Source of the DNA: Macrostomum lignano | Taxonomy: Eukaryota | Direction of reading: 5' to 3' | DNA length: 64,000 nucleotides | NCBI GenBank assembly: GCA_002269645.1 | Contig: NIVC01001815.1 | Coordinates: forward strand, 1 to 64,000 | The notes under the pieces: model-generated | What the model saw: the letters and a program-made list of their open reading frames with translations, nothing else | Told to the model about the DNA's origin: nothing | The model's database searches: none | In this document: positions 1 through 64,000 of the stretch, one piece after another | Numbering within the stretch: the stretch's first letter is position 1 | How the letters are laid out: every line of letters begins with the position of its first letter | Made by a program: the position numbers and the translations under genes

Positions 1-1
1 G

Positions 2-436
2 CGGCATCCGCAGCTGAAACGCGAACAGGTGAAACGATCCAAGCAGGTCTCGGGCACCAGGAATCCCTACTTCAACCAGCAGTTCGTGTTCGAAGTTGGC
101 GCTCGCGACATGCTGGAGACGTGCATCCTGCGCATCACTCTGGTGCACAAGACCGAGACCCTGCGGCTCAAGCGGCCCGTCGGCTCTCTGGAGCTGCACG
201 CAGGCGCCGACCCCGACAGCCTGCCGCTGCTGCACTGGCGCGAGCTGCTGCAGACGCCGAACCGGGCGGTGGCCCGCTGGCACAATCTGATCACACCGAG
301 GCCGAGGAGAGAAACCGCAAGATCAGGGAGAAGGAGGAGAAGCGCCGGCTGCAGGAGCTGCAGGAGGAGGCGGAGGCGGCGGCCGAGACCGCGGCGCCCT
401 CGGGAAATCGATGATGATTTTATTTTAAATCGATAA
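2..436 (+). CDS. Synaptotagmin-family protein, C-terminal C2B domain (last exon; 5' part lies outside the window)
   Basis: The frame is open from base 2. NPYFNQQFVFEV and HWRELLQTPNRAVARWHNL match the end of a synaptotagmin C2B domain (HW.DML..P..PIAQWH.L). Stop TAA at 434-436; AATAAA near 604. Confidence 0.75.
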   Translation, partial: RHPQLKREQVKRSKQVSGTRNPYFNQQFVFEVGARDMLETCILRITLVHKTETLRLKRPVGSLELHAGADPDSLPLLHWRELLQTPNRAVARWHNLITPRPRRETARSGRRRRSAGCRSCRRRRRRRPRPRRPREIDDDFILNR

Positions 437-1300
437 TAATTTTAGTCAACAGAAATTCGAAATTATATGCCGTTCCAGTACTGATCCGACCGCTGTTGAG
501 TATTTTGGATAAAGAAATCTGAATTTGGGGAACAAATTGCTTGCTCTATGCACTGTGTTTATTTTCTATCATACAGTACGCCTACATATATGAAATGCAT
601 AAAAATAAACGTGCTTATGCTTTTAAACAACTACTATCAATTCTATAGCTGAATTCACTGTGGACTCTAAACTCTTGGAAGTAGCAGAGCTGTTACGAAT
701 GAACTGGAAACCAAAACACGTCCGAGCAGTGTTGGTGAAACAGAATTTTAATAAGTAGTCCTTTATTTTTTAGGGTTTATTGATTTTCGCACAGTATTTT
801 TGCTGCATCCTTGTCTTAGCTGCTTTTGTCAACAATGACCCTGCCTTGTCATTGGCAGGTGCATGGGCAGGGTTAAGTTGCGGGTATGTAAAAATTAATC
901 AGTCGGGGGCACAGAGACTAAACTGGTTGAGGACTAAAGACTGTCTGGAGATGTTTTTGAGCTGATTTCGGAAAAATATGCTGCTTTAGGGAGTGAAGCT
1001 TCGGCTGGGAGTCTCCCAGCCGCCGGAGTCTGGTAGGCTGTCGTTGCTTAGAAAATTGATGAAGTCAGCGAGACGAGAAGTCAGCTCACGAGTTTGGGAA
1101 GCCTTCTCTGGAATGCGTCAGGATTAACTGTTTTTTTAAATATCCACTTCGATAATTATTTATATTGCACACTTCGGTAGTCTGCTCACGCGAGAAAACA
1201 GGCACCAAACCCCAATAGACCAGGGAGGAGGGCAGGGGGAGCCTTGCTCGCTGATTAGGCGCCCCCTGTTAATCATTTCACCTATTCCCCAGCAACTAAT

Positions 1301-1932
1301 TTGGTGCTGGCGCCCCTTGGTGCTGGCGCCCCTTGGTGCTGGCGCCCCTTGGTGCTGGCGCCCCTTGGTGCTGGCGCCCCTTGGTGCTGGCGCCCCTTGG
1401 TGCTGGCGCCCCTTGGTGCTGGCGCCCCTTGGTGCTGGCGCCCCTTGGTGCTAAAGCCCCTTGGTGCTGGCGCTCCTTGGTGCTGGCGCCCCTTGGTGCT
1501 AAAGCCCCTTGGTGCTAAAGCCCCTTGGTGCTAAAGCCCCTTGGTGCTAAAGCCCCTTGGTGCTAAAGCCCCTTGGTGCTAAAGCCCCTTGGTGCTAAAG
1601 CCCCTTGGTGCTAAAGCCCCTTGGTGCTAAAGCCCCTTGGTGCTAAAGCCCCTTGGTGCTAAAGCCCCTTGGTGCTAAAGCCCCTTGGTGCTAAAGCCCC
1701 TTGGTGCTAAAGCCCCTTGGTGCTAAAGCCCCTTGGTGCTAAAGCCCCTTGGTGCTAAAGCCCCTTGGTGCTAAAGCCCCTTGGTGCTAAAGCCCCTTGG
1801 TGCTAAAGCCCCTTGGTGCTAAAGCCCCTTGGTGCTAAAGCCCCTTGGTGCTAAAGCCCCTTGGTGCTAAAGCCCCTTGGTGCTGGCGCCCCTTGGTGCT
1901 AAAGCCCCTTGGTGCTAAAGCCCCTTGGTGCT
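1301..1932. repeat. 16-bp minisatellite with two variants, CCCCTTGGTGCT(GGCG/AAAG), ~39 copies
   Basis: Direct reading; the GGCG variant dominates the 5' part and the AAAG variant the 3' part. Confidence 0.95.
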
Positions 1933-2234
1933 CCCAAGATGGCGCCCCCTAGATGGCGCGCCTGCCATGATACTTTTGAGAGGTGGCGGCTCTTGGTACT
2001 GGCGCAAGACCCGGCCCTCAATTATAAAACCTGGCTACGCCCCTGCAATGGACCCCTCAGTCTCAATTTCTGATGATTTAATTGATTGATCCCCTCTACT
2101 TTGCTGGCATGATGTCTCTCTAATGCTCCGCATTTTGCCTCACTAATTTTTTGAAAATCATACTAATTGGAGATTGTTCTAAGGAAAACTTCAGGCTTCT
2201 TGCCTCCTCTTGCCAAACTGGGTCGCATTGTAAC

Positions 2235-4489
2235 TCACTCGGCCTTGACAGCCAGCGAAGCGCCAGTGGCAAACTGGTGCATCCGGAGGCGGCGTCGCAT
2301 CTCCGCCGGGTTGTGCAGCGCCTTCGTTAGCGGTGACGCTGCAGCGGCACTGCGCCGAAGGGGTCGTCGCCGACGTCGCCGTTGCTGGCAAGGCGCCGAT
2401 GCAGCCGCTTCTATCGGCGCCAGATCGATAGCCAGGGCGCGCATGTCTGCTCGAGTGAGACCGCGCGGCCCCGGCACCACAGGCGGCGCTGTGCCGCACA
2501 TCCGACGCTGATGTGCCGCGTAATTTGACGCGCAGTTGGCCAGCTCAGTCTGACCGGCCATGGCATTGATGAGGCGCCGATAGTTGGCGTCTGGTCCGTC
2601 CGAGTAGGCGGCAACTTCTCGGAGCTGACGCAGCAGCCGGCATCGGTCAGGTCTATTGTCAGAGTCGGCCAGAGCATCAACGAGGTCGAGGAGGCCTCCG
2701 CTGCCGCTTTTGCAGTCGCCTTTTGTGCAGGCAAGTTTCAAGAGACGGCGCAGCCGGCAAAGCTGCGGGCTGGACAGGCGCTCGGCTGGACACAGCGCGG
2801 GACAGCCAGTGCAGCGCACAGCCAGCGCCACAGCCCGGTCGCGCATAGTAACCAGCTCCGTCAGGCTGCTCAGCACCCACTCGAGGTCGTGGGCAACCGG
2901 CGGCGCGCGGCCTCCGCAGCCAGTCCGATAAAACTCGCGGCAGAGATCGCGCAAGTAAGCTGCCACACGCAACGCTTTGGCGTATCGGAGAGAGCCGCGA
3001 CGGTAGGCCGCAACGCTAGCCGCCAGGGTGGTAACCCGACGACTGTCGCTGCTGGTATTGTTGGGCGCTGGAGTTTGCAGCGTTGCGTCCGGGTCTGCGG
3101 CTGGGACAGCCGCCGGTACAGTTCGCTGGCAGCAGTTGTTGTTGTTAGTGCCGCTAGACTGGGCGGCTGTCGGCTGCCAGGTGCGCAGCGTCCACTGGTC
3201 CTGCGAAGCTTCCATGTCGGTGATGTTATCCCGAACGTTGCGATGCTGGTGCAGCTGCGAATTGTGCTTTGGCTGCTCCTGCGAGTCAGCGTTGTTTGCA
3301 TCATCGAGCCTGCGTTATTTGATCAGTTCGTTGCGCTACGTTAGGTTTGAGTTGATTTGATTTAATCTGGTTTACGTATAAATCCTCCCTAGATAAAAAT
3401 AAGCACTCGAGAATTGTTCAGGACATACGCAAATACGATTAATATTCTTAAAGTACTACTTAACACGTCTTTACGAGATAAAGACTAAAGTGCAAGTACG
3501 CAAGTTATGACTCACCCCAGGCTGTTTGGCAGTCGTTTTGGGAAGCTGATGCCACCGCTAGCTCCGCTGGCGCCGAAGCTCAGCATGCTGCAGCTGTTGT
3601 GTCGGTTGCCACTGTAATCATTATCGGCGTTTTCGTCGTAGCCTTCGCCGGAGAGCTCGCCCTCGCCCTCGCTACTCTTCTTAATGGACGTAACGATACC
3701 GCCGCACCTGCCGCAGGTGCCCGACTGCTGCCGTCGATTAGGTTGTCGACCTCGACCGCCCGGCTGTTTTTTCTGCTTTCCCTGCCGCCCTCTGTCTCTG
3801 CCATTGTCCACCGCGGCCATCTCGCCGAGCCGGTCCATGACCACATCCAGCATGTAACGGTCCACTGTGTCTTCACAGCGTGCACCGATGTGCTGCGCCC
3901 GCCACAGGGCGCGACTCTCGTTTTCCAGCTTGCGCCGCATCGGCGTCTGCAGCGCATTCGCCTGCTGAGCTGATGTCTTTGCTTGATCTGGCCGCCTCCG
4001 CGGGCGCCGGCTGGTCCGGTTGGCCCGGATGCTGTCCACCAGATCGGTCAGGAACCTGTCGGCTTCGGCTAATCGCCGCTGGTTCCTCGGAGCCAAGCTG
4101 AGCCCCAGCATCATGTTGTTCAGGGAGAACTCCAGCTTATCAAGCGACTTCTGGCACTTTGCCAATCGTTCAACTTGATCCTCGCTGCACTGGCTACCCT
4201 CGCCGCCTGAAAAACCAGCTGGTCCTTCGGAACTGTCATGGTCGATCTCCGTATTGTTCCAGCTTAAATCATGGTACTGAAGCTTCTTCTCCTGCTGCTT
4301 CTGCTGCTGTTGGTACTTCTGCTGATGCAGGCCAGCATCAGGCGACATCGACAGGGGCCGTGTCTGCTGCTGCATCGGCGGCTCCGGCGGATGCAGCGGT
4401 GACCAATCGTCTGGACTGACGGTGGCGAGCGAAGCGCCGCGACTTCGCTGGCGGAACAGCATCCGCCTGAGCGGCCGCTTGCTCGGCAT
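2235..4489 (-). CDS. Uncharacterised ~682-aa protein; predicted exons 4489-3516 and 3309-2235
   Basis: Two long same-strand ORFs join in frame via a GTGAGT donor at 3515 and a CAG acceptor at 3312-3310 (GG+G codon, then LDDANNADSQ...). No family recognised. Confidence 0.6.
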
Positions 4490-5411
4490 CTCTGCTGCTG
4501 GCGTTACCAAATCTTCCTGCCGTCTCTCAAGTAGCGAGAGCGAGTTGACCAAATGCCTTATAGTTAACCAAAAATTTGTTCATGCCTTAGTTCGCGCATA
4601 TAAATTTCCCTATCTGCCTTTCCCAGAAGACGCAAGTACCATAGACACTCGAGATGAATAATGAATAATTTATCAAAAACCTGCTACTTGATTGAACAAA
4701 TTTAACCGTAAAAACAGCGCATCAGCTTTGCATTTTTTCTGCGTTTGCTTTTTCGTCCCGGTGGTGTTTACAAGCAGAAGAGACTAGCTAATACGAGTAC
4801 ATGCGTACGAGTGGGTAACTTTCCTAAGCCTGTATATCCGTTTAGTTGATGGATGCAACCACAATTTTGGTTAGCCAACTGCAAATATTTAAGTAAATCC
4901 AACACAGCTGTAAGACTAATTCTTCTATTCGCTAATCCAATGAACGGAAAGAATATGAAATATGAATAATACCTTTATACCAGAACAAATACGGAAAGTC
5001 TTGCCGCAGTCTAGGACTACTTTGGGCATGAAATTTCACCGAAACTCAAGTTTATTCCAGAGTTCCCAAAAATTCGATCATTTTGACAGAAAACTCAAAT
5101 TTTGAGAATAATTTCATTTGAAATCGGATCATCCGCACACCTGGCGCATTCGCGCCTGTCCCTGAAGTTGCCTGGGAAAGGCTGCCCAGCTTTGTGTAAA
5201 TGCCCGTCGACAACTGGCACTTAAGAAGTGTTAATGCGGATGCGATTAGTGGAAATAATCCTTTGAAAGCGCAGTGCTTGGGCAGCAAAGTATTTGCGTC
5301 AAAGTAGCTGGACCGTCAGAAAACCTATAAATTAATCGATATTTTAGTCGAATATCTCCCTAGCTGACTGTTGTAGCAACAAACTGGTTACCATATTCAG
5401 ACAACTAAAGC

Positions 5412-7298
5412 ATGCGCTACAGCCTAGCTCTGAGCGCCGCTGTTCTGGCGACACTGTCGCTTGCGGTTGGCGCTGCAATCAACTTAGCCGAGTGCTTTGC
5501 CAAGGACCGGGACGCCTGCATCAACTGCGTAGTGCAGTTTAGCAACGAGAGGTACGACGAATTCTGCAAGGCCTCGCCAACCAGCAGCATGTGCGGCAAC
5601 GATGCTGGAAAAACCAACTACGTCAGCAACATTCAGAGATCCGCAAGTAACGGCTGCCCAGCTGCAGCAGCGATAGAGAAGGCAGCACAAGCAGCAGAAA
5701 CTACAACCGAAGCTCCGACAACTACCGAATCTCCAACAACTACGACCCAAGCTCTGACAACTACGACCCAAGCTGCGACAACTACGACCCAAGCTGCGAT
5801 AACTACGACCCAAGCTGCGATAACTACGACCGAAGCTCCAACAACTACAACCAAAGCTCCAACAACTACAACCGAAGCTCCAACAACTACAACCAAAGCT
5901 CCGACAACTACAACCGAAGCTCCAACAACTACAACCCAAGCTCCAACAACTACAACCAAAGCTCCGACAACTACAACCAAAGCTCCAACAACTACAACCG
6001 AAGCTCCAACAACTACAACCGAAGCTCCGACAACTACAACCAAAGCTCCAACAACTACAACCGAAGCTCCGACAACTACAACCAAAGCTCCAACAACTAC
6101 AACCAAAGCCCTGACAACTACAACCGAAGCTCCGACAACTACAACCAAAGCTCCAACAACTACAACCGAAGCTCCGACAACTACAACCAAAGCTCCAACA
6201 ACTACAACCGAAGCTCCGACAACTACAACCAAAGCTCCAACAACTACAACCAAAGCCCTGACAACTACAACCGAAGCTCCGACAACTACAACCGAAGCTC
6301 CAACAACTACAACCGAAGCTCCGACAACTACAACCAAAGCTCCAACAACTACAACCGAAGCTCCAACAACTACAACCGAAGCTTCGACAACTACAACCAA
6401 AGCTCCGACAACTACAACCAAAGCTCCAAAAACTACAACCGAAGCTCCAACAACTACAACAAAAGCCCTGACAACTACAACCGAAGCTCCGACAACTACA
6501 ACCGAAGCTCCGACAACTACAACCGAAGCTCCAACAACTACAATCGAAGCTCCAACAACTACAACCAAAGCTCCAACAACTACAACCGAAGCTCCGACAA
6601 CTAAAACCGAAGCTCCGACAACTACAACCAAAGCTCCAACAACTACAACCAAAGCTCCAACAACTACAACCAAAGCTACGACAACTACAACCGAAGCTCC
6701 CACAACTACTACTGAAGCGACGACAACAAAGCGTCCAGGACATTGTCGTGGACATGGTCATGGACATTGCCATGGACACGGTCATGGTCACGGTCATGGA
6801 AACGGTCACGGTCATGGACACGGTCATGGTCATGGACATGGTCATGGTCATGGACACGGTCACAGTCATGGCGATGATAATGACGAAGATGACAAGGACA
6901 AAGGAGGCAAGGGTAAAGGAGACAAAGGCAAGGGAAGTAAGGGCAAAGCAGGCAAGGACAGAGATGATAAGAACAGGGGTAAAAGAAGAGGATACGACAG
7001 AAGTTGGGTTGATGATGACAGTGACAGAGGCGACTGGCAAAAGCGTAGAGGCGGCTGGAGAAAGCGTAGAGGCGGCTGGAGAAAGCGTAGAGGCGGCTGG
7101 CAAAAGCGTAGAGGCGGCTGGCAAAAGCGTAGAGGCGGCTGGCAAAAGCGTAGAGGCGGCTGGAGAAAGCGTAGAGGCGGCTGGCAAAAGCGTAGAGGCG
7201 GCTGGAGAAAGCGTAGAGGTGGCTGGCAAAAGCGTAGAGGCGGCTGGAGAAAGCTTAGAGGCAGCTGGAGAAAGCGTAGCGGCAGGGGAGGCCGGTGA
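5412..7298 (+). CDS. Secreted mucin-like protein: signal peptide, 6-Cys domain, TTTT[EK]AP repeats, His-Gly block, D/K/G linker, GGW[QR]KRR repeats
   Basis: Single 628-aa ORF with a hydrophobic N-terminus (MRYSLALSAAVLATLSLAVGA); both repeat blocks have a 21-bp unit that preserves the frame. Confidence 0.85.
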   Translation: MRYSLALSAAVLATLSLAVGAAINLAECFAKDRDACINCVVQFSNERYDEFCKASPTSSMCGNDAGKTNYVSNIQRSASNGCPAAAAIEKAAQAAETTTEAPTTTESPTTTTQALTTTTQAATTTTQAAITTTQAAITTTEAPTTTTKAPTTTTEAPTTTTKAPTTTTEAPTTTTQAPTTTTKAPTTTTKAPTTTTEAPTTTTEAPTTTTKAPTTTTEAPTTTTKAPTTTTKALTTTTEAPTTTTKAPTTTTEAPTTTTKAPTTTTEAPTTTTKAPTTTTKALTTTTEAPTTTTEAPTTTTEAPTTTTKAPTTTTEAPTTTTEASTTTTKAPTTTTKAPKTTTEAPTTTTKALTTTTEAPTTTTEAPTTTTEAPTTTIEAPTTTTKAPTTTTEAPTTKTEAPTTTTKAPTTTTKAPTTTTKATTTTTEAPTTTTEATTTKRPGHCRGHGHGHCHGHGHGHGHGNGHGHGHGHGHGHGHGHGHGHSHGDDNDEDDKDKGGKGKGDKGKGSKGKAGKDRDDKNRGKRRGYDRSWVDDDSDRGDWQKRRGGWRKRRGGWRKRRGGWQKRRGGWQKRRGGWQKRRGGWRKRRGGWQKRRGGWRKRRGGWQKRRGGWRKLRGSWRKRSGRGGR

Positions 7299-8242
7299 GG
7301 TTAAAGCTGAAATCAAGAATTGACAGCTGATGCACTCACTCAATCAATGAGGTTGAGAAATTTTGCTATTGACAGGACATAACTTGGTGGTGGTAAATGC
7401 TTTATCTTGATTGAGAACTAGAACAGTAGCAAAATCGAACTTTAAAATAGACGGTTTAAAATAATCGGCTGAACGGAATAATCTACTCCGTTGATTTTGC
7501 TATAGCTTTCAAACACTTTCTATTTTTACATTAGTGTATAACTATAAGTTTACTCAATAAGATTAGCATACAGATCCGTTAATATCTGCTCATTGGTTGG
7601 GTCAATGAGGAGGCAGTAAACGAACAATGATACACTAATGCAACTATGGGCATATAAGGGTAAAAGCAAGAGATAAGTTGTAAAACCTCGTAGAATCAGC
7701 CACAAACAAGGACCGTCGAAGTTTAAAGTCGCATTAGACAGATGGCAGCGAAGTTAGCTCTTAGTACACTATGCTTTTAGTACACTTGCAGGGTTACAGG
7801 TACGCTAGACAGGGGCAAAAGCAAATGAAGTGCAACACAACATCCAGTCTACACATATCATGCTGCTGAACTTTCGCTGTACGAATATTAGACAAAATGG
7901 ATTTCAAACAGCATTGCACAAGCACATCAAAGAGGAACCACAAGAGCTGGGCAAGCTCTACTGCTTCCATGCTTCCATGCGTCTCCATTAAGCAGAGCCG
8001 TAATGATGATCAGACAAAATACACGAAAGACTAGTTCCATCATGATCATGCATTATATATGGCTTCTAAAATTCTGAATAGATACGCTCGTAGCATATCT
8101 ATAAATAGCAAGCTTGGAAAATCCTACAATCAATCACGGTAAAGAAAAAATGGAAAAAAGTTGGAAAGGTTATAGAAAAGTGCCGACAGCCATGCAACTA
8201 GATCTTAGGGTGGAATCTTGCCCTTGTTGGCCGCTTTGCATG

Positions 8243-9034
8243 CTAGCAGCATTTGCCACCGCCGGCGCCTGAAGCTCCGTCTACGTCATCCTCGCCAACA
8301 ATGATGCCGGCGTTTCGGCCAGAGGAACGTCGACCAGCTGACGTTGCGCCCTCAGACCTTGACGTGGACGACCTAGACGAGGAGCCTGGGTTGGACGCCT
8401 CCTCGGCGTCGCGACGAGCCAGCATGTCGGCTGTCAGGCGAGCGAACGCCTCTTCTACGCCGCGGTTCAGCTTAGCGGATGTGCCGCAGTGCTTGGCGCC
8501 GACCGAGCTGGCGAATTCCTCGGCATTCGCTAGCGGTACATGACGATCGCGTTCGAGGTCAATCTGTAGGGAGACAGTTTTACCAAATAGCAATACGAAC
8601 TGCAAACTGCTACCAAACAAAGACCGGTACAAATTATCTATCGTGGGGATAATATGCCCTCCCCGCAGTGTTCGCACCTTATTGCCAACTAGGTACAGTG
8701 TGACATCGTTGCCGCGAATCTTGCGCAGCTCCTTGACCCAGTTGCGCGCCTTCTCGAACGAATCCTCGTCAGTGATGTCGTAAACTAGAATAGCGCCGTC
8801 ACTATCCCGATAGTAGATTGGACCGAGGGCGTGAAAGCGCTCCTGCCCGGCCGTGTCCCAGATGTTCAGCGTCACCCGTCGGCCGGAGACGTTAAGTTTC
8901 TTAGAAAGGAACGAGGCCTGCACTGTGGTTAAGTGTTTGTCATTGAACTTATCCTCGACGTAGCGCAGCGCCAAAGAAGTTTTGCCGACACAGCCCTCGC
9001 CCAAGAGGACAATTTTAAATTCTCTGTTGGACAT
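8243..9034 (-). CDS. RAB21: Rab21 small GTPase; exons 9034-8678 and 8563-8243 (225 aa)
   Basis: G1 GEGCVGKT, G3 WDTAGQERFHALGPIYYR (Rab21-type), G4 NK/ID split by a 114-nt GT-AG intron, G5 TSAK, C-terminal CC prenylation motif. Confidence 0.92.
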   Translation of the reverse strand: MSNREFKIVLLGEGCVGKTSLALRYVEDKFNDKHLTTVQASFLSKKLNVSGRRVTLNIWDTAGQERFHALGPIYYRDSDGAILVYDITDEDSFEKARNWVKELRKIRGNDVTLYLVGNKVRTLRGGHIIPTIDNLYRSLFGSSLQFVLLFGKTVSLQIDLERDRHVPLANAEEFASSVGAKHCGTSAKLNRGVEEAFARLTADMLARRDAEEASNPGSSSRSSTSRSEGATSAGRRSSGRNAGIIVGEDDVDGASGAGGGKCC

Positions 9035-11470
9035 TACTGCAACAGTTTTTTCAATCAAATTAGCAAATAACTGTGCTTTTTAGCCGGGTAAAAAATAATT
9101 AGAGAAAGCGAAAAGATAAAAACATACAAGGGGGGCCGAGATTTGAGGTGGTGGCGTGAGGAGGTCCGCTCTGTATTCTAATTATTAAGCTTGTGCGCGG
9201 TGCGCACAGAGCTTGGTCTTCTCGTCCCCAACTCCCTGCACCAGCTCTGGTTGGTGTGTCTGTATTTCTGCACACAAATTTTAGCGTCAGGCTTCAAGGC
9301 CTCGAACACAAGCCCTCCTCCCGCTCCAGTGCCAGCCCCGCCACTTCTACTAGGACCTGCGACCCGTTTTCAGATAAGCAAACCGGCCGCCCCTTTCTCT
9401 CCGCAAATCAATGTACATTGGTTCTAATTTAAATTTCTAGTGTACATTGGATCAAATGTACACTCGTCGCGACTCGTACACACTGAACGAACGCACGGAT
9501 CTCTTTTTCCCTTCACACAGTTTTACAAGCGTACGCTCGTATAAGGCTAGATTACGACTTTACGAGACGCGCGGCAATGAGTAAATGAATTTGTAATACC
9601 TTCAACACATACGCATCGTACCATGTAATATTTAACGGATCGAATGACAGCGTTATAAAATTGTTCCAATTATTGTTCCAATTGTTCCAATTGTTCCAAT
9701 GCAAGCCAGAAAGTAAAAAGGGGATTATTCACTAAGGAAACAAAAAACAATTCAGACTAAAGATTTTTTCGAGTTTATTTTGCTTGACACAGACTGGTTA
9801 TAAAAAACGTTCGACAACAATGCACTTTATATTTTTATTGAGACAATTTTTCAGCTTTTTAAACCGAGCTGTACTGATTGTTAGCGTTGTAAACAGCGAG
9901 CTGTTTTGCACTGATAAGATAGCGGACGTCATACATAGCGATTACGGTGCGTATTTTTGAGTCTGGATTTACCAGAGAAAAACAACAAAAAAGTTGCTGC
10001 AATTAGCGCGAAATACGAGTAAATACGAGTATTAAAACAATCAGCGTCAATAGTACATGCACTTCTTGTACATGAAGTATGGTACTAATGTTTATATAGT
10101 TAACGAACTCGCCAACCAACTGACAAGCATGCAACCAGCAGTGTTGTTCATCCATTTAAGACCTGCAGTAGGTCTTTGCTAAGTTCTCCATTTACTGTTT
10201 AAGAATGATACATTTATATAGTTAAGACACTATGGCGTCACAACAACGGAATGAGTTGCTGATCGGCGGGTTTCTTAAATAAAATTTAAATCTCAAATAA
10301 AGGAAGAAGTACATGTAAAACTAAGAAACAGTCGAAAGACCACAATGGTAATTAAAACAACTCAGTGTTAACCATGAGTAAAATTTGAGTCACCGATTTT
10401 TCCTAAGGTGCAATAAGCTATCCAAAGTCACGACTACTTAGCAAGCAGTAGCAGCAAGCATGGTCTTTCGACTGTTCAAGCCACGGTAGCAATTAAATAC
10501 TTGTAAAAAAGCAAATAACGAGCAAAACAATCCTGAAAAAAATTAAAGTATTGAGTGCCCCAAAAACAGTGAAGTAAATGATACGAGGAAATGGCATATT
10601 TTACTTTAATGAGCAAGCAATAAGCATAATTGATTTGAATTTATCAAAGACAAAAGCACAATGCACTACTTGACAGCGAAGAGTTTTCTTGAGTTAATTC
10701 GCGACGAAGCAGGTAAAAGCAAGATAATAAAATTGTAATTACAACAGTGCGAGATCGCACAAAATCGTTTTTAGAAGTCAATACTAGTTCAGCTTTTGAT
10801 TAAAACTGAAAACAGAAACTTCTCACACAATGGACCAGTCTGCTTGCATAATAAAACAAAATAATACAGTAAATGACGAGGTAATATTGAATTGCGCCAA
10901 AATACTACACACTTGACTTGCCTACTGAAAGTAGCAAATACATACAGGGTGAAAATAGTGAAAGCTATGTAATTTTATAAGAACAATTTTTTACCAAAAC
11001 TTTATAATATAGGAAGACGTAGACAACAAGATATTCTGTCTAGAATAGAATATAGCCTAGTGCTTTGTCCGTAAACTAATACGTACTAATACGGAGTATC
11101 AATACTAAAAAACTTGATTCACCGATCGAACTGAGTCAAGACAGATTGAACGAGTATTTATCTTAAGCTGCACTGTGAAAGAGAAAATGATAAATGGCGA
11201 GAAAGACGAGGCGATTATGACGACAGAATTAAGAAGTATAGTCTCTTTGAGATCTTAGTTGAATTTATTAGAAGACAACTGACACAAAAATTCAAACAAT
11301 CATAACAACAATAACGATAGCAACGGCCATACCACCCAAAACCCCCTGCTCTGGAAGCGCGGCTATCCCTCACCCGGATCGTTCAATGGATACATTGACA
11401 ACTTCCTGTATAGGCCAGTGATTGAGTAGGTTGAACATTTTGAAGAAAAATATCTAGCAGAATTGATGGA

Positions 11471-14400
11471 TCACACGTCCATTGTCTGGCCGCCAGCAGC
11501 TGGGCCTTGGCCCGATGCCGCCCCATCGGTGGGCCTCGACTCGCAGCAGCAGCAACGAGACGAGCAGACGCAGCAAGAGCAGTATTGAGCTGCCCGTTTC
11601 ATCAGCTTCTGGCGATGCTCCTGACGCTGATGTTGCCGATCTGACAGTTTCATCTTCTTGAGCCGCTTCAATCGCTGCACGCCGGGGTCTGACACAGTTG
11701 ACTTCAGCGGCGTTGACGGCTTAAAAGCTGCGACCGCATCTGCTGCTGCTGCTGCGTTGGCTTCGCCCTCAACTTCGACAATGTTGTCGAGACTGTGCAC
11801 GCTGTGTCTAACCAGCAGATTGTTCAGTGTGCGATTTTTCTTCATCCGGCCCTGGTAGACGTCTCTGTGCTCTTCGCTATAGCGGCCGAATATCACAACT
11901 AAAGCTCCGAATACGGCGAAAGCGGTAAGGCTGAGCAGGAACGAGCTGAGCTTCACGTACAGCGGGTAGCCGGTGTAGCGCGAATGGGTCCAGATGTCCT
12001 TAGACAGAAGGGTCTCGCCGTCTGGCGCAAAAGTCTGATTTCTGTACTCATAGTTAAGCGTGTGATTGTCGCTGCTGCAATCTACTAGTGCGAGTTCGGT
12101 CTCGTTGTGCACGGTGTAGATGGAGCCGTAAGGTCCGACGTATTGGCCGTATTCGCAGGGCGAGTAGATCATCTGATAAACGGGTTGAGTATTGGTATGA
12201 TTAGCAGAGTGAAGAAGAGCATGCTTGCAAAAATTAAAAATAGCTTGCTGGCAAAAGCTTTGGGGTTTGTCAAGCTTGGTGTTTGTGAAGTATAGGGCTT
12301 GTCAAGCTTGGTGTTTGTGAAGTTTAGGGCTTGTCAAGCTTGGTGTTTGTGAAGTATAGGGCTTGTCAAGCTTGGTGTTTGTGAAGTATAGGGCTTGTCA
12401 AGCTTGGTGTTTGTGAAGTTTAGGGCTTGTCAAGCTTGGTGTTTGTGAAGTTTAGGGCTTGTCAAGCTTGGTGTTTGTGAAGTTTAGGGCTTGTCAAGCT
12501 TGGTGTTTGTGAAGTTTAGGGCTTGTCAAGCTTGGTGTTTGTGAAGTATAGGGCTTGTCAAGCTTGGTGTTTGTGAAGTATAGGGCTTGTCAAGCTTGGT
12601 GTTTGTGAAGTTTAGGGCTTGTCAAGCTTGGTGTTTGTGAAGTTTAGGGCTTGTCAAGCTTGGTGTTTGTGAAGTATAGGGCTTGTCAAGCTTGGTGTTT
12701 GTGAAGTTTAGGGCTTGTCAAGCTTGGTGTTTGTGAAGTTTAGGGCTTGTCAAGCTTGGTGTTTGTGAAGTATAGGGCTTGTCAAGCTTGGTGTTTGTGA
12801 AGTTTAGGGCTTGTCAAGCTTGGTGTTTGTGAAGTATAGGGCTTGTCAAGCTTGGTGTTTGTGAAGTTTAGGGCTTGTCAAGCTTGGTGTTTGTGAAGTT
12901 TAGGGCTTGTCAAGCTTGGTGTTTGTGAAGTTTAGGGCTTGTCAAGCTTGGTGTTTGTGAAGTTTAGGGCTTGTCAAGCTTGGTGTTTGTGAAGTATAGG
13001 GCTTGTCAAGCTTGGTGTTTGTGAAGTATAGGGCTTGTCAAGCTTGGTGTTTGTGAAGTTTAGGGCTTGTCAAGCTTGGTGTTTGTGAAGTATAGAGCTT
13101 GTCAAGCTTGGTGTTTGTGAAGTATAGGGCTTGTCAAGCTTGGTGTTTGTGAAGTTTAGGGCTTGTCAAGCTTGGTGTTTGTGAAGTATAGAGCTTGTCA
13201 AGCTTGGTGTTTGTGAAGTATAGGGCTTGTCAAGCTTGGTGTTTGTGAAGTTTAGGGCTTGTCAAGCTTGGTGTTTGTGAAGTTTAGGGCTTGTCAAGCT
13301 TGGTGTTTGTGAAGTATAGGGCTTGTCAAGCTTGGTGTTTGTGAAGTATAGGGCTTGTCAAGCTTGGTGTTTGTGAAGTTTAGGGCTTGTCAAGCTTGGT
13401 GTTTGTGAAGTTTAGGGCTTGTCGAGCTTGTGCACGTAGAAATAGGAGATTTCGGCTACGCATTTCCAACCCCTTAATCTAATTATTCTTCTAAACCCCA
13501 AAACCTGACTAACCTGATTCTTCCACATGTTCAAATCCAGACACATAACTACGAACAGTACTCCATAGTTGAACCATTTCCCGGTGATATGCACCGTCCA
13601 AACGTCGTCGTCGACAATCCGTTTAAACCAGTCCGGTATGCGGATATCGAACGCGTAGATAGCCTTGGCTACGCCGGGCAGCCGAACGTCAAGGCTGTTA
13701 GTGAAGTTAGGAAAGTCCCAATCCTGCATGACAATCAGCAGGTCAAGGCTCAGAATTGATGCAGCTAAGAAAGCCCGCGACAGTTCGTTTGACGGAGCAA
13801 AGCCCCTGTTGAGGTAGTCCCAGCGGATGATGTCGGTGCAGATCACTGTGATAACGGTGGTGCACAAGCTGATTAGCAGCAGCCAGAACATGACGATCCG
13901 AGTGTAGCCAGAGCGCCACCACTGCCGGATGAAGCGGTTCCAGCTTGGATAAAGACGCTCCTGCAGCATCATGTCGCTCACCATCCAGGCGGTCATGAAG
14001 TCGCCAAGCCAGGTGCCTGTGGCTGCCATCTTCATGAACGTGGAGTTCTTGATGCCCATCTGCATACTGATGAGATAGGGGATGTTGGACGTGCCGCCGA
14101 GGGTCAGCAGGAAAGCGTTGTAAATGTTGGAGAAAATGTACACGGATATGATGGTTGAGAACCACATTGTCATCCAGGAGCCTTCGTCGTTAGCAAACAT
14201 TTTCAGCCGAAACCAACGGTCTGAAAGTTGTAGGTTTGTACAATTCTTGTTTAATACATTGGATATTTTTAGCCACCCAGCGAATTTGCCGATGATTCTG
14301 CCACTTCACCTAAACAATTTAAACAAATAAGCAAAGAGTTTGACTTAAGACAGTCTCACTGAACACAAATACGTGACACAGTTTTCCAGCGATGATGCCA

Positions 14401-15470
14401 ACCAGGATTCCCAGCAGCCACATGATCACTTTGAGCAGACTCCATGCGTTGGGCGGATACCGGCTGAAAACGAATGCGAACACGTTGCCTAACACGGGGA
14501 TGCTGCACACCTGCGACGAGTCGGCTATGGGATCCTCGGCGTAGATTAGGAAGTTAAGAAAAACGACTAGTAAAGTGCAGATCATGCGCAGGTAGGGATG
14601 CTGAAAGTAGAACCTAGCATCGTGCACCATGTACAGCGAGTACTGGCTAAGCCGATCAATGTCTACGGGGTCAATGGTCGAGCTGAACGAGCCAGGCCGG
14701 TTCAGACAGGACGGCGTGTGCAAGTGCCGAGCCGATGGCGAGCCCTGGGACCCATCGGCGCCGGTCGTCACCGGTGCCTGCGACCTGGATGATGACACAA
14801 CCGAAGAAGAGTCATCGTTTTCAAAGATGTCCTTGTTATCGTTGGCGTTGTCGTCCTTGGTAGCCGACGTTGTTGATGGCTCAGCCACCTCCGTCTGTGT
14901 CTGTGACTCCGGTCCCGGCGCCGCGCTGTCCTTAATGCCTTCAACGGAGTCGTCACCGACGGATGTCAATCTTCCACTGGCCTCGGCATCGTCGGCTGTT
15001 GCGGCGGCAGAAGCTGCCATTGCAGCAGCCGCAGCAGCCGCCTGAGCAGTCGATGGTACCGACATTTGGCGCCTGTGCCGCGCCGGAGGCCCACGCCGCC
15101 CGAGTTCGAAGACGACTCCACTTTCACCAGTGCCACCGCCGCTGCTGCCATTGCCACCGTCAGCGATGTCAGACAGCTGGCGCATCAACGAACGCCGTCT
15201 GTACGATGTGGACTGATGTTCTTGGTGCTGCGCCAGTGCCTGTTGTTGCCTAGGCAACCTCTGCCCCGGCGTTGGGCTGCAAACTGCCGAGTTGGGCGCG
15301 GTTGGCCCAGTCCGCTTCTCACGCACCTTTAGCCGGCCGGCGTCGCGCCATTTGATTGACATCCGCCTAACCAACTCACGGTCGCTCAAGCTGGTTGCTA
15401 GGTCGACCATCTCAGCTGGCGGCTGCGGCTGCGTTGGCTCCGCGGAAGCCGCATGCTGCTGAGCAGCCAT
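11471..15470 (-). CDS. TMEM117: Transmembrane protein 117 homologue; exons 15470-14360, 14220-13514 and 12172-11471 (839 aa)
   Basis: Motifs RFYFQHPYLRM, AEDP, GSWMTMWFST, GTWLGDFMTAWMVSDMMLQ, DLLIVMQDWDFP, HITGKWFNYG, DLNMWKNQ and EYGQYVGP match TMEM117 as I recall it. Canonical splice sites restore one frame (2520 nt). Confidence 0.92.
12262..13429. repeat. 32-bp minisatellite AGGGCTTGTCAAGCTTGGTGTTTGTGAAGT(A/T)T, ~36 copies, in TMEM117 intron 2
   Basis: Direct reading; the period is 32 (GTCAAGCTT at 12301 and 12333). Confidence 0.95.
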
Positions 15471-17291
15471 GAAACGGGCTGGCGTGACTGACTGAGATTG
15501 AAGAGAGTTGAGTTTGCTACTGCTGTCTATATGTCACAATTGATTCGCGCTGTGTGCTGTCCAAAAAGACGGCGCCCCGCTTTAGGCGGCCACTTTTCTA
15601 TCACGGCGCCTGGAATGTTGAACGGGTTGCAGACTCAGCAATGGGAGAAAATAGCATGGATTAAATGCGCTATTAGGGACGGAAGCCCTCAGACTAACGG
15701 ACTGGCTGGCCCCCGATTCCAATAGCTCGTATTAGAAGCAAGCGTGATGCGGGCCAGTTCTAGGGACAGAAAAATAGGAAAGCAATGGTGTGTTCTATTA
15801 ACTAATAGGGTGACGCGCAGATATGAAACTGCGCAGCAGTCGCGCAATCGAGTCGCTCACGAATGGACTGAGTCTGAGAGAAAGACAAGGGGAGATGTGG
15901 AGCGCATTTCATTTCCTAACGTCAATTCAGAGCACCACTTAATAATTCTATACTGGCTTCCAGCTTCCTTTCCTAGATCCCTCCGTACGCCCGTCTATTC
16001 AATACCCGGGCAATGCTATCTGGCACATACTGATGGCAAGGCGAGAAAACTGAGGTGAGCTGAGCTGAATGGGCAGAGAGAGAGAGAGTATCAGCATATA
16101 GCTTATCGGAGACTTCCATGCCATCGAAAACTGCCCACTCCTCATAGAATAGAAATCCGTCAGCGTCATACGTCACGCAAGTAGCTCGGCTCCGAGTCTG
16201 CATCTGACAGGCAATGCGTCTATAAAGGTGCGAATGGAAAATTTGAGAATAGATGCGTGGGAAGACACGGGGAGAGGCGGCGCGGGAAGTATCTACCGTC
16301 TGAATCGGTCCATCGGGTTGGCTCATTTTTTTACTGTAAACTTTGCATAGATTTGAATGAACTCAACTAAACAGGCTACCCTAATTCCCTAACTCAGACT
16401 CCATTCTTTCTCGCTGCTAATACCTCCCCTCATTAGATAGATATAGATATACATTGCAGACAGCGAGCTACATCTACGAATCTGATAGGGATTTTTTTTC
16501 GCCCAGAGAAGTAGGAAAAAGCCGAGCGCTTCTATTCCAGTTGAGGGTAGGGAGAGAGAGAGAGAGAGAGACTGTCGAAGGCAAGACCAGCTATTGACGC
16601 GTCCGGAGTGCTGAGGCGGCGAGTAGAGATAGATAAGAAATAAGTGCACATAGGAAAGCAGGGAGACGAGAAACCAATTGGAGGGTGAACAGTAAGAAAA
16701 TCACTCAAAAAAGAGCATAGATACTGCGGGGGCGGTTCGGAGGCAGAACCGGAGACCGAGAAAAAGAGTATAGGCAGCTCTGCTGGCCAACAGGGTGACG
16801 GGATTACTGTACAAAAAGTCCTCCCAAATCGCCCCGCCCCCCGTCTGGGTTGGCAACCAGTGCTGCTACATCTGGCTGATAGTTATGCTTTCGGCAACAA
16901 TTTCTTATGAAGCACGATGCCCGTAGCTCAAAAGGGCTCAGCTGCCTTTAACCGACGCATAAGTGGTATTTGGCATAAGATAAGAAGCGCAAATTCTGTG
17001 CATTATACGAGTAAATAGACTCGGCAAATTTTTATTGCGCAGATCAATCGTATGCAGTTCAGACAAAATCCTCCGATTATATTTAACCATCCGCTAAATT
17101 AAAACAAAGTAAAAAAAGTTAAAGAACGTCGTACTCGATACAATGTGCGAAAAATTCGTAACAATAAATAATTCAGTAAACCTGTTAGATGTCTCCCTAA
17201 GGAACTTTATTTTTACACTGTTTTTAGACAGGTAACTGAGTCCATGTTTGGTGCAGAGCTCTGGGCTCGATTGATTCTAAAATGGGATTAG

Positions 17292-17745
17292 CTGATGCAG
17301 CACTAAGGACATCCAATGCAGTACTACAGGGCAATCTGATGCAGCACTAAGGACATCCAATGCAGTACTACAGGGCAATCTGATGCAGCACTAAGGACAT
17401 CCAATGCAGTACTACAGGGCAATCTGATGCAGCACTAAGGACATCCAATGCAGTACTACAGGGCAATCTGATGCAGCACTAAGGACATCCAATGCAGTAC
17501 TACAGGGCAATCTGATGCAGCACTAAGGACATCCAATGCAGTACTACAGGGCAATCTGATGCAGCACTAAGGACATCCAATGCAGTACTACAGGGCAATC
17601 TGATGCAGCACTAAGGACATCCAATGCAGTACTACAGGGCAATCTGATGCAGCACTAAGGACATCCAATTCAGTACTACAACTCCATCTGATGCAGCACT
17701 ACAGGGCCATCTGATGCAGCACTACAGGGCCATCTGATGCAGCAC
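17292..17745. repeat. 44-bp minisatellite (9 copies) followed by 23-bp derived units
   Basis: CTGATGCAGCACTAAGGACATCCAATGCAGTACTACAGGGCAAT repeats at 17292, 17336 and onward. Confidence 0.95.
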
Positions 17746-18659
17746 AAACGCCAACTCTTGCAGTGTGTGCGCTTGGACAAGAAATTGTGCATGGACATGA
17801 CAGTACGAGCGTACGCAGTACGCAGTTTACAGTACGCGAAAATCCAAGACGCTCCTATGATCAAATCTAAACTGCAACTGCAGCCACCACTCAAACCGAC
17901 ATAGATTAAAGCTGCAGGCGTTTAAAATATTTACATACAACCCGTGGAGGGTCTAAGAGGGCAGAGAGGCCAGAAAGAGAGGCGTTCGACAGGTTGAGTA
18001 GCTATCTAGAAAAAAACGAATATCTACGTAATGGATTGATCACGCTAGGGAGATCCCGGGAGACTAAGCTTCGAACGATACTCGTACCAGAAAATAATGG
18101 CGACGGCACGCTTCCTGCGTCAACGCTCGTAACTGAAACCGAACAAAAAACAGGCAATTAAAACAGCCCCTAGTTATCTAGCCAGGCCTAGCTATCTAGC
18201 CAGGAATCTAGCCAGGAATAAGCAGGCAAGACAGCGGTAGCCCATTCCAAATAATCCGCTCCGCCTTCGCTCTCTCTCTCTCTCCTCCCTCCCTCCTGCC
18301 ATCCAGCTAACACCAGCGTGCGGTCAGCAATAAATCTTACTATAAAAGTGTGCCAGCAATTCCTAGCTCTGGCCTCCCTTATAAATGCAACCTACACAGT
18401 CTGGTGGGAGAAATAAAAAAACTAGACAGGAGGGAGAGAGCGAGTGCAGAAGAAAATTCGATGGGAATCCCCCAGAGAGCGAGAAAGAAGGGGAAGCAAA
18501 GTTGGACGCTGCGATTTGAGGGAGCGTTAATTCTCTCGCTTTTTACAAAAGTCCCCTAAAATACACTTATAATAGTCGAGCCGCGTACTTTAATAATGCG
18601 TGTGTAAAATTCGTCACAAATTTTAGAGCATCAGACAAATTTAGACTTTATAGACAAAT

Positions 18660-18945
18660 AAATATTGGCAGGGCTGTGGGCACCCTGGCGACATGCCTTA
18701 GGCAACATCGTCTTACAACCAGCGCCAACGGAAATTCTGCCTGTTCTATGCAGGCACGCACTCATACACACGCTCACACAGGGTGTACAGCCGCCCTGAC
18801 ATGAATCTTCAGGCAAATGTACACTGTGCCTTGGGGGGGGGGGCGTCGGCTCTCATGGATGTGAATAGCAGCACATTTGTCATGGCCAATTTTTGGTGCA
18901 TAAGCCCCAGATGAATGTGGCCACACACGCAATCAAAGTAGGGGT
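18660..18945 (-). mobile_element. Diverged copy of the tRNA-derived SINE
   Basis: Shares GCAGGCAC..ACTCA..GTGTACA..ATGTACACT..GCCTTGGGGG with the copy at 21.6 kb. Confidence 0.6.
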
Positions 18946-20915
18946 TGTGGTGCAAGAGTCAGTTGCATTGAGTTACTGTGCTTCACTAAGCCTCTCTTTA
19001 CAGATATTGAGCGGGCCAGTGAGACAAAATAAAAAAAACAGAAAGATGAAAACACAAAAATCTTGCCAAAATTAAGCCAATTGTTGAAACTACTGAGCAA
19101 GCAAAAATCCAGGGGAGCAAGTAAATTTCTTATCCCCTCTACTGCTATCTTTGTTTGCTCAATCTGTCCTTCTTGAACCCTGGAATTGCTGAATAACAAC
19201 ATCTCTAGAAAATGAAAATGAACTTACGCAGGATGGTGATATGGCATGATGTGGCATTGCCTAAGAGGATAAAATATTATACAGGATAAGAATGTTAGGC
19301 AGCATAATAGATAGAAAACTAATTTGATATAAAGCTTATAGGCACTATGGATAAAAGATTCCAAGTAAAATAAATACTTAATTTATTTGTTAAAATTGCT
19401 TTATTACTCTATCTTAAACTATTCTATCTTGCTAAGTAAAACTTTTTATTTTGTTTTTAAACTAGTTTATAATATACCTTTAAAAATTATTGTCAATTTT
19501 ATATATGCCAAAATAGAGTTTTAAATGCAATAAGCTAATAAGGAGCTTAGATATAGATACATAAGTGGCCTGTCTTTGTAAATAGAAGTTAGCAAACTAT
19601 AGTTATACCTATTTTTTAATGATTTTTAAGAAAAATTCTGTATTGTTTATACTAGACAATATGAAAGTTAAATATTAGACTATAAGTTCTGTCTTAAATA
19701 AGACAATTCCAGATATTTAAAATTTGAAAGTGTAAAAAAATTATAAGTTATCTAATATCTATCCCAAATATTAGCAATGTCTTATTTTAAAATTAAGCTT
19801 ATACTAAGAAAACTAAATGTTATATTTATAGAATGTGAAAAAGTCTATTGAGGTTTTTGCATTTAATTTAATACATATATTGAATGTAGAATATTATATT
19901 GCTCTCTTTAGAGCATTAGTTTCTAACTTGTTACAAAAATGGTCAATACAATAAATTAAATGCTAAGAGACATTCAGTCATAAATTGTTTGAAGTAATTG
20001 AATCAATGAAAACTAATAATATTAATGTTTTGAGACCAAAGTATGAATGCGAAACTAGCAAGCAAACTTGTGTGTGCAGAATATATTACACAAAAAGCAT
20101 ACAAACAAAAAGAAAATATTTAAAAAATAAAAAAGTATTTGCTTCACAAAAGAAATAATGCATAAACAAGTAAAATATCTTGTAAATACGACGTACAGAA
20201 ACGAACACCACAAGCTCCTGCACCTTTACCAGGTAACATTGTCACTGATGGCATTTACTTAAATTGATCAAGTCTTGGTCGAGTGATCAGTGAGGCTCTG
20301 ATTGGCCTAAAGCACGCTTTTTTTACTTTTCAAATTAGAAATTAAATAAACATCACTTAAAAATATGCTACTCTAAGTTTTACCTATTATTTTACTTCAA
20401 TTTTTTTGCTGTATTTTTAATACTCTTATTATATAGTAATGATTACACTCAATTCGGTATTACCGCTTTTATTATAAACAGTGTTGTGCAAACTTCCGGC
20501 ACTTTAAGCATCGGAGGTTACTTTGGGGTCGATTTTTAGGTAAAAAGTGGGTCGACGTCTTATTTCAAAAATCTTTTAACAGGATAATTTGCCCATTGCT
20601 TATTTCATGGCGCGTTAATACAGATAGAATTAATATGTGATTATGGAGGCAGTAAAATTGTCCTGAAAGCCTCTCGCCAACTATATCTTATCACATTTAC
20701 TTTAAGTTGTCGTTACATGTGGCTTTGAGTCGTAAAAACCACTTTTAACAGTTCTAAAGTGATTTTGCTGTGAGCTCAGCAAGCCGCCTTCGAGATCGTC
20801 GGTTTCGTCCGACCAAGCAATCTTCTTGCGCCGTCGGCGGCTTCAACTGGCAGGCCAAATCATCAGCGCCGAGTCAACCGACACAAGGGCGTGTTTCGTC
20901 TAGTTCCCTGTACCG

Positions 20916-21039
20916 CCCGTACAGTAATCCGACGTCGTCGGCTGAATGTAGGTGTAATGTAAAATGCATATTTTTCCGCGATTTCGATTAGACGTCGTGA
21001 AATTCGTCCGACGTTGCCAACGTCGGTTTGCTGTACGGG
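20916..21039. mobile_element. 124-bp MITE-like element with 20-bp TIRs CCCGTACAG(T/C)AA(T/A)CCGACGT
   Basis: The inverted termini match with 2 mismatches; no clear TSD. A related solo end CCTGTACAGCAATTCGACGT occurs at 37655. Confidence 0.5.
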
Positions 21040-21444
21040 ACGCCTAGCCTGGCGTCTTGGATTCAGTCGTCATGCAGGCGTGTTCGCACACAAGCTTTTT
21101 AGACGTCAGAAGGAAGTCCTGAGGCCATCCTTGCATGCATAGATGCACTGATTACATGTACATATGACACTATTGATCTCCATAATTGAACAAACCGCGT
21201 CGTTTTATAGGTCAGCCTAACGTACCATATTGATAAAGTATTGAAATAATTGATGATATAAATAAGCTTTCTCGCCATACTTTCAAGTGTACAAATGTAA
21301 GGCAGGTCTCTAATTAGGCAAATCCGAATTTCCAAAAATGTTGGCCGCGCAAGTGTGAACTTGCTGACAAATTCCTTTAGAATTGAAAACTGCACTCGAT
21401 GAATGTTTATCAAATAATTCAACAACTACTGTTGAATTGCTGCA

Positions 21445-22955
21445 GCAGGGAGCACGACGTTTGCCCGCCGGAATTTTTCCCGCCGACGTTTGTCCGCCGG
21501 AAGTTTGCCCGCCGACGTTTGCTCGCCGACGTTTGCCCGACGACGTTTGCCCGCCGACGTTTGCCTGTCGACGTTTGCCCGCCGACGTTTATTTTTTTTA
21601 GAGGCAGGGGGGTTGTGTGCACCCTGGCGCACTTTAAGCGACATAGGCACACAACCGGCGAGAGGCATTACTGCCCATTCCGCCGACTCCCCTGAACAGG
21701 CGTACAAGCGCGCGGATACGTACGCAGGCACACACTCACACAGGAGTGTACAGCGGCCCTAACTTTATCTTATCGTTAGGCATGTACACTTCACTGCGCC
21801 TTGGGGGGTTGGCTCTCAAGGCCGTTAATTGCACGAGCAGAGCCAAGCCGAGATTCCAATTCAGCCCCAAATTAATGTGACTGCACTTGGAATCGAGCCT
21901 GGGTCGCTGGCACACCAGAGCAGCTGCGCTACCGCTGGGCTACGGCCCCCCAATGCCCACGGACGTTTGCCCGCCGCAGTTTGCCCGCCAACGTTTGCCT
22001 GCCGACGTTTGCCCGCCGGAACTTTGCCCGCCGACGTTTGTCCGCCGAATTTTGCCCGCCGACGTTTGCCCGCCGAACTTTGCCCGCCGACGTTTGCTCG
22101 CCGACGTTTGCCCGCCGAACTTTGCCCGCCGACGTTTGCTCGCCGACGTTTGCCCGCTGGCGTCTGCCCGCTGAATTTTGCCCGCCGGAACTACGAGCTA
22201 TATTAAAGTACTTAAGTATTTTCCACACGACCCTTCATTTCTCCGGAAACGTGTATCTTAACACAATTGGACGAGCTCTGCGAATAAAATTATCAGTCGA
22301 GTACTATTGGCTAGTACTAAACTGATGGTTTTTATAAAAAAAGGTGCTCACAAACTCAATCAATCTTTTTGTGTATAGCTTCATGTACGAAAAATTCATT
22401 TTTACATCGGCACGTAAGTATGTACCACGTTGGTATATTTGTTCGCAGACAAAACATGGGTCGCATTTTTTGAGACAAAATTAACATAACAGTATTTGGT
22501 TTAAAAAGACCTACATAAAGAACAATTTGTAAACATACATTGTTGAGCACATGAAATGGCTAATGCAAAGGTAGAGCACGAGCGCAACTTGCTCATGGGT
22601 ACACTACTAAAACGTTCTGTTTTATGAAAGATAAAAACCCGGTTAATGAGAAGGCAGAAAGGTAAAGGTAAAATTTACGTAACTCAGGCGCCATCTGACC
22701 GATTGATGTTTGGAGTAACAAAGGAGCTCGTCCAATTGTGTTAAGATACACGTTTCCGGAGAAATGAAGGGTCATGTAGAAAATACTTAAGTACTTTAAT
22801 ATAGCTCGTAGTTCCAGCGGGCAACATTCAGCGGGCAGACGTCAGCGGGCAAACGTCGGCGAGCAAACGTCGGCGGGCAAAGTTCCGGCGGGCAAACGTC
22901 GGCGGGCAAACTTCGGCGGGCAAAGTTCCGGCGGGCAAGTTTCGTAGCTCGCTGC
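21445..22955. mobile_element. Non-autonomous foldback element with long modular TIRs (14-15-bp GCCGACGTTTGCCC subrepeats plus a ~115-bp unique inverted segment)
   Basis: 22165-22278 is the near-perfect reverse complement of 22724-22840; the subrepeats are inverted at the two ends; TGCA flanks both termini; the centre is non-coding. Confidence 0.8.
21592..21950 (-). mobile_element. tRNA-derived SINE, full length, inserted in the left arm of the foldback element
   Basis: Minus-strand head GGGGCCGTAGCCCAGCGGTAGCG (A box) ... GGCTCGATTCC (B box), a ~270-bp body and an A-rich tail; near-identical copy at 48 kb. Confidence 0.88.
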
Positions 22956-23049
22956 TGCATGATTACTGCCAGTGGCGCATTTCATTTGAGGGGCAAAAAT
23001 TCATTTCAAGAGTTGCCATTTCATGTGGGGGCTTGGTACAGATAGGGTG

Positions 23050-23961
23050 TGGTGTCACTGATAATGAATAAATGCCCCTGATAAGGATGCGGTGTCACTG
23101 ATAAGGATGCGGTGTCACTGATAAGGATGCAGTGTCACTGATAAGGATGCAGTGTCACTGATAAGGATGCGGTGTCACTGATAAGGATGCGGTGTCACTG
23201 ATAAGGATGCAGTGTCACTGATAAGGATGCGGTGTCACTGATAAGGATGCAGTGTCACTGATAAGGATGAAGTGTCACTGATAATCATTAAATGCCCCTG
23301 ATAAGGATGCAGTGTTACTGATAAGGATGAAGTGTCACTGATAATCATTAAATGCCCCTGATAAGGATGCAGTGTCACTGATAAGGATGAAGTGTCACTG
23401 ATAATCATTAAATGCCCCTGATAAGGATGCAGTGTCACTGATAAGGATGCAGTGTCACTGATAAGGATGCGGTGTCACTGATAAGGATGCGGTGTCACTG
23501 ATAAGGATGCAGTGTCACTGATAAGGATGCGGTGTCACTGATAAGGATGCAGTGTCACTGATAAGGATGAAGTGTCACTGATAATCATTAAATGCCCCTG
23601 ATAAGGATGCAGTGTTACTGATAAGGATGCAGTGTCACTGATAAGGATGCAGTGTCACTGATAAGGATGCGGTGTCACTGATAAGGATGCAGTGTCACTG
23701 ATAAGGATGCAGTGTCACTGATAAGGATGCGGTGTCACTGATAAGGATGCAGTGTCACTGATAAGGATGCAGTGTCACTGATAAGGATGCGGTGTCACTG
23801 ATAAGGATGCAGTGTCACTGATAAGGATGCGGTGTCACTGATAAGGATGCAGTGTCACTGATAAGGATGCGGTGTCACTGATAAGGATGCAGTGTCACTG
23901 ATAAGGATGCAGTGTCACTGATAAGGATGCGGTGTCACTGATAAGGATGCGGTGTCACTGA
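23050..23961. repeat. 20-bp minisatellite GTGTCACTGATAAGGATGC(A/G) with 60-bp higher-order variant units
   Basis: Direct reading; interspersed ATAATCATTAAATGCCCCTG variants. Confidence 0.95.
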
Positions 23962-24338
23962 TTAACGATTTCGGAAGGCCAGAATATCGTCATTTTTAAG
24001 ACCAAATGTTTAGAAGAGGGTTATTAAAATTTCTATTTCAGTCGAATCTCATTGGCCCACCGGCCGTGGATAAATACGACGGCAACGGGCGCGGGGCTGA
24101 GAGCGCAGACCCCACTGTTCCTTCTACTGCAAACCTGTTGCTGAGGCAGAAAATTGAGTCAGTTGCTGCTCATCTATCAAATTTTAGGGAAGCTTTTTGC
24201 GCGTAAGTTTTCCATTTTGAAAAGAAGTCCTACAGATAATAGGAAATAAAAAATCATAATTAATCACTTCCTGATAACTTTGCGCCTCTTCAGAAACCAT
24301 CCGATCCGTTTGTCACTCGATCCACCTTTGTTCTCTTG

Positions 24339-26403
24339 ATGGCTGCACTGCTGAATGCCAAGTCCTGGGTGAGGCTGCTCGCCCTGCTGCTGGCCGCCTG
24401 CCACCTGTGCGAGCTCTGCTTTGTTGCCAACTGCCCACCTGGTGGCAAGAAGCGAAGCTTTCCCGGTGAGTGAAACTAGTGAGTGAAACTAGTGAGTGAA
24501 ACTAGGAAGTGAAACTAGTGAGTAGAACTAGTGAGTGAAACTAGTGAGTGAGTGAAACTAGTGAGTGAAACTAGTGAGTGAAACTAGTGAGTGAAACTAG
24601 TGAGTGAAACTAGTGAGTGAAACTAGTGAGTGAAACTAGTGAGTGAATCTAGTATATGAAACTAGTGAGTGAAACTAGTGAATCTAGTGAGTGAAATTAG
24701 TGAGTGAATCTAGTATATGAAACTAGTGAGTGAAACTAGTGAAACTAGTGAGTGAAACTAGTGAGTGAATCTAGTATATGAAACTAGTGAGTGAAACTAG
24801 TGAATCTAGTGAGTGAAATTAGTGAGTGAGTGAAACTAGTGAGTGAATCTAGTAAATGAAACTAGTGAGTGAATCTAGTGAGTGAGTGAAACTAGTGAGT
24901 GAATCTAGTGAGTGAGTGAAACTAGTGAGTGAATCTAGTGAGTGAGTGAAGCTAGTGAGTGAAACTAGTAAGAGCTAATTTGTACAAACTGTCAAGCTAA
25001 ACAAAAGCGTTGAAGTTCTGGTGCTTTGTCTTTCTTGCCCTCCGTGATACAGAAGAGTGAAAATGAAATTAATTAGCCAGTGAATATCCCAGACAGCAGT
25101 CAAACATTCTCGCCCTCAATCCCAGTCTGCTTGAATCCACATCAGGTGGAAATCACGGTTGCCTCATTCAAGCCTTAGCAGCCATTAATTTGATCGGGTT
25201 TCTTTCTCTCCGCAAGGGTTGAAAGTGTCGTGACCTCGTGTGGCAGGTGAAAATTTTTCCGATAGCTCGTGTAACTACAGAGCAATGATCAAACTTGATG
25301 ACAAAAGATAGGCGCTGACGAATGCTTACAATTGCGCGGGCAGAGAAGTTCAGTGCTAGACGCGTCCGATTTTTGCGCCACGACACCTGGTTATGTGCTC
25401 AAACACATTCATTTGAGGCTTGTGTGCGCGAAACTTGGCCTTGGGGATGTCGTGCGATCAACACTCATGAGGGCCAGCTTCCAGGGCACAAACAGTGTAC
25501 ATGCCTGACGATTAGAAAGTCAGGGCCGCTGTACACCCTGTGTGAGCGTGTGTGCCTGCGTACAGTATTGACGCGTTCAGGAGTCAGCGGAATGAGCAGA
25601 ATGTGGGAGGATGCGACGGTGAACCATAGCCCCCAAGTAAACTCCGAAACAACATTGAAAAGTCGCGCCACCCTTTGCCCCAGTGAGCAGTGTCTTTCGA
25701 CCAGCATCTTTCACCTGGCCAACCATTCTGATATTAATGCTTGAAAAAAAGTGAAAACCGGGTGGAAGCTTCAATCCATCCAATCTTCGTCCTTCGCTCT
25801 TCCCAATCCCTCGTCACTCAAAAGTCAATACCGAGCTAGAAGTTACTCCACACTCTCAAAGGTGGCGACTTTTTAATGCTGTGGAGTATACTCATTGGTA
25901 GACAAACAACTGTACACGCACGAATTTCACTCGCACGACAGGCAAGCAGTTGAGCGCCTGCAAACCATCCTGCGGATCCGGCAAAGGCGTCTGCCTCGGT
26001 CGCAGCCTCTGCTGCGGCAACTTCGGCTGCATCGTGGGAAATGCGGCCAGGAAGGACTGCGCGGGAGCCGACGAGATGCGCGCCTTTCTCGGCCGGCTGA
26101 CTTGTCGGCGCAGTCTGCCGCGGTGCACTTTGGAGCGCGGCGGCCGCTGCTCCGCTCCTGGCGTCTGCTGCGACCTTGGTGCGTTGATAACCGGGGCTGA
26201 GTGCCGTGTGCACTGGCTTTGGTTTTGTTCGTGATTAGTCTTAGTCCATTTCGCAAACTGTCATTGCACATTGCTCAGTAGTTTATACACAGCCCGAAGT
26301 CCTCTGAATAGTCTACGTTGGTTAAACAATTGCAGACTCGTGTCGCGCAGCCAAGGAGTGCAACGAATTCCGCTGGGGCAGGTCTACAGACGGTTCCGCT
26401 TGA
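24339..26403 (+). CDS. Vasopressin/oxytocin-family preprohormone (signal peptide, CFVANCPPG-GKKR, neurophysin); exons 24339-24465, 25942-26178 and 26336-26403 (143 aa)
   Basis: Nonapeptide C-x4-C-P-x-G at 24417-24443 followed by GKKR. The spliced exons give a neurophysin with all 14 Cys (CKPSCGSGKGVCLGRSLCCGNFGC...GRCSAPGVCCDLDSCRAAKEC). All splice sites are GT-AG and in phase; AATAAA at 26466. Confidence 0.95.
24466..24970 (+). repeat. 13-bp minisatellite GTGAGTGAAACTA (~35-38 units) starting exactly at the intron-1 donor of the VP/OT-like gene
   Basis: Direct reading; the first unit is the 5' splice site itself. Confidence 0.92.
25340..25600 (+). mobile_element. Diverged SINE copy in VP/OT-like intron 1
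   Basis: AGTGTACATGCCT..GGCCGCTGTACAC..GTGTGCCTGCGTAC..GCGGAATG is collinear with the SINE body. Confidence 0.65.
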
Positions 26404-26672
26404 GCGATGATGAAGGCTGCCGTTCGAACTTTAAAGCTGCTGGAGGATTGTTTTTTACTGTCCTTAATAAAACCAATGGCTTAATTCGAACAAATAATAA
26501 TTTGCCAATCATCAACTCGATCTGTCAGGCCTAATAAATAAAACCAAATTGATGTCACCTCCATGACTGACTGGCCATTGCCAGCGATTCCAGCAGATAA
26601 AGGCTGTTGATATTCAGCTGTTTTGGGTTTCTTTACAATGTTTGCTCATTGATATATCCATACTTACAGGGG

Positions 26673-27733
<1,061 letters not shown>

Positions 27734-28140
27734 TTCGATAAAGTTATCGATTCCTGTAGCAGAGAAAACAAATTGAACATTCTGGAGGCGATGTACATCA
27801 AGGCTCAGAAACCAAATTTGAACAGCCAGTTAGCCATGGGGGTGCAAGCCGCCAGCTCAAATGTGTTTTAGCTAGGTTGGCAGTCTCGTTGAACTTTATT
27901 CAGGTTTTCTTTCTCTTGTTAACGAGACTGGACTGAAATTGATTTGCACATGACATTTTACAGTTTTCATTTCTTAAAATAAAGTATTTTTATAACATGG
28001 TTCTGTGTGATTAATTGACGTGTCTGCCCTGAAGATGACCGATTGTGGTCGAAATGCATTGGCAAAAGTCTAAGAAACAAAAATGTTGATTTTGAGTTTT
28101 CTCTACTACTAACACTGACAGCTAAGGTTAAAGACAGACG
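27734..28140 (+). mobile_element. 3' fragment of a Penelope-like retroelement (GIY-YIG C-terminus plus pLTR)
   Basis: 27734-27871 translates FDKVIDSCSRENKLNILEAMYIKAQKPNLNSQ...NVF*, typical of the end of a PLE GIY-YIG endonuclease (L.ILE..YI....P.LN.Q); a hammerhead motif follows. Confidence 0.7.
28025..28064 (+). ncRNA. Minimal type I hammerhead ribozyme
   Basis: TGCC-CTGAAGA-T-GACC(GATTGT)GGTC-GAAA-TGCA-TT-GGCA: stem I UGCC/GGCA, CUGANGA core, stem II, GAAA, palindromic stem III AUGCAU, AUU cleavage triplet. Confidence 0.8.
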
Positions 28141-28587
28141 GACGCGATTGTAAATAATCGATTTAACATAAGGGAAAAATTTTAAAGAAACGCAAAACGT
28201 TGCAATTTATTTCTGCCGTTTTTCATTTTTTCAATTAATACAATTTTGTATAAGCCATTTAAATAGTTGATACAAAAAACTGCTAAAAACACACTGGGAA
28301 CGCACACTTGCAACAGACACGGTTTAACCACACAACTATTTGTCTAACTGATCCCTACAAAGTAGCGGCACTAAGTTTTAATTCGAATTTGGAGTTGTGG
28401 GACTAGATAATCCAAATCTGCAGCCTAGCGAATAAAATCATTTGCCGAGGACTTTAACAATGGCACAAATAGAAAAAAACACACTGGGAACGCACACTAG
28501 CAACAGACATAAATAGCAAATAAAAATTTAGCAAATATAATAGCGAAAAACGTTCACGATGTCGTCACCAATGTATCATTTTCTTTC

Positions 28588-28890
28588 TCAAAAATCTTGA
28601 AAAAACATTGTTAATGTCTCACAAAAATGGTAAAAAAACTGCTTGCCTTTAGAGTTCTTAGGATGCGATTTAGCTTCCTGGACTTCCAGTTCATTTAAAT
28701 GCCTACTAATCAGATGGCGAGGCAGCTTCGAAAAAAGTTCGCCACAAAATAAACAGCTGTGCTTCTTTTTATCAGGAGATACTCGAGCGTGACGCCGAAG
28801 AAGATCGTATTCCTCACATTCTTCCCAAATGACTTCAGAATCATCATCTTCATCCACATCATTCGAACCTTCTTCACCACGATGCTTCAA
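28588..28890 (-). pseudogene. Probable transposon-derived fragment with a CxxC...RH zinc-finger-like module
   Basis: KKHSCLFCGELFSKLPRHLISRHLNELEVQEAKSHPKNSK after an acidic stretch. It resembles modules of tyrosine-recombinase (Crypton-like) elements from memory only; no recombinase domain is visible. Confidence 0.35.
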
Positions 28891-31129
28891 CTTTTCTTTT
28901 TGCTATTCATCATAAGTATCAGCAATACTTTGCATTGCCGGGTGCAGATCACTATCAAGCTCGCTCATTTCCACTGAGTCGACGTCCAAAGACAATGCAT
29001 CTGGGTCAAAAGCTTCAGCAAAATCGTCACCGATAAAAACAGAGTTGTTCTCTTGAAAACTGGACGTAGGACTGGCCAAGCAACGTTGCTTTGGCATACT
29101 GCCCGAGTCCTGCTGTTGGGTGCGCATAAGGAAAGTACATCACTGACAGAACAAAAGCTCCAATCGAAAACGGACACCTTTCTAAGCTTGCTAGACTCGT
29201 CTGTCTGTTGGTGTCACGGTGTGTTAGCTGGACCCCAGATCGGGGCACCATCTTAAACTGACTGCGTCTGTCTGTTGGTGTCACGGTGTGTTAGCTGGAC
29301 CCTAATCAATTACTGACTGTTTACTTTGAAGTATGAAGCGTAGAAGAAAGTGGTTGTAGTAGTTCAGCTGTTTAGTTCATCTAAAGCTAATCATTTTGTA
29401 CTTTAGAGGAATTTCGAATCAAAGAAAAACATAAAGGAGAATTGTGTCCACAATATTTGTTCATAGTTTAAGTAAAGCGCAAAATCAAAAATTTTAATAA
29501 CACGTTACAACAAAACTTACTGACTTGATGGAAAGCACTTGCCTGAAATGTATAAAATAATGTAATACTGTATAAGTTGTTGATGCAAATGTGCTATTGT
29601 TTGCTATTGATATTGACTGTACAGTATAGCTTACCGCACTCAGAGTGCAGAGCCTTGACGATGTTCTCGGGGATATTTTTTTCGGCTCCCATGTGTTTTC
29701 ACTCCTACAAAGCATGTTAAAAATGAAAAGCAGTAAAGCCTTAAATTTTTTACAAGTTAAGTAAAATTATTATTTAGAGGTAATTCTTTTTTGAAAATTT
29801 TCTTACCTGGGATAGTCAGTCCACTTTATAAAAAACTTCTTTTTGCAGCACTTCTCAATCCTTTCGACGTAAAATATTTTCGGCCGTTTTTTACAGGATA
29901 TTCTTCCTATACTTGCAGTTGCAATTGCAACGGGGCCTAATATTGCAACGGGTCTGGGTTTCAATGGACCTGATTGCGAGGCTTCTATAGGCAAGCAACA
30001 CCACGCCAATTTCATTAGACATTGGTTAGCGAGATTCTGTGGCTGGCAAATGTACAGTGCCCATTGAGATACCCCACTGGTTGGCCAGTGTCTATTCGCA
30101 CTGTACAGTCTTGAAACAGAAAATTCTAGAATTCTTGTCTCCCGACATCAGCTGTTTTAATAAAAAGCAAACAACTAGTGTACATTGCTGTGTACAATGA
30201 GACAAGCAGTCATGCTAAAATAAGGGGGTAGAGATTAGTCTGTGCTACAGGACATCGTTTTAGGGAAACCACTGGAGGCCGCTATCTTTCAAGGAGTGTG
30301 AGGCTCCTTTAAGCATAATAGCGGCTCACTTAGTCCAATCACACGATGTACTCTGGATTTTCCGTCCAATGAATTTGGTTAAAGGCACTTAAATGTTCGG
30401 ATAAGCTACGACTTTCAAAGATAGCGATACAAATATGGCTTTCGTTTTGGCTTTGACATAATAAGATACAGGTATATAGCTCGTACGAAACAGCCTGTTA
30501 TCAATCATTACTTCATAGTGTGTGATTGTGTAAATACATCATTCCCTGCAGCACAGGTGGCCAGTTGCATCACTTACAATTGCGATCTTAGAAGAATTTT
30601 TAGTAGCTCAAGGTGGAGAGGAGACTCAATGCTGTGATGCAATATCGTGATTTTTTATAAAAATTGTTTCGAAATTAATAGCATATAATAGTTCCGTCTG
30701 TCGTCCAAGCCCCAAATCCATTATACATATTGTTGCTTACAAAATTTGTTATTTTATCGCAAAACAACGCTTTCACGATTACAACAAATCGACAAATTTA
30801 GCTATGTGGCGGCCAGACTACGCGACCGGCAGCACCAGTGCAGCCGCACTGGAAACCCCCCCCCCCGCCAACCTCTGTCTAGCTGAGGTGGGGTGGTGGC
30901 GCACCGTGCCAGCCGGCTCGCTAAGCCAGGAAGGAGGGTTTGCGTAGCCAATCACGCCACGCCACATGTGCGCACCTCCCTAGGCCCCTCAATAATCTCG
31001 CGCTGTTTGTAATATAAATATACGCGCAAAGCAGCGCAAAATCTTCGCTGCCATTCCATCTATTGAAACTAAAAGGCCTTCCGCCTCAGCTACCAATTTA
31101 CCTAACAGACACAAAACAAACACCAAACA

Positions 31130-31939
<810 letters not shown>

Positions 31940-32288
31940 GCTGCTGGTGACTGAGAATTACGACGGAAATGAAAAAATCCTAGATTTTATTCAAAATTCT
32001 CGCTGAATTCGAAAGCCAGAAAAACTTGACGGCCAATTTGCTGAATGCAGTGATTGACAATAAATTGGTTTTATTTCTGCTGTGTCAGCAACAAAAACTA
32101 TACGAGTACGAGTATAGTTTCCCCGCACAGCGGATCATATCTGCGATGCTTTACAGTATGCCTCAGAAGGACCCTTTAGTGGGTGAGGTGATCTTATAAA
32201 CAGGTAACTTTTTCCTGTTACTGCTCCAACGTTTATAGAGCGCTCTCAGCCTCGGACTATTTGAATGGCAACAAATATTTCTTGACTT

Positions 32289-32832
32289 AAAGCCATAGAC
32301 AATTGCAACTCATTCTAGGCTCAAAGCCATAGACAATTGCAACTCATTCTAGGCTTAAAGCCATAGACAATTGCAACTCATTCTAGGCTTAAAGCCATAG
32401 AAAATTGCAACTCATTCTAGGCTTAAAGCCATAGACAATTGCAACTCATTCTAGGCTTAAAGCCATAGACAATTGCAACTCATTCTAGGCATAAAGCCAT
32501 AGACAATTGCAACTCATTCTAGGCTTAAAGCCATAGACAATTGCAACTCATTCTAGGCTTAAAGCCATAGACAATTGCAACTCATTCTAGGCATAAAGCC
32601 ATAGACAATTGCAACTCATTCTAGGCTTAAAGCCATAGACAATTGCAACTCATTCTAGGCATAAAGCCATAGACAATTGCAACTCATTCTAGGCTTAAAG
32701 CCATAGGCAATTGCAACTCATTCTAGGCTTAAAGCCATAGACAATTGCAATTCATTCCCGGATTAAAGCCATAGACAATCGCAAATCATTCCCGGATTAA
32801 AGCCATGGACAATTGCAAATCATTCCCGGCTC
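32289..32832. repeat. 34-bp minisatellite AAAGCCATAGACAATTGCAACTCATTCTAGGC(T/A)T, ~16 copies
   Basis: Direct reading; period 34. Confidence 0.95.
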
Positions 32833-33321
32833 ATGAAATCAATAACGATCGTAAAGGAGCTTCTTTACTTTTTGATTCGCGGTAATTAATCTATGGAAAA
32901 TGGATGAAGTCACTCCTGGTAAAATTTCAATAAACTTTTTCCTAATCCTGTCTCTCACTGAGCACGGGCTGGGGGCGTTTTATTGAGCTGTGAGTACGTT
33001 GAAGCAGTAGCAGAAAATTTTGTACCTTTTATTAGGTCACAAATTATAGTGATAGTGCGAGCATATTGTAGCTAAACTTAAACAGGCTAGCTAAAGCATA
33101 TCAATGTTCTGCAGAAATAACGTTCTGCTTCTACTTCAACAGCGAAGCAGTTCTCGAGCGTATGAATGAAATTAACATGCACAGAATACTACTAGACAGT
33201 AGATTTGGAGGTCAGGACGCGAATTCAAATAGCGGAATTAACCCTACTCCAGCTCGTCTTCGTTCAGCGTCCAAGGCCGCGACTCCATCAGCTGACCGTC
33301 CAGCAGAGTCTCCACCAGGTA

Positions 33322-33357
<36 letters not shown>

Positions 33358-33831
33358 CCCGGAGGGTGCCGCTAAATCGACGGTCTTGAAATTTTTGCCA
33401 CCGCTAGGCGGAAGCTCGGGGTTGCCGCGAGTCGCCGTCGTGTCCGATTGCAGTCTCTGCGCGGAGATTTATTTTTACATTATTCAGTTGCACATTCAAA
33501 CTTGACTACTTGTTAGTAGAAAAGTTCGAAAGTAGACACTGAATTTTTATTGCTCTTATTATGACTTTATGTTTGCCACACCTGATGCAGAGCTCGGATG
33601 TTGACGGCGTGTCGCTTCTTTGAAGCCGCGTCGCCAGCCGCGACTGAGGCGGCCCCGGCCGGCAGCTTGCCTGTGCCCGTCAGCACGACGCTGCGCATCC
33701 TGCGGGATCCGGGGGGAGCGGGCGGCCCAGTGGCAGGTGATTCGCTAGATTGCTCATCCAAAGATGTCTAATTAGGCTTCGGTTCAATGAGGTTTAATGG
33801 TCGATTTTATAAGGATCAACAAAGCGGCTTC

Positions 33832-35934
<2,103 letters not shown>

Positions 35935-36504
35935 GCTGCAGTTTCAGTTGGTCAAAATTCTATTTTGAAAGACGACCTCGAGACTCGAGCAACAAACCTG
36001 TAATAAAACTATTTAATTTTTAGAAGTTAAAGATGATAACATACTCATTGAATGTCACAAAGTATTTTTATCTATTTATTTTATACAAACAAAAAGCGAT
36101 TTTAGTACGTAAGTAATAACTTATCCGTTAGGTTTTTTGGATCCAAAATAAGTACGTCTTTTTATTTGTTTAAGTTTAAAACTTTCGGCTTCTTAGCGAT
36201 AATGTGATAACTTTTACGAATTGTACAGGATAAATCGTAACTCGAAAAAGACTATAAGGAATGCGAAATAAGACGTTTTAATTTTGATCCTATGGATAAA
36301 CTTTGTTTCTGAGCATATATGCTTGGTCTCTACCTAATTAAACCTTCTTTTGATGTACATGCAGTATGCAGTACTCTTACATGTACACATGTAACTCAAA
36401 ACACGTATTATATATATGCCATTGATCTGGTGTTGCATCGAATAGTTGTATAAGTTCATTTTTGCATATGTGATTGACACAAAGCTGCAACTTGGTCCAT
36501 GAGA

Positions 36505-36600
36505 ATTGCCCACACAGACGAATTGCCCGTCGAGATTTGCCCGCAGTGCAATTTGCCCGCGAGCGATCGAATTGCACGCCAAGTTTTTTTCCCGCCGAGG
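36505..36600. repeat. Degenerate (A/T)TTTGCCCG subrepeat cluster related to the foldback TIR modules
   Basis: GAATTGCCCGTC, GATTTGCCCGCA, AATTTGCCCGCG, TTTTCCCGCCG. Confidence 0.45.
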
Positions 36601-38154
36601 TTTTCCCGGGCAAAGCATTGTGCAGTGGGCCCCCACAATGCTTTTTAATTTCCTGCAGCGTATTTAGCCACGCGCGGCAGATTTTGTCTCCATTGCCTCC
36701 CCTGCAATGCTTAGTGAGTCTTAATAAAGAGATCTACCCGATCAAAACATTTTGATAGTAACTGCGCATATCAAATTTATATTTTTCTTGTACGAGCTAG
36801 GTAATATTCATGATCAGTTCTATATACATGCAAGGGGTATACATGCATGGCGGTAAGCTATTAGTTCATGCATGTGTTGTGTCGCTTTAGTACATTTACA
36901 TGCAAATACTCGTTATGTACAACGCGTACATGCTAGTCACAAGCTTCAAATCAAGCTGGACCACTGTAGTATAAGAGGGCATAAAACTAATATATCGTGT
37001 ACAATGCATGTAATTTATAGAAGGCCAACAATTTTCTAGGGAAAAGGTGCACGTTGTTTTTGCATCACAAAGTCTTTTGATTGCATTTGATCTGGAGTAT
37101 GCAACAAATTTAATTCTAATATACTCGTACTGGCACTTAAAGAAGGAACAAAACAAAAAATTCATTTGTGAGCATTTGCAACTTTGGCATGGGCTTGTGA
37201 AATAAAAAGAAAGTAATATGAAAAACAACTTTCACTACACAACTATATGTATACAAATTGCAATTCAGAGTAACATGTTGCACATGTACATGCTAAATTA
37301 AAGAAATGGCAAACTTCACTTCCTGAGAGTGAGGCTTGTGTCTCATGTGCTTGACTGCCAACCACAATAAATTCTTTATTCAATTCGACAACAAGGACAA
37401 CTTATATAAGTAATATATGTTACTTGAGTAGTCCTTAATCGACAAACGATCGATCGCCTATATAATGTCGCCTATATCGCTATATATATGATCGCCTATA
37501 TATGATCGCCTATATAAGGGACGATATAATGTACATTATATAATGTGTATGCATTAGTTCAGTTCTATTTAGAAGACGTCCCTAACTAATGTCGCAAATA
37601 ACGACTCAAGAATTGACATTTGACATTGACATTTGAGCTGTCAAACTTTTTTAACCTGTACAGCAATTCGACGTCGGATTGTCTCTAGCTATCGACGTTG
37701 CTGACCAATATGTACTTTTACAATACATCGACGGATAACGACGTTCGTACGTCTCAATTAAATCTCATATTATATATTCACGTAGGAATTCAAGTCTGGT
37801 CGCTTCACAAGCTGAAATGAAATATTTACATATACGTAAGTCTCTAATCTCTAGATTAGTATGAACCAAATTTTATGTGTAGTTTCGAAATTATTTTAAA
37901 GCTTATAAAAGGGGGTTATTCATTTTTAATACCCATGCAAACATGTCGCATCCAAAGTAGCTTCTTGTGACTGTTTCTATTTCTATGGTTTCTATGATCG
38001 AGTCTAAAATAAACTAGGTCTGTATGACCGGGAAATTATTTAGTAGGTCTTTATGATGACGGGAATAAACTGGATTGCTCTATGTAGAATGTAGTTCTGT
38101 CATGGCCGAAATGATCTACATGTCGGTCTATATAATGTAACTGGAATTAACTAG

Positions 38155-38369
<215 letters not shown>

Positions 38370-41300
38370 GGCAATGGTGCGGGGCCAGTTAGGGCGGTCC
38401 GCCAGTACGTATTGCAGCGTTCTCTTCGTTTGGGAAGAAAGAGGCTCGTCTAGTTGCCCGTAGGAACCGGACGAACGTCATCGATAGATTGTAGTTTCGT
38501 AGGTTTGAACCGAGGTGGTTAAGTCGCTCCCTGGTGAAAAACGGGCATTGACAAAGAAATGATTAGCATCTTCATTGTCGTACTCGCAAAATGGGCACAG
38601 TTCATTCCGGATGTCGGCCCCGGAGAAAGCAGTGCCTAGCGAAGCAGCCATGCCCCGTGAGGGTCATAGCAAGAGCCCGGATGTCCTTCCTGCTTTGGTT
38701 CAGGAGGACAGTTTGGAGCTTTCGGGATGGACGAGCGACCGCCGCACGTGATTGGCGGCAGGTGGTCAGGTTCATCCATCTGTCCCTGTGCAGGTCGGAG
38801 GCCCAGGCATCAATGCTACGATTGATGGTGGCCGCAGGGATTGGAGCCAAGGGCAGAGGTCCCAGAAGGGAGCCGCTGCTCCCTTGCTTTGCAAGCGAGT
38901 CGGCCAGCTCGTTTCCAGGGAAACCCGCGTGACCTGAGATCCATTTGAGCTGGACAGCATTTTTGCGTCCCAGCGTAATGAGCATCCGGACGCAGTCAGA
39001 GACCGTCCGGGAGGCCGTAGTGGTGTGACAGAGGGCTAGCAGAGCCGCCTGGCTGTCGGAGTGAAAACGATATAGTTTTTCCGGAGGTGTTTTTGCTGCA
39101 AAGCTCTGCAGCGCAAGAGCTAATAGCAAGGACCTCGTTCTGGAAGACAGTAGAGAGTCTTCCAGTGTGCTGGGCATGCGTGGCGAGCACGCGGCCATTG
39201 ATGAGAATGCAGATCCCAAAGCCGGAGAGACAGTCTTTTAGGGATCCGTCTGTGTAGCAGTGGACCTCCTGGGGATTCCAGTGGTCGTTAGCCTCCTCTC
39301 CATGAGGAAGAATGACCTTGAATTGAAGACAGAGGTTGAGCGTTCGAGGTTCCCCGTCCGAAAGGACGTTGAGGCCGCCACTCTCCTGCAGATCTTTGAG
39401 ACAGAGGTCGGAATGAGACAAAAGCTTGCGCTTAGCCACTGCCCTCTGGGGCTTGAGAGTAATGCCGGTGTCGATGAGACGCCGGGCTGCTTTGGCTGCC
39501 TCCCTGCGGACGAAAATGTCCAGTGGAGGCAGGTCAAGGAAGGCGTTGAGGCCGTCGAAGGGAGCCGAGGGCGGGGCGCCCATCATCATTCGACATGCAC
39601 GCCCCTGCACTCGTTTAAGAGCCTCGAAGCAGGTCTTAATCTGCAGGGCACTCGCCCAGATCAGTCCGGCATAGGAGATCGCCGGCCTGACCATAGCAAT
39701 GTAGATCCACCATAGGCGTTTGGGGTAAGGCCCCAAGTATGGCCAACCGCCCTGCGCAGTTGCGCCAGGATCGCGAAGGCCTTCTTAGTCTTGGCATGAA
39801 CATGCGGGGACCAGTTCAGCCTGTGATCAAGGGTGACCCCAAGACACTTGACTTGCTTACGGAAGGGGATTTCCTGTCCGTAGAGCGTGAGATGGCGGGA
39901 TTGCCACTTCGTCCTGCTGGTGAACATAACCACAGCGGTCTTAGTCTCGGAGAGCTTCAGACCGCATTGGTCCGCCCAACGTTCAGCAGTGTTGATGAAG
40001 TTCTGAAGGAGATCACGCAGGGTGTCCGGCGATGGCCCAGAGGCTACCGCCGTGACATCGTCCGCATAACCGACCTTCAGAATAGGGTTAGGACAGGCGT
40101 CCCGTAGGAGCTCGTCGATAACCATGTTCCAGAGAATTGGAGAGAGAACACCACCCTGCGGACAGCCTTTGCAGACGGGAACCGTCCGTTCATGACCTAG
40201 CAGGTGTGCCGTAGCAGATCTGTGGCTAATCATGTACATGATCCAGCGCGTGAGGTGAGAATGTGTCATTCTCGTTTGTAGAAAAGGACGTTGTCAAAGG
40301 CTCCCACGATATCCAGGAAGACCGCTAGGGCATAGCCGTTGCACAAGCACAGCTTTCTCCAGCGTGTCCACCAGGATATGCAGCGCACTTTCGCTGGAGA
40401 GTCCCGCCCGAAAAGCATGCTGGTTTTTACTAAGCGGCATGTTCTTTAGTTCCACGGACTGCAGGCGCCAGAGCACCAGCCGTTCCATCAGTTTGACCAT
40501 CGAGGAGGTCAAGCTGATTGGTCGAAAGGATTTAACAGAATGGTAGTCCGGGCGGCCGGGCTTAGGAATGAAAATCACCCTCACCTCAGTCCACGGCTTC
40601 GGGACACAACCAAACGTAATGCAGGCTTTAAGAAGCTTGCACAGGTGCATGAGGAACCTCTTGCATTGGACCGCCTCTCTGATTAGGGCTGGTACGATGC
40701 CTCGGGTCCAGGCGCCTTGTAAGGCTTGAAGGAGTTTGCAGCTTTGATGATGCGCTTCTTCGTGATAAAGGAGGAGGCAAGAAACGACCCGCCTTCGGCA
40801 TGGTCCGAGGGGTCATTTGTGAGAGCCTCGTTGGGGAAGGAGGCTGAAAGCATAAGCTCTAGCGTCTCCCCAGGGTTCTCGATATGCGTGCCATCGGCCC
40901 GCTTTACCGAGGAAAGTTTGGATATTTTGTCCAAGGTCAGCGCTTTTACTATGCGGGATGTAGGGCGTGCGCCCTCCAGTTCCTCACAGTATTCACGCCA
41001 TTTGTTAGCCTTAGCGTTCCTGACCTCCTTTTTGAACTCATGAATTGCTTCAAGGTAGGCGGTCTCGCTGGGCGTTTAGATTTGGTGGCCCTGCGATGTA
41101 ACCGTTTGGCTTTGCGGCGAAAGTCGCCACTCTTGGGGTTCCACCACGGGGCCGACGTTTTGCCCCTGTAGGCTTTAAGCGGGCAGGAGGCCTCGAAAGC
41201 AGAGGTTAGCGAATCCGTGAGAACAGCCGCATAATCCTCCGTTTCTTGGCACGAATCAATGGAGGTAGGAAAGCTGGAAGGTAGGTGTTCCAAAGGGTTG

Positions 41301-44300
41301 CGTCCAGGGTGAACTTGAAGGCCTCCCAATCGGTGTCCCTAGCATTCCGTCTCCAGATGATACGGTCATTGCGCTGTGCGCTGGCCACGTTAAAGGAGAT
41401 GAGCTTGTGGTCAGAGAGAGACGCCACGCGAAGGACCCGCCACTCGTCAATCCTCTGGTAGAGTCTTGGTGTGGCAAGTGTGGCATCGATGACCTCCGAC
41501 CAACGCCCGTTGTCGAAAGTAGGGGTGTTGCCTGAGTTGCAGAACTCAAGCGTGGTGGTGGCAACATAAGTCTGGAGGTCTTCACCTCTCTGATTAATGT
41601 TTGTGCTGCCCCAGTGAGTATGGTGAGCATTTATATCGCCAGCAACCATTAGCTCGTAGTTTCTGGCAGAACAGAGTTCCACCAGCGAGATAAGCTCTTA
41701 AGCCCCCGCGATTCTTGCGCAGCTGCGCAGAGCCGTCGGCACCACCTGGGGCCTTACCCGAAACGGCTCTGGTGGATCTATACCGCAATGGTCCGACCGG
41801 CCGTTACTTACGCAGGCCTGGTCTGGACCAGCGCCTTGCAAATTAAAACCTGCCACGAAGCCCTCAAAAAGGTGCAGGGACGTGCGTGCCGCATGATCCT
41901 GAATGCCCCGCTCTCTGCTCCCTTTGACGGCCTCAACGCCTTTCTTTGCCTCCCGCCTCTGGACATCTTTGTCCGTCGCGAGGCTGCTAAAACCACCCGC
42001 CGGCTCATCGAGGCTGGCGTTAGCTTCAAGCCACAAAGAGCGATGGCGAAGCGCAAGCTCCTGCCGCACTCTGACCTGAGCCTTAAAGTTCTGGAGGAGA
42101 GTGGGAATGCGGCTGTCCTTTCGGACGCTGAGCCGCGCTCCCTCAATCTCTACCAACGCTTCAAGGTCACTATCCCTCTAGGGAGAACGCCGACGACAGC
42201 TGGGCCCCTCAGGAGGTTCACTGCTTTACTGACGGATCCTCCAAAGACGGTTTAAAAGAGTCTGCATCCTTATCAACGGCCGCGTGATCGCTACTCACGC
42301 CCAACACACTGGCAGACTCTCCAGCGTCTTCCAGAACGAAGTCCTTGCCATCAGCTCCTGTGCAGCTGAGCTCCACTGCAGGGATTTCAAGGACAGAAGA
42401 ATTTTCTTCCACTCTGACAGCCAGGCCACTTTGCAGGCCCTGTGTCACACCACTACGAACTCCCGAACAGTCCGCGACTGTATCGGGCAGCTCAGCAAGC
42501 TGGCTCGGAGGAACACCGTCCGGCTTACGTGGATCCCAGGACACGCCGGCTTCAAAGTTAATGAGCTCGCCGACTCCCTCGCTAAGGCGGGCTGTTCCGG
42601 CTCGCCCCTTGGCCCCGTGCCCCTGGCCCCCATCCCCGCCACAGTCATTAATCGTGAGATTAACGACTGGGTGGACATCCTGCACTTGCGCAGATGGGAT
42701 GGTATCTCCAACTGCCGCCAATCTCGTGCGGCAGTGCCCAATCCGTCCCTCAAGCTGCGGAGAATCCTTTTGAACCAAAATCGAAAAGATATCCGCGCTC
42801 TCACTATGACCTTCACAGGTCACGGTTGCTTTGCCAGGCACTGTTTCCTCCGAAGTTCCCGCCGGAGCGAACTCTGCCATTTCTGCAACCTCGAGAACGA
42901 AGACGCCAAGCACTTCGTCTGCTACTGCCCGGCCTTCAACCGAGACTGGCTCAACTACCTCGGGCCCAACCCGTCCCTGGACGACGTTTGCCGGCCCGAG
43001 AACATCCCACGGCTCATCCGGTTTCTCCGGGCCACCAAGCGAGCCTCCGTCTTCCCCACCGAAGACAACGCTGCAGACAGGACCGGCAGACCTCCCTGAC
43101 CGGCCCCGCGCCCTAGCCTATGCGGGTTTTTCAGGGATTAGCGGAATGGGCGACGCTCGCCTCCCTGCTGCGTCTTCGGGCCGCCCTGCAGCTAAGTCAA
43201 GTAAGTCAAGAAGAGATAAGCTCTTCCGAGACAACAGCCTTGTCTCCCGGTAAATAAACCGAGGCGATCAGGGCCGTCTTTCCCGGTAGGAGGTTTTCCG
43301 TTTGATGACGCAGAGGTCCCCATTTGAAAGGTCTCCTCTGAGCCAAGCATTGAAGGAGTTCACCACGTAGATGCAAGCTCTAGGTGGCGGTGTTCCTTCT
43401 CTTGGGCATGTGCTAAAACACTGATACCCACCGGGCATGTGTTGGGGCTTTCCTTTAACAGTCCAAGGTTCTTGGACTAGGATGAGACCCGGCTTGTCAC
43501 GCTCGGCATGCCTGATGAGGTTCACCGAAGCTGCGACGCTGTGCTGCAGATTTATCTGCAGACATTCGACCCCTGTAGCATTACTAGACATGGCTAGTTG
43601 CTCGAGGATTCGCGTAGCAGCTCCTCTTCCATCTCTTCTGAGATAGAGGGTCTGCTGACCTCCATGGGCTCCTCATAATCCACAGCGTGCGGCGCGGAGA
43701 GCGTGGTGGTGCCTGCGGCTGGCGAGAGCCTGGACCGCTTCGCTTCACCCTCCTCATCCTGTGCCGCAGCGTGGACGCTGGGGGAGTCCTGAACCGAGCT
43801 GGCGGGCAGGTCATGGTTGGCGGTGGTTTCTGCCTGATGGCCGGATTCCTCAGCCCAGTCAGTACCCGCCGAACCATCACTTCCTGACCCACACAGCCCG
43901 GTTTGAGGAGGGTCTTTTTCGGCGCGTCGACGCTCCAGGTGTTCCAGGAGGTCGTGGGCCTGCGCCGGCGCACGCTGAACCAGACCCGACTTGCGAGTGC
44001 TGCGGGCAGGTTTTCGGCAGCACGAACTGCCTTATTAAGGTGGAGATCCACCGACCGCAGGTCTTGGGCAGCCGCGTCCTTTCCCTTGGGAGGTGCGGTG
44101 CGCTTAGTCGGCTTAGCTTCAGCCTTACCTTCCTCGCATCGGAGGAAAGTCAGCTGATGCAGGCCGATGCAGATGGTGTTGTGCGGAACCCGCTTAGACC
44201 ATTCGTCAGAGAGCCCCATGATCGCCGTAAAGCCCTCCGCACCTTTCCGGGCGGAGCCATGGCAGTAGAGCTCACTGGCGTTAAGGTCAGGGAAGCGGTT

Positions 44301-45350
44301 GAGCATGAGAAGCCTCAGCTGCTCCCCGGACTTGATGGCGCTCATGGCCGGGATCCAAACACGGAAGCGTTGGGTCCTCTTGCGTTCGCCTTCAGAGGCG
44401 AAAAAGAGATTGGGAGCTCCTTCTTCCACTTAGCTCGCTGAGCCGGCGGCTGCTCTCCTCCGATGAGCACCAGAGAAAAATGCAGCCGTCAGTCTTGGCT
44501 GATTTGACCACCTCCACGGAGATGCCCTCCATGGTGAGGTCGATGAGCCCAGCATCGATGGTGCGCCAGGCGTCGTCAAACTCGGTGGCCGTTAGGTTCC
44601 TCACCGAGAATGATGGTGGCCGGTGGGAGTGCAGCCCGTTGAGCCTTGGAGGCGTAGCTCTCCTTGGTCTTGGTCTTGGTGGTGGCAGACGCGGCGGTTC
44701 CCGAGGGCCCGGCCGCTGTAGCCTGGTTGGCGGCATGCTGGAGGGCTGAGGTGTCCTTGAGGGAGGCAGAGCCATCGGCAGAGTCTTTCGGCTCCACCGC
44801 GGCTCCATCCTCACCATGGGGCTCCTCCGACGCAGCACCGCCAGCCGACCGTGCCAACATGTCTGCAGCAGCTTTTTGTCGCCGCTGCTCGATTTGCGCG
44901 CATTGCGGTTGCGTTTGGCTTCAGCGGAACGGCCGCCATGGCGGTTTCGCTTGCGCCTTGCGCTCGACTCACCACCGGCGGCACCGGCAGTGGTGTCGGT
45001 CTTGTCCCCACCAGTCGGGCTGGGCGGGGCAAAGTTGAAGCTGCCTTTGGCAGCATCCAGAGCGGCTGGGGTCAACCCAGCTTCATTCGGAGTGGCGGAA
45101 GAGGCCATAGCTGGAAGCGAGAAAAGAAGAGAGGTTAATGAAGAAAAGAGAGCCGCTCGTGACTGGACTACTCCCCAGCCAAGAGCCCATGGACGCGGCA
45201 GACACCGAAGGCTTGGAGTGCACTTTTGGCTGGGCAAAAACCTGCGGACTGGCCGCATACCCTGTACGGTCAAAGAGTAACACCTCTACGTCAGAGCCGT
45301 AGCCAGAGGCACCTGATAGCGCACAGGTACGCGAAACTGCGGACTGGCCG

Positions 45351-45351
<1 letters not shown>
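38370..45351 (-). mobile_element. LINE A: near full-length LOA/R1-group non-LTR retrotransposon (DUF4780-like ORF1; ORF2 APE-RT-RNase H-Cys motif), multiply frameshifted and interrupted by LINE B
   Basis: ORF1 from ATG ~45108 (GCIFLWC..SS, FRVWIP). APE: CLQINLQH, LVQEPW, PRACIY, AGDINAHH, SDH. RT: FRPISLTS, GCPQGGVLSPILW, YADD, LGVTLD. RNase H: YTDGS, HSDSQAAL, WISGHAG..GNELAD. Confidence 0.9.
41700..43212 (+). mobile_element. LINE B: 5'-truncated sister LINE (RT C-terminus, RNase H, CxxC..H..C, 3' UTR) nested in the LINE A endonuclease
   Basis: 13-bp TSD GAGATAAGCTCTT at 41687-41699 and 43213-43225; protein collinear with the LINE A C-terminus; ends in an AAGT/CAAGT-like tail. Confidence 0.92.
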
Positions 45352-45576
<225 letters not shown>

Positions 45577-47708
45577 GCCCACCTCTCATAAAATTTAAAC
45601 CCGCGCAGTTAATAACTAGAGGTTTTGTTCCAGTACGTGCAGCTACATGTACATTATGCATGCTATGTCGTGTAGAACTGTAGAGCAAAATGCCTCTAAA
45701 GTCAAAGCCAGTTTCAATTTTCGAATGAATCGTGTGGCATGTTGCGTCCAGACTTTTATCGAATCTAGTAACTCCTAGCTGTCCCTGAAAGAAGCTTAGA
45801 TAATGCAATGTGCGCATAAAATGCATACTTGATTAAAATGAGGAACAGTACATTTTCGGTTCGCATAGCGAAATTACTCGTAGATGTACATGAGTGTAGA
45901 TAAGATAATGGACGTGTGTTGAGCCGCTGTGTGAATGCTTTGTTTTTTATTTGGCCTTCTACAAGTGTTATATAGCTCCAAAAGAAATTTTGCTTGATTT
46001 GGGCCCTCTACCGTGCAGCCACTTACGAACTCTTCAATTATGGTAAGCTGACGTGTAACAATTATCATTTTGGAGTTTACTTTGAAGTTGCATTTTATCG
46101 TGCAACTTCGTACAAGCTCTTGATCGATTTAATTTTTTGTATAGTATTCATACATTCAACCATGAAAATACATGTCTATCTTCATTGATCGACGTTAGTT
46201 GAAAAATCAGTTTTGCTTACTAAAATTTGAATAAACGGTTTGTTTTTATCTAAATTTTGCTAGCTTTATCTATTCAATCAATGATTTTATAATTGTCTTC
46301 TTGCATGAAAGTTCCAAGCGATTTTTAATCCTTAACTTTCAGCTATATTATTATACATGCTTTTATCTTTGTGACAGAAAATTTAATTTTAGGGCATCAA
46401 AAGTCATTATCAATGAAAATTACATCCAAGTCGTACCAGTAAAGACCATTGGCTAGGCTAGACCATTGCAACAACATCACTTCCATTAGTTCCTGCCCCA
46501 TAGATCCACAAAATTAATAGCCAACGCAAATGAAAAATAATATTTAGCAGCTTTGAATGTTTCAATATGTATAGGTTGCAATAAAATTTATTATAGTATT
46601 TGATTTGGCTCGAGTTCGGATTGTCGCACGAACAATAAGTTTTCCATGAACCGCGACTTAAGTTAACTACACAAATCAGAAATTTCTATCATGGTTTACA
46701 AATGCGGACCTGAAAACTTTTCCTATAGTGACTTAAGTTTAAAATAAAGCTATAATTTCTTTAGCTTGTAACTTTTTGACTGCTTTGCTAATTTTTTAGG
46801 CAAAAATTCGTAAATTCAATCAACTATATCAAAGACAGCTTAGCCTTAATTTGAAAAACTTAAACAGGTGAGCTTATTATTAAGATACAAATCTACTTGT
46901 TTAATCAAATTATATTTGAATTCAATTAGTCAAGTATAAATTCTTATTTGATTTTTATTTTCTTTGTACATCTGCATTTTTCCTAGACTCCTGGATAGTT
47001 GTATCAATATTTCTGCAGAAATATTTTATATTCTATTTTAATTTAACTGAGGTCTTAGAAGTCTAGAAACATTTATTTTAAGTAATTTTAATTACTTTAT
47101 TTTTTTTTAATTTGTTTTAGTCCTTCCTGCTATCTAGAGTTTTTAGGCTTAGCCATTTAATTTTTCTCTTTAAAAGGAATATATTTTCATGAAAATATGA
47201 ATCCAAAGATATTTTAGACAAACTATTTTTGCTAGCTATTTCTTTTCATAACTTATAGATAATTGTTGATTTTTTATCAATGTACTTTTGTCTTTTTTAA
47301 TTTCAACCATTTCAAGTAATATTGTAATACTGATTCAATAGACTTATAATATAATAAAATTTAGTGTAATCAAATTCATTAGGAATTTAGATATTCAATA
47401 GTAATGTGAATCCTAAATGAGGTTTTGGAAAATTGGCATAGAACTAAGTATTGAACAAAGCTGATCTATTAAATACTATTTTTTGTGCTTTTGGAAAACT
47501 ATAATAGCTTTTTATCATGATCAAAATGACTTGTAAACTATTTTTTTAATGAAGATTGAATTATAATGTAAATGTATCAAATATTCTTGACACCAATAAG
47601 GAAGTATACTTGCTTTTATGCCAGGATATCAAAGATTAAATTTCAAAATGTTACCAAAGTTGTTTCTGAGCTTTAGTGTCCTCCCTGATTTCTTCCTTTT
47701 TTGTAGCT

Positions 47709-50700
47709 ATGCGCTTGCTTCTAAGTTCACAGATTGCTAGAACTCTTCTAAGCCTATCTAGTCGCGCAATGTCGTCATCATCTTACAAAAGCCTGCTGCG
47801 TGAGAAAGCCTTTGTCAATGGCCAATGGGTGAATGCAGCCAATCGAGAGAGCTTCCCAGTCTACAATCCGGCAAATGGGGAACTTGTCTGCAAGGTGCCA
47901 GACATGGGAGCTGCTGATGCAACAGCCGCCATTGCGCATGCTCAGGTGATTATTTGGTGTTAATATTACTTTTTTATTTTTTTATTAGAGGCAGAGGGGT
48001 TGTGTGCACCTTGGCGCACTTTAAGCGACATAGGCACGCAACCGGCGAGAGGCATTACTGCCCATTCCGCCGACTCCCCTGAGCAGGCATACAAGCATGC
48101 GGATACGTACGCAGGCACAGACTCACACAAGAGTGTACAGCGGCCCTAACTTTATATTATCGTTAGGCATGTACACTTCACTGCGCCTTGGGGGTTGGCT
48201 CTCAAGGCCGTTAATTGCACGAGCAGAGCCAAGCCGAGATTCCAATTCAGCCCCAAATTAATGTGACTGCACTTGGAATCGAGCCTGGGTCGCTGGCACC
48301 CCAGAGCAGCTGCGCTACCGCTGGGCTACGGCCCCCCTTTGATATTAATATTACTTCTATCTTGTACTTGAGTTGCCCTTTTGCGATAAAGTGTGACAGC
48401 TTTTCAAATTAGAAGTGACCGATTGTCAAATTAGGAGTGACAGATTCTGAAATTAAGAGTGACAGCTTGCCAAATCAGGAGTGACAGCTTGTCTAATTAG
48501 GAGTTACAGATTCTGAAATAAAGAGTAGCTTGTCAAATCAGGAGTGACAGATTCTGAAATTAAGAGTGACAGCTTGTCAAATTAGGAGTGACAGATGGTC
48601 AAGTTAGGAGTGACAGATGGTCAAATTAGGAGTGACAGATGGTATAATAAGGAGTGACAGATGGTCCAATTAGGAGTGACAGATGGTCAAATTAGGAGTG
48701 ACAGATGGTATAATAAGGAGTGACAGATGGTCCAATTAGGAGTGACAGATGGTCAAGTTAGGAGTGAGGAACTCAAAGTGAAAACCATCAGTTAATAAAT
48801 TAATGTACAAGAAAAGTCTGCAGCTTCACCCGCAGCTCGCATCTGTCACTCGGCTCCCCGCAGGTCGCATTTGAAGCCTGGCGCGGCAAGACGCCATCTC
48901 AGCGAGCTGCTCTTCTGCACAGCTGGGAGCGCCTGATCCAGGACCGCTGCGAGGACCTCGCCGCTCTCATGACCCTGGAGAACGGCAAGCCGCTCGCCGA
49001 ATCTCGCGGCGAGGTCGCCTACGGTGCCTCCTTTATTCGCTGGTTCGCCGAAGAGGGCATTCGGTCACCGGCCAGACTCTGCAGGGCCCGACGCCTGACA
49101 AGCGAATTTTCACGCTCAAGCAGCCGCAGGGTGAGTCAAATCAGGCATTGCCTTCTTTGACTTGATTGGGTCAGTGTGCCTGACCTGTCATTGGGTCACT
49201 GGTGTGCCTGACCTGTCATTGGGTCACTGTCTAGTGTGCCTGACCTGTCATTGGGTCACTGTCTAGTGTGCCTGACCTGTCATTGGGTCACTGGTGTGCC
49301 TGACCTGTCACAGGGTCACTGGCGCCTTACCTAGAGCTTGACCTCCCCTGAACCCCAACCGCAGGCGTGTGCGGCATGATCACCCCGTGGAATTTCCCCG
49401 CCGCCATGATCACCCGAAAGGCTGGCGCCGCCCTCGCCGCCGGATGCACGGTGGTGATCAAGCCGGCCGAGGACACACCGCTGACGGCCCTGGCCCTGTG
49501 CCAACTGGCCGCCGACGCCCTGCTGCCGCCAGGTGCCCTCAATGTGGTCACGTGCTCGCGAAGCCGAGCTGCCGAAGTTGGCCGAGTTCTGACCACCGAC
49601 CCGGCCGTGAAGCACGTGAGCTTCACCGGCAGCACGGACACGGGCAAGCTGCTGCTGGCACAGGCCTCCAGTACGGTGAAGCGAGTCACCATGGAGCTCG
49701 GCGGCAATGCTCCGTTTATTGTGTTCGATTCGGCCGATGTTGACAAGGCTGTGAGATTTTTTGGGGGGGGGGGGGAAGGGGTGTTCTTCTTCACACAAAC
49801 TCAAATCTTCACACAAGCTCAAATCTTCACACAAACTCAAATCTTCATAAAAAGCTCAAATCTTCACACAAGCTCGAATCTTCACACAAGCTCTAATTTT
49901 CACACAAACTCTAATCTTAACACAAATTCTAATCTTCACACAAACTCAAATCTTCACACAAAAATCTTTACACAAGCTCAAATCTTCACACAATCTCAAA
50001 TCTTCACACAAGCTCGAAACTTCCACCATCTCTGCAATGTTTACACTGTTTTCAAGTATGTATAACTTGTCAAAGACGGAAAAAACTATAATTCTTTTGT
50101 TTACTTCGTATCAAATGTCAAGTTATCACTGCCTGAACAAATTTAGTTCTAGCAAAACATTTCCCCCTATTCACCGCAGGTGGCAGGCCTCATTCAGGCC
50201 AAATTTCGCAACACGGGCCAGACTTGCGTTTGTCCCAACCGGATTTTCTTGCAGCGCCGCGTTAGCCAAAAGTTTCTGGCTAAGCTGTGCGAACGGGTTG
50301 CCGAAATGAAAGTTGGCGATGGCTTCGAGGTTTGTTGGCTGTTGGGTTGCTGGGGAATTGCCTCAAGTGCTCACGGCCTCATGAGGAAGCAATTTAGCAC
50401 AAGCAATCAAGGAGAATTTGATAAGGGGTCAGAGGGGGAATTGCACAAGCGGTCAGAGGGGGGAATCGCACAAGCGGTCAGAGGGAGGAATTGCACCAAC
50501 CCCTCCCCCAACCGTGCAGGCGGGCACTCAACTGGGCCCGCTGATCAACGCGGCCGCCGAGTCGAAGCTGGAGCGGCTCCTGGCTGACGCCAAGCAGCGC
50601 GGCGGCCGGGTGCTCGCCGGCGGCCAGTCGGTGAAGGTCGGCAGCGGCGCCGGCCACTTTTTCCAGCCGACGGTGGTGTCGGGCCTGGGCCGCGACTCCG

Positions 50701-51014
50701 CCTGCTTTCGCGAGGAGATTTTCGGCCCGCTTGTTGCCGCGTTCGAGTTCGACAGCGAGGCGGATGTTGTCGAACTGGCGAACGACTGTCGAGTGGGGCT
50801 GGCCGGTTATTTCTACTCGGCCGATGTCGGACAGTGCTGGCGAGTGGCGGAGCAGCTCAATGTTGGCATGGTCGGGGTCAACGAGTCCATGGTGAGCTCC
50901 TGCATCGCCCCGTTCGGAGGCTGGAACGAGTCGGGGCTGGGCAGCGAGTCCGGCGTGGGCTACGGCATCGAGGAGTACCTCAACCTCAAGACTGTCGTGC
51001 TGAACTTGGCTTAA
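47709..51014 (+). CDS. ALDH5A1: Mitochondrial succinate-semialdehyde dehydrogenase; exons 47709-47945, 48864-49130, 49365-49750, 50180-50329 and 50520-51014; one apparent 1-bp deletion near 49063
   Basis: Transit-peptide-like N-terminus; [32 protein letters not shown], catalytic Glu in MELGGNAP, catalytic Cys in [17 protein letters not shown]. Confidence 0.9.
47972..48344 (-). mobile_element. tRNA-derived SINE, full length, with a 12-bp TSD, in SSADH intron 1
   Basis: TSD TTAATATTACTT at 47960-47971 and 48345-48356; very similar to the 21.6-kb copy. Confidence 0.9.
48413..48770. repeat. 22-bp minisatellite AATTAGGAGTGACAGATGGTC(A/C) in SSADH intron 1
   Basis: Direct reading; degenerate at the 5' side. 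Confidence 0.9.
49172..49322. repeat. 28/32-bp minisatellite GTGTGCCTGACCTGTCATTGGGTCACTG(TCTA), 5 copies, in SSADH intron 2
   Basis: Direct reading. Confidence 0.92.
49788..50020. repeat. 18-bp minisatellite TCAAATCTTCACACAA(A/G)C in SSADH intron 3
   Basis: Direct reading. Confidence 0.9.
50420..50497. repeat. 23-bp repeat CAAGCGGTCAGAGGG(G/A)GAAT(T/C)GCA, ~3 copies, in SSADH intron 4
   Basis: Direct reading. Confidence 0.8.
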
Positions 51015-51105
51015 CCAGGAGCAGCAACTCCAGAGCGTCACTGTTGGGTTATTTTGGGGCTTGTGTGCAAATTGGCTGTTGGGTTGTCGTGCAATTCACA
51101 GTCAT

Positions 51106-51450
51106 GAGGGTCAACCCCCCCCCCCTCCCAGGGCACAGAGAGTGTACATGCTTGGCCGATGTGCACCCTGAGTGATCGTGTGTATGAGTGCGCGCCTGCG
51201 TTCAGTATTGGCGCGCTTGTCTACAGCGCTGGTTGTGTGACGATGTCGCAGAAGGACTGTTCGCAGGCACGCACTCGTACACGCGCTCACTCAGGGTGTG
51301 CATCGGCTAAGCATGTACACTTCACTGTGCCTTGGGAGTTGACCCTCAAGACCGTTAATTGCACGAGCAGAGCCAAGCCGAGATTCCAATTTAGCCCCAA
51401 AATTAATGTGACTGCACTAGGAATCGAACCTGGGCCGCTGGCGCCGCGCT
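51106..51450. mobile_element. Two SINE pieces in inverted orientation (plus-strand body 51106-~51230; minus-strand head and body 51450-51262)
   Basis: B box GGTTCGATTCC on the minus strand near 51420; 51106-51200 is the reverse complement of 51262-51347. Confidence 0.82.
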
Positions 51451-52088
51451 GGACCATCCCCAATGGTAAGGTTAGAGTTCGTTGAACCAAAATAATGAAC
51501 GAAAGTTAAAAATAAAATTGAATCATAAGGTGACGTCATCTGTATTTGTTTCTATAAATAGATGGGTGTGCAAACTTTCGCGCATTTTAATTTCCTATTG
51601 GCTGGCCCTGGAGGCAGCGGGTTGATTTCAACTGTTATTGCACTTTGTTGATAAACAATCGCTACAGACTGCTGTTAGTAGACATGTTAGCTTTTTATGT
51701 AATATTTCTATCCAACTGTAGTACTTGGTTGTTTTGTTGCGGACAACTTCATTTTCACCGCTCCTTACTTAGTTGAATCGTTGAATTTTCTTTATTACGT
51801 AATAAGTTTGATTCTGTCGTGTTCCGCCTTTTGTTGATTCCCCAGACAGCCACCATTCGCAATAAAGCGCCCTTCTTAATCCATTTATTTAGATTTTGAA
51901 TCATTTTCGAAGTTCGAAATTATATTTAAATAAAATAATAATATTATTTTAAGATTATGCTTTTCCTTAATCAATTTGAATCACATTAAATAATGGCTTT
52001 GATTTATCTCAATGGTTTTTCGTGCATCCCAAATGCTGTGAAATGCGAACAATATGTTTAAATCAAAAACACTAACCTACGGTTCTAA

Positions 52089-52325
52089 ATCCCAATCCAG
52101 AATCCCAATCTAGAATCCCCATCCAGAATCCCCATCCAGAATCCCCATCCAGAATCCCCATCCAGAATCCCAATCCAGAATCCCCATCCAGAATCCCCAT
52201 CCAGAATCCCCATCCAGAATCCCCATCCAGAATCCCAATCCAGAATCCTAATCCAGAATCCCAATCCAGAATCCCAATCTACAATCCCAATTCAGAATCC
52301 CAATCCAGAATCCCAACCTAGCATC
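52089..52325. repeat. 13-bp minisatellite AGAATCCC(C/A)ATCC, ~18 copies
   Basis: Direct reading. Confidence 0.92.
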
Positions 52326-52645
52326 CCAAACCCAGAGCTAAAATTTAAACTCAGAATCTCAAATATATATTAAGACGCAACTCGCTGGCTCAGCCATGGA
52401 CGGCTAATTAACATGGATACTTGATAAGAAAATCGGCCAAAGAGATTCCAGAAGAATGAATACCAAAGGCACGGTAAGTTTTTGTAGCCCTCTATTTTAG
52501 TCTATGGCTAAAAGTGTCCCTGAGGAGCCAGAGCTCTCAATCTGCAGCCAGATGTGAATTAATCAGCGATTGGCAACGCAAAACGGCCGACAGGAACTCC
52601 CTCAGTGTGCAGCCATTTTTATTAGACTGAAACAGCTGAAGTGCC

Positions 52646-53104
52646 ATGGCAGCAATGTTCGAGCCGGACTACTGCGGCCCTGTCGACGACCTCCAGGAGC
52701 ATCGGCAGCAGCTGCAGTCGGACAGCGTCAACTGGAAGGACTGCATCCACCGGTGGAAGCGAAGCCGGGAGAAGTGGCGCAGGGAGGCGCTCAGCCTTCA
52801 GCAGCAGACTTTCGAGGCGGCGCGCAGCGCCAGCCACTGGCGGGAGCGTAGCGGCCTGACGCAGGCGGAGCTGCGCAAAGCGCGGGAGCAGCTGACTGAC
52901 TGGCATCGGGAGACGCAGCGCTGCAGAGAGGCGGCCAGGCAGTGGAAATGCGAAGCGGTCAGGTGGCGCGAGATGGCGAGAGCCTGGAAGCGGCAGTGCT
53001 GCGACCTGCTGGAGCAGAAGGACGATCAGCAGATTGCTCAGCTGAGCCAGGCTCGGCAGAGGCACTGCGCCGAGTTGCGGCAGCCATACGCATCGACCTG
53101 GTGA
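52646..53104 (+). CDS. Uncharacterised 152-aa coiled-coil protein with heptad-registered tryptophans
   Basis: GCCATGG start context; GC-rich, non-repetitive ORF; 8 of 9 Trp lie in one heptad register. Possible 5' UTR intron 52474-52625 (GTAAGT...TTTTATTAG). Confidence 0.7.
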   Translation: MAAMFEPDYCGPVDDLQEHRQQLQSDSVNWKDCIHRWKRSREKWRREALSLQQQTFEAARSASHWRERSGLTQAELRKAREQLTDWHRETQRCREAARQWKCEAVRWREMARAWKRQCCDLLEQKDDQQIAQLSQARQRHCAELRQPYASTW

Positions 53105-53381
53105 CCCGCGCAGGCGTTCGCCCGTTTTTTAAATCTCGTATAAAAATGCGTCTTTTGATCAGTTGGGTTTGAACAAATTTTTTTCACTGGTAATTTTGCA
53201 ACCGCAAATACACGACTACGGGAAGTGGACTGTTCATGGTCCAAGTTTTTTTTGCTTTTTTTCTCAATGCTCTGCGAGCTTTTGCTGATTAAACTTTGAC
53301 TTTAAAGTGCGAATTCAATTCTTCTTTTGCCAAATTTTGGCAGAAATTTGACAGAAATTTTTGTGTCGAACTAAAACCATC

Positions 53382-53905
53382 CTCACTTCCACCTCACTGC
53401 AATACCCACCTCACTCCTGCACCCACCTCACTCCTGCACCCACCTCACTCCTGCACCCACCTCACTCCTGCACCCACCTCACTTCTGCACCCACCTCACT
53501 TCTGCACCCACCTCACTCCTGCACCCACCTCACTCCTGCACCCACCTCACTCCTGCACCCACCTCACTCCTGCACCCACCTCACTTCTGCACCCACCTCA
53601 CTCCTGCACCCACCTCACTCCTGCACCCACCTCACTTCTGCACCCACCTCACTCCTGCACCCACCTCACTCCTGCACCCACCTCACTTCTGCACCCACCT
53701 CACTCCTGCACCCACCTCACTCCTGCACCCACCTCACTCCTGCACCCACCTCACTTCTGCACCCACCTCACTCCTGCACCCACCTCACTCCTGCACCCAC
53801 CTCACTCCTGCACCCTCCTCACTCCTGCACCCACCTCACTCCTGCACCCACCTCACTCCTGCACCCACCTCATTTCTGCACTCACCTCACTCCTGCACCC
53901 AACTC
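53382..53905. repeat. 17-bp minisatellite CACCCACCTCACT(C/T)CTG, ~30 copies
   Basis: Direct reading. Confidence 0.95.
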
Positions 53906-54825
53906 ACTCTGCAGCCTCCTCTTTACTGCACTCTTACTCACTCTCGAAGCACATTCATCAATCAAGCATTTCAACCAGCTTCTTTTTCACCGGTTCTATT
54001 GAATAAACACTTTTAGTGTACATTAAAGTACGTTGAAATATCAATTTAGGCTATTGCTTTTCCAGAGGAATCCAAAATGTTTAGATGAATTGTTGAAAGT
54101 CTTGAAGGTCTCAAGTGTACATAGGAACTGTGCTCGTACACAAGTCTGCCCTGTGGAGCCAAGCTGGCAGTCAAAACAAGTCGGCACAATGATCGCTTTT
54201 ATTTTTTGCCAGCTCAAAAAATCTCGACCATACTAGCTGGCTAGACAGTCCACCGACTTTGCTTCTTCAAGCACTCGCGCGCACCACCCACTGGGAGCAA
54301 TTGGCCAACCTTGGTGAAGCCTTCTCTCGGATCCTTTAACTGGAGAGCGCGGCGGCTCCGGCTCCCGGCTACCCGACACTCGAGAGCTCGCGATCCTCTG
54401 GGGGGGGGAGTGGAAGTATTTGTGAGGAAGGGGATCGAGGCCCGGGGTATGGGCCGCCGCAAACTCGAGTGGCTCAATTTGGGGCGTTGCTGCGCAGCCT
54501 CGCTCTCTCTCTTCTCCCCCATCTCCTAGCCGCCATTAGTGCCCGAATCGTCTCTTTCTCTAGAGATCTCTGCTCGTTCCTTCGAGACAGCTCAAGCAGA
54601 AGCAGCGGCAGCTGCAACCTTAGTCAGCAACAAACTGCAGCGAAGGCGCTGCTAATTCTGACCTGAACTTGACCGGGCATCGAGTGGGCAGCGTCTGAAT
54701 GAGCTGCAGCTCTGATTGCAACTGGCAGTCTGGCTTTTAGCAATATCGGCGCCATGACTGATTCTGTTTTATATTTTATTTCTAGTAGCTATGATGACAA
54801 AGTTGTGACGGCTGCTCCCGGTGTG

Positions 54826-55696
54826 GTGAGTGAGGTGGCTGTTAAGTGAGGTGGCTGTGAAGTGAGGTAGATATGAAATGATGTGGATATGGAGCGAGGT
54901 GGCTGTGGAGCGAGGTGGCTGTGGAGTGAGGTGGCTGTGGAGTGAGGTGGCTGTGGAGTGAGGTGGCTGTGGAGTGAGGTGCCTGTGGAGTGAGGTGGAT
55001 GCGGAATGAGGTGGATATGGAGCGAGGTGGCTGTGGAGTGAGGTGGGTGTGGAGTGAGGTGGCTGTTAAGTGAGGTGGATGTGGAATGAGTTGGATATGG
55101 AATGATGTGGATATGGAGCGAGGTGGCTGTGGAGTGAGGTGGGTGTGGAGTGAGGTGGCTGTGGAGCGAGGTGGCTATGGAGTGAGGTGGCTGTGGAGTG
55201 AGGTAGATATGGAATGATGTGGATATGGAGCGAGGTGGCTGTGGAGTGAGGTGGCTGTGGAGTGAGGTGGCTGTGGAGTGAGGTGGATATGGAATGATGT
55301 GGATATGGAGTGAGGTGGCTGTGTAGTGAGGTGGCTGTGGAGTGAGGTGGCTGTTAAGTGAGGTGGCTGTGAAGTGAGGTGGCTGTGGAGTGAGGTGGAT
55401 ATGAAGTGAGGTGGCTGTGGAGTGAGGTGGATATGAAGTGAGGTGGCTGTGGAGTGAGGTGGCTGTGGAGCGAGGTGGCTGTGGAGCGAGGTGGCTATGG
55501 AGTGAGGTGGCTGTGGAGTGAGGTAGATATGGAATGATGTGGATATGGAGTGAGGTGGCTGTGTAGTGAGGTGGCTGTGGAGTGAGGTGGCTGTTAAGTG
55601 AGGTGGCTGTGAAGTGAGGTGGCTGTGAAGTGAGGTGGCTGTGGAGTGAGGTGGATATGAAGTGAGGTGGCTGTGGAGTGAGGTGGCTGTTAAGTG
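54826..55696. repeat. 16-bp minisatellite GAGTGAGGTGGCTGTG with many variant units
   Basis: Direct reading. Confidence 0.92.
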
Positions 55697-56200
55697 AAGA
55701 CTCCTGTTTAATGAAGAGTAGGGCAACTATTACAAAGCCTATTTGTCCATTTTTCTCGGTATCGTCACTTCCTTGAGCAGGTCTCAGTGCATACTTGTTA
55801 TTCCGATTAGGTAAACTGCATGACCGGTAGCCCACTTCATACTTGGAACTGGTATACAAGTGAACAGAATGCATTGGATGCTCTTGGATAAATGGCCATG
55901 TCGAATCGATGGAAATTAATTTACTGTCTGGGATTTCTTGCCCAATTGGGTCTTAGGAGCTGCGAGCCGCGGAGGCAATCAGAGACTCAATTGTTGTCAA
56001 ATGCTCTCTGATGTGACACAACCTCTTCAATTTAATTCGACTCACTCGGGCAATACATTCCCCAACTCTGCTGATGATCATGGCCGGTTTGTTGACCCTG
56101 TTATTATGCCCTCTCGGACATTACTTGAGCGTCTTGCTTGCAGGTTGATAGATTGATAAAATAAAGGTGCTCGCCTAGACTTAAAGGTATAAACTTTTTT

Positions 56201-56586
56201 CTCAATGTCACTCCTTCACCAAAATCATCAATGTCACTCCCTCACTCGGGTCCTCAATGTCACTCCCTCACTCGGGTCCTCAATGTCACTCCCTCACTCG
56301 GGTCCTCAATTTCACTCCCTCACTCGGGTCCTCAATTTCACTCCCTCACTCTGGTCCTCAATTTCACTCCCTCGCCCAGATCCTCAATGTCACTCCCTCA
56401 CCCAGATCCTCAATGTCACTCCCTCACCCAGATCCTCAATGCCACTCCCTCACCCAGATCCTCAATGTCACTCCCTCAGCCAGATCCTCAATGTCACTCC
56501 CTCAGCCAGATCCTCAATGTCACTCCCTCACCCAGATCCTCAATGCCACTCCCTCACCCAGATCCTCAATGTCACTCCCTCAGCCA
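56201..56586. repeat. 26-bp minisatellite TCCTCAATGTCACTCCCTCA(CTCGGG/CCCAGA/GCCAGA), ~14 copies
   Basis: Direct reading. Confidence 0.92.
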
Positions 56587-57180
56587 ATGCACAATTCCCG
56601 GATCTGCAGCCGCCCCAGACCCATAATCAGTGACCGGTCAGATTCAAAGCAAATTCAAGGCACAAAATGATGCGCTTGAGTAGCGTCGAGTCTCCATAAT
56701 AGAATTAAAACTGAAGCAGCTTCGAATTCGTGGAAATGTAATTAAAAGTTAGCACGGAATTGTCCGAGTTCTACTCGGGTCACGGCAGGCGCGGCGCTCT
56801 AAAGGCATCGGGGTGGGTCTACCGCGATATCCGCTGGCAGGAATTTCTCCAGTCAGCTTTTTTCTTCTCAAAAAAGTCTCAAAAAGAAAAAAGAAAGTTT
56901 GATGAAAGGCTTGGGTGAGAGCAGCTGACTCTGATGCGGAACACGAGCGAGCATTGTCTTTTCGATAATGCTCATTTATCCCACGGGTTCCGCACCTGCC
57001 AGCCTGCGCATCTCCGATCTCCGCAGCATGAGTCATCAGCTGCTGTGCTCTGGCTCGCGAAAAAGGAGAGAGAGAGTGATCGGATTGCCGCTTTTACAAG
57101 GCTTCTCGGAGCAGGCGAAGCCAGCTATCATTACTCTGCTTGCCGTTCTCAGATCTGCATTCTGTCTCAAGTAAAAATAA

Positions 57181-57830
57181 TGGATTGCTAACCTAGCCAA
57201 CATCACGGATACAGGAATAGAATGGATTGCTAATCTAGCCGACATCACGGATACAGGAATAGAATGGATTGCTAACCTAGCCGACATCACGGATGCAGGA
57301 ATTAAATGGATTGCTAATCTAGCCAATATCACGGATGCAGGAATGGAATGGATTGCTATTCTAGCCGACATCACGGATACAGGAATAGAATGGATTGCTA
57401 ATCTAGCCGACATCACGGATACAGGAATAGAATGGATTGCTAATCTAGCCGACATCACGGATGCAGGAATGGAATGGATTGCTAACCTAGCCGACATCAC
57501 GGATGCAGGAATGGAATGGATTGCTAACCTAGCCGACATCACGGATGCAGGAATTAAATGGATTGCTATTCTAGCCAATATCACGGATGCAGGAATGGAA
57601 TGGATTGCTATTCTAGCCGACATCACGGATGCAGGAATAGAATGGATTGCTAATCTAGCCGACATCACGGATGCAGGAATAGAATGGATTGCTAATCTAG
57701 CCGACATCACGGATGCAGGAATTAAATGGATTGCTAATCTAGCCAACACCACGGATGCAGGAATAGAATGGATTGCTAATCTAGCCAACACCACGGATGC
57801 AGGAATAGAATGGATTGCTAATTTGGCTAG
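57181..57830. repeat. 42-bp minisatellite (GAATGGATTGCTAATCTAGCCGACATCACGGATGCAGGAATA), ~15 copies
   Basis: Direct reading; one frame stays open on each strand. Confidence 0.92.
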
Positions 57831-58216
57831 TCTAAAGAATATACAATCCATTTCGCAGGGTACGTGGGTTGATGACCAATTGAACTTTGGTTTTATTTAC
57901 CGGTATGGAAAAGATTTTCAAAAGTCACACTTTATATTTTCAAGACTTAAGAGAACAGTTATTGAGACTCAGCTTCTGTTCCATCAGTCACAAAAACAGC
58001 ATTTTCCTGTCCTATCGCTTCTTCTACAGAAATTTACACTATAGTGATGAATAGCTCAGAATTTTAAGGAGTTTTTAAGGAGGCATACAGGAAGTGAAGC
58101 GTTTGCGAATTGAAGAGGGGGTGAAGTGAAAATGGGAGATTGACAGGTCAGAGGAGTGAGTGGCGTGAGATATAAATTGAAGTGAGATTGTAAAACTGAG
58201 ACCCGGCTTTTAGCCA

Positions 58217-58333
58217 GTGACTGCCTCATTTAGTGAGTGACTGCCTCATTTAGTGAGTGACTGTCTCATTTAGTGAGTGACTGCCTCATTTAGTGAGTGA
58301 CTGTCTCATTTAGTGAGTGACTGCCTCATTTAG
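58217..58333. repeat. 20-bp repeat GTGAGTGACTG(C/T)CTCATTTA, ~6 copies
   Basis: Direct reading. Confidence 0.92.
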
Positions 58334-59628
58334 AATTTATGGCTTAATAAATTTATCATAATCTCATTAATAAGTTCTAAAATCATGAGTTCATGACTGA
58401 AACCGAGTCAATTAGTGAGTTTATCAGTTTACGGGAGAGCTGATTAATTAGACTGAGTTTCATTAGTTCATGAGTGAGGTCATAAATTAAAGAATTAAAA
58501 AAATAAATATTACAGTTTGATCGCAGGTGAGTTCACGAATGTGTGTGTGAGTCATTTTTCTATGAACTTGGACAAGTAAAACAAACAGATTCTCCCAGAT
58601 GCCTCACGCTTCATCAACACACGTCTCCAAACTGCTCGGCTGGAGTGCTTCTGCTTTGAGCACTGCTCATCTCAAAGGCAGCAAAGGCCCCATAGCCTGA
58701 GCGCGGGTTTCCTTTGATTTAGTCCCGCGCTGGGCCAAAAATATCATTAGCCTGCTCCCCCAGACAGTCTCAGCTTCATCATCAATTTTTGTGCAAGCGG
58801 GCGATCTTTAATCCTCAGCTCAAAATCCCCAGTTGCCCGCCCGGACCCTCTGCCATCTCAAGAATTTCCTGAATCATCTTCATCTTGAAAAAATCGGAGG
58901 AGGGGGACTTAAAAAAATGGCTTCCCCCACCCTCAGCGGGGGGTCTCGCGCACCTGGGGAAGCTGGGGCAGGGAAAACGCCAAGCCGATCGATCCGCCAT
59001 TTCTTCGCCAAAAATAATTTATTTGCCAATGGGTTCTGCTCAGTTAGAAAAAAGTGAGAATGAGAAGAAAGAGGAGGAGGAGAGGTAAAAAGTCCAAGCC
59101 CGGGCTACCAGCTGCCGCCCGCCTGAGGGTCACTTCGCGAGGGCCTGTCGGGGCTCCTGATCCAGCCTCTTAGATGAGGAAGAAGTGAGGACGGCAGCAG
59201 ATGGGGGTGCAAAGTGAGGAATTTGAAACAAGACAGGCTGGCCGCTTTGAGATCAAGAAAGAGTTGGCTGGTCCCGCGTCTCGTGCTCAGCTAGCTGCAT
59301 CAAGTTGCAGCAAGTGAGAGATGGCATGTGGATTCTGGGTGACCTGGCTCTCGGCTTCAGTCCAGCTTCATTTCTTGCCGGCAAAGTGCTAGTAGTTGCT
59401 CACTCACTCTCCAACTCACTTTCACTCACTTTCTCCAGCATTCACTGAATCTCTCACTCATTCACTTGTCGGGGCATCACAAACCCGAAATATCACAAAC
59501 CCAAATTATAACTCCAAAAGTGCTAGCAATGTCCAACGCTATTCTGGTTTTCGGGGGTTATGATATTTCGGGTTTATGATGGCGACCTATTCACTTATCT
59601 CTTATTCCCCAGGGACTTTTTTATATTA

Positions 59629-61130
59629 TCACCAATTCACTCACTCTCTCACCAATTCACTCACTCTCTCTCACCAATTCACTCACTCTCTCACCAATTC
59701 ACCCACTCTCTCACCAATTCACCCACTCTCTCACCAATTCACTCACTCTCTCACCAATTCACTCCCTCTCTCACCAATTCAACCACTCTCTCACCAATTC
59801 ACCCACTCTCTCACCAATTCACTCACTCTCTCACCAATTCACCCACTGTCTCACCAATTCACTCACTGTCTCAACAATTCACCCACTGTCTCACCAATTC
59901 ACCCACTGTCTCACCAATTCACCCACTCTCTCACCAATTCACCCACTGTCTCACCAATTCACCCACTGTCTCACCAATTCACTCACTGTCTCACCAATTC
60001 ACCCACTCTCTCACCAATTCACCCACTGTCTCACCAATTCACTCACTCTCTCACTAATTCACCCACTCTCTCACCAATTCACTCACTCTCTCACCAATTC
60101 ACTCACTCTCTCACCAATTCACTCCTCACTCTCTCACCAATTCACTCACTCTCTCACCAATTCATCCACTCTCTCACCAATTCACCCACTCTCTCACCAA
60201 TTCACTCACTGTCTCACCAATTCACCCACTGTCTCACCAATTCAACCACTCTCTCACCAATTCACCCACTCTCTCACCAATTCACTCACTCTCTCACCAA
60301 TTCACCCACTGTCTCACCAATTCACTCACTGTCTCAACAATTCACTCACTCTCTCACCAATTCACTCACTCTCTCACCAATTCACCCACTCTCTCACCAA
60401 TTCACTCACTCTCTCACCAATTCACCCACTCTCTCACCAATTCACTCACTCTCTCACCAATTCACTCCTCACTCTCTCACCAATTCACTCACTCTCTCAC
60501 CAATTCATCCACTCTCTCACCAATTCACCCACTCTCTCACCAATTCACTCACTCTCTCACCAATTCACTCCCTCTCTCACCAATTCAACCACTCTCTCAC
60601 CAATTCACCCACTCTCTCACCAATTCACTCACTCTCTCACCAATTCACCCACTGTCTCACCAATTCACTCACTGTCTCAACAATTCACCCACTGTCTCAC
60701 CAATTCACCCACTGTCTCACCAATTCACCCACTCTCTCACCAATTCACTCACTCTCTCACCAATTCACTCACTCTCTCACCAATTCACTCACTCTCTCAC
60801 CAATTCACCCACTCTCTCACCAATTCACTCACTCTCTCACCAATTCACTCACTCTCTCACCAATTCACCCACTCTCTCACCAATTCACTCACTCTCTCAC
60901 CAATTCACTCACTGTCTCACCAATTCACCCACTGTCTCACCAATTCACCCACTGTCTCACCAATTCACCCACTCTCTCACCAATTCACCCACTGTCTCAC
61001 CAATTCACCCACTGTCTCACCAATTCACTCACTGTCTCACCAGTTCACTCACTCTCTCACCAATTCACTCACTCTCTCACGAATTCACCCACTCTCTCAC
61101 CAATTCACTCTCTCTCTTACCAATTCAATT
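59629..61130. repeat. 20-bp minisatellite TCTCACCAATTCAC(T/C)CACT(C/G), ~74 copies, upstream of the protocadherin
   Basis: Direct reading. Confidence 0.95.
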
Positions 61131-61534
61131 ACCTTTTCTCTCCTTTTATCACTTTGTCATCTCGCTTCCCTATTAGTCCATTTTCCACCCACTTGTCAAA
61201 TGCGAAGCCCTCAGACAATTGTGAAACTGTAACAAAGGAGATCCACAGGGGATTTGTTTGCTTCCGGATTGACTACAAAACCAGAGGCCAAGCAAAGAAG
61301 GCAGCCAGAATAATAAGATATGAATCGCGGCAAGTCGAGCAGATCCTATTGGCCAATCTGTCAGCCAATCAGCGGCGTAGACATGTTTCTTTTAGAAGAA
61401 GTAGCTTGCAACGCGGTGAGAGGTGAATTAGCTGAGAGCCAGGCCAGCAGGGCATAAGAAAAAAGCAGATAACATACCAATGGCAACGCCACAGCTCGGC
61501 CTATTAAATTAGGATTATTTAACCGAAAGAAGAA

Positions 61535-64000
61535 ATGCCCGCCAAGCAGCAGAGCCGCCTCGCCAGCGTCCACCTGCTCCTGGTGCTGCTGGCGACGCCG
61601 GCCTCCGCTCAGGCGGACGTCGGCATCAGCATCAGCCTGGGTGACAACGTGAACTTCAAAACGCTGGTCGGCCAGCTGTACACCCTCGACAGCCGCCTGC
61701 CGCCGCCGCCCTACCAGTCCGCCCGCCTGGAGCCGCAATCAAAGAGCCCGGACAACCTGTTCACCGTGGACCGGCAGGGCGCCATCTCCGCCAACCGCGA
61801 CGTGGACCGAGACGAGCTCTGCGGCCTCCTGGACTGCTGCGAGAAGTCCGACTGCGTCCTGGACTATCAACTCGAGCTGCGGGCGGCGCCGGGCTCCCGG
61901 CCGATCCTTCGCCTGCTGCGCATTGTCCTGAACGACGAGAACGACCAGCCGCCTGCGTTCCGCAGCATGCAGCCAATCGACGTGCCCGAGGACGCCAACG
62001 GGACGGTGATCGACCTGCCCGCGGCGGAGGACCGCGACTCGCCCGCGTTCGGCGTGGCCAACTACAGCCTGGAGGACCCCAGCGGCACCTTCGCGCTGGT
62101 GGACACGTCCGGGGCCGGGCAGCCGCGTCTGCGCCTGACGAAACCGCTGGACCGCGAGCGGCAGCCGCAGTACCAGATCACCCTGCGCGCCACCGACGGC
62201 CTCCGAACTGGCGCCGTGGTCATCACCGTCCGAGTCGGCGACGTCAATGACAACGCACCAGTCTTCAATACGCCGACGCAGACGCTGGAGATCCCGGAAA
62301 ACTGGCCAGTCGGCGATAGGCTCACGACGCTCTCGGTAGACGATCAGGACGACGGCGCCAACGCCGAGCTCCACCTGAAGATTGTCGCCGTAACACCGTC
62401 GGAACTCGCTGGCCATTTCGAGGTGCTAAAAAAAGGGGCCTCCACCTGGGACCTCCACCTGCGCCGCCAGCTGGACTTTGAGCGGCCGGAGCAGCGCAGC
62501 GCCGTGGTGCTGATCGAGGCTCGGGACTCCGGTACCCCGGTACGTTCGGCCAGCGCCACCGTCACCGTCAACGTCAAAGACGTAAACGACAATCCGCCGA
62601 TTATCGAGCAGTTGGCTGTGTACGACCTGTACGAGCACAGGAGCGAAGGCGAGCTCATCATGACGCTGAAGGTGGTTGCTCAACTTTGACATGGGTCGAC
62701 ATGAGTATGGGGGGGGGGCGGCGAGACATAGCAGATAGAGCTCAGTACTGCTACTTTCTGTACCCTTCGAGAGACCCTGACAGTTTTTGTAAGACATCTT
62801 GTACTCTTTGAGAGGTCCGGACAGTCTATGTAGAACATATTGTACTCTTCGAGGGGGGCCCCGATAGTCCTCGGGTAAGGCCAAGACACGGGCAGGCCGT
62901 AGCGGCTTTGCCAAGTCTTTATAAAAACTGTTGGTCACTAAAATTTTCTAACTCTCCATCCAACTCGTAGGTGACTGACGTAGACTCGGTGTCCCGTGGC
63001 AAGGTGACCTGCAAGCTACAGTCTAACCCAATGTTCAGTCTGAAAATATCTGACAACAACAACGCCGAGCGACAGTCGTCAGAGGCGACCACCTACAACT
63101 TATACAGCGCCACTCGCTTCGACTTCGAAGTGTCGCAGAACGTCTCCGTCGAGATCAGCTGCATGGACTCGGCCCAGCCAGTGCAGCCGGCCATCCGGCG
63201 GTTTGTAATTCCGATCCGGGAGACCAACGACTTCGCGCCGGCCTTCCCCCAGAGAAGCTACTTCGCCCAGGTGTCCGAGAGCCTGGCCTCTGGCCTCTCC
63301 GTGCTGACCGTGCAGGCGGTTGACAAGGACAAGGGCGAGAGCGGCCTGCTGTCCTACCGCCTGGACGCGGCTGGGAAGCAATTTTTCCGCATCGGTCAGC
63401 GCTCAGGCAATATCGAGCTGCTTCCCGGCGCCAGACTCGATCGCGAGCTCCAGCCAAGCCTGACGTTCCAAGTGATCGCTGAGGACTCCGGACATCCGTC
63501 GCAAAGCGCCTCCGCCTCCGTCATTGTCATCTTGTTGGACGAAAACGACAACGCGCCGGCCTACGTGGGCCCGCCGGTCATGAGCGTGTCCGAGGACAGC
63601 TCGGTGGGTGCCCAGATCGGCCGCGTTGCGTTTCAAGACCCGGACAAGGACGAGAACGGCACAGTTCGATTCAACCTGTTGCCAGGCCGGTACGTGCACA
63701 ATGAGTACCTGCGCCTGAACGCTTCAACTGGAGCTCTGCTGCTGAAAGCTAAACTGGACCGGGAGCAGCAGCCGCGGTTGCTGGTGCTGCTGGGGGCCTC
63801 GGATCTCGGCAAGCCGCCTCGCTCGGCCACCGCCAGCTTGCAGATCGAGGTGCTGGACGTAAACGACAATGCCCCCGTGTTCACCGCGCCGCTGCCCGGC
63901 CAGATCATTGGAAGCGGTGTCCGCGACGGAGCAACTGGCAGCGAGGCGCAGTCTGCTGTCGCCACTCGGCTGCTCTACACGAACCTGCCCGAACGGTCCC
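61535..64000 (+). CDS. Protocadherin (delta-like) 5' part; exons 61535-62671 and 62971 to beyond 64000
   Basis: Signal peptide; EC1 with VDRDELCGLLDCC..C; repeated DENDQPP / DVNDNAP, LDRE and A.D.D motifs across about 6 EC repeats; phase-0 GT-AG intron 62672-62970; runs off the window. Confidence 0.9.

What the first reader, a model, noticed from the sequence alone, without database searches (positions are those of the whole stretch)
5412..7298. Modular secreted protein: Cys domain, E/K-patterned mucin rod, His-Gly block and Trp/Arg tail
Seen: signal peptide, 6-Cys globular domain, ~45-50 heptads TTTT[E/K]AP with mixed negative and positive residues, then 20 His in 45 residues, an acidic-then-basic linker and 12 W-containing basic heptads. 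Established: His-Gly-rich proteins bind Zn/Cu and harden structures such as polychaete jaws and squid beak, and aromatic/cationic low-complexity sequences drive coacervation in bioadhesives. Inference: one chain combining an O-glycosylated brush, a metal cross-linking block and a cation-pi coacervating tail is a strong candidate for an undescribed mucus, glue, rhabdite or eggshell component.
Basis: partly seen in the sequence, partly recalled or inferred. Interest (0 to 1): 0.72.

Follow-up and report, generated by a model that had tools for sequence, protein, structure and literature searches.

The report
Orphan secreted mucin with polycationic tail
A single-exon animal gene encodes a secreted, threonine-rich mucin-like protein ending in a His-Gly block and a very basic Trp/Arg repeat; every module is really there, no relative of the protein was found anywhere, and its role as glue, anchored mucus or defence molecule is still a guess.

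Summary
ORF 5412-7298 (+) encodes 628 aa:
- a signal peptide;
- a 75-aa domain with 6 Cys, predicted helical;
- about 49 heptads of TTTT[E/K/Q]AP;
- a 45-aa block with 20 His;
- a charge-balanced D/K/G linker;
- 12 heptads of W[Q/R]KRRGG, net charge +42.

It looks like a real gene, not one of the window's many open minisatellites. The unique 5' part has exon-like GC3. All three arrays have periods divisible by 3. Variation in the HG array is almost entirely synonymous. A TATAAA lies 86 nt upstream of the ATG.

No homologue exists for the Cys domain (1.84 billion representatives) or for the tail (5.8 billion clusters). Full-length hits are only compositional Thr-rich linkers.

The host is an unidentified animal, with Rab21, TMEM117 and cadherin genes as neighbours. 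Nothing points to a flatworm.

Best reading: a secreted, O-glycosylated brush whose polycationic Trp/Arg tail binds polyanions, by anchoring or complex coacervation, while the HG block acts as a pH/metal switch.

The glue idea is plausible but untested. A host-defence mucin is a serious rival. I rate it a new variant of a known kind, of moderate interest.

The parts
5326..5331 (+). TATAAA box, 86 nt upstream of the ATG (putative core promoter)
   Evidence: An in-frame TAA lies 6 nt upstream of the ATG, so the ORF cannot extend 5' within this exon.
5412..7298 (+). Complete single-exon CDS, 628 aa plus TGA
5412..5474 (+). Signal peptide, aa 1-21 (MRYS + hydrophobic core + VGA|A)
   Evidence: mean KD 2.09 over aa 5-21. 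Judged by inspection, not by a trained predictor.
5475..5699 (+). Orphan 6-Cys helical domain, aa 22-96
   Evidence: AF2 single-sequence model has pLDDT 83 with helices at 4-8, 12-33, 43-59 and 61-73. No homologue. GC 0.57 and GC3 0.65 are exon-like.
5700..6734 (+). Thr/Pro mucin-type rod, aa 97-441, about 49 heptads TTTT[E/K/Q]AP, net charge -2
   Evidence: TRF 21 bp x 49.1. Unit table. Composition.
6735..6869 (+). His-Gly block, aa 442-486, with 20 His, 19 Gly and 2 Cys
   Evidence: Of 18 differences between copies, 15 are at codon position 3. AF2 predicts it disordered.
6870..7034 (+). Acidic/basic Gly-Lys linker, aa 487-541, net charge 0, containing an R-G-K-R furin-type site at 522-525
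7035..7295 (+). Polycationic Trp/Arg heptad tail, aa 542-628: (W[Q/R]KRRGG) x about 12, net +42, 11 RGG motifs, Arg at i-4, i-3, i+3 and i+4 of nearly every Trp
   Evidence: TRF 21 bp x 12.3.. AF2 predicts one long helix over aa 539-623 with pLDDT 78-90. No similar protein found.

Best explanation
Layer 1, about 0.75-0.8: this is a genuine, lineage-restricted, single-exon gene of an unidentified animal. Its product enters the secretory pathway. After signal-peptide removal it consists of a small disulfide-bonded helical head, a rod of about 345 aa that is densely O-glycosylated and therefore extended (a mucin-type bottle-brush), and a disordered C-terminal effector region.

Layer 2, about 0.4, inferred: the C-terminus works as a two-stage attachment and cross-linking device. 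The (W[Q/R]KRRGG)12 tail carries +42 charge and has a Trp flanked by four Arg in every heptad. It binds polyanions with high avidity through charge and cation-pi contacts. Candidate polyanions are sulfated or sialylated glycans (including those on neighbouring rods), matrix glycosaminoglycans, and negatively charged substrates or microbial surfaces. The result is either condensation of the secretion into a complex coacervate or gel, or anchoring of the glycan brush to a surface.

The (HG)n block, with a pKa near 6.5 and two Cys, would be protonated and repulsive in an acidic secretory granule. At external pH it would become neutral and able to chelate Zn or Cu, giving a pH/metal-triggered switch from stored to cross-linked state.

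The product would therefore be a component of a secreted mucus, adhesive or coat. Shown here: the sequence anatomy, the signals of coding constraint and the absence of homologues. Inferred: secretion, glycosylation, metal binding, polyanion binding and biological role. The confidence value given (0.4) refers to layer 2, the specific mechanism.
For: Evidence that it is a gene:
- The unique 5' 288 nt have GC 0.57 and GC3 0.65. Bona fide exons in the window have GC3 0.65-0.87, while the flanks have GC 0.38-0.40.
- All three arrays inside the ORF have periods of 21, 6 and 21 bp. Only 2 of the 26 other arrays in the window have a period divisible by 3.
- In the HG array 15 of 18 differences between copies fall at codon position 3, giving 13 synonymous against 3 non-synonymous codons (binomial p = 2e-5). 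The same changes would alter amino acids in the antisense frame.
- TATAAA lies at -86 and an in-frame stop at -6.
- The other frames of the unique part contain stops.

Evidence for secretion and mucin character:
- An N-terminal hydrophobic signal with a small-residue cleavage motif.
- No C-terminal hydrophobic segment and no N-glycosylation sequon.
- The rod is 56% Thr and 11% Pro.
- Identical TTTTEAP linkers occur in secreted astacins, peritrophins and mucin-13.
- The Drosophila glue mucin Sgs3 uses O-glycosylated PTTTK repeats, and PTTTK versus PTTTE peptides are glycosylated by different PGANT9 isoforms (PMC6115407; PMC9409817).

Evidence on the C-terminus:
- Charge bookkeeping and Arg/Trp geometry.
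- AF2 predicts a disordered HG block and linker and a confident periodic helix for the tail.

Analogies from the literature:
- Zn/pH-dependent curing by His-rich proteins in Nereis jaw and mussel glue (PMC9465683; PMC13022425).
- Cation-pi driven coacervation of a Gly-rich tick cement protein (bioRxiv 10.1101/2023.03.27.534361).
Against: - There is no transcript, orthologue or paralogue of any kind, so conservation cannot be shown and the function rests on composition alone.
- The repeat units are highly homogenised and young. In the rod and tail the main variable sites are non-synonymous (E/K and R/Q).
- This genome generates long ORFs in minisatellites readily.
- No canonical AATAAA occurs in the 945 bp downstream; only variants such as AGTAAA and AATAAT are present.
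- Five R-X-K/R-R sites, four in the tail and one in the linker, could be cut by furin-type convertases in the secretory pathway, which would destroy the proposed device.
- The tail does not match the strict Cardin-Weintraub heparin-binding consensus, apart from its two degenerate last units.
- The AF2 models are single-sequence, and long helices for periodic charged repeats are a known over-prediction.
Confidence: 0.4

Rival explanations
1. Host-defence mucin. The rod places the protein in the mucus layer. The His/Gly block and the Trp/Arg tail are antimicrobial modules, acting either while tethered or after release by convertase cleavage at the R-G-K-R site (aa 522-525) that precedes a short acidic stretch and the cationic tail.
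For: Gly/His-rich peptides such as shepherin I are Zn-enhanced antimicrobials (PMC10698721). Arg/Trp-rich cationic sequences are a classic antimicrobial and membrane-active composition (established knowledge; reviews listed). An acidic stretch followed by a cationic C-terminal peptide, with furin-type sites between them, resembles antimicrobial-peptide precursors. The tail has net +42 and 12 Trp.
Against: With only one hydrophobic residue per heptad and two Gly, amphipathicity is low. The acidic stretch (VDDDSDRGD) is far too short to neutralise +42. There is no homology to any antimicrobial-peptide family. No expression or induction data exist.
Confidence: 0.2
2. Not a functional gene. A cluster of three minisatellites happens to lie next to a short open sequence. 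It is either a very young de novo ORF or non-coding DNA that is not translated, or is translated without a selected function.
For: About 21% of the window is tandem arrays, and several carry ORFs of 200-616 aa. The antisense strand of this locus is also open for 619 aa. There is no homologue anywhere and no gene model with this product in the collection. No canonical poly(A) signal is present. The rod and tail arrays are nearly homogeneous, so they carry little information about selection.
Against: Three adjacent arrays all have periods divisible by 3 and share one frame. A signal peptide and a Cys domain with exon-like GC3 sit exactly at the 5' end, behind a TATA box. Variation in the HG array is strongly biased to third codon positions. 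AF2 folds the Cys domain with pLDDT 83 from a single sequence, which is unusual for random sequence.
Confidence: 0.15
3. Matrix protein of a hardened or mineralised structure (jaw, tooth, stylet, shell, spicule or egg capsule). The HG block supplies metal cross-links. The acidic and basic blocks nucleate mineral or silica, or bind to it.
For: His-rich blocks harden Nereis jaws through Zn (PMC9465683, PMC10230509). Modular low-complexity architecture with Cys, acidic and basic modules is typical of biomineral matrix proteins, and polycations promote silica deposition (established knowledge, not tested here).
Against: The HG block is only 7% of the chain. More than half of the protein is a hydrophilic glycosylated rod, which suits a hydrated gel, not a hard composite. 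There is no homology to known matrix proteins. The organism, and hence its hard parts, are unknown.
Confidence: 0.1
4. Polyprotein precursor. The tail is cut at its repeated KRR/RKRR sites into many copies of a tiny peptide (GGW or GGWQ after carboxypeptidase trimming) that acts as a signalling or bioactive peptide.
For: There are 12 near-identical units, each ending in K-R-R. Four canonical R-X-K/R-R sites lie in the tail and one in the linker. Multi-copy precursors with dibasic spacers are the rule for neuropeptides (established knowledge).
Against: No Gly precedes the basic residues, so there would be no amidation. The products would be only 3-4 residues long. Neuropeptide precursors do not carry a 345-aa mucin rod or an HG block. 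No homologue was found.
Confidence: 0.05

Closest known systems
Drosophila salivary glue mucin Sgs3 (and Sgs1/Sgs4/Eig71Ee)
   Same: Both are secreted, have Cys-containing non-repeat ends, and carry a long Thr/Pro tandem repeat with a charged residue in every unit (PTTTK against TTTT[K/E]AP). Sgs3 is O-glycosylated, stored in secretory granules and evolves fast by changes in repeat number (PMC6115407; PMC9409817).
   Different: No sequence homology was detected. Sgs3 repeats are uniformly cationic, whereas here E and K are mixed to near neutrality. Sgs3 has no His-Gly block and no Trp/Arg tail. This animal is not shown to be an insect.
His-rich, metal-cured structural and adhesive proteins (Nereis Nvjp-1; mussel mefp-12)
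   Same: A His-rich segment able to give a pH- and Zn-dependent transition from storage to cross-linked state in a secreted material (PMC9465683; PMC13022425).
   Different: In those proteins the His-rich character extends over the whole protein or over folded coiled-coil and Zn-finger-like domains. Here it is one 45-aa (HG)n stretch, predicted disordered, attached to a mucin. No homology was found.
Gly/His-rich and Arg/Trp-rich antimicrobial peptides (e.g. shepherin I)
   Same: The composition of the HG block closely resembles shepherin-type GH repeats with Zn-dependent activity (PMC10698721). The tail has the R/W/K composition of cationic membrane-active peptides.
   Different: Those are short free peptides. 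Here the modules are the C-terminus of a 628-aa glycoprotein, the tail has low hydrophobicity (1 Trp in 7 residues), and no activity was tested.
Tick cement glycine-rich protein (tick-GRP77)
   Same: A secreted, disordered, Gly-rich sequence whose C-terminal Arg/aromatic residues drive condensation through cation-pi contacts, and whose charged N-terminal part delays it (bioRxiv 10.1101/2023.03.27.534361).
   Different: The tick protein undergoes simple coacervation in salt. A +42 tail with no acidic residues probably needs a polyanionic partner. The tick protein has no mucin rod and no HG block, and there is no homology.
Generic Thr-rich PTS linkers in secreted enzymes and peritrophins (e.g. 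P0001, an astacin with TTTTEAP repeats; mucin-13; chitin-binding peritrophins)
   Same: The heptad TTTTEAP is identical or nearly so, which is why these proteins dominate the full-length search.
   Different: The matches are confined to the repeat. The flanking domains (astacin, SEA, CBM14, LPXTG) are absent here. These hits reflect convergence, not homology.

Membership tests
Mucin-type (PTS-domain) secreted glycoproteins, a functional class and not a homology family | N-terminal signal peptide | tested here: met
   MRYS + 17-residue hydrophobic core + VGA|A. Judged by inspection only; no trained predictor was available.
Mucin-type (PTS-domain) secreted glycoproteins, a functional class and not a homology family | Long tandem-repeat region dominated by Pro/Thr/Ser | tested here: met
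   aa 97-441: 55.9% Thr, 11.3% Pro, 67.8% S+T+P; 49 heptads.
Mucin-type (PTS-domain) secreted glycoproteins, a functional class and not a homology family | Dense O-GalNAc glycosylation of the repeats | not testable with these tools
   Inferred from analogy with the PTTTK and PTTTE peptides that are PGANT9 substrates (PMC6115407).
Gel-forming mucins (MUC2/MUC5 type) | VWD-C8-TIL assemblies and a C-terminal cystine knot | tested here: not met
   Pfam scan of the full protein found 0 families.
Membrane-tethered mucins | SEA domain and/or transmembrane or GPI anchor | tested here: not met
   No Pfam hit. The C-terminus is ...WRKRSGRGGR, with no hydrophobic segment.
Drosophila Sgs glue family | Sequence homology of the non-repeat Cys-rich ends | tested here: not met
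   The N-terminal domain has no real hit among 1.84 billion representatives. No Sgs protein appears in the full-length search.
Gly/His-rich jaw and beak proteins (Nvjp-1 type) | Gly+His dominate the whole mature protein | tested here: not met
   The HG block is 45 of 628 aa, 7%. His is 3.2% of the chain.
Gly/His-rich jaw and beak proteins (Nvjp-1 type) | Zn/Cu binding that changes mechanics | not testable with these tools
   Needs recombinant protein.
Cardin-Weintraub heparin-binding motifs | XBBBXXBX or XBBXBX consensus | tested here: not met
   A regex finds one match of each, only in the two degenerate last units (aa 612, 619). The 10 canonical heptads read X-B/Q-B-B-B-X-X. High cationic density remains, so polyanion binding is still expected.
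RGG/RG-box disordered regions | Clustered RGG tripeptides | tested here: met
   11 RGG between aa 546 and 627. RGG boxes are typical of nuclear RNA-binding proteins, whereas this chain carries a signal peptide, so the resemblance is compositional only.
C-mannosylated Trp repeats (TSR type) | W-x-x-W/C motif | tested here: not met
   None present; Trp spacing is 7.

The most novel reading that the evidence does not exclude
The W[Q/R]KRRGG heptad may be a previously undescribed extracellular structural motif. In it each Trp would be sandwiched by Arg at i±3 and i±4, forming a continuous Arg-Trp cation-pi ladder along one face of a long helix. That helix might form only on binding a polyanion. 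Together with an (HG)n pH/metal switch and a charge-neutral glycan brush, it would make a one-chain, self-contained 'store, release, stick, cure' adhesive or anchoring system unrelated to DOPA-based glues.
Probability: 0.15. Interest if true: 0.7.

Novelty: new variant of a known kind. Interest (0 to 1): 0.42.

Why it matters
If expressed, this is a compact natural design of 628 aa on one exon. It joins three separable materials-science modules: a near-neutral polyampholyte glycan brush, a His-Gly pH/metal switch, and an unusually regular Arg/Trp polycation that has no counterpart in about 5.8 billion protein clusters.

It would add a DOPA-independent example to the list of biological wet adhesives or surface-anchored lubricants. 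Alternatively, it would be an example of a mucin carrying built-in antimicrobial modules.

It is also a clean case for studying how taxon-restricted secreted genes arise from minisatellites in a repeat-rich genome.

Without the organism's identity or any expression data the importance stays potential, and many invertebrate genomes hold comparable orphan low-complexity secreted proteins.

Tried and rejected
1. Exact look-up of the 628-aa product and of a neighbouring ORF in the 15-billion-protein and 153-billion-gene collections: not on record. The source genome is not in the collection, or not with these gene models.

2. Full-length homology search: 359 hits, all explained by the Thr-rich repeat. 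They include astacins, mucin-13, peritrophins, bacterial LPXTG and collagen-binding proteins and glycoside hydrolases. I rejected them as compositional after reading P0001 and P0006.

3. Exhaustive HMMER search with the Cys domain: one hit at E = 2.8e-4 to a repetitive 189-aa artefact-like protein (P0121), rejected.

4. Tail-only search: nothing at E <= 1e-3.

5. Pfam: nothing above noise. PDB sequence search: nothing. Foldseek against PDB with the AF2 model: best E = 8.

6. Metagenome scans with a tail DNA pattern and with Cys-domain peptides: nothing.

7. tblastn of the N- and C-terminal parts against the window: no paralogue in the 64 kb.

8. Rfam and tRNA scans for lineage-diagnostic RNAs: nothing.

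9. Organism identification through TMEM117: best identity is only 59%, spread over several phyla. A flatworm origin is unsupported, and the phylum remains unresolved.

10. Literal search of 8 million papers for the heptad strings: no relevant paper.

11. Higher-order periodicity in the rod: none of note. The E/K order is not significantly different from random mixing (z = 1.78), so 'E/K-patterned' means well mixed, not blocky.

12. The antisense ORF 5484-7343 as the real gene: rejected. It has a TTG start and no signal peptide. It is also interrupted by a stop inside the signal-peptide region, and the variation in the HG array would be non-synonymous in that frame.
Full report
**1. What is in the sequence**

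An uninterrupted ORF runs from ATG 5412 to TGA 7296-7298 on the + strand and encodes 628 aa.

- Residues 1-21 form a signal-peptide-like N-terminus: MRYS, then a 17-residue hydrophobic core with mean Kyte-Doolittle 2.09, then VGA|A.
- Residues 22-96 are non-repetitive and contain six Cys (28, 36, 39, 52, 61, 82).
- Residues 97-441 are the Thr rod. TRF reports a 21-bp unit x 49.1 copies, 89% matches and no indels. There are 46 clean TTTT[E/K/Q]A units: 22 E, 19 K and 5 Q. The rod has 55.9% Thr, 11.3% Pro and net charge -2.
- Residues 487-541 are a D/K/G linker with 17 acidic and 17 basic residues.
- Residues 542-628 are about 12 heptads of W[Q/R]KRRGG, with 42 K/R, no D/E, 12 Trp and 24 Gly. 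A thirteenth Trp lies at 532.

E and K are well mixed, not blocky: 27 runs against 21.4 expected, longest run 3. There is no marked higher-order repeat.

**2. Is it a gene or just open repeats?**

This matters here. About 21% of the window is tandem arrays. One 20-bp array carries a 616-aa ATG ORF (59576-61426). The antisense strand of the finding is itself open for 619 aa. ORF length is therefore worthless as evidence. Five other observations favour a real + strand gene.

- (a) The unique 5' 288 nt have GC 0.57 and GC3 0.65. That resembles the Rab21, TMEM117, ALDH and cadherin exons of the window (GC3 0.65-0.87) and differs from the flanks (GC 0.38-0.40).
- (b) The three arrays inside the ORF have periods of 21, 6 and 21 bp and share one frame. 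Only 2 of the other 26 arrays in the window have a period divisible by 3.
- (c) The HG array is the most diverged of the three (73% matches). In it, 15 of 18 differences from the consensus lie at codon position 3, giving 13 synonymous against 3 non-synonymous codons (p = 2e-5). In the antisense frame the same changes fall on first codon positions. The caveat is that unit duplications make these counts non-independent.
- (d) A TATAAA lies at 5326, 86 nt upstream of the ATG, and an in-frame TAA 6 nt upstream closes the frame.
- (e) AF2 folds residues 22-96 from a single sequence into a four-helix domain with mean pLDDT 83.

Several points count against a real gene. There is no canonical AATAAA downstream, only variants. 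The rod and tail arrays are so homogeneous that they carry little signal of selection, and their main variable sites are non-synonymous (E/K, R/Q). No transcript or orthologue is available. I put 'real, secreted protein' at about 0.75-0.8.

**3. Context**

The window is from an animal.

- A Rab21 orthologue lies on the - strand at 8243-9058 (E = 4e-61 to human Rab21 structures) and converges tail-to-tail on the gene.
- TMEM117 lies in three exons at 11471-15470 (-).
- Pieces of a non-LTR retrotransposon, an aldehyde dehydrogenase exon and a cadherin first exon follow.
- Upstream, two ORFs without Pfam matches lie on the - strand (2235-4552).

The gene thus occupies its own slot of about 3.7 kb between neighbouring genes, from 4552 to 8243.

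The TMEM117 exon is only 54-59% identical to its best hits, which include a sea slug, reptiles, fishes, a priapulid and anthozoans. There is no flatworm among the 80 hits, and no near-identical entry. The source species is therefore not represented in the collection and its phylum is unresolved. The 'rhabdite' suggestion has no support.

**4. Relatives**

None were found.

- The exact product is not on record.
- The full-length search returns 359 hits that all align only to the Thr repeat. They carry unrelated domains: astacin, SEA, CBM14, fibrinogen, LPXTG anchors and GH16. They come from bacteria to fish. One transcript-derived astacin (P0001) has the identical TTTTEAP heptad. This is convergence on a common O-glycosylated linker.
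- The Cys domain finds nothing real among 1.84 billion representative proteins, nothing in PDB by sequence or by fold, and nothing in metagenome contigs.
- The Trp/Arg tail finds nothing at E <= 1e-3 among 5.8 billion clusters, nothing in metagenome DNA and nothing in the literature as a string.
- There is no paralogue in the window.

**5. How it most likely works**

Shown directly by the sequence:

- a secretory signal;
- no membrane anchor and no N-glycosylation sequon;
- a Thr/Pro rod of the type that GalNAc-transferases glycosylate densely;
- a near-neutral rod, a neutral linker and a +42 tail.

By established mucin biophysics, such a rod is stiff and extended, roughly 0.25 nm per residue or about 85 nm. 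That figure is my own estimate from general knowledge.

The mixed E/K units are notable in the light of work on Drosophila Sgs3. There, PTTTK and PTTTE peptides are glycosylated by different PGANT9 splice forms, and repeat glycosylation controls granule packing (PMC6115407).

For the C-terminus I infer a two-stage device.

- The (HG)n block has an imidazole pKa near 6.5. It would be cationic in an acidic granule and would become a neutral metal chelator outside. This is the logic documented for Zn/pH curing by Nvjp-1 and mussel mefp-12.
- The tail is a very dense polycation in which every Trp has Arg at i-4, i-3, i+3 and i+4.
- AF2 predicts the HG block and linker as disordered. It predicts the tail (aa 539-623) as one continuous helix at pLDDT 78-90.
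- In a helix this spacing would stack Arg-Trp-Arg along one face. I treat the helix as a hypothesis, because this is a single-sequence model of a periodic charged repeat with two Gly per heptad.

In either conformation a +42 segment should bind sulfated or sialylated glycans, glycosaminoglycans, nucleic acids, anionic surfaces and microbial envelopes strongly. Because it lacks any acidic residue, it is more likely to condense with a polyanionic partner than alone. The tick cement protein is a different case: cation-pi contacts drive simple coacervation in salt there.

The outcome would be a gel or glue, or a glycan brush anchored to an anionic matrix. Confidence in this mechanism is about 0.4.

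**6. Rivals**

- (i) Host-defence mucin (0.2). Gly/His repeats such as shepherin I are Zn-dependent antimicrobials, and R/W-rich cations are classic membrane-active peptides. A furin-type R-G-K-R site at 522-525, followed by a short acidic stretch and the cationic tail, resembles an antimicrobial-peptide precursor.
- (ii) Not a functional gene (0.15); see section 2.
- (iii) Matrix protein of a hard or mineralised part (0.1). This is weakened by the short HG block (7% of the chain) and the dominant hydrated rod.
- (iv) Multi-copy peptide precursor cut at KRR (0.05). This is weakened by the lack of an amidation Gly and by products of only 3-4 residues.

**7. Comparison with what is known**

Functionally the protein belongs to the broad class of secreted PTS-repeat mucin-like proteins. 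The signal peptide and PTS criteria are met. Glycosylation could not be tested.

- It is not a gel-forming or membrane mucin: no VWD, CK, SEA or transmembrane segment.
- It is not an Sgs family member: no homology.
- It is not an Nvjp-type protein, because Gly/His do not dominate the chain.
- Its canonical heptads do not fit the strict Cardin-Weintraub consensus.
- It has 11 RGG tripeptides, but in an extracellular context.

The closest working analogues are Drosophila Sgs3 for the rod, mefp-12 and Nvjp-1 or shepherin for the HG block, and tick GRP or R/W peptides for the tail. No known protein combines them.

**8. Verdict**

A secreted, modular, mucin-like and undescribed protein: yes. Glue, rhabdite or eggshell: untested, and the flatworm implication is unsupported.
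- Novelty: a new variant of a known kind, namely an orphan mucin-type secreted protein with an unprecedented C-terminal module pair.
- Interest is moderate at 0.42. The Trp/Arg heptad tail is genuinely unusual and easy to test in vitro. Against that, orphan low-complexity secreted proteins are common in invertebrate genomes, and nothing here ties this one to a biological role.

Noticed in passing
window 1-64000: About 13.2 kb (about 21%) of the window lies in 29 tandem arrays with periods of 4-44 bp. They include (CAGA)x213 at 26673-27523 and a 20-bp unit x 74.6 at 59629-61127. Only 2 of the 26 arrays outside the finding have a period divisible by 3.
   Followed up: partly
window 59576-61426 (+): A 616-aa ATG ORF lies entirely inside a 20-bp minisatellite, just upstream of the cadherin exon. 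It has no signal peptide and is almost certainly non-coding. It shows that long ORFs in repeats are cheap in this genome.
   Followed up: partly
window 5484-7343 (-): An antisense ORF of 619 aa (TTG start, Cys/Ser/Phe/Gly/Trp-rich) spans the whole finding. I judged it an artefact of low complexity.
   Followed up: yes
window 8243-9058 (-): A Rab21 orthologue (E = 4e-61 to human Rab21 structures). The ORF reads through what looks like an in-frame unspliced intron at about 8560-8674 and ends in a GGGKCC prenylation motif. It converges tail-to-tail on the mucin-like gene.
   Followed up: partly
window 11471-15470 (-): A TMEM117 gene in three exons (15470-14319, 14200-13412, 12172-11471). The intron between the last two is filled by a 32-bp unit x 36.6 minisatellite (12259-13430) whose unit contains TTTAGGG. 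The best database identity is only 54-59%, so the species is not represented.
   Followed up: partly
window 38600-45300: A GC-rich block with non-LTR retrotransposon fragments: RT at 39661-40269 (-), and RNase H at 38602-39219 (-) and 42284-43099 (+) in inverted orientation. This suggests two copies, or a rearranged element.
   Followed up: no
window 49367-50065 (+): An aldehyde dehydrogenase exon (Pfam Aldedh, E = 5.5e-50) runs directly into an 18-bp minisatellite (49788-50023) that keeps the frame open.
   Followed up: no
window 61535-62689 (+): A cadherin-repeat first exon with its own signal peptide (protocadherin-like). GC3 is 0.87, the highest in the window.
   Followed up: no
window 2235-4552 (-): Two long ORFs (326 and 346 aa) without Pfam matches, divergent from the mucin-like gene. 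They are Arg/Gln-rich and of unknown function. The 326-aa product is not on record in the gene collection.
   Followed up: partly
P0001 (eukprot transcript): An astacin metalloprotease from an unrelated eukaryotic transcriptome carries dozens of identical TTTTEAP heptads followed by a Lys-rich C-terminus. It is a striking case of convergent linker sequence.
   Followed up: partly

What the first reader, a model, noticed from the sequence alone, without database searches (positions are those of the whole stretch)
24339..26403. Complete vasopressin/oxytocin-type gene encoding an unusual nonapeptide, CFVANCPPG-amide
Seen: a 26-aa signal peptide directly followed by CFVANCPPG, then G-K-K-R rather than the usual GKR, then a 14-Cys neurophysin with no copeptin. 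Exons 1 and 3 are too short for the ORF track. Intron 2 is phase 1, two codons after the CC motif (GVCCDL/D), matching the vertebrate AVP/OXT position (GVCCND/E) as I recall it. The loop between Cys7 and Cys8 is about 5 aa longer than in mammals. Established: relatives include conopressin CFIRNCPKG and annetocin CFVRNCPTG, so Ala4 and Pro8 make this peptide neutral and atypical. The family was long thought lost in flatworms and has since been reported in free-living marine species as platytocin; I cannot verify whether this exact peptide is described.
Basis: partly seen in the sequence, partly recalled or inferred. Interest (0 to 1): 0.85.

Follow-up and report, generated by a model that had tools for sequence, protein, structure and literature searches.

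The report
Macrostomum vasopressin/oxytocin-type gene, already catalogued
This is a real, intact vasopressin/oxytocin-type hormone gene of the flatworm Macrostomum lignano, but the same protein is already in GenBank and was listed as such in a 2022 paper, so only details of its peptide and carrier protein are new.

Summary
There are three exons: 24339-24465, 25942-26178 and 26336-26403. They encode 143 aa: a 26-aa leader, CFVANCPPG, GKKR and a 14-Cys neurophysin (Pfam PF00184, E 1.8e-14) with no copeptin.

The window is Macrostomum lignano assembly Mlig_3_7, contig NIVC01001815.1. The protein is 100% identical to PAA50340.1, annotated only as "hypothetical protein". Kobayashi et al. 2022, the platytocin paper, names that accession as an M. 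lignano VP/vasotocin precursor. The gene's identity is therefore already known, although the peptide string appears in no searchable paper.

Most of the claimed oddities are ordinary:
- Pro8 occurs in 16 of 58 relatives.
- Platytocin is CFIRNCPPG followed by GKKR.
- CF(I/V)RNCPPG is widespread in spiralians.
- Only Ala4 is unique (0 of 58).

Intron 2 (phase 1, two codons after CC) is conserved in a mammal, a nemertean and a tardigrade, tested here.

- Leu at -1 of the presumed signal-peptide cleavage site.
- Loss of the near-invariant neurophysin Glu that salt-bridges the hormone's N-terminus.
- A shifted intron 1.

All three are shared with a second, divergent M. lignano gene (CFINNCPPG). They leave the true mature N-terminus open. 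Interest is low to moderate.

Novelty: the reader's own refutation clause applies. The identical precursor, PAA50340.1, is in GenBank and is listed as an M. lignano VP/vasotocin precursor in Kobayashi et al. 2022 (PMC8896804). UniRef names a sibling copy 'Oxytocin'.

The residue at -1 is Leu, which no relative outside M. lignano has.

The parts
24339..24465 (+). Exon 1 (127 nt). It encodes the leader, the nonapeptide, GKKR and the first 3.3 codons of the neurophysin N-terminus (SFP-G). It ends in phase 1 at donor GTGAGT.
   Evidence: Identical to the annotated CDS of PAA50340.1.
24339..24416 (+). Presumed 26-aa signal peptide, MAALLNAKSWVRLLALLLAACHLCEL. The junction to Cys1 has Cys at -3 and Leu at -1.
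   Evidence: translation; among the relatives sampled, -1 is A 36, S 8, G 8, T 3, plus one Cys from a mis-parsed bryozoan entry (P0040). Leu occurs only in the two M. lignano genes. No signal-peptide predictor was available.
24417..24443 (+). Nonapeptide CFVANCPPG, with Cys1, Cys6, Asn5, Pro7 and Gly9 conserved.
   Evidence: Identical in all four assembled copies.
24444..24455 (+). Gly amidation donor plus the Lys-Lys-Arg prohormone-convertase site.
   Evidence: The same GKKR follows platytocin in S. pusilla and N. humilis.
24466..25941 (+). Intron 1 (1476 nt, phase 1). Its first 504 nt (24466-24969) are a 13-bp minisatellite, GTGAGTGAAACTA x38, and the first unit supplies the splice donor.
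   Evidence: The array length differs between copies.
25942..26178 (+). Exon 2 (237 nt): the neurophysin core from Cys1 to the Cys11-Cys12 pair. It includes the extended Cys7-Cys8 loop CAGADEMRAFLGRLTC.
26179..26335 (+). Intron 2 (157 nt, phase 1), two codons after the CC motif. This is the position conserved across Bilateria.
   Evidence: same position and phase in the M. lignano paralogue, a mammalian AVP gene, Tubulanus and Hypsibius.
26336..26403 (+). Exon 3: neurophysin Cys13 and Cys14, a 13-residue tail and stop TGA. No copeptin.
26466..26538 (+). Two AATAAA poly(A) signals (26466 and 26533), 63 and 130 nt after the stop codon.
   Evidence: pattern match only.

Best explanation
This is gene Mlig003431.g1 of Macrostomum lignano, a vasopressin/oxytocin-type (platytocin-type) neuropeptide precursor.

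Shown here: the gene structure, the family membership of the neurophysin domain, identity to GenBank PAA50340.1, and conservation of the peptide in all four assembled copies.

Inferred from the family's established biosynthesis:
- The leader targets the precursor to the ER.
- The neurophysin folds with seven disulfides, and the hormone forms its Cys1-Cys6 bridge.
- In secretory granules a prohormone convertase cuts after Lys-Lys-Arg.
- A carboxypeptidase trims the basic residues.
- Peptidylglycine alpha-amidating monooxygenase converts the Gly into a C-terminal amide.
- The product is cyclic CFVANCPPG-NH2 ([M+H]+ 904.380), which neurons release to act on a rhodopsin-type GPCR.

By analogy with platytocin in polyclads, the likely roles are water balance under hyperosmotic stress and reproduction or egg-laying.

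The peptide is the widespread spiralian form CFVRNCPPG with Arg4 replaced by Ala. The least secure step is the exact N-terminus, because the required signal-peptidase site has Leu at -1.
For: - Gene model and splice sites.
- Pfam PF00184 above the gathering score.
- PDB neurophysins by sequence and as the top 10 structural hits.
- 100% identity to PAA50340.1 and PAA63765.1. The window equals contig NIVC01001815.1 of GCA_002269645.1.
- GenBank models of this assembly derive from a genome-guided RNA-seq transcriptome (PMC5730564), so the annotated 3-exon CDS is indirect evidence of a spliced transcript.
- Kobayashi 2022 lists this accession as a VP/vasotocin precursor and gives platytocin's functions (PMC8896804).
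- Outside Macrostomum the closest relative is the S. pusilla platytocin precursor, CFIRNCPPG-GKKR-S.
- All 14 Cys, the GKKR/GKR site and Asn5, Pro7, Gly9 are retained in a second M. lignano gene that is only 44-48% identical. That argues for long-term constraint.
- The divergent g2 copy differs in the exons only by substitutions and one in-frame 3-bp deletion.
- In vasopressin the position-4 side chain is solvent-exposed, and a 5xAla hormone still folds with neurophysin (PMC5267430). Ala4 should therefore be compatible with processing.
Against: - Leu at -1 violates the small-residue rule for signal peptidase. No relative outside M. lignano has it. In human AVP an Ala(-1)Val change already impairs cleavage (reference titles in PMC3932059; PMC5267430).
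- The neurophysin lacks the near-invariant Glu at Cys7+3, which is bovine Glu47, the salt-bridge partner of the hormone's amino group. It is present in 40 of 41 other relatives.
- Kobayashi 2022 found no clear VP/OT-receptor orthologue in M. lignano.
- No peptide, expression or receptor data could be examined here.
- The AlphaFold model is only moderate (pLDDT 75, pTM 0.37), and it is poor over the nonapeptide and the long loop.
Confidence: 0.85

Rival explanations
1. The gene is the same, but the mature hormone is not a nonapeptide. Signal peptidase cuts at a canonical site upstream (AAC|HLCEL or HLC|EL). With no basic site in between, the product is an N-terminally extended amide: ELCFVANCPPG-NH2 ([M+H]+ 1146.507, or 1128.497 if pyroglutamylated) or HLCELCFVANCPPG-NH2 (1499.659). 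The neurophysin pocket has co-evolved, which would explain the lost Glu and the longer loop.
For: - Leu at -1 occurs only in the two M. lignano genes.
- Both genes offer aligned canonical sites upstream: AAC| and SLC|, and for the paralogue SLA|EL.
- Both genes have lost the Glu47 equivalent, which in other species pairs with the free amino group of Cys1 (for its role).
- The polyclad platytocin precursors keep both canonical features (VIS|C and TFA|C, with CAIEN and CALEN), so the two changes co-occur in one lineage.
Against: - In every characterised family member the hormone starts at Cys1.
- A free Cys1 amino group is needed for neurophysin binding and ER exit in vertebrates (PMC5267430).
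- The c-region length (CHLCEL, 6 residues after the hydrophobic core) fits cleavage before Cys1.
- The HLC... form would carry an odd third cysteine.
- This gene keeps Asp86-Glu87 next to the lost Glu position, and these might substitute for it.
- No signal-peptide predictor or peptide data were available.
Confidence: 0.22
2. The ligand gene is decaying or has lost its classical function after loss of the canonical receptor in the Macrostomum lineage. On this view the intact ORF merely reflects the youth of the duplicated copies.
For: - No clear receptor orthologue was reported in M. lignano.
- The conserved Glu is lost and the loop is lengthened.
- The g4 copy carries a +1/-1 frameshift pair that destroys two cysteines.
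- Exon and intron divergence between copies do not differ significantly (4/432 against 24/1123, p = 0.14).
Against: - Two genes that have diverged to 44-48% identity both keep all 14 Cys, the C-F-x-x-N-C-P-P-G core, the amidation and cleavage site, and intron 2. Neutral decay would not do that.
- Three of four copies are intact, and the one indel in g2 is in frame.
- The gene model comes from RNA-seq.
- The g4 frameshifts lie in G/C runs of a redundant PacBio contig and may be assembly errors.
Confidence: 0.06
3. The gene model is wrong at exon 1. The older WormBase ParaSite/UniProt model A0A1I8HIC0 uses a donor 24 nt upstream (CCTG|GTGGCA). It joins CFVANCPPG directly to KQLSAC, removing GKKRSFPG and with it the amidation and cleavage site.
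For: That model is in UniRef (P0004). It keeps the reading frame.
Against: - The GTGGCA donor is weak compared with GTGAGT.
- The RNA-seq-guided Mlig_3_7 models of all four copies use the downstream donor.
- The GKKR site is conserved with platytocin.
- An uncleavable hormone-neurophysin fusion has no precedent in the family.
Confidence: 0.03

Closest known systems
Platytocin precursor of the polyclads Stylochoplana pusilla (BCO16375.1) and Notocomplana humilis (Kobayashi et al. 2022, Sci Adv, PMC8896804)
   Same: - Flatworm VP/OT-type precursor.
- Peptide pattern C-F-x-x-N-C-P-P-G with Pro8.
- G-K-K-R processing site.
- 14-Cys neurophysin and no copeptin.
- It is the best hit outside Macrostomum (E 4e-11).
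   Different: - The peptide is CFIRNCPPG against CFVANCPPG (I3V, R4A), so the only charged side chain is lost.
- The precursors are only 35% identical.
- Platytocin has canonical signal-peptide junctions (Ser or Ala at -1), a 9-residue Cys7-Cys8 loop and the C-x-x-E motif. The M. lignano protein has Leu at -1, a 14-residue loop and Ala at the Glu column.
- Platytocin has a demonstrated receptor and physiology. M. lignano has neither.
Second M. lignano VP/OT-type gene, Mlig001406.g1 (PAA87831.1), encoding CFINNCPPG
   Same: - Same species and the closest relative overall (44-48% identity).
- Same 'E-L|C' junction.
- Same phase-1 intron 1 upstream of the first neurophysin Cys, and the same intron 2.
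- Same loss of the conserved Glu.
- Shared motifs GVCLG, LCCGxFGCIV, CRRxLP and APGVCC.
   Different: - Ile3 and Asn4 instead of Val3 and Ala4.
- GKR instead of GKKR.
- The Cys6-Cys7 loop is lengthened (16 residues) rather than Cys7-Cys8.
- There is no acidic residue at all in the Cys7-Cys8 loop.
- The genomic neighbourhood is different.
Spiralian CF(I/V)RNCPPG-amide peptides: Platynereis vasotocin CFVRNCPPG, scallop and oyster CFIRNCPPG, nemertean CFVRNCPPG
   Same: Eight of the nine residues match Platynereis CFVRNCPPG, and the precursor architecture is the same.
   Different: Arg4 is replaced by Ala. Position 4 in 58 relatives is T, Q, R, S, N, I or F and never Ala.
Vertebrate vasopressin/oxytocin-neurophysin genes
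   Same: - Three-exon plan.
- Intron 2 in phase 1, two codons after the CC pair.
- 14 Cys.
- The hormone lies directly after the leader, followed by Gly and basic residues.
   Different: - Intron 1 is phase 0 directly before the first neurophysin Cys in the mammal, nemertean and tardigrade. It is phase 1 and 17 nt further upstream here.
- No copeptin.
- Longer Cys7-Cys8 loop.
- The Glu47 equivalent is missing.

Membership tests
Vasopressin/oxytocin-neurophysin precursor family | Neurophysin domain (Pfam PF00184, Hormone_5) above the curated threshold | tested here: met
   E 1.8e-14 and 54.8 bits against a cut-off of 27.2, covering profile positions 2-79 of 79. PDB neurophysins score E 2.6e-7.
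Vasopressin/oxytocin-neurophysin precursor family | Fourteen conserved cysteines in the neurophysin, with family-typical spacing | tested here: met
   There are 14 Cys, and all 14 columns are invariant in a 39-sequence alignment. Spacing is typical except Cys7-Cys8 (14 against 9) and Cys1-Cys2 (3 against 2).
Vasopressin/oxytocin-neurophysin precursor family | Peptide C-x-x-x-x-C-P-x-G with Asn5, followed by a Gly amidation donor and a di- or tribasic site | tested here: met
   CFVANCPPG followed by G-KKR. Position-wise comparison with 58 relatives.
Vasopressin/oxytocin-neurophysin precursor family | The hormone's Cys1 directly follows a signal peptide with a canonical cleavage site (small residue at -1) | tested here: inconclusive
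   The architecture fits: a hydrophobic leader is directly followed by Cys1. However, -1 is Leu. Apart from one mis-parsed entry (P0040), every other relative has A, S, G or T at -1, and Leu occurs only in the two M. lignano genes. No signal-peptide predictor or peptide data were available.
Vasopressin/oxytocin-neurophysin precursor family | Conserved intron positions | tested here: met
   Intron 2 has the same position and phase in 5 of 5 genes from four phyla. Intron 1 is shifted by 17 nt and is phase 1 instead of phase 0, a shift shared by the M. lignano paralogue.
Vasopressin/oxytocin-neurophysin precursor family | Neurophysin Glu (bovine Glu47, motif C-x-x-E after Cys7) that salt-bridges the hormone's alpha-amino group | tested here: not met
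   The aligned column is Ala85 here and Val in the paralogue. Glu is present in 40 of 41 other full-length relatives. Asp86-Glu87 follow and might substitute. The residue's role is taken from the title of Yuasa 1993.
Vasopressin/oxytocin-neurophysin precursor family | Neurophysin three-dimensional fold | tested here: inconclusive
   The AlphaFold2 model has pLDDT 75 and pTM 0.37. The top 10 Foldseek PDB hits are all neurophysins at probability 0.87-1.00, but TM is only 0.3-0.4 and rmsd about 10 A.
Platytocin signalling system (flatworm VP/OT-type ligand plus receptor) | Cognate VP/OT-type GPCR present and activated by the peptide | not testable with these tools
   Kobayashi 2022 reports that no clear receptor orthologue was found in M. 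lignano. The M. lignano proteome could not be searched selectively here.
Platytocin signalling system (flatworm VP/OT-type ligand plus receptor) | Expression in neurosecretory neurons and presence of the processed amidated peptide | not testable with these tools
   The evidence is indirect only: the GenBank model derives from RNA-seq assemblies.

The most novel reading that the evidence does not exclude
The Macrostomum lineage has remodelled the step that is otherwise invariant in this family, the docking of the hormone's free Cys1 amino group into neurophysin.

Both of its divergent VP/OT-type genes combine Leu at -1 of the leader with loss of the Glu47 salt-bridge residue and altered loops. 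They may therefore produce N-terminally extended amides (for example ELCFVANCPPG-NH2 and ELCFINNCPPG-NH2) or use a different docking mode.

They may also signal through a receptor too divergent to be recognised as a VP/OT receptor, which would fit the reported absence of a clear orthologue.
Probability: 0.2. Interest if true: 0.55.

Novelty: already known. Interest (0 to 1): 0.25.

Why it matters
VP/OT signalling was described as lost in Platyhelminthes as late as 2020 (PMC7181382). The 2022 platytocin paper overturned that view and had already pointed to these M. lignano accessions, so the gene's existence adds nothing new.

What remains useful is practical. M. lignano is the one flatworm with routine transgenesis, and it carries two distinct VP/OT-type peptides, CFVANCPPG and CFINNCPPG, that nobody has characterised.

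This analysis flags three lineage-specific departures: Leu at -1, loss of the Glu47 equivalent, and a shifted intron 1. These bear on how strictly hormone-neurophysin docking is conserved, and a single peptidomics experiment could resolve the question.

Tried and rejected
- **Literature search for the peptide and gene IDs.** CFVANCPPG, CFINNCPPG, Mlig003431 and Mlig001406 gave no hits. The supplements of Thiel 2018 do not contain them. No supplements of Kobayashi 2022 are held.
- **P0005.** This 1035-aa repeat protein scored E 3e-18 in the HMMER search. The match is 15 repeats of a short CRRSLP-like stretch and is not a homologue.
- **Shared synteny between the two M. lignano VP/OT loci.** Both have a ~357-aa neighbour, but this was rejected: only 30 bp of coding sequence match.
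- **Selection test among the four near-identical copies.** Too little divergence (p = 0.14).
- **Orthologues from other Macrostomum species.** None were found in the protein collections, so conservation of the E-L|C junction within the genus could not be tested.
- **A wrong recollection of mine.** I recalled PDB 2HNW as a delta-E47 mutant. It is an F91STOP mutant.
- **Other checks.** Rfam found nothing in the window. There is no second gene copy in the window.
- **Receptor search in M. lignano.** Not attempted. The search tools cannot be restricted to one species, and its hits would be buried under those of other animals.
Full report
**Observation**

Reading the sequence and an exact spliced mapping give a single GT-AG solution:
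- Exon 1, 24339-24465: donor GTGAGT, phase 1.
- Exon 2, 25942-26178: donor GTGCGT, phase 1.
- Exon 3, 26336-26403: stop TGA.

The 143-aa product is a 26-aa hydrophobic leader, then CFVANCPPG, then G-K-K-R, then a neurophysin with exactly 14 cysteines and a 13-residue tail without copeptin.

Pfam Hormone_5 (PF00184) matches at E 1.8e-14 and 54.8 bits against a cut-off of 27.2. Bovine neurophysins match by sequence.

**Source and prior knowledge**

The protein is 100% identical to GenBank PAA50340.1 and PAA63765.1, 'hypothetical protein BOX15_Mlig003431g1/g3' of Macrostomum lignano. The window is the first 64 kb of contig NIVC01001815.1 of assembly GCA_002269645.1 (Mlig_3_7), in the same coordinates.

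Kobayashi et al. 2022 (PMC8896804) named platytocin in polyclads. [quoted passage not shown] All four were recovered here. UniRef names one sibling 'Oxytocin'.

The gene's identity is therefore on record. The peptide string CFVANCPPG and the gene identifiers occur in no searchable paper.

Wudarski et al. 2017 (PMC5730564) built the GenBank annotation of this assembly from a genome-guided RNA-seq transcriptome. The annotated three-exon CDS is therefore indirect evidence of a spliced transcript.

**Copies**

The assembly holds four near-identical copies, g1 to g4 (loci L001-L004). Exons are 97-100% identical and the nonapeptide is the same in all. This fits the known redundancy and hidden polyploidy of the sequenced line.
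- g2 differs by two synonymous changes, two replacements and one in-frame 3-bp deletion. The replacements and the deletion all lie in loops.
- g4 has a +1/-1 frameshift pair in G/C runs. It replaces about 20 residues and removes two cysteines. This is either an assembly error or a decaying copy.
- An older model (A0A1I8HIC0) uses a weak upstream donor that skips GKKRSFPG. I consider it wrong.

**How unusual is the peptide?**

An exhaustive HMMER scan of 1.84 billion representatives found 61 hits. I tabulated 58 nonapeptides.
- Position 8 is Pro in 16 of them, the commonest residue there. CFITNCPPG occurs in arthropods and CFVTNCPPG in tardigrades.
- Position 4 is T 25, Q 13, R 10, S 6, N 2, plus single I and F. 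It is never Ala.
- The best hit outside Macrostomum is the S. pusilla platytocin precursor BCO16375.1, which reads CFIRNCPPG-GKKR-S. N. humilis has the same peptide and GKKR.
- CF(I/V)RNCPPG recurs in Platynereis, nemerteans and many molluscs.

So Pro8, the lack of charged side chains and GKKR are ordinary for this part of the tree. The peptide is the spiralian form with Arg4 changed to Ala. In vasopressin the side chains at positions 3, 4, 5, 7 and 8 are solvent-exposed, and a hormone with all five changed to Ala still folds with neurophysin and is secreted (PMC5267430). Ala4 is therefore unlikely to disturb biosynthesis. Its effect on receptor binding is unknown.

**A second gene**

PAA87831.1 (Mlig001406.g1, locus L005) is a divergent paralogue, 44-48% identical, that encodes CFINNCPPG-GKR. 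It lies in an unrelated neighbourhood. M. lignano thus has two distinct VP/OT-type peptides. The main text of the 2022 paper does not discuss this.

**Gene structure, tested**

I mapped exact exon structures for five genes. Intron 2 is phase 1, two codons after the CC pair, in all five:
- M. lignano g1: CCDL|D.
- The M. lignano paralogue: CCVG|E.
- A mammalian AVP gene: CCSD|E.
- The nemertean Tubulanus: CCDR|T.
- The tardigrade Hypsibius: CCTE|K.

Intron 1 behaves differently. It is phase 0 directly before the first neurophysin Cys in the mammal, nemertean and tardigrade. In both M. lignano genes it is phase 1 and lies upstream, by 17 nt and 5 nt respectively.

**Macrostomum-specific departures**

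1. *The residue before Cys1 is Leu in both M. lignano genes (…CEL|C and …AEL|C).* The counts at -1 among the relatives sampled are A 36, S 8, G 8 and T 3, plus one Cys from a mis-parsed bryozoan entry. Both polyclad platytocins have Ser or Ala. In human AVP, an Ala(-1)Val change already impairs signal cleavage and causes diabetes insipidus. A free hormone N-terminus is required for insertion into the neurophysin pocket. Canonical sites exist a few residues upstream in both genes (AAC| and SLC|, and SLA|EL in the paralogue).
[quoted passage not shown] It is Ala here and Val in the paralogue. It is present in 40 of 41 other full-length relatives, including both platytocins. In this gene the Cys7-Cys8 loop has 14 residues instead of 9, with Asp-Glu just after the lost position. 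The paralogue's loop has no acidic residue.

Together these leave the mature N-terminus open. No signal-peptide predictor or peptide data were available to me.

**Structure**

An AlphaFold2 model from a 39-sequence alignment is moderate (pLDDT 75, pTM 0.37). The two cysteine-rich halves are confident (82-90). The long loop (55-67) and the nonapeptide (51-73) are poor. Foldseek returns only neurophysins as its top ten PDB hits, at probability 0.87-1.00, but with TM 0.3-0.4. This is local agreement only and adds little to the sequence evidence.

**Mechanism**

The most likely mechanism is the canonical pathway: ER entry, disulfide folding with neurophysin, cleavage after KKR, trimming, amidation, and release of cyclic CFVANCPPG-NH2 from neurons onto a GPCR. 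By analogy with platytocin, the likely roles are osmotic tolerance and reproduction. Only the gene, its family membership and its conservation are shown here. The processing, the site of expression, the receptor and the physiology are all inferred.

The main rival, at about 0.2, is an N-terminally extended product with a co-evolved neurophysin pocket. Pseudogenisation is unlikely, because two genes at 44-48% identity keep all 14 Cys, the core peptide motif, the processing site and intron 2.

**Verdict**

The finding is real and correctly read, but it is already catalogued and cited. Most of the 'unusual' features are shared with platytocin or with spiralians in general. The residual interest lies in Ala4, the second peptide, and the Leu(-1), lost-Glu and shifted-intron trio. 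A single peptidomics experiment would settle the last of these, and the expected masses are given.

Noticed in passing
window 24466-24969: Intron 1 opens with a 13-bp minisatellite, GTGAGTGAAACTA x38. Every unit carries a consensus GTGAGT donor, and the first unit is the donor actually used. Read-through gives ...SFPGE* after two codons. The array length differs by 200-300 nt between the four gene copies.
   Followed up: partly
L005 3001-5406 (contig NIVC01000215.1): A second, divergent M. lignano VP/OT-type gene (PAA87831.1, Mlig001406.g1) encodes CFINNCPPG-GKR. It shares the E-L|C junction, the phase-1 intron 1 and the lost neurophysin Glu with the window gene.
   Followed up: yes
L004 10001-11710 (contig NIVC01004709.1), equivalent to window ~26081 and 26142: Copy g4 (PAA46766.1) has a +1 G and a -1 G, 61 nt apart in exon 2. 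About 20 residues are read out of frame and two cysteines are lost. This is either a PacBio assembly error or a decaying copy.
   Followed up: partly
window 24441/24442 (alternative donor CCTG|GTGGCA): The older UniProt/WormBase model A0A1I8HIC0, named 'Oxytocin', splices 24 nt earlier. It deletes GKKRSFPG, which is the amidation and cleavage site. It is probably a mis-prediction.
   Followed up: partly
window 26673-27523: A (CAGA)n microsatellite of about 213 units starts 270 nt after the stop codon, beyond both AATAAA signals. The window as a whole holds more than 20 strong tandem arrays (27 TRF rows with score >= 200, some describing the same array). This fits the repeat-rich M. lignano genome.
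   Followed up: no
window 1-15470 (- strand) and 33244-35934 (- strand): The neighbours are a TMEM117-family gene upstream (839 aa, ending at about 15470) and an unannotated 357-aa gene downstream. TMEM117 also flanks copies g3 and g4. In the g2 locus the 356-aa neighbour lies about 5.4 kb closer, and no TMEM117 was called within 10 kb.
   Followed up: no
L007 501-66415 (Tubulanus polymorphus OZ123227.1): This nemertean has two VP/OT-type genes. One is canonical (CFVRNCPPG, P0091). The other encodes the odd CVIRTCPRA-GKR (Val2, Thr5, Ala9; P0026). The latter gene spans 66 kb, has an extra 5' intron, and has retrotransposon ORFs inside an intron.
   Followed up: no
P0005 (database protein, not in the window): A 1035-aa protein made of about 15 tandem repeats scored E 3e-18 against the precursor. 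The score comes only from a repeated CRRSLP...GRC stretch. It is a false positive of repeat-summed scoring.
   Followed up: yes
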